From contig NZ_CP076130.1 in assembly GCF_018736065.1 (NCBI RefSeq), positions 584,633-616,632 of the forward strand: DNA of 32,000 nt, written 5' to 3'. The stretch comes from Flammeovirga kamogawensis (GTDB taxonomy: Bacteria > Bacteroidota > Bacteroidia > Cytophagales > Flammeovirgaceae). The position numbers were made by a program, and so were the translations under genes. Positions 1 to 32,000 of this stretch are shown one piece after another. How positions within the stretch are numbered: the stretch's first letter is position 1; each line of letters opens with the position of its first letter. The notes beneath the pieces are model-generated. The model was not told the origin of the DNA. It made no database searches and was given only the letters and a program-made list of their open reading frames with translations.

Positions 1-843
1 GCTATTCTTGCACCTATTGCAGTTGGTTTAATTGTTCAAGAAGATGGGACAAACTGGCAATATTCTTTTCTTGTAACGGGTATCTTTAGTGCTATCTGGA
101 TTCTTTTATGGCTTAAGTTTTATAAAAAACCGAAAGAATGTAAAGGGGTTAATAAAGCAGAGTTAGATTATATTCAACAAGATGATATCAATGAAGGTAT
201 TACTGAAGAAGAGGAAGTAATTAAACTTCCTTGGTCTAAAGTAGCTAAAATGAAAGAAACATGGGCATTTGCAGTTGGTAAGATGACGGATGGTGTTTGG
301 TTCTTTTTCATGTTCTGGAGTGGTATGTTCTTTAAAGATACCTTTGGTGTTAGTATTAAAGAATTAGGTGCTGCATTAGTATTAGTTTATGTTTTTGCAG
401 ACTTAGGTAGTATTGCAGGTGGTTATCTATCTCGTTATTTTATAGACAAAGGTTGGTCGCTTAATAAAGCAAGAAAAACATCTTTATTAATTTGTGCTTT
501 ATGTATTGTTCCTGTGGTTTTTGCTACTCTAACAGAGAACCAATGGATAGCTGCAATATTAATTGCCATTGCTTCTGGAGGGCATCAAGCATGGTCAGCA
601 AATTTATTTACACTTGCTTCTGATATTATGCCAAAACAAGCTACTGCTTCTGTAGTTGGTATTGGCGGTATGGTTGGTGCTGTTACAGGTATGGCTATCG
701 ATTTCTTTTTAGGTAAATACCTAGACTCTTTCGGAGATGGCACCTACTTTTGGATGTTCTTAATTGCAGGTTGTTCTTATTTAGTAATTCTTGGAATTAT
801 TCAATTGATATCACCAAATTTAACACCAGCAAAAATTAAATAA
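1..843 (+). CDS. MFS sugar-acid permease, hexuronate transporter (ExuT)-like; 5' end lies outside the window
   Basis: Frame 1 is open from nt 1 (AILAPIAVGLIVQEDGTNWQ...) straight into the tracked ORF 250..843, so the tracked Met is internal. A charged central loop (KFYKKPKECKGVNKAELDYIQQDD) is followed by several hydrophobic helices, as in ACS/ExuT-type MFS permeases. The family call is by eye. Confidence 0.75.
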   Translation, partial: AILAPIAVGLIVQEDGTNWQYSFLVTGIFSAIWILLWLKFYKKPKECKGVNKAELDYIQQDDINEGITEEEEVIKLPWSKVAKMKETWAFAVGKMTDGVWFFFMFWSGMFFKDTFGVSIKELGAALVLVYVFADLGSIAGGYLSRYFIDKGWSLNKARKTSLLICALCIVPVVFATLTENQWIAAILIAIASGGHQAWSANLFTLASDIMPKQATASVVGIGGMVGAVTGMAIDFFLGKYLDSFGDGTYFWMFLIAGCSYLVILGIIQLISPNLTPAKIK

Positions 844-851
844 ATTTTGAA

Positions 852-893
852 AAAGGTAGTTCTTAGACTTCAATCAAGTACTACCTTTTAATA
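852..893 (+). terminator. Candidate rho-independent terminator after the MFS gene
   Basis: AAAGGTAGT (852..860) pairs with ACTACCTTT (880..888). The stem is 9 bp and the loop 19 nt, followed by a T-rich tail. The long loop makes it weak. Confidence 0.4.
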
Positions 894-905
894 GCTTTTT
901 TGAGT

Positions 906-2459
906 ATGATGATGAATAAATTAACAACAATTCTTTCGGTACTAACACTACTTATATTCTGGAGTTGTCAGAAAAACACAACCACTACTAGTAAAGAGAA
1001 AAAGCCAAATATCATCTTTGTATACCTTGATGATTTAGGATATGGAGATCTTTCTAGTTACGGCGGTGATATCTCTACACCTAACATAGATAATATGGCG
1101 AATGGTGGTGTTAGATTTACCAATGCCTATGCATCTTCTGCAACATGTACACCAAGTAGATATGCTGCTTTTACGGGTATTTATCCTTGGAGAGAAAAAG
1201 ATGCTAAAATTTTACCTGGTACTGCTCCAATGCTTATTGGAAAACAACAAATGACAGTACCTAAAATGCTCCGTGAGCAAGGCTATGAAACGGCTATTAT
1301 TGGCAAATGGCATATGGGCTTAGGCAATGGGCAAAACAATTGGAATGAGCACATTTCACCAAATCCAAATGATGTTGGTTTCGATTATTCTTTCATTATG
1401 GCTGCTACACAAGACCGTGTACCAACTGTATTTATTGAAAACGGCAATGTAGTTGGGTTAGATAAAAATGATCCGATTGAAATCAATTATAACAAGAATT
1501 TCCCTGGCCAAACTTCGGGTAAAGAAAACCCTGAATTAACAACTATGAAGTGGCACCATGGACACAATTCTAGTATCATTAATGGTATTCCTAGAATTGG
1601 ATATATGAAAGGTGGAAAAGCAGCCATTTGGGACGATCAAGAAATGACAAATACATTCCTTGGTGGTGTAAAAGAATATATTCATGAGCATAAATCTAAT
1701 GATAAACCTTTCTTTTTAGCATACACCATGCAACAACCTCATGTACCTCGTACTCCACATCCAGACTTTATTGGAAAATCTGGTAAAGGCCCCAGAGGAG
1801 ATGTAATTATGGAAGCTGATTGGGCTATCGGTGAGCTAATGAAAACACTAGAAAAAGAAGGTATTGCAGAGAATACACTCATTATTTTCTCATCAGATAA
1901 TGGTCCAGTTTTAAACGATGGTTATTATGACGATGCTGTTGAAAAACTGGGGAATCATAAACCTAGTGGCAATTTAAAAGGTGGTAAATATAGTCTTTTT
2001 GATGCCGGTACACATGTTCCATTCATCACGTATTGGAAAGGAACTATTCAGCCAAAGGTATCAGATGCTTTAGTTTGTCAATTAGATATTTTAAGTTCAT
2101 TGGCCGGCTTAACTGGAAGTAATATTACTACAAAAGATTCTGAAGATATGCTAAATGCATTCTTAGGAAAAACAACTGTAGGTAGGTCTAAATTAATATT
2201 AGAAGCAAATACAAAAACGTTACTTCGTGAAGGTGATTGGGTAATGATACCTCCATATCAGGGGCCAAAAGTAGAGACACAAGTAAACATTGAGTTAGGT
2301 AATGCAGATGAATTCCAATTGTATAATATCAAGGAAGACCCATCGCAAAACAATAACCTTGCTCAAACAAATAAAAAGAAACTACAAGAAATGATCAACT
2401 CTTTTGAGAAAGTTCGAGGCAATGATTATCAAAAAGTTGAACAACTAGAATTGAAATAA
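906..2459 (+). CDS. Cys-type sulfatase (S1 family, arylsulfatase A-like)
   Basis: N-terminal signal sequence (LTTILSVLTLLIFWSCQ). Sulfatase signatures are IIFVYLDDLGYGDL and SSATCTPSRYAAFTG (the C-x-P-x-R formylglycine motif), then GKWHMG and FSSDNGP. The track starts at TTG 900, but ATG 906/909/912 are more likely starts. Confidence 0.9.
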   Translation: MMMNKLTTILSVLTLLIFWSCQKNTTTTSKEKKPNIIFVYLDDLGYGDLSSYGGDISTPNIDNMANGGVRFTNAYASSATCTPSRYAAFTGIYPWREKDAKILPGTAPMLIGKQQMTVPKMLREQGYETAIIGKWHMGLGNGQNNWNEHISPNPNDVGFDYSFIMAATQDRVPTVFIENGNVVGLDKNDPIEINYNKNFPGQTSGKENPELTTMKWHHGHNSSIINGIPRIGYMKGGKAAIWDDQEMTNTFLGGVKEYIHEHKSNDKPFFLAYTMQQPHVPRTPHPDFIGKSGKGPRGDVIMEADWAIGELMKTLEKEGIAENTLIIFSSDNGPVLNDGYYDDAVEKLGNHKPSGNLKGGKYSLFDAGTHVPFITYWKGTIQPKVSDALVCQLDILSSLAGLTGSNITTKDSEDMLNAFLGKTTVGRSKLILEANTKTLLREGDWVMIPPYQGPKVETQVNIELGNADEFQLYNIKEDPSQNNNLAQTNKKKLQEMINSFEKVRGNDYQKVEQLELK

Positions 2460-2482
2460 CCAATATATTTAAACTTCCTTTT

Positions 2483-2516
2483 AAAGGTCAGTATTAATTG
2501 AATACTGACCTTTTTA
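2483..2516 (+). terminator. Rho-independent terminator after the sulfatase gene
   Basis: Perfect 13-bp stem: AAAGGTCAGTATT (2483..2495) with AATACTGACCTTT (2501..2513). The loop is 5 nt and a T-run follows. Confidence 0.75.
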
Positions 2517-2540
2517 TATTAAAATAGCAGCTTAGAAATC

Positions 2541-3344
2541 ATGAAAATGAAATTTTATCAATTCGCATTTTTACTGTTGTGTATTAGTGGAGTAGCGAGT
2601 GCACAACAACCTTATACACAAGGAAAATTATTGTTCGAAGAAGATTTTTCTTCCGAAGAATCATTTACTAATAATTGGCAAGTACAGTTATTTAAAAAAG
2701 GTAGTGAAAAAGCAGGATATTATCATGTTAAAAATGGGAAGTTAGAGGTCCTTTCTGAATCGGGGTGTACTGTTTGGCTTACTAAAAAATTAAAAGGGAA
2801 TGTAAAGATTGAATATGATGTAAAAGTAGACACTTCTGGAGTAAGTCAGCTAGGTAAAATAATGATCTCTGATGTCAATTGTTTTTGGATGGCATCAGCT
2901 CCAAAGGGTAAATCATTATTTGATTCTTCTTATAACGGTATGTTTTTAAATTACCATAATATGCAGGCTTACTATGCTAGTTTAGGAGGTAGATTTAATA
3001 CAACTACTCGCTCTAGAAGATACCCGAGAGATATAGATAGTAAACATGTAAAGCATATATCTTTGGGTTATCAAGATGGCAAAGAAAAGATAAAAGATGC
3101 TCAAGAAATGCATATTACACTCATTTCTTATAACGGATTAGTACAATATTTTGTCAATAATAAATTGGTATACGAATTCAAACCTGATACAATAGTTCAA
3201 ACAGAAATAGATAAAGTAAAAGGTGTTGAAAATGTCACTTATTCACTTAAAAAATACCCTGCCTACACAAAAGGTTATTTTGGGTTTAGATTAACTACTT
3301 CAAGACATTTTTATGATAACGTAAAGATTTACAGATTGAATTAA
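2541..3344 (+). CDS. Secreted ConA-like lectin/glucanase-fold protein, DUF1961 (B. subtilis YesU)-like
   Basis: Signal peptide MKMKFYQFAFLLLCISGVASAQQ. Motifs ISDVNCFWMA, AYYASLGGRFNTTTRSRRY and YFGFRLTTSRHFYDNVKIYRL match my memory of the DUF1961 pattern (..YY..GG.NTTTRfRrY ... iGfR ... dNfkVy.L). The family assignment is unverified. Confidence 0.55.
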   Translation: MKMKFYQFAFLLLCISGVASAQQPYTQGKLLFEEDFSSEESFTNNWQVQLFKKGSEKAGYYHVKNGKLEVLSESGCTVWLTKKLKGNVKIEYDVKVDTSGVSQLGKIMISDVNCFWMASAPKGKSLFDSSYNGMFLNYHNMQAYYASLGGRFNTTTRSRRYPRDIDSKHVKHISLGYQDGKEKIKDAQEMHITLISYNGLVQYFVNNKLVYEFKPDTIVQTEIDKVKGVENVTYSLKKYPAYTKGYFGFRLTTSRHFYDNVKIYRLN

Positions 3345-3369
3345 CCTTTACCACTATTCTTTACCCTGT

Positions 3370-3404
3370 AGGCTATTTCAGTAAAATGGAATAGCCTTTT
3401 TTTG
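3370..3404 (+). terminator. Rho-independent terminator between convergent genes
   Basis: AGGCTATTTCA (3370..3380) pairs with TGGAATAGCCT (3387..3397), an 11-bp stem with one G-U wobble. The loop is 6 nt and TTTTTTT follows. It also lies just downstream of the minus-strand gene that ends at 3415. Confidence 0.7.
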
Positions 3405-3414
3405 AATCAGAATT

Positions 3415-4497
3415 TTACAATACCATAATAGTTGATTTGGACGGTAGTAAACGCTGTTTATGAAAATTACTATCTGCTTTATTAGATTTAAATGGGAACT
3501 TCTTTTCTAAACCTATATAATATCTTAAAGATAGCGTATCACCTAGGTTAGGCTGAAACTTTGCAAAATATGTATTACTATAGCTATTCGCGGTAGAAGA
3601 AAACTCTCCATAGCCTTTAAAACTTTCATCGTTGAAAAACACGCCTAATCCATATTCAATTTTATACTTCTCGTTGTAAGTATATAAAAAAGTAGATGTA
3701 CTATTTGGCTTTTGAAGCTTCAATTCATCAGACGAAATATTACCCATTACCGTAACAACGTATACATCTTTTAAATTTACTCCTTTTACTTTCACTTCAC
3801 TATCATAATAAGACTTCCCTTCCCAAAGTTGGATAACTTCAGATAAAGCATAAGTAGCACCATCAATTATAATAGGTAAATAATCTACTTGTACTATTGT
3901 TCTATATTTTCCAGTTGATATCACTTCTATGTTTTCTATGGAATCCATTCTAAAAATTTCACCATTTTTTTGTAGCGCTAATTTACCACTTGTTACTTCT
4001 ATTCTTTTAGCTTTAAACGGGCTCATTCCTTTTAAATATACTTTTCTGAAAACGGCTTCTTTTTTGATCAATTGCTCACTAAAATTATGATGTATAAAAA
4101 TCTCTATATTGGCATTTGAGCACTTTACAACATCTTCTTTTATAGCTTTCTCCTTATTGTCAGTATACTTTTCATCGGTATTTATAAAGGTCAAAACAAG
4201 TTCTTCATTGGGCTTAAAATCTTGTTGAAAGGCTATTTCGTCCCACTTTCCATCGTTATCAAGGTCATCGTATTGAATCGGAATTCTGTTTTTATCGTCA
4301 TCCTGTACAATTAATAAACTCGAATTATTTAAAGCCAAGCATTTAGATTCAAGTTCTTGAAAAGATAAAATAATTGATACCCCTAAACGTTCAATATTTG
4401 CTTTATTTTTTAAAGTAATCTTAGAAGAATTAGAACATGCTGACACTATAAATACACTACATAATAGTAATAAACCCTTTTCAAAAATTCTAGACAT
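3415..4497 (-). CDS. Lipoprotein, DUF4861-like (family often next to uronate/KduI-type genes)
   Basis: Lipobox LLLLCSVFIVSAC|SNSS. The N-terminal segment ITLKNKANIERLGVSIILS ... IPIQYDDLDNDGKWDEIAFQQDFKPNEELVLTF resembles the DUF4861 N-terminus as I remember it. No catalytic motif is recognised. Confidence 0.45.
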   Translation of the reverse strand: MSRIFEKGLLLLCSVFIVSACSNSSKITLKNKANIERLGVSIILSFQELESKCLALNNSSLLIVQDDDKNRIPIQYDDLDNDGKWDEIAFQQDFKPNEELVLTFINTDEKYTDNKEKAIKEDVVKCSNANIEIFIHHNFSEQLIKKEAVFRKVYLKGMSPFKAKRIEVTSGKLALQKNGEIFRMDSIENIEVISTGKYRTIVQVDYLPIIIDGATYALSEVIQLWEGKSYYDSEVKVKGVNLKDVYVVTVMGNISSDELKLQKPNSTSTFLYTYNEKYKIEYGLGVFFNDESFKGYGEFSSTANSYSNTYFAKFQPNLGDTLSLRYYIGLEKKFPFKSNKADSNFHKQRLLPSKSTIMVL

Positions 4498-4640
4498 ATT
4501 TATAAATTTATTATTTGATACAACAATCCAAGTATTTCTCGTTATTTAATTATAAATGAGCTACTTGTTACAAATAAACTAATGAATGAAAGAAATAAGC
4601 AGATCAATAATTCAAGATTGTAGACTTAAAGTTTTATATC

Positions 4641-4648
4641 TATATTTG
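4641..4648 (+). promoter_or_regulatory. Candidate Bacteroidota -7 box (TATATTTG) for the Sus-like operon
   Basis: Matches the TAnnTTTG consensus. It lies 170 nt upstream of ATG 4818 in a 320-nt divergent intergenic region. Confidence 0.3.
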
Positions 4649-4713
4649 TTGCATACTAAACAAACTAAAAGTGGCTTAAACATTCAAAAATGGGGTTCTG
4701 AACTATTGTACTC

Positions 4714-4721
4714 TAGGTTTG
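4714..4721 (+). promoter_or_regulatory. Second candidate -7 box (TAGGTTTG) for the Sus-like operon
   Basis: Matches TAnnTTTG and lies 97 nt upstream of ATG 4818. Confidence 0.3.
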
Positions 4722-4817
4722 AACAATTTTATCCTTCTACTAAAATATAATATGTGTTATTTGTACACCAAGAAATAAAAGCATAAAGTATATTTACGTA
4801 GCAGACTAATTAGAAAA

Positions 4818-6686
4818 ATGAAAAGATTATTTACAATACTAATTGTTTATGGTTTACTCCTCCTTTCGGGGTGTGAACCCGAACAACAAACAAACGTTTT
4901 ACTACCTCCTAGCAACCTTTCTTATGTACATGTAATTGGTGCAGCAGAAAGTGGTCAAGGTTTTACTACTCCTCGACCTGCAGTACAAACATCTTCAACT
5001 CCAGCATTCCATTTAGTGAGTGTAAAAGGAGCCAATGGAGGTGAATATATTGATGGTGAAGTGACTTTAGATTCAGTTTCTGGTATAATAAGTTTAGCAA
5101 ATGGCCATCAGTTAATTGATGGAGATTATTATGCTTCGGTTAGCGTGAAAAATAATTATGGAGATACAGATTTTACAGATGTATTTCAATTCACAGTTCT
5201 TCCTTCAATTGTCTCAGGAATTACGTATACTCCAAATGAGTATACCATAATGAGAGGAGAAGAAGAATTGACAACTGAAGCACCAACTATTGAAGGTGGT
5301 TCTTCACCTTATACTTTCAAATCTGTCAATAATTCTTTCTTTGCAATAGATTCGGCAAGTGGTGTTGTTTCTTTACCACAAACGTCAGCATTAGATGCAG
5401 GTGTTTATAATTTATCGGTAACGGTTACCAATGCAACTAACGAAGATGTTGTTGCTTCTAACGCAATAAAGGTAAATTACGAGTCAGCTCCTTACGAAAT
5501 TACATATACAAACCCTACTCCTACTGTTCCGGTTGGACATACATTTATTATTGATGCTCCAGTTACTAAAGGAACAAATAAATTTGGAAATACAATTGCT
5601 TACTCTTTAGTAAACAATTATAATAACTTATTTACAATTAATCCTAGTACAGCTCTTATCACATTTACTGCAGACCCTACGTTGGTTAATTTAAATGATA
5701 CTTTTAAACTAGACGTTAAAGCAGTAAATGCTTACGGTGAGTATGTAAAAGAAAATGCGGTTAATGTTACAATTGTAGAAGCGAAAGATTGGGCTCCATA
5801 TAATTTAATGTATGATCCTAATTATAGTAAAGTTTTCCAAGGTGACAATTTTACTTCTGTAACTCCAATAATTGGTGGGTTAACAGATAACCTTATCTAT
5901 ACATTAGAAAATGATTTCGACATTTTTGCAATTGACGAAAATTCTGGTGTGCTTTCTTACCTTCCTCAAGTAGATCCATCTGCTGTAGAACCGGGTAATT
6001 ATGAGTTAAATATTGAAGCTACAAATCCATATGGTTTAACATTATTCCCAGATGCTTATTCTGTAGAAATTGTATCTTCTGAACCTGAAGTTATTTTTAC
6101 CGATGGATTTGAAGACATCCCTGCCGATGTTCCAGAATATGTAGAAAGTCCTACAGAATGTCGTTTTGGTAAATTCGTATCGTATAGTGTATTAGGTGTT
6201 CCTTCTATTAAAAGTGGCGATCAGTGGTTCCAAGGTTTTGACTACAGATCTTCTACACCAGGTGATAACGCCAATTACCCTTACAGACCGGGTATCTTTA
6301 TTGTTAATGGCAAACAAAAAGGAGAAGATTATCTCGTTTCTGATGAAATTGATTTCACGTATCATAATAATTTGAAATTGACATTAATAGCTGCGTCTAA
6401 GTACGGTACTGAAGCTGCCAATTCTGAAATAGAAATGTATGCTACTACTAATTTTACAGGAGATCCAACCACTACTACTTGGATTCAAATTGATATTCCT
6501 GCAACAAAAAACCTTAGCAATCAGAGTTTTGTTACTAATCCTATCATAGATTTTGATTTAAATCAATTAGCTGGTAAAAAAGTAAGGTTAGCTTTTAAAG
6601 TATATACTATTGGTGATTCTGAATCTAGTATGTCTAGAAACTATTGGATCAATACAATTCAAATTAGTGGCTCTAGATTCCGTTAA
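4818..6686 (+). CDS. Surface lipoprotein (SGBP-like): four cadherin/Ig-like repeats plus a C-terminal choice-of-anchor-J-like beta-sandwich module
   Basis: Lipobox LLLLSGC|EPEQ. There are four ~95-aa repeats with the recurring pattern Y(T/S)(L/F)...F.ID..SG.(V/I)S....(G)(V/N)Y.L.(V/I).(A/V).N. The C-terminal module runs VIFTDGFE...EDYLVSDEIDF...AGKKVRLAFKVYT...NYWINTIQISG. The gene sits directly upstream of susC. Confidence 0.7.
   Translation: MKRLFTILIVYGLLLLSGCEPEQQTNVLLPPSNLSYVHVIGAAESGQGFTTPRPAVQTSSTPAFHLVSVKGANGGEYIDGEVTLDSVSGIISLANGHQLIDGDYYASVSVKNNYGDTDFTDVFQFTVLPSIVSGITYTPNEYTIMRGEEELTTEAPTIEGGSSPYTFKSVNNSFFAIDSASGVVSLPQTSALDAGVYNLSVTVTNATNEDVVASNAIKVNYESAPYEITYTNPTPTVPVGHTFIIDAPVTKGTNKFGNTIAYSLVNNYNNLFTINPSTALITFTADPTLVNLNDTFKLDVKAVNAYGEYVKENAVNVTIVEAKDWAPYNLMYDPNYSKVFQGDNFTSVTPIIGGLTDNLIYTLENDFDIFAIDENSGVLSYLPQVDPSAVEPGNYELNIEATNPYGLTLFPDAYSVEIVSSEPEVIFTDGFEDIPADVPEYVESPTECRFGKFVSYSVLGVPSIKSGDQWFQGFDYRSSTPGDNANYPYRPGIFIVNGKQKGEDYLVSDEIDFTYHNNLKLTLIAASKYGTEAANSEIEMYATTNFTGDPTTTTWIQIDIPATKNLSNQSFVTNPIIDFDLNQLAGKKVRLAFKVYTIGDSESSMSRNYWINTIQISGSRFR
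4905..6074 (+). repeat. Four tandem cadherin/Ig-like protein repeats (aa ~30-127, 128-220, 221-320, 321-419)
   Basis: The repeats are visible by eye at the protein level, for example YTFKSVNNSFFAIDSASGVVSL..AGVYNLSVTVTN against YTLENDFDIFAIDENSGVLSY..PGNYELNIEATN. They are diverged at the DNA level. Confidence 0.65.
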
Positions 6687-6708
6687 TCATTTTTTTAAAA
6701 TAATAGCA

Positions 6709-6735
6709 GTGAATGTGTATTAAAAGCACATTCAC
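6709..6735 (+). promoter_or_regulatory. Perfect 9-bp hairpin in the 66-nt gap before susC (possible attenuator or processing site)
   Basis: GTGAATGTG (6709..6717) pairs with CACATTCAC (6727..6735) across a 9-nt loop. No U-tract follows, so it is not a classical terminator. Confidence 0.4.
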
Positions 6736-6752
6736 ATAGAAAAAATAAGCAA

Positions 6753-9700
6753 ATGAAAAGCAAATTATTAACTAAAGGTCTGTATAGTGTCCTCTTCCTT
6801 TGGATGCTATCAATACCACTTACATACGGTCAGGGTGTTCCGAGTGTAAAAGGTGTTGTTTACGATGAAACTGGTGCTACATTACCAGGTGCTCAGGTTA
6901 TGATAAAAGGAACAGATAAAGGTGTAGTTACAGATTTTGATGGCAACTTCAAGTTTGTAAATGTTAGACCAACAGACGTCTTAATGATCTCTTATATTGG
7001 TTATGAAACCACTTTTATAAAAATTGGTACTCAAACAGAAGTCAAAGTAGCATTAACGTTAGACACAGAGGTCTTAGACGAAATTGTTGTTGTGGGTTAT
7101 GGTGTACAAGATAAAAGAGATGTTTCTGGTTCTATTGCCTCTGTAGATTCTGAAACTTTTGAAAACAATGCAGCAGCAAATTTTGATGAGATGCTATCTG
7201 GTCAAGTTGCAGGTATGTCTGCAAGTACAGGTGAAGGTACTCCAGGTGCTGCTGCTAATATCGTTATCCGTGGTGGTAATTCTATTACTGGCGATAACTC
7301 TCCATTGTATGTTGTTGATGGTTTTCCTATGGAAGATTTTGACCCCTCTTCTATCAGTCCTAGTGATATTAAAGGATTTGAAGTACTTAAAGATGCTTCT
7401 GCAACAGCTATCTATGGTTCTAGAGGTGCAAACGGTGTAATTATTATAACCACGAAAGGTGGTAAAGCAGGTAAATTTAAAGTTGGTTTAACACACTCTA
7501 CTGGTGTAGCTCTTGAGCCTAATGGACTTGCTTTAATGTCTCCTTATGAGTTTGTAAAAATGCAAGAAGAGATTGCGATTAGTAAAGGTGGTGATTTCTC
7601 TGAGCAGTTTTACAATACATGGGTAGACCCAGAATTGTACAAAGATATGGAGGCTATTGATTGGCAAGACCGTATTATGCAAGATGCCTTGTTTACAAAA
7701 ACAGGTGTAACATTTAGTGGTGGTAATGAGCAAACAAAACATTACACTTCTTTAAACTACATGAACCAAGATGGTGTACTTCTTAGCACTGGATATGAGA
7801 ACATTTCAGCAAGAATGAAAATTGACCATAAACTACATAACAACGGTAAAATTGGCATTAATTTAAACTATACTCACTCAGAAAGAGAAGGTTTAAATAA
7901 TAACAAAAAGGCACTTCAAGATGCTTGGAGATTACGTCCCGTAGATCCAATTAACCCTGATGGTAGAGAAAATGGTATTGATGAAAATAACGTAAATGAT
8001 AACCGTTACGATCCTGTTGCTACTTTAAATAATACCGAAAATAATTTAAATAGAAATGAGCTTCGTGCAATTGGTTACTACGAACAACCAATTAATAAGC
8101 ATTTAAAATTTAGAATTGCTGGTAGTGCTAAAACACTTAATGAGACGCAAACAATGTTTTTTGATGAAAACACCTATTCTGGCTCTAGAACTTCTAAAGG
8201 TGTAAACGGAAGTATTCTTAACAACGAATCAACTACATTAAAAAACACAAATACTGTTACCTATAACAACAAATGGGGTAAGCACAAATTACAAATGGTA
8301 GGTGGTGCAGAATTTTCACACTATCAAAGAGCTTATGTAAAAACGGTGGCAGAACAAATGATGCCTGGCACAGGAATAGAAGATATCAGACCTGGTACAT
8401 CAAAAACTTCTTACTCTGATTCTTATTATGAAGAAGATGGTTTAGCTTCTTACTTTGCTCGTGCAACCTACTCTTTTAAAGGAAAATACATTCTAACAGG
8501 TACTTACAGAATGGATGGATCGTCTAAATTTAGAGGAGACAATAAATACGGACACTTTCCCTCTTTAGGTGCTGCTTGGCGTATGGGTGATGAACCTTGG
8601 ATGAAAAGCCAAAATATATTTTCAGATTTCAAGTTTAGAGGTGGTTATGGTGTAACTGGTAATAACAGAATTCATGATTACGCTGCTTACTCTCAAATGT
8701 CAGTAGAAAATAATTCGGGATATATTCTTGAAGGTGAATATTACCCAGGTGTTGTTTATAATGAGTTAGCTTCTCAGGATTTGAAATGGGAAACAACTTT
8801 CCAATCTAACTTTGGTGTGGACATGGGCTTCTTAAACGATAAATTGAACGTAACTGTAGACCTTTATCAAAAGAGAACAAAAGACTTATTATTGAATGCA
8901 GAAGTACCAGAAAGTTCTGGGTTTAGTACTGTATTTATTAATGTAGGTGAGGTTCAAAATAGAGGGGTTGAATTTACTATCAGTAATGTAAATATTGATA
9001 GAAATGACTTCAAATGGACTTCTTCTTTAAACCTATCACACAACAAAAATGAAGTACTTGCCTTAAATAATGGACAAGATTATATCTTAAGTACACCAGG
9101 TCCTTGGTCTACAAGTTCACCTATTGATGAGTACATGTTTATTACTCAAGTAGGTCAGCCCGTTGGTCAGTTTTATGGTTTACAATATGAAGGACTCTAT
9201 TCAAACGATGATTTTTACTATATAGATGGCAAATATGAGCTAAAACCTGGTATTCCAAATAATGGTAATGAGGTTATCCCTGGTTCGCCTAAGTATAAAG
9301 ATGTGAATGGCGATGGTACTATAGACGAAAGAGATAGAACAGTAGTTGGAGATGCTACTCCATTGTTCTTTGGAGGTTTTACAAACACGGTAAAATACAA
9401 AAACTTTGATCTAGCCTTCACATTTACTTTCTCTTATGGTGGCGAATTAATTAATGCCAACAGAATAGAAAATGAATCGCCAGATGTAAACTTAAACATC
9501 AATTACTTTGAAGCTGTAGATAACCGTTATACAAAAGAAAATCCAAACGGTGATGTACATATTATTCGTGGAGATATCCAAGGAGAAAATCAAGTAGTAG
9601 GTAGACCTCCAAATGGTAATCAATTCTCTTCTCAATATGTAGAAGATGGATCTTACCTAAAACTTAAAAACATCACTTTAGGCTATACTTTCGACAAACG

Positions 9701-9893
9701 TATTGCTAAGAAAATAAGTGCAGAATCTATTAGAATTTACGCTTCTGCTCAAGATGTTTGGACACTTACTAACTACTCTGGGTTTGATCCTGAAGTTAGT
9801 GTAGGTGGTTACGGTGCCATGACACCTGGTTACGATTATTTGGCCTACCCAAGAGCCGCAACTTATGTAGTAGGTTTCAATATTAACTTCTAA
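6753..9893 (+). CDS. SusC/RagA-family TonB-dependent outer-membrane transporter
   Basis: 1046 aa with a signal peptide. It has a carboxypeptidase-regulatory-like N-domain (VKGVVYDETGATLPGAQVMIKGTDKGVVTDFDGNFKF), a plug region (DEIVVVGYGVQDKRDVSGSIASV) and a C-terminal ...VVGFNINF. SusD follows after only 4 nt. There is no STN/anti-sigma signalling domain at the N-terminus. Confidence 0.95.
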   Translation: MKSKLLTKGLYSVLFLWMLSIPLTYGQGVPSVKGVVYDETGATLPGAQVMIKGTDKGVVTDFDGNFKFVNVRPTDVLMISYIGYETTFIKIGTQTEVKVALTLDTEVLDEIVVVGYGVQDKRDVSGSIASVDSETFENNAAANFDEMLSGQVAGMSASTGEGTPGAAANIVIRGGNSITGDNSPLYVVDGFPMEDFDPSSISPSDIKGFEVLKDASATAIYGSRGANGVIIITTKGGKAGKFKVGLTHSTGVALEPNGLALMSPYEFVKMQEEIAISKGGDFSEQFYNTWVDPELYKDMEAIDWQDRIMQDALFTKTGVTFSGGNEQTKHYTSLNYMNQDGVLLSTGYENISARMKIDHKLHNNGKIGINLNYTHSEREGLNNNKKALQDAWRLRPVDPINPDGRENGIDENNVNDNRYDPVATLNNTENNLNRNELRAIGYYEQPINKHLKFRIAGSAKTLNETQTMFFDENTYSGSRTSKGVNGSILNNESTTLKNTNTVTYNNKWGKHKLQMVGGAEFSHYQRAYVKTVAEQMMPGTGIEDIRPGTSKTSYSDSYYEEDGLASYFARATYSFKGKYILTGTYRMDGSSKFRGDNKYGHFPSLGAAWRMGDEPWMKSQNIFSDFKFRGGYGVTGNNRIHDYAAYSQMSVENNSGYILEGEYYPGVVYNELASQDLKWETTFQSNFGVDMGFLNDKLNVTVDLYQKRTKDLLLNAEVPESSGFSTVFINVGEVQNRGVEFTISNVNIDRNDFKWTSSLNLSHNKNEVLALNNGQDYILSTPGPWSTSSPIDEYMFITQVGQPVGQFYGLQYEGLYSNDDFYYIDGKYELKPGIPNNGNEVIPGSPKYKDVNGDGTIDERDRTVVGDATPLFFGGFTNTVKYKNFDLAFTFTFSYGGELINANRIENESPDVNLNINYFEAVDNRYTKENPNGDVHIIRGDIQGENQVVGRPPNGNQFSSQYVEDGSYLKLKNITLGYTFDKRIAKKISAESIRIYASAQDVWTLTNYSGFDPEVSVGGYGAMTPGYDYLAYPRAATYVVGFNINF

Positions 9894-9897
9894 AAAA

Positions 9898-11592
9898 ATG
9901 AAAAGATATATAAATTGTATTTGGTTTGTATTGCTTGGTTTAGCAACAAGCTGTACTAGTCTTCTTGAAAAAGAGCCTATATCAACATCTAATGCAGAAA
10001 CGTTTTATAAAACAGTAGATGATGTTGAACTAACATTAATGGGTACATACAGTGCTTTACAAGCAAAAGGTACTTATAGTGGTAATATTCCAGTTTTAAT
10101 GAACACTGGAACAGATGAAGCCTTGTATTCAAGACCCTACAACAGTTGGACGACAAGTTACTATCAACATACAAGCTCAACGGAAGATATTCGTATGATT
10201 TGGAGAGATCTTTACTTTGGAATTTCTCAAGCAAATTCAACTTTAACAGGTTTATCTATTGTTGAAGGTGATGTTGAAAGAAAAACTGAAATTGAAGCTG
10301 AAGCAAGAACATTAAGGGCACTATTTTACTTAGACCTTGTTCGTTTCTTCGAGAATGTACCTCTTATATTAACGCCTACAACTGATATTGATAATTTGTA
10401 CCCATCACAAGCAGAACCAATGGAAGTGTACAAGCAAATTATTGAAGATTTACAGTTTGGTACTGCACATTTAAAATGGGGTGCTGATGTACAAGCAGGT
10501 AGAGTATCTAATGCTTTAGCGCATGGCGTATTAAGCAGAGTATACCTTGACCTTGCTGGTGAACAAATGGCCAAGTATAGTGATATTTCTAAAGATGAAT
10601 GTTACAAATTAGTAGTGGCTCACTCAGATTCTGTAATAAATAATGGATACCACACATTAAATAGTGATTACCCATTAATCTTTAAAAATCTAGCAAAAAA
10701 CATCTACGAAACTAGAGAAGTAATCTTCCAAATTGGTTTCCAAAACATGTTAGCAGATGGTTTATCAGAAGGTGGGCAACATGGTAATTTAAATGGTCCT
10801 TCTACCAACTTTAATAACCAAACAGAGCCTTTTGCATATGCTTTTCAGTTTACAACAATTATGCATGTAAATGCTTATGAGCATGCTAACATCCCTGATG
10901 TTAATAATGTAGGTTTAATGAAAGACACTATTTTGGACCAACGTTATACTTGGAATATTGGTAACTTTAAATACAAATTAGAAGATAGCAACGACCCTAC
11001 AAGTAAAAAAGCAGTGGCATTTTTGGCAACTGCAGAGAAAAATAAAAATGAGTACTACCCTGGTAAGTTCAGAAGGGTAAACCATAATTTAGTAGGATTT
11101 GATGCAGATGGTGAGCCTATCTATGACGTAAGTACATTAGAAGTTGGAGCTATTGCAAAAAATGAAACAAATATAGATTTCCCTTATATGCGTTATGCAG
11201 AAATTTTCTTAAATAAAGCAGAAGCAGAATATGAGTTAGGAAATTTAGATGCGGCAAAACTAAGTTTAAACAAGATCAGAAATAGAGCTGGTTTAGAAGA
11301 CTATGCTTTAAATAATGATCGCCTACAAAGTAGCATTCGTGACGAAAGAATGAGAGAACTTTGCTATGAAGGTTTCAGAAAGAAAGACCTAATTCGTTGG
11401 GGGATTTTAGCAGATAGATTACATGAGTTAAAAGAGCAAATGCTCCTATCAGATCTTGATCCAGCCTCTGGAAAATACTTCTTATTTAGAGCAAGTGATT
11501 ACGTTAAATATCCTAAGCATTCTGTATTGCCAATTCCAAATAGAGAGATAACAAACAACCCTAACCTAGTGCAACATACGTATTGGCAATAA
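9898..11592 (+). CDS. SusD/RagB-family nutrient-binding lipoprotein
   Basis: Lipobox LLGLATSC|TS. It is 564 aa with TPR-like helical content and the typical C-terminal MRYAEIFLNKAEAEYELGN and RDERMRELCYEGFRKKDLIRWG motifs. It is paired with the susC-like gene. Confidence 0.93.
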   Translation: MKRYINCIWFVLLGLATSCTSLLEKEPISTSNAETFYKTVDDVELTLMGTYSALQAKGTYSGNIPVLMNTGTDEALYSRPYNSWTTSYYQHTSSTEDIRMIWRDLYFGISQANSTLTGLSIVEGDVERKTEIEAEARTLRALFYLDLVRFFENVPLILTPTTDIDNLYPSQAEPMEVYKQIIEDLQFGTAHLKWGADVQAGRVSNALAHGVLSRVYLDLAGEQMAKYSDISKDECYKLVVAHSDSVINNGYHTLNSDYPLIFKNLAKNIYETREVIFQIGFQNMLADGLSEGGQHGNLNGPSTNFNNQTEPFAYAFQFTTIMHVNAYEHANIPDVNNVGLMKDTILDQRYTWNIGNFKYKLEDSNDPTSKKAVAFLATAEKNKNEYYPGKFRRVNHNLVGFDADGEPIYDVSTLEVGAIAKNETNIDFPYMRYAEIFLNKAEAEYELGNLDAAKLSLNKIRNRAGLEDYALNNDRLQSSIRDERMRELCYEGFRKKDLIRWGILADRLHELKEQMLLSDLDPASGKYFLFRASDYVKYPKHSVLPIPNREITNNPNLVQHTYWQ

Positions 11593-11628
11593 TTGTTTTT
11601 TCTTTAACTGATTTAAGATTTTATTAAA

Positions 11629-12357
11629 ATGAAAAGAAATATATACTTCCTCTTTGTTACTGTCATGATCGCTCTTTTGAGTAGTTCATGTCAGCAACAA
11701 GAAAAGGAAAACATTGAAAAAGGTACTGTTCGTTTATCAGATATTTTAGTAACAAACCACATGAGCAATGCGAAAGTTACTACTACAGATGGTTCTGATT
11801 TTAGAGTTGAATTAAGAACAGACCCTCAGATTCCAGGTGAATACCTCGGTACTGTTGCAGAAATTGAAGGAAAAGATATGCTTCTAAATGTTGGTGCATA
11901 TTATATCTATGTTGCATCTAAAGAGTTATCAGATACATTTATAGCTCCTAGCTTTACAGCTGCTCCATATTATGATGGAGTATCTGAAGAGGTTTTTGTT
12001 AAAGCAGGCGTAACCTACTCAGCTTCCGTTATCTGTAAAATTAGAAATACAAAAATTGGTATTTCTTATACTGATGCATACAAAACAAAATACCCTACAA
12101 GATCGGTAACTTTTACTACCGCTTCTGGAGAAAGTTTAGTTTTTAGTGGAGATACTGAAACTCAATTTGGGTTATTTGATCCAAGAGATGGTGGGTATAC
12201 TGCAGTTGTTTCTGCAACAGATGTAGACAATAAAACGATTACACAAACTTTCATGATCGAACAACCTCAAGCAAACGAATTCTATTCTATTTCAATTCAA
12301 TTACCAAGTAGTACAAGTGCTACTCTAGTTAAATCAATTGAAAAGTCAACTTTTTAA
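11629..12357 (+). CDS. PUL-associated lipoprotein (N-terminal module paralogous to the next gene; possibly DUF4493-like)
   Basis: Lipobox IALLSSSC|QQQ. KGTVRLSDILV...FRVELRTDP...APYYDGVSEEVFVKAGVTYSASVICKIRNTKIGISYTDAY aligns by eye with 12370..13818. Confidence 0.6.
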   Translation: MKRNIYFLFVTVMIALLSSSCQQQEKENIEKGTVRLSDILVTNHMSNAKVTTTDGSDFRVELRTDPQIPGEYLGTVAEIEGKDMLLNVGAYYIYVASKELSDTFIAPSFTAAPYYDGVSEEVFVKAGVTYSASVICKIRNTKIGISYTDAYKTKYPTRSVTFTTASGESLVFSGDTETQFGLFDPRDGGYTAVVSATDVDNKTITQTFMIEQPQANEFYSISIQLPSSTSATLVKSIEKSTF

Positions 12358-12369
12358 ACGTCTCTAAAA

Positions 12370-13818
12370 ATGAAATTCATAAAATATATCATTGGGTTCT
12401 TAGGAGTGGCGTTACTGTTCACTTCATGCGATACTACAAAAGAAGAAAGTGCACCTATCTCTAAAGGAAAAGGGGCTGTTCAACTTTTAGACGCTAAAGT
12501 TTTAGATTTACAATTTGGCAAACTTGTTCCCTCTTTTGATCTTGTAACAGATACCTTTACAGTAGAGTTAAGAACGGAACAACATGCAGAAGGAATTGAC
12601 TTAGGAAAAGTTTTCGAAATCAAAGGAAAGAAAATTGAAGTAGTTCCAGGTAATTATGTTCTTTGTGTTCATTCAAATAATAAATCAGTTGCTGCATTTG
12701 ATATGCCTTATTACGCAGGTTGGTCTTCTTCTTTTGATATTAAAGAAGGTGAATTATTCACAATAGATAATGTGATGACGCAAATTCAAAATATTGCCGT
12801 TACCATTGATTATACTACAGCAACTAAAAATACATTTTCAAACCGTGAGGTAATCATCAATACATTATCTAATCATTCTTTAGTGTACAGTAACCAAACG
12901 GGAACCGATGCTAAAATTGGTTATTTTGATGCTACAGATGTGCCTTTAACTGCAAACGTTCTATTATTAGACCAAGTAACTGGAAAAGAATACACTACAT
13001 CTTTTGCCATAGATGGTGCTAAAATGGAATATACTTACACAATTGATGTAAATACAACGACGCCAGAAGATACACAAGGTGCTGTAAAATTTAATGTTAC
13101 AATTTCTGACGAGATGAAAGAAATACCTTTAACGTGGGTTGTACAAGGAGAAAAAACAGTTATTTGGTCTGATGGTTTTAGTGAAATGGCGGAGGATGAA
13201 AATGTTGTTTTAGCAGATTTAGACTTAGATCAATCTACTGCAGATGGTCCATTTACTGTTGGTGGCTACACTGTGTATTCAGATTTTGGCGATGTAGGTT
13301 ACAATAAAAATACAGGAGATGTAGATACGAATAAATTGTCGGTATGGCTGTTTGGTCAGAATGGTGCTTATTCATCTACAGGTGAAAACGAAACTGTACC
13401 TGGATTCTATTTTAGATCTAACGAAGCTGCAAATAGAGATTGGTTAATCTCTCCAGAAATTGATTTAACCAACTGCTCTCAATTAGAATTTGAATATTAT
13501 GCCGTTACCCTATTTGGTGGCGATGATTCTAATACAAATATTCAGATTTCTCTTATTGATGCTACTGAATACAATGAAAATGACATCCCTAATTTACCTT
13601 GGGTGGAAATAGAAAATAACGAAGAAAAATCAAGCATTAAAACTGCTTTAAGGTTTGAAGGTGACATCCAAGCATTTGAAGGTAAAAAAGTACGCATTGC
13701 TTTTTACTCTCAATCTACTAATAAAGACGGTAGTTTTAATCCAGACTTTTTAGACAAACAATACATGTCAAGAGGTCGTCATCTTACTTCTTTATCTATC
13801 AAAGGCTACAAAAACTAG
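12370..13818 (+). CDS. PUL-associated lipoprotein: N-terminal module shared with 11629..12357 plus a C-terminal choice-of-anchor-J-like module
   Basis: Lipobox ALLFTSC|DTT. The N-terminal module reads KGAVQLLDAKV...FTVELRTEQ...MPYYAGWSSSFDIKEGELFTIDNVMTQIQNIAVTIDYTTA. The C-terminal module (aa 262-482) reads VIWSDGFSE...RDWLISPEIDLTNCSQLEFEYY...GKKVRIAFYSQS...HLTSLSIKG. Confidence 0.65.
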   Translation: MKFIKYIIGFLGVALLFTSCDTTKEESAPISKGKGAVQLLDAKVLDLQFGKLVPSFDLVTDTFTVELRTEQHAEGIDLGKVFEIKGKKIEVVPGNYVLCVHSNNKSVAAFDMPYYAGWSSSFDIKEGELFTIDNVMTQIQNIAVTIDYTTATKNTFSNREVIINTLSNHSLVYSNQTGTDAKIGYFDATDVPLTANVLLLDQVTGKEYTTSFAIDGAKMEYTYTIDVNTTTPEDTQGAVKFNVTISDEMKEIPLTWVVQGEKTVIWSDGFSEMAEDENVVLADLDLDQSTADGPFTVGGYTVYSDFGDVGYNKNTGDVDTNKLSVWLFGQNGAYSSTGENETVPGFYFRSNEAANRDWLISPEIDLTNCSQLEFEYYAVTLFGGDDSNTNIQISLIDATEYNENDIPNLPWVEIENNEEKSSIKTALRFEGDIQAFEGKKVRIAFYSQSTNKDGSFNPDFLDKQYMSRGRHLTSLSIKGYKN

Positions 13819-13824
13819 AAAATT

Positions 13825-14313
13825 ATGAAAAAGTTACTTATTTATATTTCTGCAATGTTGTGTATCACTTCATGCTTAAATCCAGAGTACCCTAGCCATA
13901 TCAATACTAATTTTGAAAATGAATTAGAAGGTGAATGGGCCAATGCTAAAATAACCTTACCTAGTGAAGAAGTTACAGATTTTTCTACCATTCAAACAAT
14001 CTCTTTCACAGGGTCTGATAACAGAGTTACAATGAACATACTCCTTGAAGATGGAAGAGATACGGTCCAATATGGAGTTTGGAAATACTCTACTGTAGAA
14101 CAACAAGCCATGGACTCTACCAATATGCGCGTATATACTTGCAATGAGCCTTACTCTTATACGGAGTATGTGAAATTATTAGCCGAAAGTGGAGAAGATT
14201 TAGAAGACATCGTATTTGTACCTTTTAATTTAGATAACAACAACCTGTCTTTTACATTAACAGATACTACAAGCCAATTAGTTATTGGTACCGTTAATAT
14301 GACAAAAAAATAG
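13825..14313 (+). CDS. Small lipoprotein of unknown function (last gene of the Sus-like operon)
   Basis: Lipobox AMLCITSC|LNPE. It is 162 aa, starts 6 nt after the preceding stop, and is followed by a strong terminator. Confidence 0.55.
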   Translation: MKKLLIYISAMLCITSCLNPEYPSHINTNFENELEGEWANAKITLPSEEVTDFSTIQTISFTGSDNRVTMNILLEDGRDTVQYGVWKYSTVEQQAMDSTNMRVYTCNEPYSYTEYVKLLAESGEDLEDIVFVPFNLDNNNLSFTLTDTTSQLVIGTVNMTKK

Positions 14314-14327
14314 GTAAGTAATACCGC

Positions 14328-14370
14328 AAAAAAAGAGCGACATTTCAATATGGAATGTCGCTCTTTTTGT
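14328..14370. terminator. Bidirectional rho-independent terminator separating the Sus-like operon from the minus-strand cassette
   Basis: AAAGAGCGACATTTC (14332..14346) pairs with GGAATGTCGCTCTTT (14352..14366) across a 5-nt loop. An A-run lies upstream and a T-run downstream, so it can work on both strands. Confidence 0.8.
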
Positions 14371-14375
14371 TCTTT

Positions 14376-14663
14376 TCAAATTGATAAATACATTAAGATT
14401 AATATCAAGAATATTAAAAGTATTGATATGAGAATAGCACCATATTGGATTTCTTTTTTTGTATTTGAGTTTTCCTCAGATGTAACATAAAGTGTATACA
14501 TGTTACCAAACATACAACCTGATGTAAACCATATCAATACATTTATTAAATCTTTATCAACAACATCAGTATAAGAAAATGTAAATAAAACTATCAAAAA
14601 TATATTAGAGAGAGTCAATAATATTTTTTCTTTACCAAAGATATTATCAATTATTTTCTTCAT
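14376..14663 (-). CDS. Small polytopic membrane protein (95 aa, about three TM helices), unknown function
   Basis: Three hydrophobic stretches: ILLTLSNIFLIVLFTF, LINVLIWFTSGCMFGNMYTLYV and YGAILISILLIFLILILMYL. The gene starts 12 nt after the stop of the upstream gene. The DNA is very AT-rich. Confidence 0.55.
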   Translation of the reverse strand: MKKIIDNIFGKEKILLTLSNIFLIVLFTFSYTDVVDKDLINVLIWFTSGCMFGNMYTLYVTSEENSNTKKEIQYGAILISILLIFLILILMYLSI

Positions 14664-14675
14664 AAAAAAAACAGT

Positions 14676-15077
14676 TTAACATTCTGATGAGCAATTACAT
14701 ATTGCGATAGTCATTCTCGCTACTCCATAGGCTGCTCCTACACAACCTAACCCTCCATTTCCAGGACATGAAACAAGTGCCATCGATGACCCTAAAAACC
14801 AACCACCTAAAGCCAAATAGTCTAAACATTGTACTCTTTTATTAGATAGGGTTTGGTGTGGATATATTAATCGATGAGTTTTATACATTTCAATTCTTTT
14901 TTTAGAAATATATTCACCTAATAAATGATTATCTGGAATATGTTTTTTGCATTCAGTTATTAAATTACTTATTTCATTTAATAATAATTCACTTGTACCT
15001 AATAACTGAAATGCTTCAACAGGATCTAAATTTGACTTTCTTAAAGAACTTTCATTTTCAAAAGACGCATTATCCAT
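14676..15077 (-). CDS. Hypothetical 133-aa protein: helical N-terminal part, then a GG motif followed by a 41-aa Gly/Cys-rich hydrophobic tail
   Basis: The tail reads ...VQCLDYLALGG|WFLGSSMALVSCPGNGGLGCVGAAYGVARMTIAICNCSSEC, with 5 Cys after the GG. There is no signal peptide. The gene starts 29 nt after the upstream stop. An internal ATG at 14888 (MYKTHRL...) would give a 70-aa product. Confidence 0.55.
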   Translation of the reverse strand: MDNASFENESSLRKSNLDPVEAFQLLGTSELLLNEISNLITECKKHIPDNHLLGEYISKKRIEMYKTHRLIYPHQTLSNKRVQCLDYLALGGWFLGSSMALVSCPGNGGLGCVGAAYGVARMTIAICNCSSEC

Positions 15078-15106
15078 CCACGTTTTACGAGTAACCCAAG
15101 CATTTA

Positions 15107-15814
15107 TTAATCTAAGGTTTTATAGAGATATCTCTTTACCTTTTCTCTGTTTAAGATTAATTCTTCAAAATCGTAGTTACGTCTATTTATTAGATAACCT
15201 TCTTCCTTGAAAACATTAATAACCTTTCTCAAATTTTGGCTTTTTCCCTTTAATAATTGAAATTGAGTTTTTAAAGATTCACTAGTTTCTATAAACCTAT
15301 AAAGAAAAAAGTTACCAATTACTCCGTATTCTCTTCCATAAATAATTTTAACATCAAGATATTGACCAGTCTTCATGTTCTCAAATGCACATTCAGCACC
15401 ATGAAAGAAGTAATTCCATGATGAATTAATTTGTCCTCTCTGATTTTTACTTTTATTTCTTTTTAGATCATTAATTTGAGCAAAATCATTTAGATCAATT
15501 TCAAAAATACTTGCCATCAAATTCATCATTTCATGTGCTTTTCTATCGAACTCTATAAAACATTGTAAGAAACCATCTAAATTAGAAATTACATATTGTG
15601 TTGTTATTGAATTTTCTAATATTAAAATTTTAGACCAAGCAATGTAATAGATTAATTTGGCTTGAAATTTTGATTCCAATTGCTTTAGTATGTTTTCATC
15701 TACAATCACATTCGTAATTGCGATTTGAGAATCTATAGATTCTTCAATTATTCTTTCTAACTCTTGAAATGAAGCTTTTTTGTTTTGGAAATCTATTGAT
15801 ATTTTATTGTCCAT
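15107..15814 (-). CDS. Hypothetical 235-aa soluble protein (C-terminal half possibly DUF6896-like)
   Basis: No signal peptide or TM segment. The C-terminal half (SSWNYFFHGAECAFENMKTGQYLDVKIIYGREYGVIGNFFLYRFIETSE) loosely matches my recollection of DUF6896 proteins, which is unverified. It is the first gene of the three-gene cassette. Confidence 0.5.
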   Translation of the reverse strand: MDNKISIDFQNKKASFQELERIIEESIDSQIAITNVIVDENILKQLESKFQAKLIYYIAWSKILILENSITTQYVISNLDGFLQCFIEFDRKAHEMMNLMASIFEIDLNDFAQINDLKRNKSKNQRGQINSSWNYFFHGAECAFENMKTGQYLDVKIIYGREYGVIGNFFLYRFIETSESLKTQFQLLKGKSQNLRKVINVFKEEGYLINRRNYDFEELILNREKVKRYLYKTLD

Positions 15815-16048
15815 TCAATTTATTGGAGATAATTACAAAAAACATAACACAATTTATTTTCTATAATCAATACTAAATTCATTTAGTAAAACGATGTCTA
15901 AGTTTGTTCTTGATGTTTTAGTTATCAAAAAGAAAAGCTTATTAATCATATGTAAATTGTTGATAATAATTGAGAAAATCAATTGATATATCCTTCATCA
16001 GATCAACCATGGGTTGGTTTAAAATTGTAAATACATTTTTTGATATAG

Positions 16049-16819
16049 TTACCTCACTAAAAATTGATTTACAATTTCCATCAAAATGTTTTTTTGATCT
16101 GTAAATACCTCGTGACCACAAAAGGGAATATTTGCCAAATCAGCGGCATTGATTAATTCAGATAATTCAAATGATGATTGCTTACTGCATAAATGGTCTT
16201 TATCCCCACGGATTATTAAGGTTGGGCAGTCTATATTTTGTACTGTTTCATCTGGATGACCCGTTGATGTTTCATCAATCCACATTTTGACCATAGCCTT
16301 GGTTAGTTTATCAAAATCTGGATCAAGGTTTAGATTTTGATACTGTTCATACGTTTCTGGAAACCTTTCTTTCCATTTTTCTGATGTGATCGCTTCTAAA
16401 AAAACTTTTGAGCTTGCCAGCGATTTTGAATGCCAACTAGAACCAATAATTATTAATTTATCTACTTTTAATGAATTGGAACTCGTTAACCTCAAGGCAG
16501 AAATCCCCCCATCACTAAACCCTAAAATCACAGGGTTTACTAAATTTAATTGTTTAATAATTACTTCAATGTCCTTTTCAATACGAGCATATGTTAGTGC
16601 CGTATTTCCTAAAGTTGATTTACCTTGACCTCTACTATCAATTCCAATAATACGGTATTCATTTTTGAGTAACGGGATAATTCCATTAAAATCTTCTATG
16701 TTTCCAAATCCTCCATGAAGAAATAATAAAGGCTGTTTTTGAGGGTTTCCGATTTCTTCAAAATATATTTTAGCAGAATCAATTTCTATAAATGTATCTG
16801 ATTGATGAGTAAATTTCAT
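16049..16819 (-). CDS. Alpha/beta-fold hydrolase (cytoplasmic, 256 aa)
   Basis: Oxyanion-region motif LLFLHGGFGN, nucleophile elbow ILGFSDGGISA (G-x-S-x-G), and C-terminal DKDHL and CGHEVF residues consistent with an Asp/His triad. No signal peptide. Confidence 0.8.
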   Translation of the reverse strand: MKFTHQSDTFIEIDSAKIYFEEIGNPQKQPLLFLHGGFGNIEDFNGIIPLLKNEYRIIGIDSRGQGKSTLGNTALTYARIEKDIEVIIKQLNLVNPVILGFSDGGISALRLTSSNSLKVDKLIIIGSSWHSKSLASSKVFLEAITSEKWKERFPETYEQYQNLNLDPDFDKLTKAMVKMWIDETSTGHPDETVQNIDCPTLIIRGDKDHLCSKQSSFELSELINAADLANIPFCGHEVFTDQKNILMEIVNQFLVR

Positions 16820-16987
16820 TTTTCTAAGAGTTAATTTTTTTTTACTAAAACACCTATGGTAAGTGTTTTTCGGGTTATAATTAAATATACTATTTTCTTT
16901 TAAAATGAGGTAACTACATGGTAAGGTTCAGCAGATAAATTACCAACTATTATAATTTTCTATGTTTTTACTTTAGCGCACAGAACT

Positions 16988-17026
16988 AAAAAAATGTGTT
17001 GTAGTATTCATAGAGCACTACAACAC
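16988..17026 (-). terminator. Rho-independent terminator of the T9SS esterase gene
   Basis: GTGTTGTAGT (16996..17005) pairs with ACTACAACAC (17017..17026), a perfect 10-bp stem. On the minus strand it is followed by TTTTTTT (plus-strand A-run 16988..16994). Confidence 0.75.
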
Positions 17027-17065
17027 AATTTAGCTTCTAAAGATACAGTTTTTACTTGCTTGTAA

Positions 17066-18991
17066 TTACTCTTTAATGAATTTTACTCTTGTTGATTTAT
17101 CGATTTCTAATAGATACATGCCATTTGGTAAGTCACTGATATCAATACATTTGTTGTATACTTTCTTAGTATATGATTCCCCTTGTAGACTAACTATTTT
17201 CACATCATTTAATTGACGAGTTGAATAGATAAATAGCTTACCTTTTGAAGGGTTAGGATAAACATAAATGTCATTATTATTATTTTCTACTGATAATGGC
17301 AATTCAATATCTGCATCAATATTGTTAGGATCTGAACTTTCCTCTTGGTCATTTTGATCAATAATTTCTTCTGTATCACTATCTGATTCTGTAGGAGTTT
17401 CTCCCTCTTCATTTTCCTTAATTGTGTCACTTTCTTCTTCTGGGTCATTGTCTGCACCAGTAGTATCATCCTCTTCCGTTTGTTCCTCTTCCTCCACTTC
17501 TTCCACAGGTTCTTCCATATCTTCTACTTCAAAAGGAAAAATTTGAATTCCACCTATTGCTGATGTACCACCTTCTAATGCTGATAAAGTAAGTGTTACT
17601 TCTTCTTTATTTTTATAAGGACCAAAAATAGCATAAGTTCCTTCAGGGTAATTCTCTAGAGCATCATCAGTAGTTGAAATACTCGAGAGCATATACGGAT
17701 ATTCTTTTGTGTCTTCGCCTCCAAAAACATCAACACCTTTGTAGTACAAGGTGGTATTTCCATCAGAAATACTTGATTTTATATTTTCATCTTTAATTTT
17801 TTCATACATATAAAGGTTCTTACTATCTTTCTTAATACTTCCATTACTTTCATATAAGTATTTATATTCAGGTCTTTCTCCTGTTAGATAAACAATAATT
17901 TTATATCCAGTAGGGAATTGTGTTGCCAAATTTGACAGTGTTATTTGTAATGGTTTTGTACTTTCTTTTGATGTATATACCCCTGCTTGCAATGCACTTC
18001 TATTAGAACCTCCATAGTTAAGAATTCCTTCAGCATTTTTTACAGAATACGTAACAGTACTAGTAGTGTTATTTGACATTTGAAGTGGGGATGATTGTTG
18101 ATAATCTATACTATTATTCCATCCTCCTGTAACTAAGCCCATACGTTCAATACCGAATTTCTCTATAATAGTCGAATAATCACCACTAGCTTCGGTAGCA
18201 AAATTGATATTAATTGAACATAGTGGTGTTACAACTTCCTTTCTAGGGTTGTTAACCAACCAATCTAAATAGCCTTCTTGTTCAAATTCTAATCCCCATA
18301 CATTATGATCTTTTTCTGGAAGAATTTTCAATTTAGCATCAACTCCACCTATCAATAAACCTTTAGCTATAACTCTACTCGTATTGGCATCAACCTTAGG
18401 ATCTTTATCTCCTGTAATTACCCAAGCACTAAAATTATTGTATTTAATAACACTGTCTTTTATAGAAAAATCTTTAGCCATAGCTGCTGCTGTAGAAGCC
18501 ACTGTGGCAAAGGTATTACGCCCAATAGATCGCTCATAAACATACCAGTCCCAAGTTCCTCTTCCACCATAGCTATAACCACTTAAATGTACACGGTCTT
18601 CATCAACTTTATAAGTAGCTTTTATATAATCCCATAGTTTAGAAAGTTGTACATAATTCCATACTCCTTTTGTTCTAGGCCTAATAACCAAATATGGAGA
18701 GTCATCTTTATATAACCTTCCTATCTTTAAAGATACAGTTGTTTTAAATTCTTCTATAGATGATTTCTGTCCATTGTTACCATGTAGGTGAAAATATACA
18801 GGTACTTTATCTACTTCGTTATAGTTTTTGGGAAGTCGGATAGTATAATCAAAAATTACATTGCTGTTTACAGAAGCAGGAGATTCTTGAGATAATTCAA
18901 TACCTAAAGTTGTTTCTTGAGCATTTGTTTCGCTGAAGAAAACTGTCAATAAAGACATTAAGAATACTGAAAATTGTAGTTGTTTTTGCAT
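17066..18991 (-). CDS. T9SS-secreted esterase: alpha/beta-hydrolase domain, unknown beta-rich middle domain, acidic linker and type-A C-terminal sorting domain
   Basis: The likely start is ATG 18991 (MQKQLQFSVFLMSLLTVFFSETNAQ signal peptide); the track extends to 19036. Esterase motifs are PVYFHLHGNNG, HLSGYSYGGRGTW (G-x-S-x-G), GDKDPKV and EKDHNVW. A 73-aa E/D-rich linker precedes the C-terminal YVYPNPSKGKLFIYS...LPNGMYLLEI...VKFIKE, typical of Por_Secre_tail. Confidence 0.8.
   Translation of the reverse strand: MQKQLQFSVFLMSLLTVFFSETNAQETTLGIELSQESPASVNSNVIFDYTIRLPKNYNEVDKVPVYFHLHGNNGQKSSIEEFKTTVSLKIGRLYKDDSPYLVIRPRTKGVWNYVQLSKLWDYIKATYKVDEDRVHLSGYSYGGRGTWDWYVYERSIGRNTFATVASTAAAMAKDFSIKDSVIKYNNFSAWVITGDKDPKVDANTSRVIAKGLLIGGVDAKLKILPEKDHNVWGLEFEQEGYLDWLVNNPRKEVVTPLCSININFATEASGDYSTIIEKFGIERMGLVTGGWNNSIDYQQSSPLQMSNNTTSTVTYSVKNAEGILNYGGSNRSALQAGVYTSKESTKPLQITLSNLATQFPTGYKIIVYLTGERPEYKYLYESNGSIKKDSKNLYMYEKIKDENIKSSISDGNTTLYYKGVDVFGGEDTKEYPYMLSSISTTDDALENYPEGTYAIFGPYKNKEEVTLTLSALEGGTSAIGGIQIFPFEVEDMEEPVEEVEEEEQTEEDDTTGADNDPEEESDTIKENEEGETPTESDSDTEEIIDQNDQEESSDPNNIDADIELPLSVENNNNDIYVYPNPSKGKLFIYSTRQLNDVKIVSLQGESYTKKVYNKCIDISDLPNGMYLLEIDKSTRVKFIKE
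17069..17284 (-). other. T9SS type-A C-terminal sorting domain of the esterase
   Basis: NNNNDIYVYPNPSKGKLFIYSTRQLNDVKIVSLQGESYTKKVYNKCIDISDLPNGMYLLEIDKSTRVKFIKE. Confidence 0.8.
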
Positions 18992-19175
18992 AATTATTAT
19001 CATTTCACTTTTAAAAATGATAATGTATAAGCTCAACTATAGGTTTGATTCCAATAATTATTCAAAACGGTAGAGTGATTAAAAAATGAAACAATTTGGT
19101 CATTTATTAATACTTCGATTAAGGAAAATTGGTGTTCTATTTTAAAAATACAATAAAGTAAAAAGCTATTTTAAT

Positions 19176-19212
19176 AAAAAAAGACAACCAATATGGTTGC
19201 CTTTTTATTTTT
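19176..19212 (-). terminator. Rho-independent terminator of the GH88 gene
   Basis: The minus strand reads GGCAACCA-TAT-TGGTTGTC, an 8-bp stem with one G-U, extended by A/T pairs and followed by TTTTTTTATT. It lies 13 nt downstream of the stop at 19225. Confidence 0.65.
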
Positions 19213-19224
19213 TAAATTTCGCTG

Positions 19225-20469
19225 TTAATCAATAACGAATGCTAACTTGTCGTTTGCTTCATATTCTCGTTTTCGTAATAATGCTTCTAAGTAGTAGTAA
19301 TCTGCATAATTTAGCGGTTTATCAATCTCATTTTTATGAGGAATACTACCTACTGAATGCTTTAATAAAAAGAAGTTGTTATCTCCTACTTGTGCCATAA
19401 ATTCTGGTTCAGATAATGTTGTTACAATTTTATCTGCATTCTCTAAATATCTTTCTGCATCTTCTGTTGGAACATAAGTAGCTAATTCATACAAAGCACT
19501 TGCTGTAACTGCCCCTGCCGATGCATCTCTTGGAGCATTAGGTATTCTTGGATCATTATAATCCCAATAAGGTACCATATCCTTAGGCATCGATTTATTA
19601 GTGAGCATATAGTTTGCAATTTTCTGTGCAAAATCTAGGTATTTTTGGTCTTTTGTAAAACGGTAACACGTTAAGTAACCATATAATCCCCATGCTTGTC
19701 CACGTGCCCAAGATGAATTATCTGCATAACCTTGTGCAGTTTGTCTATGCCTAACTTCACCATTTGTGCTATCATAATCAACCACATGGTAGCTGCTAAA
19801 ATCTGGTCTATAATGGTGCTGCATTGTTTTATCTGCATGCTTAATTGCAATATCTCTATACGTATTGTCTCCAGATAAATCAGATGCTTTAAACAGTAAT
19901 TCTAGATTCATCATATTGTCTATAATTACCGGGTACTCCCATCCTCTTTCACTTTGCCAGCCCTTATCAACATCCCAAGAAAGAATAACCCCAACTTCTG
20001 GATGGAATCTACTTGAAAGTGATTTAGCTGAATTAATTAGCACCTCTTTGTACTCTTCTGTATGGTCTAGTCTTAATCCGTTCCCAAAAGAACAGTTGAT
20101 GATAAAACCAACGTCATGGTTACCTTTATGAAACTGGTTATGAGCAACTTTTTTAGAATACTCTTTTGCTAGTTCTTCCCATTTAGGATCTTTTGTATAT
20201 TCATATAAGTACCATAAAGAACCAGGAAAAAAGCCTTGTGTCCAGTCATATTCACCCACCAAATATTTAGTAGTCACACCATCATTTAAAATACTTCTTG
20301 GTATCTGATCATGGTTATCTGCTTCTTCTTCTAAAAGAGTATATTGTTGTTCTGCTCTATCAAATACTCTATCTACAACTTTAGTTTGTTCTTCTGTTTT
20401 AGTCTCGCAAGAAGTGACAGATACAAATAATGCTATAGTAGTCGCTATTTTTAAAAATCTATTGTTCAT
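19225..20469 (-). CDS. Glycoside hydrolase family 88, unsaturated glucuronyl hydrolase (lipoprotein)
   Basis: GH88 hallmarks are DWTQGFFPGSLWYLYEYT, GNHDVGFIINCSFGNG and WARGQAWGLYGY. The likely start is ATG 20469 (MNNRFLKIATTIALFVSVTSC|ETK lipobox). The tracked start at 20535 adds 22 aa with no signal character. Confidence 0.88.
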   Translation of the reverse strand: MNNRFLKIATTIALFVSVTSCETKTEEQTKVVDRVFDRAEQQYTLLEEEADNHDQIPRSILNDGVTTKYLVGEYDWTQGFFPGSLWYLYEYTKDPKWEELAKEYSKKVAHNQFHKGNHDVGFIINCSFGNGLRLDHTEEYKEVLINSAKSLSSRFHPEVGVILSWDVDKGWQSERGWEYPVIIDNMMNLELLFKASDLSGDNTYRDIAIKHADKTMQHHYRPDFSSYHVVDYDSTNGEVRHRQTAQGYADNSSWARGQAWGLYGYLTCYRFTKDQKYLDFAQKIANYMLTNKSMPKDMVPYWDYNDPRIPNAPRDASAGAVTASALYELATYVPTEDAERYLENADKIVTTLSEPEFMAQVGDNNFFLLKHSVGSIPHKNEIDKPLNYADYYYLEALLRKREYEANDKLAFVID

Positions 20470-20650
20470 TATATTGATATTTTCAAATGTGAAGTAATCA
20501 CTGTTCAATTTTAGTTTGCATGTCTCGTAATACAAAAATGGTCGTTAAGACATTATTAAAGGGTTTGAATTATTCAATAAGTAGGACTTATCATCCATTA
20601 TATAAGTAAATTGGCTGTTTTGAACCGTTATATACATTCATTGAATTTAT

Positions 20651-20692
20651 AGTGAACAGCAGTTATTTATCAAAAAACAACTGCTGTCCACT
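20651..20692 (-). terminator. Hairpin immediately after the giant gene stop (probable terminator)
   Basis: AGTGAACAGCAGTT (20651..20664) pairs with AACTGCTGTCCACT (20679..20692), a 14-bp stem with one mismatch and a 14-nt loop. The downstream sequence is A/T-rich but has no clean U-tract. Confidence 0.5.
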
Positions 20693-20696
20693 TCTT

Positions 20697-23600
20697 TTAT
20701 TGCTTTATAAACTTCTTTAAGATTATCTCTCCATCAGAAATTATATTTACGTAATACATTCCAGATGATAGGGTATCTAATCTAATTACCGTTTCTTGTG
20801 CTTTAATATCTCTACTCATTACTTGTTGCCCCATTCCGTTAAAAAATACTGCTTTTGTTCCTTCTTTAACAGTGGTCATTTTTAATGTAAGTTGAGTAGT
20901 TGCAGGAACTGGGTAAAGTACTACATCAGCGTTCCAAACATCTCCGATAGAAGTAGGTCCATTTTCTCTATATATCCCTTCAAATATTAATTCAGGAACT
21001 TGCTCATCAACTGAATAAGAAGATGAAAATCTCACCCAATTAGAGCCCGTCACTTTAAAAGTCACCTCCTTCGAACCTTGTTCTAACGCCGCTTTTACGT
21101 AATCAGACACATCGAAATAGTAGTCTATTTGGTTTCCATTATGTTCCATACTCGGAATTGTATTTTCGGCAAGTATTGCAGCGTCATCTGCCACTAAATC
21201 ACTGCCAGACGTACCTAAAGTAGTACTGTAAGATACTTCATTAGCAAACCAAGATGTTGCTGTAGAACCAAAAACATTTATATCAGAATCTTCCGACATG
21301 TTTGTCTTATCTGCATATAATTTCAACATTACTTTATCTACACTTTCCATAACAGAAAGATCAAATTTTAAGTAAGTAGCCTTATCGTTACTACCAATTT
21401 CTAAGTAATTACTTGTTGCAAAATTTTCTGTTGGATATTGTGATGTCACATACGTATCATCTATAATATCTGCAGCAAAATTCTCTTTTGCAATTACTTT
21501 ATACTGATACACAAGGTTTCCATCCTGAGATATACTTTCTACAATACAGCCTGCGTATACATCTGCAACAATTTGGTGCGTAGATGGGGCAATTACTGTG
21601 ATAGATCCTCCTTCTGGAGCAATAACGTCTTCTAAAAATTGTGCTTTGCTTTGTGCAATATCAATACCTTCAATTTCTCCCATTTCTGTTGCCTCTGTTG
21701 GGTGAATGATTGAATAAGTAGCCGAACTTATTTCTGCAGAAGTAATTAACTCTACTTGTTTTGGTTTAAACTGAAAAGCTGAAATATAAGGTGCATTTGC
21801 AACAACAGAAGATCTATATATTGACGTGAAAATTGCTTTTCCATCAGTATCTAAAATGTTCGTAATTTCTCTAATAATAAAGGTCTGCACAGAATCTGCT
21901 TCGCTAATTTCTCCTAAGTTTAAAGGAATCGAAATTAGTTGATCTTCGTCTGATTGATATAACTCAATAAAGCCTACTCTTTTAAATAGTCCTTCTGGTT
22001 TAGCATCAAATGTTACGGTAGTCTCATCAAAATCAACTGCTGCAGCAACTACTTCGTAACTTACAGATGTTCCTTTGTAGGCTCTTCCTGTAATATTTAG
22101 ATTTACTTCTGTAAGTGTATCTAAATTCATTAATGAACTCACATTAAAAGACAATAAGGCTTCTCTTAAATAGGTGCTATTTGTGGCTGCTACAATTTCT
22201 ATCTTAGAATTATCAAAATAATTTTTAGACGAGTTACTTCCTCCTCTTACCATTACGTCTTTTCTAGATGCATACGTTTTGTTTTCTGTATTAGAGAAAC
22301 CATAATGAATTGTATACACTTTAGAAATACCATCTGCAGAAGATACTTCTATTTGATGTGTACTTCCATTTACTGAATGTTTAGGCGTAATTGTTACCGT
22401 ATTACTTGCATCTGTATCTACAATAAGCGTTGGCATTACTGCTTCTGTAGATGTGTGTGCTACAAAGTAATTTTCCGTTTCTGGAGAAAATTCTTCTATT
22501 TGTTTTCCATCAATAGAAATACCAAAAACTAGTGTACCTTTTGCTAAACGGTCTGTCAATTGCTGTTGGAACACAGAGGCTGGATACACTCCTTTTTTAT
22601 TTAAGCCTTCAACATAAATTCCTGATGTAGCTCTATCTGCTCTAGAACCTGCAATTTGTACATTAGAAGCTTCAGGATTATAAACACCAATTACTTTACT
22701 CTGAGGGTACATTAAGTAACTTTGCTCTTCCTGTCCAAGAAGTGCCATCCACCAAGCATAGAAAAATTCATTTTCAATTGCACTAATTTCGTTAGGTACT
22801 TCTAAGTTCCAGAATACATTAGCAATTCCACTATTTGGCATATTTTCCATTGCTCCAGATCCTTCACATCTAATATTATTTACATTTTCAATTAGGTTAG
22901 CCGCTGGAAAACCTCCTCCATGAAAATCGACTGTACCGTCATAATCACCTAATTCTATATTTGTAAATACATTACCAACCATTATACCCGTACCCCCAAT
23001 TGGGTGCGTTCTAAATGCTGATATTTTAGCATCTTTTAAAACATTTCCATAACCGTTAACTTTAATACCATGATGCCCATCTTTACCAATAACATTTATA
23101 CCTTGAAGGGTAAGTCCTTTTGATAAACTGGTGTTTAAATCCCATGTAAAGTTTTCAAAAGTAACATCTTTCACCCAAGAGTTTGATAACTTACTCAATT
23201 GAAGTGCACACCATCCGTAATCCATTTCATAGACTGTCTTTTCATCTTCTTGAGAGCCGTCTTCGTTCTTACCATGGTGCTTGTATTCTCCAGACCAAGC
23301 CGAAGAAAAACGTAGGTTTTCAATACCTGTTTCTGTAGTATAATTTGTTGTTGAGATCACCGTTTCATATCTCGTTTCTAAATCAATCGGTAATGGCTCT
23401 TTTATAGAAATGTGTTTTCCATTTACGTTAATTACCTCTACAGACCACTGAAATGCTGTTGATCTATTAAAGCTTGACCATCTATCATCTTTTGCTAATG
23501 GGAAGACCATTTTTCTAGAAGCCATATCATCACCTTCTGCATTTTTTACTGTGATTAAAATAAAATCACCAGCTTTTAATGCTGTTTCCGTATCTACAAT

Positions 23601-26204
23601 AAGGTGTCTATCACCTTGTATTGCGGTCTTTTCTAGTTTAGCAACCTCTGTTCCCGATCTACCCCAAATACGCATTCCAAATGTTCCAAACTCAGTACCT
23701 TTTCGTGGTATTTGATTATGGAAATACAATACAGTTCCATCTTCTCCTTGGCCTTCACCTCTTAAAACAATATTACTTTTACTGAAGTTAATGGTTACTA
23801 GATCTTCAGGATTTGTTAGAAAATCATATTGCCCTTTAGGAAGAAGTAGTACTCCACCTCCCGCTTTTCCCATTTCTTCAAATGCTGTATTTAACGCTAC
23901 TGCATCATCTTTATTATCATTTGGAAGTATACCAAAATCAACTGCATTATGCGTAACCGAAAGTGTTGGAATTTCAATTTCACTGTTATGATAACCAGCA
24001 TAGGAGAAGTTAGGTAAAATCGACTTATCTCCTTTCTCTTGAAAGTCTTTCCAAATTTCAGGAATCCATTCTGTCGCTACTGGTGGGGCAATACTTTCGG
24101 TAATAGTTACTGTGTATGGAAAGACGATTTCAGACTGGTCTACTGTATTTGTAACAACAATATTGAAAGTATATGTTCCAACAGATGGCTTCTCATTAAA
24201 TACAATTTCGTTACTTTCATTTATCGAAACTACTGCTGCGTCTTCTCCAGAAATAGAGTAGGTATATGTAGCATTTTCAGCTCCTCCTTCTGTAGTAAGT
24301 TCGCCTATTAAAAATGATTCTGTTATATCATCTTCATTAATTTCTTGCTGATCAGATGTATTTCCTCCAACTACTAAACTAATTGTTGAATTAATACGAA
24401 CCTGAACCTCTAAAGTAGTTATTTGTCCGTTATCTGCAGTTCCTTTTATTATTAATGATGCTGTAGGTTGCGTTGCCGCTTCTAGAGCTTCTGCTGTAGT
24501 TATTGTTCCTTCAGTAAGCGTAAACAAATTAGCATCATCACCTTCTAAAGTATACGTTACAGCTAAACCTTTGTCTTCTTCTACAATTGTGGCCACCTCA
24601 ATTCCTGCATCTCCTTCAGTAATTTCAGGGCTTTCTGGAGTTGTTGCAAATGCTGGCACAGGAATTACATCTACATTAAAAGAAGAAGCTGTTGCCCCGC
24701 CTGCGTTAGCTGCTGTAATTGTAAAACCAGATGGTCTTGTAAAATAATCAAGTGATTTATTTAAGATGACATCATTTCCACTTAATCGATAAGTTGGATT
24801 TGATGTGGTCGTTACATTACAAATTGGAAGGATCGTATTTTTGATATTTGTATCAGAATATGTTGCTCTAAATGCAACCCATAATTTTGTATTCCCTAAA
24901 ATATAAGCCGACAGGTCTAAATTTGTTACATTGATTCCTGATAAATCATCTAAATTAAAATTATCTAATTTCAAGAAGTCTGCAGAAACATTTTCTTTAA
25001 CAACTTGCCAACCTGAATGTGTTAATGGGTTTACAGGAGCTGTAGTACTCACTACAATTTCTAAAGAATTGTCTGACAAAGTTCCGTAGCGAGATGCTCC
25101 ACCATATTCTAAAACTAAGTTCGATATATCAGATACATCAATTGCTCTATCTAATAACAAATAAGATGTAAAAGCTTCTTTTGTCGCATCGGTACCATTT
25201 CCATTTTTTATTAATGGATAGTATACTTCTTCACCGTTCAATGTTATTTTTTGGGTACTCCAAATCTTAGTATATGATGCACCTTGGTATTCTGGAGTAA
25301 TAGACGAAGCATTTGTAAAACCATTTAAACCATCTGACGAAGGATTGGTTACATACGCTTTTTTATGAACTCCTGGAGTAAACTTATTTTCTACTAACGA
25401 TACTATTGTATTCGTTCCTGTATAAGATACTGTCCCTACAGTTGAAGTAGGGACAGTATTTTCTATTATTTCTGTTGCTGTGAATGCTAGATCTGTTGGT
25501 GCAGCTTCTGTCTCCTCATTCTCTACAGTTATTTTTACAGATGCAAGGTAAATTTGTCTTGATGTAAGTTCATTAAAAGATTCATATTTAAATGCAATCC
25601 ATATTTTCTCTTTACCTACTCCATAATCCGAGATACTCACCTCACCTTGGGTTAAACTTTCAAGGTCTAGAACATCATACCCTCCTGATGCATTTTTAAC
25701 TTGATTAAAAAAGATATCATCCACTTGAGTAGAGAGTACTTGCCAATTAGTATGGCCAGATAAATCAGACGTTGGGTCTGTATCTGTTACTAAAATTGAT
25801 ACATCTTGATGTGCATTTGACCCGAACCTATACAACCCGCTATAATTTAGCAGTATATCTTTTGCTTGGTCTACATTAATACCTTCAGTACATAAATAAG
25901 AAGTAAATGCTTTTTTCTGAGGTTTCACCGAAGGGAAATAGGTAAACTTAGATGCACCACTTTCACTTAAAATATTAATTCCAGAAACAGACCATGTTTG
26001 TAACCACATACTACCAGAATAGGTAGATGTTAAATAATTTGTTGATGAAGTGTAGCCATTTAATCCAGAAGAGATTTCTTCGTCTGCTTGTGGTTTCGAT
26101 TGTGTTCCTTGCTCAAAAGCAATTTCTGTTTGTGCAAAGCTTTCAAAGCATAAAGTTGTAAGGAAACTTAAAGCAAAAAAGCTAAATAGTAATTTCTTTT
26201 TCAT
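20697..26204 (-). CDS. Giant (1835 aa) mosaic T9SS cargo protein with a pectate-lyase-fold beta-helix core, a candidate extracellular polysaccharide lyase or hydrolase
   Basis: Signal peptide aa 1-25. Two choice-of-anchor-J-like modules (aa ~44-228 and ~285-466) are followed by cadherin/Ig-like repeats (aa ~470-703). The beta-helix core (aa ~711-1222) is paralogous to ORF 27180..28757. After it come a cadherin-like beta-sandwich (aa ~1223-1302), two DNRLRE-like modules (aa ~1309-1480 and ~1576-1745) and a T9SS CTD (aa ~1758-1835: VVLYPVPATTQLTL...SSGMYYVNIISDGEIILKKFIKQ). Confidence 0.8.
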   Translation of the reverse strand: MKKKLLFSFFALSFLTTLCFESFAQTEIAFEQGTQSKPQADEEISSGLNGYTSSTNYLTSTYSGSMWLQTWSVSGINILSESGASKFTYFPSVKPQKKAFTSYLCTEGINVDQAKDILLNYSGLYRFGSNAHQDVSILVTDTDPTSDLSGHTNWQVLSTQVDDIFFNQVKNASGGYDVLDLESLTQGEVSISDYGVGKEKIWIAFKYESFNELTSRQIYLASVKITVENEETEAAPTDLAFTATEIIENTVPTSTVGTVSYTGTNTIVSLVENKFTPGVHKKAYVTNPSSDGLNGFTNASSITPEYQGASYTKIWSTQKITLNGEEVYYPLIKNGNGTDATKEAFTSYLLLDRAIDVSDISNLVLEYGGASRYGTLSDNSLEIVVSTTAPVNPLTHSGWQVVKENVSADFLKLDNFNLDDLSGINVTNLDLSAYILGNTKLWVAFRATYSDTNIKNTILPICNVTTTSNPTYRLSGNDVILNKSLDYFTRPSGFTITAANAGGATASSFNVDVIPVPAFATTPESPEITEGDAGIEVATIVEEDKGLAVTYTLEGDDANLFTLTEGTITTAEALEAATQPTASLIIKGTADNGQITTLEVQVRINSTISLVVGGNTSDQQEINEDDITESFLIGELTTEGGAENATYTYSISGEDAAVVSINESNEIVFNEKPSVGTYTFNIVVTNTVDQSEIVFPYTVTITESIAPPVATEWIPEIWKDFQEKGDKSILPNFSYAGYHNSEIEIPTLSVTHNAVDFGILPNDNKDDAVALNTAFEEMGKAGGGVLLLPKGQYDFLTNPEDLVTINFSKSNIVLRGEGQGEDGTVLYFHNQIPRKGTEFGTFGMRIWGRSGTEVAKLEKTAIQGDRHLIVDTETALKAGDFILITVKNAEGDDMASRKMVFPLAKDDRWSSFNRSTAFQWSVEVINVNGKHISIKEPLPIDLETRYETVISTTNYTTETGIENLRFSSAWSGEYKHHGKNEDGSQEDEKTVYEMDYGWCALQLSKLSNSWVKDVTFENFTWDLNTSLSKGLTLQGINVIGKDGHHGIKVNGYGNVLKDAKISAFRTHPIGGTGIMVGNVFTNIELGDYDGTVDFHGGGFPAANLIENVNNIRCEGSGAMENMPNSGIANVFWNLEVPNEISAIENEFFYAWWMALLGQEEQSYLMYPQSKVIGVYNPEASNVQIAGSRADRATSGIYVEGLNKKGVYPASVFQQQLTDRLAKGTLVFGISIDGKQIEEFSPETENYFVAHTSTEAVMPTLIVDTDASNTVTITPKHSVNGSTHQIEVSSADGISKVYTIHYGFSNTENKTYASRKDVMVRGGSNSSKNYFDNSKIEIVAATNSTYLREALLSFNVSSLMNLDTLTEVNLNITGRAYKGTSVSYEVVAAAVDFDETTVTFDAKPEGLFKRVGFIELYQSDEDQLISIPLNLGEISEADSVQTFIIREITNILDTDGKAIFTSIYRSSVVANAPYISAFQFKPKQVELITSAEISSATYSIIHPTEATEMGEIEGIDIAQSKAQFLEDVIAPEGGSITVIAPSTHQIVADVYAGCIVESISQDGNLVYQYKVIAKENFAADIIDDTYVTSQYPTENFATSNYLEIGSNDKATYLKFDLSVMESVDKVMLKLYADKTNMSEDSDINVFGSTATSWFANEVSYSTTLGTSGSDLVADDAAILAENTIPSMEHNGNQIDYYFDVSDYVKAALEQGSKEVTFKVTGSNWVRFSSSYSVDEQVPELIFEGIYRENGPTSIGDVWNADVVLYPVPATTQLTLKMTTVKEGTKAVFFNGMGQQVMSRDIKAQETVIRLDTLSSGMYYVNIISDGEIILKKFIKQ
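20700..20933 (-). other. T9SS type-A C-terminal sorting domain of the giant protein
   Basis: NADVVLYPVPATTQLTLKMTTVKEGTKAVFFNGMGQQVMSRDIKAQETVIRLDTLSSGMYYVNIISDGEIILKKFIKQ. Confidence 0.8.
22539..24074 (-). other. Beta-helix (Pectate_lyase_3-like) catalytic-core region of the giant protein
   Basis: LPNFSYAGYHNSEIEIP, AVDFGILPNDNKDDAVALNTAF, GGVLLLPKGQYDF, NIVLRGEGQGEDGTVLYF, YKHHG, YGWCALQLSKLSNSWVKDVTFENF and GHHGIKV all align motif-by-motif with ORF 27180..28757. Confidence 0.7.
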
Positions 26205-26237
26205 ACATACAATGTTTACAATAAGTAATAATTCTGA

Positions 26238-26272
26238 TAGAGAGAGAGAAAGAATTTACACTCCCTCTCTCT
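26238..26272 (-). terminator. Hairpin built from an (AG)n/(CT)n tract, downstream of the DNRLRE-like gene
   Basis: The minus strand reads AGAGAGAGGGA...TCTTTCTCTCT, about 11 bp with two G-U wobbles. There is no U-tract. It sits in the 81-nt gap before the giant gene start. Confidence 0.4.
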
Positions 26273-26285
26273 TATTTGTTAGTTG

Positions 26286-26921
26286 TTATTTAAGCGTAAT
26301 GTACGCTCCATTTTTTGTTATATTCCCGTTTTTAGAAGTTCTCTCTTTAGAGTAAAACTCCGAAGTAACGGGTCTGTCAGCCACACTTTGTAATGCTATA
26401 GAAAACTCTTGTTTCTTACCAGAGTCTATAATCAATTCTTTTATTTCAATTGCTGGAATACTTACTGTATACCAAGCCCAACCACCTTGTTCTCCTTTCT
26501 GAGTAACTTCAAAAGTTCCTATTTTACCACCTACTTGTGGGGCTTTTTTCCAAGTAATACTCTCTTCATTCCACTTATTAGATAATACGGTATGAACATC
26601 AATAATTGCATTTTTATCTGTTTGTTTACTAAATGCTTTTCCATACACATGTAAAACAATAAAATTTGCATTATCTAGTCCATCAATATTTTTCATGCTA
26701 AACTTCAAATAAGTTCTTCTACTGTACTTATTTTCTTTTTTCACATTACCTACTCTTAGCTTATTGCTTTGTGTGCTACCCATTGTTTTCACACTAGACT
26801 CACCACACTCTACATAAGCATCTTGCTTTACTTTTATTTTACCACCGTTCTTTGGTTCACCTGCTTGTACTAAAGAAACCATTCCTAAAGAAAAAAGTAG
26901 TATAAAAATTCTTGTTTTCAT
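26286..26921 (-). CDS. Secreted stand-alone DNRLRE-like (carbohydrate-binding-type) module protein, 211 aa
   Basis: Signal peptide MKTRIFILLFSLGMVSLVQA. DAYVECGESS...RRTYLKFSMKNIDGLDNANFIVLHVYGKA...IDVHTVLSNKWNEESITWKKAP fits the DNRLRE pattern (D.yv...YLkFdl...A.L.ly...v..v...W.E..iTW..aP) and the two modules in the adjacent giant protein. Confidence 0.6.
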   Translation of the reverse strand: MKTRIFILLFSLGMVSLVQAGEPKNGGKIKVKQDAYVECGESSVKTMGSTQSNKLRVGNVKKENKYSRRTYLKFSMKNIDGLDNANFIVLHVYGKAFSKQTDKNAIIDVHTVLSNKWNEESITWKKAPQVGGKIGTFEVTQKGEQGGWAWYTVSIPAIEIKELIIDSGKKQEFSIALQSVADRPVTSEFYSKERTSKNGNITKNGAYITLK

Positions 26922-26971
26922 TTCTGTATCTATTTAATTGTTTGCGCTATTCGTATTATTAATCTATGTTA

Positions 26972-26979
26972 CAAATGTA
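26972..26979 (-). promoter_or_regulatory. -7 box TACATTTG (plus strand CAAATGTA) for the DNRLRE-like gene
   Basis: Exact TAnnTTTG match, 51 nt upstream of ATG 26921. The same nonamer GTACATTTG occurs upstream of the gene at 28757. Confidence 0.45.
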
Positions 26980-27122
26980 CTTTTGATACTTATTAATAAG
27001 TGGAAAACTTGTACGTTTGAGAGGAACATTTATTCAAAAAACTGTCTTTTTGTTACTTTTAAGAGGATTTTCAGCGTTTACAATAAAAAAGTGTTGTATT
27101 AACACTAAACTTATTTGAAATG

Positions 27123-27152
27123 AAAAAAGCCACACATTTTTAAATGCATGGC
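27123..27152 (-). terminator. Rho-independent terminator of the free-standing beta-helix gene
   Basis: The minus strand reads GCCATGCATT-TAAA-AATGTGTGGC, a 10-bp stem with two G-U pairs, followed by TTTTTT. It lies 28 nt downstream of the stop at 27180. Confidence 0.75.
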
Positions 27153-27179
27153 CCTCTTATTGTTAAAGCAATTTTTGAT

Positions 27180-28757
27180 TTAAAAAAACAAACCTTCTTT
27201 TTTCAAATCTTTGATCCAATCAGGTAACTCACCTAATCTTAATTCTAACTGTGCCTCAAATAAAGATGTTGTTTTAACGGGTGTACCTACAGATTCTAAT
27301 ACATCAATTGTAGAAGCATCAAATGATGCACCTTCCTGTCCATGGAATCCAACTACAATAGGAGGAATAACTTTCCAAAACCAAGTATCTTTTGCCCAAA
27401 AAGTAAAATTCTGCTCTGCCGCATCTGTCTCCTTAAAGTTCCAAATTACTAAGTTTCTTAAATGGTTTGGAAGGTTTTGTCTAGCTCCACCACCTCTGCC
27501 TGCAAAGAATCCACCTTCGACACAATCAAAAAGTGTGTTTCTTGGTTGTGAGGCATGAGATTCAAAAGATGTATTCGGTGTCCATCGTGTTCTCCAAATA
27601 ACATTATTAGATGATGATCCGCCAGATACTCCATAAGAATGCCATACACCTGCCTGGTCATCACAATTTGCAATTAAAACACCCATAGATGCCGTCATAG
27701 AAATTGCATTATGCCCTGGGTTACCTTCGATAACACAATTTAATGCCGTAACTGCCGCAGATTTAGTTATGTGTACAGATCTACTAACATCTTTAAATCT
27801 ACAATCTTGAACCCAAGAATCTGTTACACCATTTAGATTTAATATACTCCAACCTCCATCATGTACAGCATCTTTATGATGCTTAAATTCATCTTTCCAA
27901 TTTCCTTCAAACGCTAAATGTTCAAAACCAATATGCTCTAAATGTGCATAAGATTTTAACGTCCACTCGTGTTTTGATTGTACATCATAATGAATTGGTT
28001 CTTCAAAAATTACATTCTTTCCTTCTATTGCCTTAACAATGTGTTTTTCGTTTACAATCACACCTTTGTTTAGAATGGTTTTCCAAGAAGGATCGCACTT
28101 AGCAGGGGCTAATTCATAATTTACTAAATCTGGAGCATTGTTTTTAACAGACAATAGAACCCAATCTCCTACTTTTATCTTATTAGTATTATCTACTTCA
28201 ACAGAAAAAGTTTCTCTCTTTGCATTTCTGCTAACGTTAGCAAGAAACTTATCAGCTCCTTTAGGTACTGTTTTAATTGCAAAAGGTGCTGTCCATAATT
28301 TTGAAGGATCTGCAGCCTTTAAATCTAAATCAAAAAATAAAATAGATCCATCCGTTCCTTTTCCTTCTCCTCTAAATACAATATTAGAAGATCTTACAGT
28401 GATAAGGTCTGTCTTGTCTTTCTTAGTATTGATGTAATACTTTCCTTTAGGGAAAAAGATAATCCCTTCTCCATTTTGTTCTGCTGCTGCAATTGCTTTT
28501 TGAATCGCTTTTTTATCTGATTTTTTATCATTTGGTTTTGCTCCAAAATCTGTAACATCAAATATTTTGTAGTCAGCTACAGGTATACCCACTTCGCTAT
28601 ATTCATATCCTACAAAAGAAAAGTTGGGTAACTTTGGTGTTTCTCCTGTCTCTTGGCATGCTTTGTACTCTTTCCAAACTTCACTTTCTTGTGCAAAAAC
28701 TGAAGATATAGAAACACTCAAAGTTGCTAGTAATGCTATAAGTAATTTCTTGTTCAT
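27180..28757 (-). CDS. Secreted right-handed beta-helix enzyme (Pectate_lyase_3-like N-terminus; DUF4955/PL29-like by memory), candidate polysaccharide lyase
   Basis: The likely start is ATG 28757 (MNKKLLIALLATLSVSISSVFAQ signal peptide). VTDFGAKPNDKKSDKKAIQKAIAAAEQNGEGIIFFPKGKYYI is the classic start of pectate-lyase-superfamily beta-helices. The rest is paralogous to aa ~711-1222 of the giant protein. Confidence 0.7.
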   Translation of the reverse strand: MNKKLLIALLATLSVSISSVFAQESEVWKEYKACQETGETPKLPNFSFVGYEYSEVGIPVADYKIFDVTDFGAKPNDKKSDKKAIQKAIAAAEQNGEGIIFFPKGKYYINTKKDKTDLITVRSSNIVFRGEGKGTDGSILFFDLDLKAADPSKLWTAPFAIKTVPKGADKFLANVSRNAKRETFSVEVDNTNKIKVGDWVLLSVKNNAPDLVNYELAPAKCDPSWKTILNKGVIVNEKHIVKAIEGKNVIFEEPIHYDVQSKHEWTLKSYAHLEHIGFEHLAFEGNWKDEFKHHKDAVHDGGWSILNLNGVTDSWVQDCRFKDVSRSVHITKSAAVTALNCVIEGNPGHNAISMTASMGVLIANCDDQAGVWHSYGVSGGSSSNNVIWRTRWTPNTSFESHASQPRNTLFDCVEGGFFAGRGGGARQNLPNHLRNLVIWNFKETDAAEQNFTFWAKDTWFWKVIPPIVVGFHGQEGASFDASTIDVLESVGTPVKTTSLFEAQLELRLGELPDWIKDLKKEGLFF

Positions 28758-28797
28758 TTCTTTCTTATATATTTGATTGTCTTTATTTATAGTCACT

Positions 28798-28805
28798 CAA
28801 ATGTA
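28798..28805 (-). promoter_or_regulatory. -7 box TACATTTG (plus strand CAAATGTA) for the beta-helix gene
   Basis: Exact TAnnTTTG match, 41 nt upstream of ATG 28757 and immediately next to the tracked start at 28796. This argues for 28757 as the real start. Confidence 0.45.
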
Positions 28806-29079
28806 CGTATCTGCTCTAATTGTATAGGGTAGTAAATTCCAATTTTACTCCATAAAAGTACTATATATCTGTTTGTAGTTAAAGTATACTTATTTAACTG
28901 ATGTAAAAGCGATGCTTATAAGTATTAATTTGTACAATTATTGAGGCAAAATGGGAACTATTGTTCAAATACATGTACATCATCATTATTATTCTACTGC
29001 TTGTTTTCTTTTTCTTTATTACGATTGTATAGCTTAAAAAATGCCTATTATTTTAAAAGAAAACGTAGTAATCAAAAAC

Positions 29080-30528
29080 TTATTTTGAAGCTTTATCTAA
29101 TTTTTTGAAATAACTATTAACCTTATAATCACAATACTTTGATAAAGGAGCCTGCTTTTTAGGAATCTCTTTTATTAACTTTTTGATAATTTGTTCCGAT
29201 GTGTCTAATTCAGCAATATTATTCCATTCATTAGGATCGTCTACAAGGTTGTATAATTCTTGAGTGCCATCTTCATATTGAATAAACTTATACTTTTTAT
29301 CTGTTACCGCTATATTGTTTTTACCATAGGATGTTATGGCAACGTGATTCCACTTCACGTAAGTATTTCCCATTAACGGCACTAAAGAATGCCCATCATT
29401 TTTCTTGTTTTCTGTTAACCCTGCCAACTCTAATAATGTTGGGTAAATATCTACTAGTTGAACAGGTTCATTAGTTACTTTACTGCCTGTATTTTTAGGT
29501 AATTTAAACGCAAGTACAGAACGTGTATCTCTTGTCCATAATGCTTGTTTTGCAAACCTATTCTTCTCTCCCAAGTGATACCCATGATCTGAAAATAAAA
29601 CAACAATGGTGTTGTCTGCATATACCGATTCTTCTAAAGCATTTAAGACTTTACCTATCTGAGCATCCACAAAATAAATACAGGCTAAATATGCTTGAAC
29701 TGCCTCTTTCCATTGTCCTCTTTGAATAAGTTCCTCTGTAGTTGGCATCATTGGGACATCTGCTATTTGCCTACCTAAAGTCGGTACATCTTGTAAATCA
29801 TCTTTTTTATATGGAGGTAAAACAATATCATTTATTGGAAATGGAGTAAACCATTTTGCAGGAACATACCAAGGTACATGAGGTCTTACAAAACCGACTG
29901 CCATAAAAAATGGCTTATCATGTTTTTGTTGTAATTGATTTACTGCCCATTTTGCTGATTGAAAATCGCCTGTTTCTCTATCTTTTTCTGGAAACTTGCC
30001 CCAATCTGTTACCGTTCCTTTTGGTTTTCCAAACCATTCTGGATTGTAATTAAAATGCTTTTTAGGGTAAGGGCCATAGGTATCGAACTTATCTCCATAA
30101 ACATCAAAAACATGCTGGTCGTCACCCCTATGGAAAATCTTACCAACACCTATAGAAGTGTATCCATTTTGTTCAAAATAGTCTGGAAGGTAGATCGCTT
30201 CTTGTACCACCGTATTTGCTTTTTTAATAACGGTGTCCTCTAATTGAACATAATTACCTGTAGTTGTTGGATACATACCTGTTAATAAACTAGCCCTTGA
30301 AGGACCACAAATTGGTGCCTGACAATGTGCGTTTGTAAATAAAATACCTTGATTGGCTAACTTGTCAATATTAGGCGTTTTTACTTGTGGATGACCTCCA
30401 AGAACACCTACCCAATCGTTTAAATCGTCTACAGCAATCATTAAAACATTAGGTTTTTCATTTTCTTGAGCTGTAAGGTACAAAGGAAAAAGAATGCACA
30501 TCGTAATATATAAGGCAATACGTCTCAT
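29080..30528 (-). CDS. Cys-type sulfatase (S1 family), second copy
   Basis: Signal peptide MRRIALYITMCILFPLYLTAQ. Motifs are NVLMIAVDDLNDWVG, AHCQAPICGPSRASLLTG (C-x-P-S-R), GKIFH and LFSDHGYHLGE. It is clearly diverged from the sulfatase at 906..2459. Confidence 0.9.
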   Translation of the reverse strand: MRRIALYITMCILFPLYLTAQENEKPNVLMIAVDDLNDWVGVLGGHPQVKTPNIDKLANQGILFTNAHCQAPICGPSRASLLTGMYPTTTGNYVQLEDTVIKKANTVVQEAIYLPDYFEQNGYTSIGVGKIFHRGDDQHVFDVYGDKFDTYGPYPKKHFNYNPEWFGKPKGTVTDWGKFPEKDRETGDFQSAKWAVNQLQQKHDKPFFMAVGFVRPHVPWYVPAKWFTPFPINDIVLPPYKKDDLQDVPTLGRQIADVPMMPTTEELIQRGQWKEAVQAYLACIYFVDAQIGKVLNALEESVYADNTIVVLFSDHGYHLGEKNRFAKQALWTRDTRSVLAFKLPKNTGSKVTNEPVQLVDIYPTLLELAGLTENKKNDGHSLVPLMGNTYVKWNHVAITSYGKNNIAVTDKKYKFIQYEDGTQELYNLVDDPNEWNNIAELDTSEQIIKKLIKEIPKKQAPLSKYCDYKVNSYFKKLDKASK

Positions 30529-30640
30529 TTCTTGTCTGTTAATTATTGATTAAAGACAACGATACTCTATTTATCTACGCACTCCAATAAAAAAATAAAT
30601 TGTGTACAATCCTGCTATTTTTATGTATTTCTTAATGGTT

Positions 30641-31531
30641 TTAGATAGTGATTAATCTTCGAATTATATCATTTAAGGAGTCTTGTGCTTCTTTCATTAC
30701 AGGAAGAAAAGGCCAAATATGTGGCATGTTTTTTCCTTCAATAACTTCTAGATTTACATTGGCTTTCTTCATCTTTAATTCGACCAATTTTGTATCTGGA
30801 TACATAATGTCGTTTTGAGAAAGAAACAAGGTTGTTTCAGGAAACCCTTCAAAGTCTCCATACAAAGGAGAAATCATAGGGTCTTTCAAATCCATGGTGC
30901 CTGCACACATCTTTTTTGCACTCAATACTCCAGCTCTTGAAAGCATTGGGTCTAATTTTTCAAAAGTATTAATTTCTGGATTAGACATACTAGCATCCAT
31001 TACAGGAGAAACAAGAATTAATTTAGCTGGTAATTCAATTTCATTTATTCTTAAACGCTGAATTAATGCAGTAGCTAAAGTACCCCCAACAGAATCTCCG
31101 ATAATAGCAATATGGTTTGGTTGATAATTCTTTAGTGCTTTAGAATATATTGCATCAATATTTTCAGAGATTTTTGCTATCTGATTTTCTGGTGCTTTTG
31201 GATAATCACACATCCAAATTGTATAGTTCGTTTTTATTGCAATTTCTTTTATTGTATCCCAATGATGTTGAGTAGGGCCAGAAATAAATGCACCTCCATG
31301 AATAAAAATTAGTAATTTATCAGCTTTTTCTACACATCCTATTTCTGTAATTAAGGATTCTAAAACTTTAATTTTTTGCAGTATATGTCTCTTGAAAAAA
31401 CGATTATTTGGTAGCTTAACATCTTCTTTCCTAATCTTTTTGAAATCTATTGGTACCTTACTAAAGTCTCTTTTAATTCCTTTTAATTTTATAACCAAGA
31501 GTATGATATAATATGCTAAGCTTTGTTTCAT
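30641..31531 (-). CDS. Alpha/beta hydrolase fold-3 (hormone-sensitive-lipase family) esterase, N-terminally membrane-anchored or secreted
   Basis: N-terminal hydrophobic segment AYYIILLVIKL. It has the HGGAF oxyanion motif (LIFIHGGAFISG), the nucleophile elbow IIGDSVGGTLA and the C-terminal MPHIWP His. In this context it is a likely carbohydrate deacetylase. Confidence 0.8.
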   Translation of the reverse strand: MKQSLAYYIILLVIKLKGIKRDFSKVPIDFKKIRKEDVKLPNNRFFKRHILQKIKVLESLITEIGCVEKADKLLIFIHGGAFISGPTQHHWDTIKEIAIKTNYTIWMCDYPKAPENQIAKISENIDAIYSKALKNYQPNHIAIIGDSVGGTLATALIQRLRINEIELPAKLILVSPVMDASMSNPEINTFEKLDPMLSRAGVLSAKKMCAGTMDLKDPMISPLYGDFEGFPETTLFLSQNDIMYPDTKLVELKMKKANVNLEVIEGKNMPHIWPFLPVMKEAQDSLNDIIRRLITI

Positions 31532-31614
31532 TTTTAAATTTTTGTTATTAGATAATCAACCTGTGAGAGAACATTACCCAAATATGGAGTTTTAGCTGTT
31601 ATAGAGTTCAATAT

Positions 31615-32000
31615 TTAAGGGACTATTTTGAGATCAATTACTTCAGTAATTAAAGTTGAAAACTTTATAAGTTTAGGTATTTCCAATTTTAATGGTCTTC
31701 CTTTTAATTTTTCACTTTTGATTAAAATTCTGAATTCTTTCTGATATTCATATTGTTTAGCCTTGTGAAAATACCCAAGTTTACCATTATAACTTTCTTT
31801 ATCATAATAATTAACTTTCTCGATTTGAACAGATGATGATGGATCGATTTTTCGTATACTTTCAAAAATAGAATTCTTTATAAAATGATAATTTTTATAT
31901 GCAATTGCTGATGTTCCAAATTCATATACTTTTTTATCAAATTTCTCAATATGCTCATCGCTATTAGAATCAATTTCTATTAAATAAAAACAACAAATTA
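31615..32000 (-). CDS. Hypothetical protein, 3' portion only (5' end beyond the window); possibly DUF2971-like
   Basis: This ORF is not in the supplied track. My hand translation of the minus strand from 31998 gives 127 codons with no stop (...EHIEKFDKKVYEFGTSAIAYKNYHF...VNYYDKESYNGKLGYFHKAKQYEYQKEFRILIKSEKLKGRPLKLEIP...IVP*) and ends at TAA 31615..31617. F.K...YEYQKEFRI recalls the DUF2971 C-terminal motif, from memory only. Confidence 0.4.
   Translation of the reverse strand, partial: ICCFYLIEIDSNSDEHIEKFDKKVYEFGTSAIAYKNYHFIKNSIFESIRKIDPSSSVQIEKVNYYDKESYNGKLGYFHKAKQYEYQKEFRILIKSEKLKGRPLKLEIPKLIKFSTLITEVIDLKIVP

Follow-up and report, generated by a model that had tools for sequence, protein, structure and literature searches.

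The SusC/D locus of Flammeovirga kamogawensis (Bacteroidota, Cytophagales) raises the question of what a single protein of 1835 amino acids contributes to a catabolic gene cluster that also encodes sulfatases, esterases and a shorter enzyme related to the central part of that protein. This question was addressed in a stretch of 32,000 nucleotides (contig NZ_CP076130.1 of assembly GCF_018736065.1, positions 584,633 to 616,632), referred to below as the window, where an uninterrupted open reading frame occupies positions 20697..26204 of the minus strand. The original prediction of one 1835-aa ORF at this place is confirmed by an NCBI protein of F. kamogawensis, "DNRLRE domain-containing protein", which is 100% identical to the ORF product. 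We consider it reasonably likely that this product is a multi-module polysaccharide-degrading enzyme exported by the type IX secretion system (T9SS), with a core that is most probably a lyase. The protein is unusually large and otherwise essentially ordinary. A word-indexed homologue search with the full 1835-aa query returned only the protein itself, and a search of the literature on F. kamogawensis found nothing specific to it.

The first half of the protein comprises a signal peptide, a module termed N1, a cadherin-like domain apparently split by a second module (N2), and two Ig-like repeats; the second half comprises a right-handed beta-helix core, a linker, a CBM96 module, another linker, another CBM96 module, and a type-A T9SS sorting domain. 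The corresponding positions in the window are as follows.

26133..26204, minus strand: signal peptide, aa 1-24, MKKKLLFSFFALSFLTTLCFESFA with Q as the next residue; hydrophobic N-terminus with an A-x-A-like site at its end, as read from the translation
25503..26132, minus strand: N1, aa 25-234, candidate MAM-like or choice-of-anchor-J-like jelly roll, copy 1, duplicate of N2
25407..25502, minus strand: left half of the cadherin-like repeat, aa 235-266
24807..25406, minus strand: N2, aa ~267-466, copy 2 of the same candidate jelly roll, duplicate of N1, apparently within the cadherin-like repeat
24651..24806, minus strand: right half of the cadherin-like repeat, aa 467-518
24090..24650, minus strand: two Ig-like/cadherin-like repeats, aa 519-612 and 613-705 (sub-cutoff Pfam Cadherin, Y_Y_Y, AF2)
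22533..24089, minus strand: predicted catalytic core, aa 706-1224, a PL29-related right-handed beta-helix with DUF4955 at its C-terminal end (NCBIfam, PF16315, AF2, Foldseek)
22290..22532, minus strand: strand-rich linker module X1, aa 1225-1305 (low-confidence AF2 model)
21771..22289, minus strand: CBM96/DNRLRE module a, aa 1306-1478 (PF24517, NF033679)
21471..21770, minus strand: linker module X2, aa 1479-1578
20970..21470, minus strand: CBM96/DNRLRE module b, aa 1579-1745 (PF24517, NF033679, PDB 7vbo)
20700..20918, minus strand: type-A T9SS C-terminal sorting domain, aa 1763-1835 (TIGR04183, PF18962)
20651..20692, minus strand: terminator-like 18-bp hairpin, 5 nt past the stop codon of the ORF, identified by folding energy

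Curated models are passed or clearly matched by the core, both CBM96/DNRLRE modules and the sorting domain, and Pfam and NCBIfam scans gave zero family matches for the linkers X1 and X2. In total, about two-thirds of the protein is non-catalytic, consisting of the MAM-like, Ig-like and CBM96 modules and the linkers. The idea that all types of accessory modules of the locus are combined in this one protein went too far, given that the DUF4493, DUF4861 and DUF6250 domains of the locus are absent from it. The hairpin has a folding energy of -26.5 kcal/mol (z = -8.7), and none of 200 shuffled sequences folded equally well.

The sorting domain lies at the extreme C-terminus and scores above the cutoffs of both relevant models, TIGR04183 (37.6 bits vs 23) and PF18962 (38.1 bits vs 27), as expected for the type-A domain originally predicted. 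Its counterpart in the neighbouring protein encoded at 17066..19036 is similar to it (z = 6.0), and nearby genes encode two sorting-domain proteins besides the 1835-aa one. Combined with the Sec signal seen in the translation and with the Bacteroidota host, this domain marks the protein as a predicted T9SS cargo.

The core is, by sequence comparison, homologous to the lyase family PL29, the founding member of which is BT3328, and it belongs to a distant clade homologous to this family, because it scores only 126 bits (full protein) to 132.6 bits (core alone; E 1e-36 to 1e-38) with the BT3328 family model NF058554, the equivalog cutoff of which is 1100 bits. Being about one-eighth of that cutoff, the score means that the core is no equivalog of the characterized enzyme, and its activity may therefore differ. 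The match nevertheless extends over ~520 residues (model positions 309-830), and the C-terminal part of the core (aa 1067-1222) passes the DUF4955 model PF16315 with 28.5 bits in the full protein and 30.8 bits in the core alone, compared to the cutoff of 25. A literature search for DUF4955 found no papers. The right-handed parallel beta-helix expected of PL29 was found in the AF2 model of aa 709-1224 (pLDDT >90), for which Foldseek retrieved beta-helix lyases, epimerases and hydrolases with E-values down to 1e-11 and with lyases as the top matches. Among solved structures, the closest in fold are tailspike and capsule lyases, AlgE epimerases, GH110 and GH28 hydrolases, the RbmB lyase and chondroitinase B; no solved structure of PL29 was found in the PDB searched.

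Of 42 positions with a conservation of 80% or more among 53 relatives, 39 are identical in the core, these positions reflecting family conservation rather than named catalytic sites of BT3328. The conserved His, Glu, Asp, Arg and Tyr residues are all kept, and the three differences are conservative; the kept positions include Y738, D767, E962, H976, H1044, H1067, H1095, N1133, E1199, Q1215 and R1219.

The gene context of the core was considered both in the window and at the loci of its closest relatives. The window contains a SusC/D pair, two sulfatases, esterases, a BT4661-like SGBP and a PL29-like paralogue, with a GH88-like gene (19225..20535) located directly downstream of the 1835-aa ORF. 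Two of the neighbours upstream of the ORF are related to its modules.

26286..26921, minus strand: secreted free-standing CBM96/DNRLRE protein of 211 aa, directly upstream (PF24517 67.4 bits, NF033679 59.5 bits)
27180..28757, minus strand: free PL29-like beta-helix paralogue, 525 aa in the NCBI call (BT3328 family 424 bits, PF16315 174.6 bits)

Among the loci of the closest relatives (n=6), a SusC/D pair or a SusD-like gene was found in four. Sulfatases are present in four loci, the window being included in this count, and GH88 is encoded at three of the six relatives' loci, which are independent of one another, as well as in the window; it is missing within 10 kb at two of the closest relatives' loci. 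The recurrence of SusC/D, sulfatases, esterases and GH88 at the related loci favours a secreted endo-lyase that would open a sulfated, uronic-acid-containing polymer. NCBIfam scans of the sulfatases and esterases of the window yielded no substrate-level assignment. One of the relatives' loci encodes a chondroitinase-ABC-type PL8, a fucosidase, GH88 and DUF6250, a combination that hints at a marine glycosaminoglycan-like polymer, fucosylated or carrying other decorations, as one candidate substrate should the core clade have a specificity of its own.

Both DNRLRE-like modules foreseen in the C-terminal half, and their likeness to the free protein encoded at 26286..26921, hold up, as all three sequences pass PF24517 and NF033679 (cutoffs of 26 and 34 bits, respectively). 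Module a scores 45.7 bits with PF24517 and 43.3 bits with NF033679, with the HMM match covering aa ~1309-1415 and only the first ~100 of the 164 model positions, whereas module b (match at aa 1581-1740) scores 60.5 and 66.5 bits and is also similar to PDB 7vbo, the solved structure of an alginate-lyase CBM96 (E 6.7e-6). For X1, CBM96a, X2 and most of CBM96b, AF2 modelling of the C-terminal half yielded nothing usable. Module a is related to the free CBM96 protein (z = 8.6); the latter, however, is much closer to foreign enzymes than to either CBM96 module of the large protein, being 32-34% identical (E 1e-12 to 1e-25) to the N-terminal CBM96 modules of the relatives P0003, P0004 and P0006.

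These observations allow the proposed lyase activity to be weighed against other functions. It is unlikely, in our assessment, that the core is a glycoside hydrolase comparable to GH28, GH110 or iota-carrageenase enzymes, in which case the protein would still be a secreted depolymerase and the GH88-like neighbour would serve the products of the other PL29-like enzyme. This reading could draw on the score far under the PL29 equivalog cutoff, on the presence of GH110, GH28 and GH91 among the significant Foldseek folds, and on weak matches to rhamnogalacturonidases, a galacturonidase, an alpha-1,3-galactosidase and iota-carrageenase; however, the latter are limited to the first 50-110 residues, which form a shared N-terminal cap, whereas the only family matched over the full length of the core is a lyase family, lyases head the Foldseek list, and GH88 accompanies the members of the clade at independent loci. 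The same cap, over ~70 residues, also confines the best PDB sequence matches of the core, the A-modules of AlgE6 and AlgE4 (E 1.6e-4 and 2.3e-3), which appear on the Foldseek list together with the alginate epimerase/lyase 8jaz. They might suggest, along with the alginate bound by the founding CBM96, that the core modifies its polymer as a uronate C5-epimerase in the way of the AlgE A-modules, possibly with a side lyase activity. Such an enzyme would have no obvious use in a SusC/D locus that is catabolic and encodes sulfatases and GH88, and in view of the full-length match to a lyase family we regard this function as extremely improbable.

The large non-catalytic share of the protein and the existence of beta-helix adhesins, one of which (PfbA) is on the Foldseek list, would be compatible with a protein that serves mainly as a surface adhesin or glycan-capture protein, has lost beta-helix catalysis, and tethers cells to polysaccharide particles via its four binding modules. 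The retention of nearly all family-conserved positions in the core, with every conserved polar or charged residue among them, and the nature of the relatives that have the same core, which are ordinary enzymes of 500-950 aa at catabolic loci, make this highly unlikely. We therefore retain the secreted polysaccharide-degrading enzyme with a probable lyase core as the preferred reading. Points that count against this reading include the low or medium confidence of the accessory-module models and the presence of hydrolases and epimerases among the nearest folds of the core.

The N-terminal modules N1 and N2 (aa 25-234 vs ~267-466) align with a Smith-Waterman score of 220 (z = 30) and, on this comparison, are genuine duplicates. 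They are otherwise isolated in sequence space: no Pfam or NCBIfam model matched either module even at E<=10, a search of 1.84 billion representative proteins gave neither module a strong homologue (for N1, none at E<=1e-3), a word-indexed search with aa 25-480 returned nothing, and an exhaustive phmmer search with the same region retrieved, apart from the protein itself, a single cadherin-repeat protein, which matches the linker. A scan of the genome with the N region revealed no relative, and a profile of the N modules had zero matches over 82 related loci. The relatives that could be detected are the C-terminal modules of two lipoproteins of the same window.

6135..6683, plus strand: C-terminal module of o4818, an SGBP-like lipoprotein; closest relative detected for N2
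13237..13815, plus strand: C-terminal module of the DUF4493 lipoprotein o12370, with a choice-of-anchor-J match just under the cutoff

The o4818 module is similar to N2 (z = 7.2; HMM E 5e-5 in a 20-protein set) and to the o12370 module (z = 14.5), which in turn is matched by the choice-of-anchor J model NF038128 with 24.5 bits (E 2.6e-5), under the cutoff of 30 bits. The four modules have 10 invariant columns in common. The original prediction of two choice-of-anchor-J-like modules, as in the Sus-operon lipoproteins, is thus borne out with respect to the duplication and to an indirect chain from o12370 via o4818 to N2. N1 and N2 themselves had no match to NF038128 at E<=10, and their proposed similarity to the Sus-operon lipoproteins encoded at 11629 and 13825 is not supported (z < 3). 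A comparison of the N-type modules with choice-of-anchor J by hhalign gave E 1.1e-3 with a probability of only 20%, and the top PDB match of the four-sequence profile, residues 461-563 of the InhA metalloprotease, is not significant (E 0.15). The AF2 model of N2 (aa 314-469) is of medium confidence (pLDDT 63-90); Foldseek matched it to MAM domains (8a28, 2c9a, 8ziy; MAM E 8.6e-4), an Eph ligand-binding domain, CBM30 and CBM4.

From the sequence alone, N2 appears to be inserted inside a cadherin-like repeat. The segment preceding it, aa 235-266, matches each of the 12 cadherin-like repeats of the protein P0077 (E 1.4e-17 database-wide) and corresponds to positions 1-32 of a custom repeat profile, while the segment following it, aa 467-518, corresponds to profile positions 47-91 (E 3.4e-4, small set). 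When the two halves are joined, they give one colinear match to positions 1-90 with 28.8 bits. The spliced repeat had no Pfam match, and the AF2 model of aa 225-720 is poor outside N2 and the last repeat. For the two Ig-like repeats that follow, Pfam Cadherin (PF00028) gives 18.3 and 15.4 bits, under its cutoff of 28.8, whereas the second repeat (aa 613-705) passes Y_Y_Y when scanned alone (28.1 bits vs 26.6), and its AF2 model (aa 624-704, pLDDT ~80) is matched by Foldseek to cadherin EC1 domains with TM 0.56-0.66. The cadherin-like character first proposed for these repeats is borne out in part, by the resemblance in fold of the second repeat, and a specific kinship with the repeats of the lipoprotein encoded at 4818..6686 finds no support (z <= 2.3).

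Are the modules of the large protein products of domain shuffling within the locus, as was first suggested? The modules are real, and for the N module the closest detectable relative is indeed local (the o4818 C-terminus); it is the only module of which this is true. The core and the free beta-helix gene at 27180..28757, initially described as its duplicate, are homologous (BLASTP E 2e-40) with 28.5% identity, compared to 38-39% between the core and its best relatives outside the genome (Mariniphaga, Labilibacter). A recent local duplication is ruled out by these values, and the core is thus an old paralogue of the free gene. Because the core and the free CBM96 protein are closer to foreign enzymes and the Ig-like repeats have no specific kinship with o4818, the modules are best described as shared families that are old and diverged, with no recent exchange, and the case for shuffling had been overstated.

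Based on these data, the following pathway is proposed. The Sec signal would bring the protein to the periplasm, and the type-A C-terminal domain would then direct it to the T9SS for release or for tethering at the cell surface. Outside the cell, the beta-helix core would most likely cleave a sulfated, probably acetylated, uronic-acid-containing polymer by beta-elimination, a glycosaminoglycan-like substrate being the leading guess. Binding by the pair of CBM96 modules and by the MAM-like pair near the N-terminus may keep the enzyme on its substrate, with the Ig-like repeats as spacers. The oligosaccharides produced would be caught by the surface lipoproteins with related MAM-like modules and imported by the adjacent SusC/D pair, and their degradation could be completed by the sulfatases and esterases together with the GH88-like unsaturated uronyl hydrolase and the other PL29-like enzyme. 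It counts against this proposal that the founding CBM96 binds alginate rather than glycosaminoglycans and that the sulfatase families gave no clue to the substrate. The all-in-one extracellular or cell-surface depolymerase of the original prediction is supported by the Sec and T9SS signals, the beta-helix core with its conserved positions, the two CBM96 modules and the SusC/D locus.

If this reconstruction is correct, the 1835-aa protein would be the outward-facing first cutter of a marine sulfated-polysaccharide pathway and would stand for a so far uncharacterized branch of PL29-related enzymes. N1 and N2 would be sequence orphans otherwise seen only in the surface lipoproteins of the same locus, and the four putative binding modules might find use as probes for a marine glycan and help to define the substrate of the locus. 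A further proposal, which is possible although rather doubtful, is that N1, N2 and the C-terminal modules of o4818 and o12370 constitute an undescribed, highly diverged CBM family of the MAM/choice-of-anchor-J type for the glycan of the locus, and that at the same time the core clade (P0002-P0013) is a distinct lyase subfamily or a new family beyond the PL29 specificity. Such a CBM family would be common to the secreted enzyme and the surface capture proteins. The understanding of such systems is left unchanged by the protein, which adds a member and candidate modules to a well-known design.

Among the known systems, BT3328 (BtCDH) of Bacteroides thetaiotaomicron, the founder of PL29, is a surface endo-lyase active on hyaluronan, chondroitin sulfate and dermatan sulfate (PMC9067506, PMC7793863). 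It resembles the F. kamogawensis protein in its catalytic region, homologous over ~520 residues and including the DUF4955 part at the C-terminus, in the predicted location at or beyond the outer membrane in a member of the Bacteroidota, and in the SusC/D locus with sulfatases and GH88. In contrast, BT3328 is a surface protein of ~840 aa, whereas the F. kamogawensis protein has 1835 aa and carries a T9SS sorting domain, two MAM-like modules, Ig-like repeats and two CBM96 modules; furthermore, the closer PL29 relative in the window is the neighbouring free gene (424 bits) rather than the core of the large protein. The founding CBM96 belongs to the alginate lyase Dp0100 (PDB 7vbo), is alginate-specific and is attached to a PL39 lyase (PMC9971899). 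Both C-terminal modules of the F. kamogawensis protein pass the models of this family, but they are joined to a PL29-like core whose locus encodes sulfatases and GH88, and their ligand is therefore probably not that of the Dp0100 module.

The nearest relatives of the core are found in enzymes of Mariniphaga anaerophila, Labilibacter sediminis and metagenomes (P0002-P0013 and P0019; 31-39% identity, E 1e-60 to 1e-104), which are encoded at the same type of locus. The combination of the core with CBM96, with or without the sorting domain, recurs in P0003-P0006 and P0019, and in P0019 the core, DNRLRE and the type-A sorting domain follow in identical order. These proteins differ from the 1835-aa protein in their length of 545-954 aa and in having no N1/N2 modules; in P0003, P0004 and P0006, the CBM96 modules are N-terminal to the core, and the first of them is far nearer to the free protein encoded at 26286..26921 than to either CBM96 module of the 1835-aa protein. 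With the choice-of-anchor J/MAM jelly roll, the likeness consists of the NF038128 match of the o12370 C-terminus and the pairwise chain from it via o4818 to N2 and N1, and the difference consists of the apparent nesting of N2 within a cadherin-like repeat. In multimodular T9SS-dependent CAZymes of marine Bacteroidota, a catalytic module with several CBMs and Ig-like spacers stands between a signal peptide and a C-terminal sorting domain; multimodular flavobacterial enzymes are reportedly the subject of one published title. The 1835-aa protein follows the same general design, and it differs from these enzymes in joining a PL29-like core to a pair of CBM96 modules and a pair of orphan MAM-like modules, an arrangement that no retrieved relative shares.

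The window is a polysaccharide utilization locus encoding SusC/D, a BT4661-like SGBP, two DUF4493 lipoproteins, two sulfatases, a DUF6250 protein, a DUF4861 protein, three esterase-like proteins (one with a T9SS domain) and, directly downstream of the large gene, a GH88-like hydrolase. The large gene lies beside two genes to which its parts were compared:

20697..26204, minus strand: large gene, a single ORF of 1835 aa without interruption
26286..26921, minus strand: free secreted CBM96 protein (211 aa, own signal peptide)
27180..28757, minus strand: PL29-like beta-helix paralogue, the free neighbour (the NCBI gene call agrees with the coordinates of the original prediction)

At 100% identity, the large protein matches a Flammeovirga kamogawensis (Cytophagales, Bacteroidota) entry at NCBI that is named only "DNRLRE domain-containing protein", and the locus lies on contig JACHGS010000009.1 of assembly GCA_014207545.1. 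The following domain map combines the internal duplication of the protein with Pfam and NCBIfam scans of its entire sequence and of eight overlapping segments:

aa 25-234 and ~267-466: modules N1 and N2, clear duplicates (Smith-Waterman 220, z = 30)
aa ~706-1224: beta-helix core, matching NCBIfam "BT3328 family hyaluronic acid endo-lyase" (model positions 309-830, E 1e-36 to 1e-38)
aa ~1309-1415 and 1581-1740 (matched residues): two CBM96/DNRLRE modules, each above the cutoff in separate scans
aa 1763-1835: type-A T9SS sorting domain (TIGR04183, 37.6 bits vs 23; PF18962, 38.1 vs 27)

The second CBM96 module also matches the solved alginate-lyase CBM96 7vbo (E 6.7e-6). In the same scans, aa 1225-1305 and 1479-1578 had no family match. 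The mosaic described in the original prediction is thus largely real with respect to the sorting domain, the two CBM96 modules, the core and the N1/N2 duplicates, but the core is no recent copy of the free neighbour, with which it shares 28.5% identity (E 2e-40).

The core scores only 126-133 bits against the BT3328 family model, for which the equivalog cutoff is 1100, and exceeds the cutoff for Pfam DUF4955 (28.5-30.8 bits vs 25). The free neighbour is a far closer PL29 relative (424 bits on the BT3328 family model). The nearest relatives of the core lie outside the locus, in Mariniphaga anaerophila, Labilibacter sediminis and metagenomes, and are 31-39% identical to it, and a scan of one genome per species (185,579 species) gave a best identity of no more than 38%. 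Given the low mutual identity and the closer relatives elsewhere, the two beta-helix genes are old paralogues belonging to different clades. The AF2 model of the core (55-sequence alignment) is a right-handed beta-helix with pLDDT > 90 across aa 709-1224; its best solved neighbours are phage tailspike/capsule lyases, AlgE epimerases, GH110/GH28 hydrolases, the RbmB lyase and chondroitinase B, and a sequence search of the PDB copy turned up no PL29 structure. An alignment of 53 relatives has 42 columns with conservation of 80% or more, and the large protein is identical at 39 of these. No conserved His, Glu, Asp, Arg, Asn or Tyr is lost, and the other three columns carry conservative changes; the core therefore looks catalytically competent.

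The six closest-relative loci examined repeat this pattern, with SusC/D, paralogous beta-helix genes in tandem, sulfatases and esterases; three of them also encode GH88, a family whose members act on the unsaturated ends that lyases generate. BT3328 is a surface endo-lyase with hyaluronan, chondroitin sulfate and dermatan sulfate as substrates (PMC9067506, PMC7793863). Taken together, the locus pattern, the role of GH88 and the activity of BT3328 make lyase action on a sulfated, glycosaminoglycan-like polymer containing uronic acids the favoured reading. As an inference, the proposal that the protein is a secreted all-in-one depolymerase has good support.

Several further features of these loci were observed. 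In one of the six, the metagenomic locus L084 (contig ERZ27248176:k141_33793), the core relative P0006 lies beside an alpha-L-fucosidase, a DUF6250 protein, a chondroitinase-ABC-type PL8, a T9SS protein and GH88, a gene set that would fit a fucosylated chondroitin-sulfate-like substrate. The DUF6250 protein, found in the window (2541-3344) and in L084 (5931-6635, adjoining a distant core relative), could represent a conserved, uncharacterised part of such loci. Two further T9SS-sorted proteins with esterase-like domains are encoded near the large gene (window 17066-19036, minus strand, and L001 1807-2910); one has weak PHB-depolymerase/esterase family matches and the other matches Abhydrolase_2, which suggests secreted deacetylation of the same substrate. 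An 18-bp hairpin (20651-20692, minus strand; -26.5 kcal/mol, z = -8.7, with 0 of 200 shuffles folding equally well) begins 5 nt 3' of the large-gene stop codon. It looks like a terminator or RNA-stabilising stem, so the downstream GH88-like gene may use its own promoter.

The N1 and N2 modules were described as choice-of-anchor-J-like. Neither matched any Pfam or NCBIfam model even at E<=10, and when the N region was searched exhaustively with phmmer against 1.84 billion representative proteins, no homologue appeared at E<=1e-3 except itself, the other match being a cadherin-repeat protein aligned only to the short N1-N2 connecting stretch. The word-indexed search and genome scan returned nothing for this region, and a four-sequence N-module profile had no match in 82 loci coding for related cores. 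Fragment queries also missed the source protein and genome, although the full-length query recovered the protein, so the missing self-match carries no biological meaning. Within the window, N2 and the C-terminal module of lipoprotein o4818 (SGBP-like) are significantly similar (z = 7.2). The o4818 module is in turn clearly similar (z = 14.5) to that of the second DUF4493 lipoprotein, o12370; the latter matches the choice-of-anchor J model slightly below the cutoff (E 2.6e-5, 24.5 bits vs 30). All four modules align with 10 invariant columns (hhalign E 1.1e-3, probability just 20%). The AF2 model of N2, from a shallow alignment (pLDDT 63-90 for aa 314-469), matches MAM domains, the Eph ligand-binding domain, CBM30 and CBM4; the top PDB sequence match of the N-module profile, InhA metalloprotease residues 461-563, is not significant (E 0.15). 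By this transitive chain and medium-quality model, the choice-of-anchor-J-like assignment is plausible, with kin in o4818 and o12370 only; it does not extend to lipoproteins 11629 and 13825. Since the two lipoprotein modules are homologous, the Sus operon codes for two surface proteins sharing one putative binding module. In both modules (6135-6683 and 13237-13815, plus strand) there is a region with the motif D-[WY]-L-[IV]-S, typical of choice-of-anchor J.

The residues flanking N2 match a single repeat profile. Residues 235-266 match the initial third of the cadherin-like repeat, ~99 residues long, in the cadherin-repeat protein P0077 (12 repeats; database-wide E 1.4e-17), and aa 467-518, directly after N2, match the remainder. 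When spliced, the halves give one colinear match (profile positions 1-90, 28.8 bits); the spliced repeat is not recognised by Pfam, and its second-best PDB match, a weak one that crosses the splice junction, is a protocadherin. Because the two flanks correspond, in order, to the opening and closing portions of one profile, N2 (24807-25406) likely interrupts a loop of a cadherin-like domain (flanks 25407-25502 and 24651-24806); the structure model is poor around these flanks. Within the coding sequence, a hairpin with a perfect 13-bp stem and a 7-nt loop (25427-25459, minus strand; -21.9 kcal/mol, z = -5.5) encodes NTVPTSTVGTVS, the left half of the split repeat directly before N2, and a stem of this length would not be expected by chance in 5.5 kb. 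The two repeats that follow are Ig-like, with sub-threshold Pfam Cadherin matches; the second, scanned alone, exceeds the Y_Y_Y cutoff and its model resembles cadherin EC1. These repeats had been likened to those of o4818, with which they share no significant sequence similarity.

The original prediction also read the locus as a clear case of internal domain shuffling, which is only weakly supported: no within-locus module similarity exceeds about 30% identity, and the closest relatives of both the core and the free CBM96 protein lie outside the genome. A core joined to CBM96, in some cases with a sorting domain, is also seen in the core relatives P0003-P0006 and P0019. BLAST detected no similarity between the free CBM96 protein and the large protein's own CBM96 modules. 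Its similarity is to the N-terminal CBM96 of P0003, P0004 and P0006 (32-34% identity, E 1e-12 to 1e-25), the Mariniphaga, Labilibacter and metagenomic enzymes bearing the cores nearest to that of the large protein. This connects the free protein to this enzyme type by a fusion/fission link, which is not evidence for within-locus exchange.

Worth following up are the orphan MAM-like modules common to the large protein and the locus's own lipoproteins, the probable nesting of N2 in a cadherin-like repeat and the uncharacterised core clade. As predicted from its domains, the large protein is an unusually large multimodular T9SS-secreted CAZyme with a PL29-related core, and such CAZymes are already known.

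Follow-up and report, generated by a model that had tools for sequence, protein, structure and literature searches.

We found that four beta-sandwich modules, distributed among three proteins of one polysaccharide-utilization locus in a 32,000-nucleotide window (the whole stretch of DNA analyzed here) of the genome of Flammeovirga kamogawensis, a marine member of the Bacteroidota, are probably diverged members of one known extracellular jelly-roll superfamily, which comprises the choice-of-anchor J (COAJ), DUF5017, Cleaved_Adhesin, and MAM-like domains, and that they most likely serve as non-catalytic ligand-binding heads. We assign a probability of about 0.6 to this reading. The module is an ordinary, poorly annotated feature and does not represent a new kind of domain. 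It had been described as uncharacterized in the first-pass annotation of this DNA; this description is overstated, as the families involved have names (COAJ in NCBIfam; DUF5017 and Cleaved_Adhesin in Pfam) and solved relatives (gingipain K1-K3, PDB 8JIY, and an InhA MAM domain). The positions of the four copies (designated A to D), their host proteins, and the neighboring uptake genes are provided in Table 1.

Table 1. Features of the locus, with positions counted from the first nucleotide of the window.
Feature	Position	Strand	Basis
ORF 4818 (P0002), lipoprotein: Ig/cadherin-like stalk, then copy A	4818..6686	+	SGBP_BT4661-like model, Cadherin match
Copy A, COAJ-like module at the C-terminus of the 622-aa surface lipoprotein (approximately aa 418-622)	6069..6683	+	NF038128, COAJ HMM, hhalign
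SusC-like and SusD-like pair, defining the uptake arm	6753..11592	+	Plug, CarboxypepD_reg; SusD_RagB
ORF 12370 (P0003), lipoprotein: DUF4493, then copy B; SGBP position, downstream of SusD	12370..13818	+	DUF4493 (E = 8e-24)
Copy B, COAJ-like module at the C-terminus of the 482-aa DUF4493 lipoprotein (approximately aa 257-482)	13138..13815	+	NF038128, COAJ HMM, hhalign
Giant 1835-aa T9SS cargo: signal peptide, C, D, putative Ig-like region, PL29-like lyase, two CBM96/DNRLRE, type A CTD	20697..26204	-	Pfam/NCBIfam
Copy D, second of the two modules at the N-terminus of the giant lyase (approximately aa 270-470)	24795..25397	-	BLASTP to C, profile, Smith-Waterman to A
C-D linker, ~39 aa, Thr/Glu/Ala-rich	25398..25514	-	Between aligned domain cores
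Copy C, first of the two modules at the N-terminus of the giant T9SS lyase (approximately aa 26-230), immediately behind the signal peptide	25515..26129	-	BLASTP to D, profile, AF2

Both lipoproteins have a recognizable lipobox at the N-terminus, namely, LSGC followed by an acidic stretch in P0002 and FTSC followed by DTTKEE in P0003. Residues 51-321 of P0002 correspond to positions 51-350 of the 731-position SGBP_BT4661-like model and also have a Cadherin match (Pfam/NCBIfam); the model of the BT4661-type surface glycan-binding protein (SGBP) covers only the N-terminal stalk of P0002, and copy A occupies the distal position. The N-terminal part of P0003 is a paralog of ORF 11629 (33% identity, E = 2e-20). 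The giant protein has matches to BT_3328_fam (E = 1.5e-36, model positions 273-830), DUF4955, two CBM96, and Por_Secre_tail in Pfam and NCBIfam, as well as one weak Y_Y_Y match in the region behind D, which we read as Ig-like. Because the match to the BT3328 model begins only at position 273, the place of the N-terminal region of BT3328 is taken here by C, D, and the putative Ig-like region. For sorting signals, a type A T9SS C-terminal domain was found in the giant protein and lipoprotein signal peptides in P0002 and P0003, where copies A and B lie at the C-terminus with no C-terminal sorting signal. Since the lipoproteins would be lipid-anchored at the N-terminus with the module at the opposite end, and the lyase would be attached by its C-terminal T9SS domain with the modules N-terminal, the module is predicted to be the membrane-distal tip in all three proteins and is presumably exposed at the cell surface. 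Searches with the A/B profile and the COAJ HMM found no fifth copy in the window.

The claim that one module occurs four times in three proteins had been accompanied by a proposal to align the copies pairwise, and we compared them by BLASTP, Smith-Waterman with 500 shuffles, and phmmer. Significant similarity was found for A-B (BLASTP E = 1.4e-10; z = 15.4; genome-wide phmmer E = 3e-7) and for C-D (BLASTP E = 5e-22; z = 27.7; phmmer domain E of about 2e-15), with the latter pair having 30% identity over 169 aa. The similarity between A and D is weaker (BLASTP E = 1.7e-5; z = 7.3; p = 5e-5) and was observed only when segment was compared with segment, being absent in the whole-protein comparison at E ≤ 1e-3; apart from C, the best match of copy D is A. 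The B-D comparison is marginal (E = 0.025; z = 2.8), and A-C and B-C are at chance level in both BLASTP and Smith-Waterman. The identity between copies is 20-30% or less. Pairwise comparison upholds the four-copy claim for A-B and C-D, weakly for A-D, and not for A-C or B-C. Because direct similarity is significant only within these two pairs and weak for A-D, it is mainly profiles that connect A and B on the lipoproteins with C and D on the giant protein.

Against the NCBIfam COAJ model NF038128, copies A (26.6 bits, E = 6e-6) and B (27.5 bits, E = 3e-6) fell below the curated cut-off of 30 by 2.5-3.4 bits, and neither C nor D had a match at E ≤ 10. As a reference, we used 32 bona fide (i.e., above-cut-off) COAJ domains from other genomes. 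The HMM of these domains matched A with 36 bits (E = 2.2e-9) and B with 42 bits (E = 3e-11), and the match of C/D was not significant (E = 0.022). When the same 32 domains were compared by hhalign, the probabilities were 95.8% for A, 96.9% for B, and 91.6% for the C/D alignment (E = 8e-7). The real score of 45 exceeded those of 200 column shuffles (mean 11.9, maximum 19.9) and of the reversed alignment (12), and probabilities were <2% for the negative controls, for which we took CBM96 copies and Ig-like regions from these proteins. Furthermore, a profile iterated from A and B placed the giant protein at rank 12 genome-wide, right behind all bona fide COAJ proteins (E = 4.4e-7; 27.5 bits for C, 19.6 bits for D); the following match had an E-value of 0.012. 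Both C and D were matched by this profile in the correct register. The giant protein was found only when the HMMER speed filters were turned off (--max); the iterative HMM search with default filters missed it.

These results bear on the possibility that C/D are unrelated to A/B and represent a convergent beta-sandwich that mimics the COAJ motifs, such that there would be two pairs and no four-copy family. We consider such convergence very unlikely. The chance-level A-C and B-C comparisons, the lack of a curated-model match for C/D, their E-value of 0.022 against the bona fide COAJ HMM, and the lack of a PDB relative for the C/D profile are all in line with it, but the hhalign result (92%, E = 8e-7) lies far beyond the 200 shuffles, the A/B-subfamily profile places the giant protein right behind the true members (E = 4.4e-7) with both C and D in register, A and D are linked by a z of 7.3, and the other beta-sandwiches of the same proteins fail as controls. 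We favor common descent of all four copies. The COAJ attribution made in the first-pass annotation is thus sustained at the superfamily level, with A and B matching the bona fide profile and C/D being assigned to the family, as it appears, by profile methods only. The HMM search that it had proposed as a check gave a mixed outcome: A and B came near the NF038128 cut-off, no curated model in NCBIfam or Pfam matched C/D, and the MAM models (PF00629/PF20773) yielded only A (InhA-like_MAM, E = 0.075). Copies C and D appear to be a tandem duplicate that has drifted beyond the curated models.

The four copies had also been described as sharing an ordered set of four motifs. In the MAFFT and hhalign alignments, motifs 2, 3, and 4 are located in equal columns across the copies: DWLISPEIDL aligns with AFTSYL..I.V in motif 2, motif 3 is the Trp strand, and GKKVRIAF aligns with EKIWIAF in motif 4. 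Motif 1 was out of register in C and D, as the strand containing DGF in A/B corresponds to EIAFEQG (aa 27-33) of C and ENKFTPG (aa 272-278) of D, both beyond the coordinates given in the first-pass annotation; the GLNG(Y/F)T segment of C/D is the second strand, not the first. In the AF2 model of C, the first strand is located at aa 27-31. For the boundaries, the four sets of coordinates proposed earlier translate as given, but C and D begin about 15-18 residues earlier than proposed; the BLAST match of copy A to B begins at aa 418. Compared with NF038128, the copies have in common the strand order, the motifs ExF, GW, DWLISPxIDL, V.VST, W, and DLSxY.Gk.v.iAF, and the last strand. The canonical terminal strand of the family is I-D-D/N, whereas A, B, and C have an SR..-type strand.

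The AF2 model of C, guided by the COAJ alignment, is a beta-sandwich (pLDDT 77.6, pTM 0.80); because this alignment was supplied as a guide, the fold is not independent evidence. The single-sequence AF2 model of aa 26-485 had a pLDDT of 30. Foldseek neighbors of the C model include Eph ligand-binding domains, CBM4-2, a LAST-MAM structure, and gingipain K2 and K3 (E = 1.6e-4, TM of about 0.4). For solved sequence relatives, the 36-sequence family profile including all four copies reached gingipain K1-K3 (E = 1e-15), PDB 8JIY (E = 1.4e-8), and the MAM chains of InhA, RPTPmu, and neuropilin (E = 3e-6 to 9e-3). The four-copy profile alone reached no PDB chain (best E = 0.2, InhA MAM domain), and C/D, A, and B as separate queries against PDB sequences produced only noise. 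The Cleaved_Adhesin model PF07675 matched none of the four copies.

The best solved relatives of the family profile, K1-K3 of the Lys-gingipain of Porphyromonas gingivalis (PF07675; PDB 4ITC, 3KM5, and 3M1H), are likewise non-catalytic modules on a T9SS cargo. The gingipain domains are hemagglutinin and protein adhesins of a protease and are found outside glycan-utilization loci; both MAM domains and the adhesin domains of gingipain are well known for mediating protein interactions. PDB 8JIY is a 241-residue COAJ-like module of a "DUF4955 domain-containing protein," the annotation also given to PL29-type proteins, and has the same pairing of enzyme and module as the giant protein. The PL29 enzyme of Segatella oris bears CBM105 (bioRxiv 10.64898/2026.10.07.757250), and our guess is that 8JIY may be this module. 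It was not among the best 50 Foldseek neighbors of the C model and is not reached by the four-copy profile alone. A literature search found no paper on 8JIY or DUF4955.

In CDD, NF038128 is placed in the DUF5017 superfamily, and DUF5017 (Pfam PF16409) coincides with bona fide COAJ domains in six loci. None of the four copies matched PF16409 at E ≤ 10, and the nearest outside relative of A and B (P0005) matches DUF5017 with 33.9 bits. A locus-specific clade of the four copies was rejected, since A and B are each more similar to domains outside the set, in P0005 and the DUF6359 proteins, than they are to one another or to C/D. Copies A and B probably belong to a COAJ subgroup with its closest relatives outside this genome. 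For C/D, a full HMMER search with the C/D profile found no convincing homolog among 1.84 billion representative proteins, and the sole non-query match (P0008) was discarded as a repeat-summed artifact. Similarly, C/D were not found in 60 related genomes, and a word-indexed homolog search with the N-terminus of the giant protein and with copy A returned the query alone. Among the COAJ domains of this genome, one is assigned by Pfam to Cleaved_Adhesin. Apart from copies A to D, COAJ copies are found at nuclease or DNA-uptake-type loci and on a cadherin-like adhesin, and the COAJ proteins include a T9SS adhesin. In Riemerella, a COAJ protein is required for natural transformation (PMC8459023). 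Together, these cases indicate that the ligands of the family are diverse, so that family membership alone does not imply glycan binding.

The locus contains genes for SusC/D, sulfatases, two PL29-like proteins, a GH88-like protein, DUF4861, and CBM96, and is probably involved in the utilization of a GAG-like or sulfated uronic-acid polysaccharide. For the catalytic part of the giant protein, no ortholog was found, and the best relative is the neighboring paralog (30% identity). A scan of related loci found no PL29 enzymes with COAJ modules elsewhere. DUF4955 was present in only four of the 401 Bacteroidota genomes sampled, all in frames of 521-538 aa, which are too short for additional modules.

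The four modules most likely act as CBM- or SGBP-type heads. In the lipoproteins, the Ig-like or DUF4493 stalk would hold the module at the far C-terminal end, and the distal modules could capture the anionic uronic-acid polysaccharide of the locus (sulfated, GAG-like). The captured polysaccharide would be kept for cleavage by the PL29-like domain, and the fragments would then be handed over to SusCD. Such glycan capture is plausible, because the modules are predicted to be membrane-distal in each of the three proteins and because DUF5017 has a precedent in GAG loci; a DUF5017 protein is said to be a GAG-binding SGBP of the PL29 locus of B. thetaiotaomicron (bioRxiv 10.64898/2026.10.07.757250). 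All four modules are acidic (pI 4.2-5.0), which was counted against simple electrostatic binding of a polyanion. Since everything here is acidic, net charge says nothing about polyanion binding and was discarded as an indicator.

The CS/DS/HA locus of B. thetaiotaomicron also has surface lipoproteins beside SusCD and a PL29 lyase. This lyase, BT3328, is a lipoprotein. In PMC6994673, it is described only as a surface lyase, whereas the enzyme examined here is a T9SS cargo. According to the same study, ITC showed GAG binding by both BT3329 and BT3330, BT3329 has a region in common with BT3328, and all three proteins co-precipitate at the cell surface but did not interact in vitro; the common region, located at the N-terminus, was taken to be a spacer and not to bind ligand (PMC6994673).

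One alternative is that the module is a protein-protein docking or oligomerization unit, with MAM-like homotypic contacts that assemble the lyase and the two lipoproteins around SusCD and with no glycan binding. The co-precipitation of the B. thetaiotaomicron PL29 lyase with both SGBPs and the region common to the lyase and one of them (PMC6994673) would fit this alternative, as would the MAM and gingipain adhesin domains among the sequence and fold neighbors. We regard it as quite unlikely, since copies that are 20-30% identical or less are poor candidates for homotypic recognition, A and B are nearer to outside domains than to C/D, and the B. thetaiotaomicron proteins had no interaction in vitro (PMC6994673). 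A related scenario, in which the N-terminal tandem of the lyase latches onto like modules at the tips of the SGBP-type lipoproteins, such that an enzyme without its own lipid anchor is recruited to the SusCD "utilisome," is in our opinion highly improbable. To our knowledge, such coupling of a T9SS cargo to a Sus-type importer has not been described.

Another unlikely alternative is that the modules act as structural spacers or stability domains, have no specific ligand, and are retained as generic "beads" of secreted Bacteroidota proteins. All four copies are located at the distal tip and not in the membrane-proximal stalk, and the two lipoproteins already have separate Ig-like or DUF4493 stalk domains. 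These observations have to be weighed against the spacer interpretation of the region common to BT3328 and BT3329 (PMC6994673), the fast, orphan-like sequence drift of C/D, and the presence of two CBM96 in the giant protein with a free CBM96 gene adjoining. We prefer the reading of the modules as ligand-binding heads.

For annotation, these assignments cover about 820 residues in three proteins that are named by no curated model, and they identify likely substrate-capture tips. If C/D or A/B bind marine sulfated polysaccharide, the COAJ/DUF5017 fold would be extended as a CBM-type family and might provide glycan probes. The C/D pair illustrates the extent to which the fold may drift beyond sequence models and could help to improve the NF038128 and DUF5017 models. 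No new mechanism is revealed by these results.

Judged by its genes, the window in Flammeovirga kamogawensis (G000:C3:584633-616632; genome of 6.97 Mb in four contigs, ~33% GC) is a predicted polysaccharide-utilisation locus with two arms. The plus-strand arm lists genes for an MFS transporter, a sulfatase, DUF6250, P0002 (ORF 4818), SusC-like and SusD-like proteins, DUF4493 (ORF 11629), P0003 (ORF 12370), and a 162-aa product; a DUF4861 gene lies among them. The minus-strand arm holds a GH88-like gene, the 1835-aa giant protein P0001, a free CBM96 gene, a 538-aa PL29-like gene, a second sulfatase, and esterase-type genes. In P0001, a BT3328-family (PL29) region (E 1.5e-36) is accompanied by DUF4955, by two CBM96/DNRLRE modules, and by a type A T9SS CTD. 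The gene set is similar to that of the GAG loci of Bacteroides thetaiotaomicron and Segatella oris, namely, PL29, GH88, sulfatases, DUF4861, and a DUF5017 SGBP. The two DUF4493 lipoprotein genes are adjacent downstream of SusD and share 33% identity across their common part; only the ORF 12370 product has acquired a choice-of-anchor J (COAJ)-like head.

Positions of the modules, their genes, and the loci compared
Feature	Position	Strand
DUF4861 gene	3415-4497	minus
ORF 4818 (P0002)	4818-6686	plus
Copy A (C-terminal, P0002)	6090-6683	plus
ORF 11629	11629-12357	plus
ORF 12370 (P0003)	12370-13818	plus
Copy B (C-terminal, P0003)	13153-13815	plus
P0001 (giant T9SS lyase)	20697-26204	minus
Copy D (N-terminal, P0001)	24807-25352	minus
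Copy C (N-terminal, P0001)	25521-26075	minus
Signal peptide of P0001	26129-26204	minus
538-aa PL29-like gene	27180-28796	minus
Locus L002	G000:C3:182000-201000	
Locus L003	G000:C2:587000-606000	

The first-pass annotation described one uncharacterised beta-sandwich module in four copies, which translate from the tabulated positions as it had stated. The repetition is real but ordinary: all four segments are diverged versions of an extracellular binding fold that is already known and named, though little studied functionally. Pairwise similarity was clear for A-B (BLASTP E 1.4e-10; Smith-Waterman z 15.4; genome-wide phmmer E 3e-7) and C-D (BLASTP E 5e-22, 30% over 169 aa; z 27.7; phmmer domain E ~2e-15). 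It was weakly significant for A-D (BLASTP E 1.7e-5; z 7.3, Gumbel p 5e-5), and the A-D match was gone when whole proteins were compared at E<=1e-3. B-D was marginal (BLASTP E 0.025; z 2.8), and A-C and B-C were not significant by BLASTP and stood at chance level (z 1.1 and 0.4). Both A and B match domains outside the four copies better than they match each other. The best match of C other than D is P0004, a protein outside the set, and that of D other than C is A. The searches turned up no fifth copy within the window.

Two copies lie just below the curated threshold and two are outside the reach of all curated models. The proposed relationship to COAJ domains held at the superfamily level: A and B scored 26.6 and 27.5 bits against the NCBIfam model (NF038128, cut-off 30), and C and D had no Pfam or NCBIfam match at E<=10 and were reached by hhalign. 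An iterated HMM seeded with A and B, searched against the ORFs of the genome and four database relatives, picked up all bona fide (above cut-off) COAJ domains of the genome. With the HMMER speed filters off, the giant protein ranked 12th (E 4.4e-7), directly below all of these, and the next match had E 0.012. The default filters discarded it despite this value. Routine iterative searches can overlook diverged beta-sandwich copies such as C and D.

An independent profile was built from 32 above-cut-off COAJ domains, all from other genomes. Against it, hhalign gave probabilities of 95.8% for A, 96.9% for B, and 91.6% (E 8e-7) for the joint C/D alignment. In hmmsearch, A and B matched at E 2.2e-9 and 3e-11 and the giant protein at just E 0.022, its two weak domain matches coinciding with C and D in the correct register. 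The hhalign score of the C/D alignment was 45, compared with a mean of 11.9 (maximum 19.9) for 200 column shuffles and 12 for the reversed alignment; CBM96 copies and Ig-like regions stayed below 2% probability. We conclude that, at the superfamily level, A and B are almost certainly homologous and C and D very probably belong to the same family; that C and D are unrelated to it is very doubtful.

The alignments also revise the motifs and boundaries. The canonical first strand, ExF, appears in copy A as VIFTDGFE and in copy B as VIWSDGFS; EIAFEQG at aa 27-33 of C and ENKFTPG at aa 272-278 of D align with it. The GLNG(Y/F)T motif previously taken as a degenerate DGF in C and D is actually the second strand. 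Together with a strand at aa 27-31 in the AlphaFold2 (AF2) model of C, this places the start of C at ~aa 26 and that of D at ~aa 270. In the giant protein, the signal peptide (aa 1-25) has SFA as its last residues and Gln comes next; module C abuts the peptide directly without a linker. T9SS cargo commonly carries Gln at the N-terminus once the signal peptide is cleaved, and this Gln is cyclised to pyroglutamate.

From a single sequence (aa 26-485), AF2 reached a pLDDT of only 30. With an alignment of the four copies and the 32 COAJ domains, C was modelled as a beta-sandwich (pLDDT 77.6, pTM 0.80); this model is steered by the COAJ alignment and indicates fold compatibility, not independent proof. 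Its Foldseek neighbours were Eph receptor ligand-binding domains, CBM4-2, a LAST-MAM domain, and gingipain K2/K3 (TM scores mostly ~0.4-0.65). Among PDB sequences, the profile of the same alignment matched gingipain K1-K3 cleaved-adhesin domains (E 1e-15), 8JIY, a "DUF4955 domain-containing protein" (E 1.4e-8), and further the InhA MAM domain, reelin, EndoD, and the RPTPmu and neuropilin MAM domains; the four-copy profile alone got no further than the InhA MAM domain, at a non-significant E 0.2. 8JIY is a solved 241-residue chain that the family profile marks as a COAJ-like module, and our literature search found no associated paper. It may be CBM105, the new CBM reported on the S. oris PL29 enzyme (bioRxiv 10.64898/2026.10.07.757250).

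Both P0002 (LSGC) and P0003 (FTSC) begin with a lipoprotein signal peptide that is followed by acidic residues. In Bacteroidota lipoprotein export signals, an acidic stretch after the lipobox fits surface exposure, and the sequences of both proteins are consistent with it. Compared with the BT4661-type SGBP model, P0002 matches the stalk half only, with copy A in the distal position. P0003 consists of DUF4493 then B and occupies the SGBP position after SusD, and the giant protein has C at its N-terminal end and the T9SS CTD at the opposite end. Domain order and anchor signals thus place the module at the membrane-distal tip in all three proteins. We infer that the modules would act as ligand-capturing heads for the polysaccharide of the locus (probability roughly 0.55-0.6); a role as spacers is unlikely, and one as protein docking units is quite improbable. 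The modules are acidic (pI 4.2-5.0), as is the rest of these proteins, and nothing in their charge favours polyanion binding.

In B. thetaiotaomicron, the PL29 lyase BT3328 and BT3329 have a common N-terminal region of ~300 aa, which was taken as a spacer (Ndeh et al., PMC6994673); a lyase and an SGBP with one module in a PL29 locus are thus already documented, although that region differs from the module studied here. BT3328, BT3329, and BT3330 co-precipitate at the cell surface, and BT3329 and BT3330 bind CS, DS, and HA by ITC (PMC6994673). Relevant to the ligand-capturing role, Pfam DUF5017 matches overlie COAJ matches at the same places at six loci, and a DUF5017 protein encoded in the GAG locus of B. 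thetaiotaomicron is described as an SGBP (bioRxiv 10.64898/2026.10.07.757250).

C and D are isolated in sequence. Their profile retrieved only itself and one repeat artefact from 1.84 billion representative proteins, a word-indexed search with the giant protein N-terminus returned only the query, and no copy was found in 60 related genomes, eight of them from the same genus. The PL29-like/DUF4955 catalytic domain is also rare: the PL29-like part of the giant protein had no orthologue in those genomes and is most similar to the adjacent 538-aa paralogue (30% identity), and DUF4955 occurs in just 4 of the 401 Bacteroidota genomes sampled, one of them the source genome. The contig with the locus (C3) has 639,981 bases in a four-contig, 100%-complete assembly. 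It may represent a megaplasmid or other secondary replicon, and the absence of the locus from the other searched species of the genus would agree with this.

Elsewhere in this genome, bona fide COAJ domains occur in a cadherin-like T9SS adhesin of 2435 aa, whose COAJ domain Pfam names Cleaved_Adhesin, and in two paralogous loci (L002 and L003), both in proteins with DUF5689, DUF6359, LTD, and endonuclease domains and in Exo_endo_phos genes. These loci resemble the DUF5689/COAJ gene that Riemerella requires for natural transformation (PMC8459023), and are possible systems for extracellular DNA capture and nuclease action. They lie on different contigs with identical gene order, each with Exo_endo_phos genes, a 906-aa protein without Pfam match, a ~1040-aa protein (DUF5689, two DUF6359, two COAJ, and LTD), and a ~705-730-aa protein (DUF5689, COAJ, and a nuclease). 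The nuclease is Endonuclease I at one locus and Endonuclease_NS at the other.

Follow-up and report, generated by a model that had tools for sequence, protein, structure and literature searches.

The gene at 27180..28757 (minus strand) and a domain of a giant protein encoded close to it are two paralogous members of the BT3328/PL29 family. We put the probability at roughly 78% that both are lyases of this family and that, within a PUL for a GAG-like polymer that is sulfated and contains uronate, most likely of the chondroitin-sulfate type, they carry out the lyase step. The DNA analysed here, called the window in the following, is a stretch of 32,000 nt from Flammeovirga kamogawensis (contig NZ_CP076130.1, positions 584,633 to 616,632). 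Apart from the two paralogs, no source of the unsaturated sugars needed by the neighbouring GH88 enzyme could be recognised.

The ORF of the target gene on the minus strand was confirmed at the position given in a preliminary description of the window. The database protein starts from the ATG at 28757, and the mechanical ORF reaches a GTG at 28796. The 525-aa product is a PL29-like (DUF4955) right-handed beta-helix protein as judged from Pfam, NCBIfam, BLASTP and an AF2 model, and is referred to as subfamily A. Reading the translation, we found an N-terminal signal peptide of the signal peptidase I type, MNKKLLIALLATLSVSISSVFA (aa 1-22, ending in SSVFA; 28692..28757, minus strand), which lacks a lipobox Cys and would be cleaved before QE; the consensus of the orthologues has the same signal type. 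A Pfam search of the target returned no Por_Secre_tail match, and the protein is predicted to be periplasmic. The DUF4955 region recognised by Pfam covers aa 370-518 (27204..27650, minus strand). At the N-terminus, aa 66-113 match PF12708 (Pect-lyase_RHGA_epim) at 2.9e-11. We take Pectate_lyase_3 to be the older name of this family, and the N-terminus had indeed been described as Pectate_lyase_3-like.

The kinship with DUF4955 and PL29, which the preliminary description had only suggested, is borne out by three comparisons. The target matches Pfam DUF4955 at 1.8e-51 and the NCBIfam model NF058554 ('BT3328 family hyaluronic acid endo-lyase') at 1.7e-126 with 423.5 bits, and its BLASTP alignment with P0154 (531 aa, E 1e-116) shows 38% identity; P0154 is a BT3328-type protein scoring 1129.9 bits against the NF058554 equivalog cutoff of 1100. 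The NF058554 match spans aa 19-519 of the target and positions 302-840 of the 840 profile positions, that is, the whole catalytic part. The N-terminal ~300 aa of BT3328 are a spacer (PMC6994673), so the profile region matched by the target is the part that remains after this spacer. The domain of the giant protein is a remote member of the family: the protein matches DUF4955 at 2e-06, above the gathering score, and the domain matches NF058554 at 1.9e-38 (132.3 bits) and P0154 with 25% identity (E 2e-27). The equivalog cutoff of 1100 bits, which marks proteins that match BT3328 in both function and architecture, is reached neither by the target nor by the giant domain. In the case of the target the low score is partly due to the absence of the spacer (profile positions 1-301). 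Given the missing spacer and the divergence of the catalytic part, both paralogs are family members and not BT3328 equivalogs; judged by their sequences, they are uncharacterised relatives of the PL29 founder.

BT3328 from Bacteroides thetaiotaomicron, the founder of PL29, belongs to the CS/DS/HA PUL of this organism (PMC6994673) and was experimentally shown to be an endo-lyase acting on CS and HA (PMC9067506; PMC6994673). It was the only characterised PL29 enzyme found in the literature searched, in which the term DUF4955 was not found at all. We infer the lyase activity of the target and of the giant domain from their homology to this single enzyme; the linkage to GH88, kduI and kduD speaks for beta-elimination only indirectly.

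The giant protein has 1835 aa (20697..26204, minus strand) and is a multidomain protein with DUF4955, two CBM96, Y_Y_Y and Por_Secre_tail matches in Pfam. Its PL29-like beta-helix domain (aa ~711-1222; 22539..24074, minus strand) was delimited with BLASTP and NCBIfam and is called subfamily B; among the matches listed in a search with this domain the closest homologues are only 39% identical. BLASTP aligned aa 692-1150 of the giant protein with the target at 28% identity over 475 columns (E 3e-45), which is far beyond chance, and the two beta-helices are thus true paralogs, as had been proposed. The shared motifs listed earlier, LPNFSF/YxGY, DFGxxPNDxxD, F/LPKGxY, NIVF/LRGEGxGxDG, F/YKHH, GWxxLxL...SWVxDxxF and GHxxI, are all visible in this alignment. 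For the KHH motif the two His are conserved throughout the family, whereas the Lys position is mostly occupied by Val or Ile.

Outside the beta-helix, the giant protein carries two repeated N-terminal domains of ~180 aa (aa 27-206 and 272-446; 24867..26126, minus strand), which may be binding modules. They are 29% identical to each other in BLASTP (E 1e-20), are related to the C-termini of the ORFs 4818-6686 and 12370-13818 (E 2e-4 to 1e-10) and have no match in Pfam. Two CBM96 modules were detected by running Pfam on fragments (aa ~1309-1405 and 1581-1725, at 2.8e-11 and 1.3e-15; 21030..22280, minus strand). The protein ends in a T9SS C-terminal sorting domain (aa 1763-1833; 20706..20918, minus strand; Por_Secre_tail 1.9e-09), so that the two paralogs do differ in their secretion signals as noted before, the target having a signal peptide only.

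The AF2 model of the target is a beta-helix with a pLDDT of 89.9. Phage and capsule polysaccharide lyases, alginate epimerase/lyases and the RbmB lyase are among its top fold matches in the PDB, the best TM-score being ~0.45 with 9-14% identity. The sequence matches in the PDB are confined to the N-terminal cap, from which it follows that the PDB copy searched contains no PL29 structure, and the fold search with the target did not find one either. Across 350 family members the residues S47, Y51, E279, H293, H294, D300, H349, H373 and N440 (target numbering) are invariant, and the invariant polar residues are all kept in both the target and the giant domain. Several of them are spaced 24-29 residues apart, which in this sequence periodicity corresponds to about one coil of the beta-helix. 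We regard Y51, E279, H293, H294, D300, H349, H373 and N440 as candidate catalytic or binding residues of the target. A further set, S403, Q404, R406, R421, H432 and H472, is fixed in subfamily A and missing from the giant domain; according to the hmmalign alignment, which is ambiguous in this region, E399 is also replaced there.

We considered whether the paralogs could share the PL29/DUF4955 fold without being lyases. They would then be hydrolases, uronate C5-epimerases or binders, and the GH88 substrates would come from a lyase elsewhere in the genome or in the community. Alongside the lyases, the fold search returned GH110, GH28 and mannuronan C5-epimerases, and the N-terminal sequence matches in the PDB are mannuronan epimerases, iota-carrageenase and GH110. 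Some homologues of subfamily B are named 'glycosyl hydrolase family 28-related' by NCBI, but this name is due to the generic PF12708 N-terminal cap. Membership in GH28 was rejected: the similarity to GH28 is at the level of the fold only, and neither protein has a Glyco_hydro_28 (PF00295) match at E <= 0.01. A Δbt3328 mutant of B. thetaiotaomicron shows no growth defect (PMC6994673), which means that the PL29 family can be dispensable. In favour of a lyase, the alignment of the target (38% identity) runs through the whole catalytic part of a family with proven lyase activity, and the invariant residues are all kept. Taken together with the gene neighbourhood described below, we consider a non-lyase function of the two proteins improbable.

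The paralogs lie in a minus-strand enzyme cluster. It begins with an Abhydrolase_3 esterase (30641..31531; Pfam) and ends with a T9SS-secreted, esterase-like alpha/beta-hydrolase (17066..19036; Por_Secre_tail 3.9e-10, Peptidase_S9 7.8e-05). Directly upstream of the target is a sulfatase gene (29080..30528, minus strand; Pfam), whose product is nearest to 6hhm, presumably an S1_7 enzyme of an ulvan PUL, and to human iduronate-2-sulfatase. Between the two paralogs a secreted stand-alone CBM96/DNRLRE-domain protein is encoded (26286..26921, minus strand; Pfam CBM96 1.8e-18, NCBIfam DNRLRE 4.2e-16). The GH88 unsaturated glucuronyl hydrolase (19225..20469, minus strand; 414 aa as called) was recognised by Pfam and by PDB matches to 3wiw (E 1.3e-97), which we take to be a heparin-disaccharide-preferring enzyme, and to 1vd5 (3e-53). 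The plus strand carries an S1_15-type sulfatase of the Gal/GalNAc-6-O-sulfatase type (906..2459; PDB 7ozc 2e-189, 6s20 'N-acetylgalactosamine-6-O-sulfatase' 9e-153), for which the TTG start of the mechanical ORF differs from the called gene, and an SGBP-like protein, a SusC-like transporter and a SusD-like protein (4818..11592; Pfam SGBP_BT4661-like, Plug/CarboxypepD_reg and SusD_RagB). BT4661 itself presumably belongs to the heparin PUL. A DUF6250 jelly-roll protein (2541-3344) and a DUF4861 protein (3415-4497) are encoded in between. Just left of the window we found kdgK (PfkB, kdgK-like), an HTCS sensor, kduI, kduD and an MFS transporter. The GH88 and the two sulfatases reported earlier are thus all present, and the window and its left flank contain the hallmarks of a PUL: SusC/SusD, HTCS, GH88 and the KduI/KduD/KdgK route. 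A literature search on Flammeovirga and chondroitin gave nothing relevant.

The idea of the paralogs as the missing lyase had started from the absence of a classical PL family in the 32 kb. Pfam indeed matched no other polysaccharide-lyase family in any other ORF of the window of >= 100 aa. The search was extended to flanks of ~7-10 kb on either side, with no lyase recognised in ~7.5 kb to the left and ~6.7 kb to the right, and about 47 kb around the target contain no other candidate lyase; the route for the GH88 product, kduI-kduD-kdgK, lies just outside the window with no rival lyase recognised. A tblastn search of the locus with two PL8 proteins yielded no PL8, only similarity to the T9SS tail.

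The lyase step could also be due to another protein of the locus, DUF6250, DUF4861 or a hypothetical protein right of the window, with the beta-helix proteins in an accessory role. DUF6250 lies directly beside GH88 or the orthologue of the target in 12 of 82 related loci, and it was modelled as a beta-sandwich of the concanavalin/galectin-like kind, which also occurs in 3-keto-glycoside eliminases and is used by some lyase families as well. DUF4861 co-travels with kduI and kduD. Pfam detected no lyase among the hypotheticals right of the window, several of which have no Pfam match at all. DUF6250 was set aside as a positive candidate and is an improbable lyase: its best structural match is 1oq1 (YesU-type, of unknown function), no polysaccharide lyase appears among the best 50 matches, and it is missing from most of the GH88-bearing related loci. 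As the beta-helix proteins are directly homologous to a proven lyase, a different lyase at this locus is highly unlikely.

The comparison set comprised 82 related loci with an orthologue of the target, 60 of them with full flanks. In 58/82 loci GH88 lies within <=10 kb of the orthologue, and in 36/82 it immediately precedes the orthologue in the same orientation. A sulfatase follows directly downstream in 28/82 (34/82 if those after a CBM96 gene are counted), and a CBM96 gene comes directly after the orthologue in 15/82. The pair of subfamilies A and B recurs in 12 loci. PL8 chondroitinase-type genes are already present at 23/82 loci, which would favour a non-lyase function of the paralogs and in any case means that the target-type protein is not simply a substitute for PL8; where PL8 shares the locus, the role of the orthologue could differ from depolymerisation. 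On the other side, half of the full-flank loci (30/60) have GH88 adjoining the orthologue and lack PL8. The family is large: with E <= 1e-3 as the limit, the target has matches in about 2000 clusters formed at 50% identity. One conserved subfamily is closely linked to GH88 and to sulfatases, which in the single locus looked at are of the CS 4-O-endosulfatase type. Family members come from marine, freshwater and soil Bacteroidota and from some Verrucomicrobiota and Latescibacterota.

A polymer resembling chondroitin sulfate is the probable substrate. The S1_15 sulfatase has very close relatives among GalNAc/Gal-6-O-sulfatases, PL8 lyases of the chondroitinase type are found at loci of the orthologues, and the downstream sulfatase of the Zobellia locus L004, the sole locus checked in this respect, resembles CS/DS 4-O-endosulfatases (6s21 4.6e-98, 6j66 4.5e-65). 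The activity of characterised PL29 is confined to CS, DS and HA (PMC11848413). Alternatively, the paralogs could be lyases with a new PL29 specificity for a sulfated, O-acetylated polyuronide of marine algae or microbes, and not for a GAG of the chondroitin/hyaluronan type. Three to four esterase genes lie in or beside the cluster, and the founding CBM96 member is an alginate binder (PMC9971899); both features do not fit well to classical animal GAGs. The sulfatase beside the target is nearest to 6hhm rather than to the S1_27 CS 4-O-endosulfatase type of the Zobellia locus, and the usual downstream sulfatases have low identity to it, which suggests the same contrast at other loci. The host is a marine degrader of algal polysaccharides. 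With 3wiw as the nearest relative of GH88 and an SGBP of the BT4661 type, 3wiw and BT4661 both being linked to heparin, the backbone of the polymer is uncertain. In view of the sulfatases and the PL8 co-occurrence, a polyuronide substrate seems rather unlikely to us.

If both paralogs are PL29-family lyases for a chondroitin-sulfate-like polymer, degradation might proceed as follows. The T9SS-exported 1835-aa protein would hold the polymer via its CBM96 and N-terminal modules and cut it endolytically outside the cell by beta-elimination. The oligosaccharides would enter the cell via SusC/D and be cleaved further in the periplasm by the 525-aa paralog. The two sulfatases would strip 6-O and probably 2-O sulfate, GH88 would release the unsaturated uronate, and KduI, KduD and KdgK would metabolise it. 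This division of labour between an extracellular and a periplasmic enzyme is what the different secretion signals suggest.

Tentatively, we also consider it possible that each paralog stands for an uncharacterised subfamily of PL29 whose role is new to the family. Subfamily A, firmly tied in its gene order to GH88 and a sulfatase in many phyla, would act in the periplasm on short sulfated oligosaccharides, whereas BT3328 needs a degree of polymerisation >= 8, and the T9SS-secreted, CBM96-bearing subfamily B would act on a marine sulfated or acetylated polyuronide different from classical CS or HA. If so, PL29 alone could suffice for the entire catabolism of a GAG-like polymer without PL8, and its substrate range would be wider than CS, DS and HA.

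Among the known systems, the PL6 chondroitinase B, the phage tailspike and capsule lyases 4ru4 and 7w1c, AlgE and RbmB share with the paralogs the right-handed beta-helix, a PF12708-type N-terminal cap and, probably, the action on uronate-containing polymers. The likeness is at fold level only (TM-score <=0.45, 9-14% identity), and none of them obviously shares the His-rich residues conserved in DUF4955 proteins. The PL8 chondroitin ABC/AC lyases, such as the periplasmic BT3324 and BT3350 and a T9SS-tailed PL8 of Wenyingzhuangia (L005), have the same role as is proposed for the paralogs: they depolymerise GAGs outside the cell and in the periplasm and thereby supply GH88. Their fold, in contrast, is an (alpha/alpha)-toroid plus beta-sandwich, and there is no sequence similarity except for the T9SS tail.

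Another close known system is BT3328. The target is homologous to it over the entire ~520-aa catalytic beta-helix with the DUF4955 C-terminal region, and its PUL likewise has SusC/D, SGBP, HTCS, GH88 and an S1_15 sulfatase. Unlike BT3328, which is a surface enzyme, the target has neither the ~300-aa N-terminal spacer nor a lipoprotein anchor; its signal peptide is of the plain kind, and the predicted location is the periplasm. It also lacks an insertion of 15-25 aa that BT3328-type proteins have before the H373 region. The giant copy, only ~25% identical, differs in that CBM96 modules, a T9SS tail and further modules at the N-terminus are fused to it. The Flammeovirga locus has no PL8 partners. 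The hosts differ as well, a marine member of the Cytophagia on the one hand and a gut Bacteroides on the other. The locus is a sound PL29 annotation and not a new kind of system, and current models of PUL function are not overturned by the Flammeovirga pair. PL29 has so far rested on one characterised enzyme from a gut Bacteroides, whereas our analysis shows a large and diverse family; the Flammeovirga pair bears on PL29 as the sole lyase of a PUL, on its marine substrate range and on new tools for cutting GAGs.

A polysaccharide utilisation locus (PUL) with two arms occupies the window. Its plus-strand arm (0.9–14.3 kb) comprises, in this order, a sulfatase, DUF6250, DUF4861 (encoded on the minus strand), an SGBP-like protein, SusC, SusD and two DUF4493 lipoproteins. 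The minus-strand arm runs from 31.5 down to 17.1 kb and contains an Abhydrolase_3 esterase, a sulfatase, the 525-aa DUF4955 protein (27180..28757), a small CBM96 protein, a giant protein of 1835 aa (20697..26204), GH88 and a T9SS esterase. Between the arms lies a low-GC block (14300–16900, GC 0.28) with unrelated minus-strand ORFs, which may be an insertion; a 133-aa Cys-rich protein, a DUF6896 protein and an alpha/beta hydrolase are encoded there.

The 525-aa protein is 100% identical to a F. kamogawensis 'DUF4955 domain-containing protein' (contig JACHGS010000009, GCA_014207545.1). It carries a signal peptidase I type leader lacking a lipobox Cys, and no T9SS tail was found by Pfam search. 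A 115-aa ORF antisense within its gene (27211–27558, plus strand) is a mechanical ORF only, with no coding evidence. The preliminary description had claimed two paralogous beta-helices, the second at nt 22539..24074, which corresponds exactly to aa 711–1222 of the giant protein. BLASTP bears this out: the 525-aa protein aligns with aa 692–1150 of the giant at 28% identity (475 columns, E 3e-45), and all the motifs proposed as shared are found in this alignment. That one copy is exported by the T9SS and the other has an SPI signal only agrees with the Por_Secre_tail match of the giant (1.9e-09), in which Pfam also detected two CBM96 modules and one Y_Y_Y domain. At the N-terminus of the giant a domain of ~180 aa without family occurs twice (24867–26126, minus strand; repeats 29% identical, E 1e-20). 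The same domain lies at the C-termini of the SGBP-like protein (4818–6686, plus strand) and of a DUF4493 protein (12370–13818, plus strand), and is probably a glycan-binding module common to this PUL.

The suspected relationship to DUF4955/PL29 lyases was also recovered. Pfam places DUF4955 at aa 370–518 (1.8e-51), and the NCBIfam model NF058554 'BT3328 family hyaluronic acid endo-lyase' matches aa 19–519 (1.7e-126, 423 bits, profile 302–840 of 840); the N-terminus, described as Pectate_lyase_3-like, matches the PF12708 pectate-lyase-like cap at aa 66–113 (2.9e-11). The domain of the giant matches NF058554 with 1.9e-38. BT3328 is the founder of CAZy PL29 and the sole characterised member found in the literature, a surface endo-lyase acting on chondroitin sulfate and hyaluronan (PMC9067506, PMC7793863, PMC6994673). 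Its first ~300 aa are a spacer common to SGBPs (PMC6994673), and therefore the 525-aa protein aligns with the complete catalytic part.

Relatives were sought exhaustively among 1.84 billion cluster representatives, which yielded 2021 at E <= 1e-3, 401 of them reaching E <= 1e-30. Two of these homologues, P0154 (824 aa, from Alistipes; 1129.9 bits) and P0263 (1133.1 bits), pass the NF058554 equivalog cutoff of 1100 bits. P0154 is 38% identical to the 525-aa protein over 531 aa (E 1e-116) and 25% identical to the giant's domain over 455 aa (E 2e-27). Judged by sequence, the 525-aa protein is a solid member of the BT3328/PL29 family and not an equivalog, because it scores 423 against 1100 bits, has no spacer and begins with a signal of another type; the domain of the giant is a remote member. 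Among the matches listed for the latter the closest homologues are only 39% identical, and they include ~554-aa proteins sharing loci with orthologues of the 525-aa protein in Wenyingzhuangia, Lutibacter and Flavicella. The lineage of the 525-aa protein is here called subfamily A, that of the giant's domain subfamily B.

An AlphaFold2 model of the 525-aa protein (35-sequence alignment) is a right-handed beta-helix with a mean pLDDT of 89.9 and a pTM of 0.91. Foldseek against the PDB returned fold-level relatives only (TM-score <= 0.45, 9–14% identity), namely phage tailspike depolymerases/lyases (4ru4, 7w1c), GH110, the RbmB lyase, GH28 and the alginate epimerase/lyases 8jaz and 2pyh; no PL29 structure was found in the PDB copy by sequence search or by Foldseek with this model. 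The predicted fold is compatible with a lyase and proves none. Conservation was assessed in 350 aligned family members, 68 of them < 33% identical to the 525-aa protein, whose numbering is used. The polar residues S47, Y51, E279, H293, H294, D300, H349, H373 and N440 are invariant, as are W315, W439, P430 and R507, and all are kept in both paralogs of the window. Of the KHH motif singled out in the preliminary description both His residues are invariant, whereas the Lys is variable, mostly Val or Ile. Since H293/H294, F321, H349, H373, H401 and P430 recur every 24–29 residues, approximately one beta-helix coil, the alignment suggests that they line one helix face as a ladder. S403, Q404, R406, R421, H432 and H472 are fixed in subfamily A and different in the giant's domain; E399 also differs by hmmalign, in a region of ambiguous alignment. 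Such changes fit a domain whose specificity or subsites differ from those of subfamily A.

Other lyases were looked for as the source of the GH88 substrate. As had been claimed for classical PL families in the 32 kb, Pfam lyase families had no matches in the other window ORFs of at least 100 aa. The left flank encodes a PfkB (kdgK-like), a hybrid two-component sensor, KduI, KduD and an MFS transporter, the right flank a GerE-type regulator, hypotheticals without lyase matches and another T9SS esterase; tblastn with two PL8 proteins of a related locus gave only T9SS-tail similarity. DUF6250 (2541–3344, plus strand), the only other unknown that co-occurs widely, was considered as alternative lyase. 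It was modelled (pLDDT 78) as a galectin/concanavalin-like sandwich; B. subtilis 1oq1 is the nearest structure (TM 0.6–0.74), and the best 50 structural matches contain no lyase. 1oq1 is a protein without known function; the model also resembles CBM66, GH16 and 3-keto-glycoside eliminase/hydratases, and in 12 of 82 related loci DUF6250 directly adjoins the DUF4955 orthologue or GH88. The 4-deoxy-L-threo-5-hexosulose-uronate that GH88 releases is normally metabolised through KduI/KduD/KdgK, and the presence of this route shows a locus organised around the products of a lyase. DUF4861 lies near kduI/kduD here (3415–4497, minus strand) and adjoins kduI and kduD in Zobellia (L004, 1522–2718); it recurs as a conserved unknown in loci that catabolise unsaturated uronates.

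Scanning one genome for each GTDB species gave 80 loci with subfamily A orthologues; these and two additional loci, 82 in total, were annotated by tblastn with reference proteins. GH88 lies within 10 kb of the orthologue in 58 of them, and directly upstream on the same strand in 36. Directly downstream follows a sulfatase in 28 loci or a CBM96 gene in 15; in 6 further loci the sulfatase stands behind a small CBM96 gene. PL8 genes occur in 23 loci and a second, subfamily B gene in 12. Where the full flanks were available (n=60), 47 loci contain GH88, 30 of these without PL8. The Zobellia unit consists of HTCS, GH88, DUF4955 and sulfatase, with DUF4861, KduD and KduI divergent; the order in Wenyingzhuangia is HTCS, SusC/D, GH88, DUF4955, CBM96, sulfatase and two chondroitinase-ABC-type PL8, one T9SS-tailed. 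These PL8 genes (L005, 13922–20782) have no counterpart in Flammeovirga, which has the T9SS-tailed PL29-like giant instead. Close homologues (36–42% identity) occur in Latescibacterota, Verrucomicrobiota, Opitutaceae and Pelagicoccus (two copies; loci L069, L071, L074, L076, L079, L080, L083, L084), where GH88 was mostly not detected within 10 kb, so its linkage is largely a Bacteroidota feature.

The downstream sulfatase of Zobellia (L004, 11585–13150), of S1_27 type, is nearest to the BT3349-type endo-4-O-sulfatase 6s21 (4.6e-98) and the CS/DS 4-O-endosulfatase 6j66 (4.5e-65), and this type is probably present in most loci. These associations link subfamily A with the GH88 step and with substrates of the chondroitin/dermatan-sulfate type. 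The sulfatase downstream of the orthologue in most loci shares ~26% identity with the one adjoining the 525-aa protein (29080–30528), which is nearest to 6hhm (5.8e-58) and human iduronate-2-sulfatase (5e-40), both of which belong to S1_7, a subfamily of 2-O-sulfatases. Such an enzyme in place of the S1_27 type suggests that the Flammeovirga substrate is sulfated in a different pattern. The plus-arm sulfatase is S1_15-like (7ozc, 2e-189; 6s20 'N-acetylgalactosamine-6-O-sulfatase', 9e-153), the SGBP matches a BT4661-type model in Pfam, and GH88 is nearest to 3wiw (1.3e-97), a Pedobacter heparinus enzyme preferring 1,4-linked heparin disaccharides. Most economically, the substrate would be a 6-O/2-O-sulfated GAG with a putatively chondroitin-like backbone. 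A sulfated, acetylated polyuronide of algae or microbes is a possible alternative; several esterases lie in or around the PUL, and the founding CBM96 module binds alginate (PMC9971899). In the T9SS esterase-like protein (17066–19036, minus strand) the sorting domain is preceded by an extremely acidic linker of ~60 aa, rich in Glu/Asp/Thr, which together with two or three other esterases around the cluster hints at an O-acylated substrate.

For the chondroitin-like GAG we propose that the giant, exported by the T9SS, would bind the polymer, as its CTD and CBM96 matches indicate, and by family homology cleave it endolytically by beta-elimination outside the cell. Oligosaccharides would be taken up via SusC/D, after the standard PUL model. 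The SPI paralog may then cleave in the periplasm, to judge from its kind of signal and from the operon-like linkage with GH88 and a sulfatase; desulfation, GH88 and the KduI/KduD/KdgK steps would follow by homology and the standard pathway.

Pipelines based on CAZy would very likely assign the 525-aa protein to PL29 as it stands; therefore this is the correct annotation of new, uncharacterised members of a seldom studied family and not a new kind of system. What matters is the conserved GH88 – PL29-like – sulfatase unit in a family without structure or mechanism, and the possibility that PL29 alone serves a PUL. The functional parallel is the CS/DS/HA PUL of B. thetaiotaomicron with PL29, S1_15, GH88, SGBPs, SusC/D and an HTCS sensor (PMC6994673). 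Unlike that PUL, the Flammeovirga locus has no PL8, contains two divergent PL29-like copies and CBM96 modules, and uses T9SS secretion in place of lipoprotein surface display.
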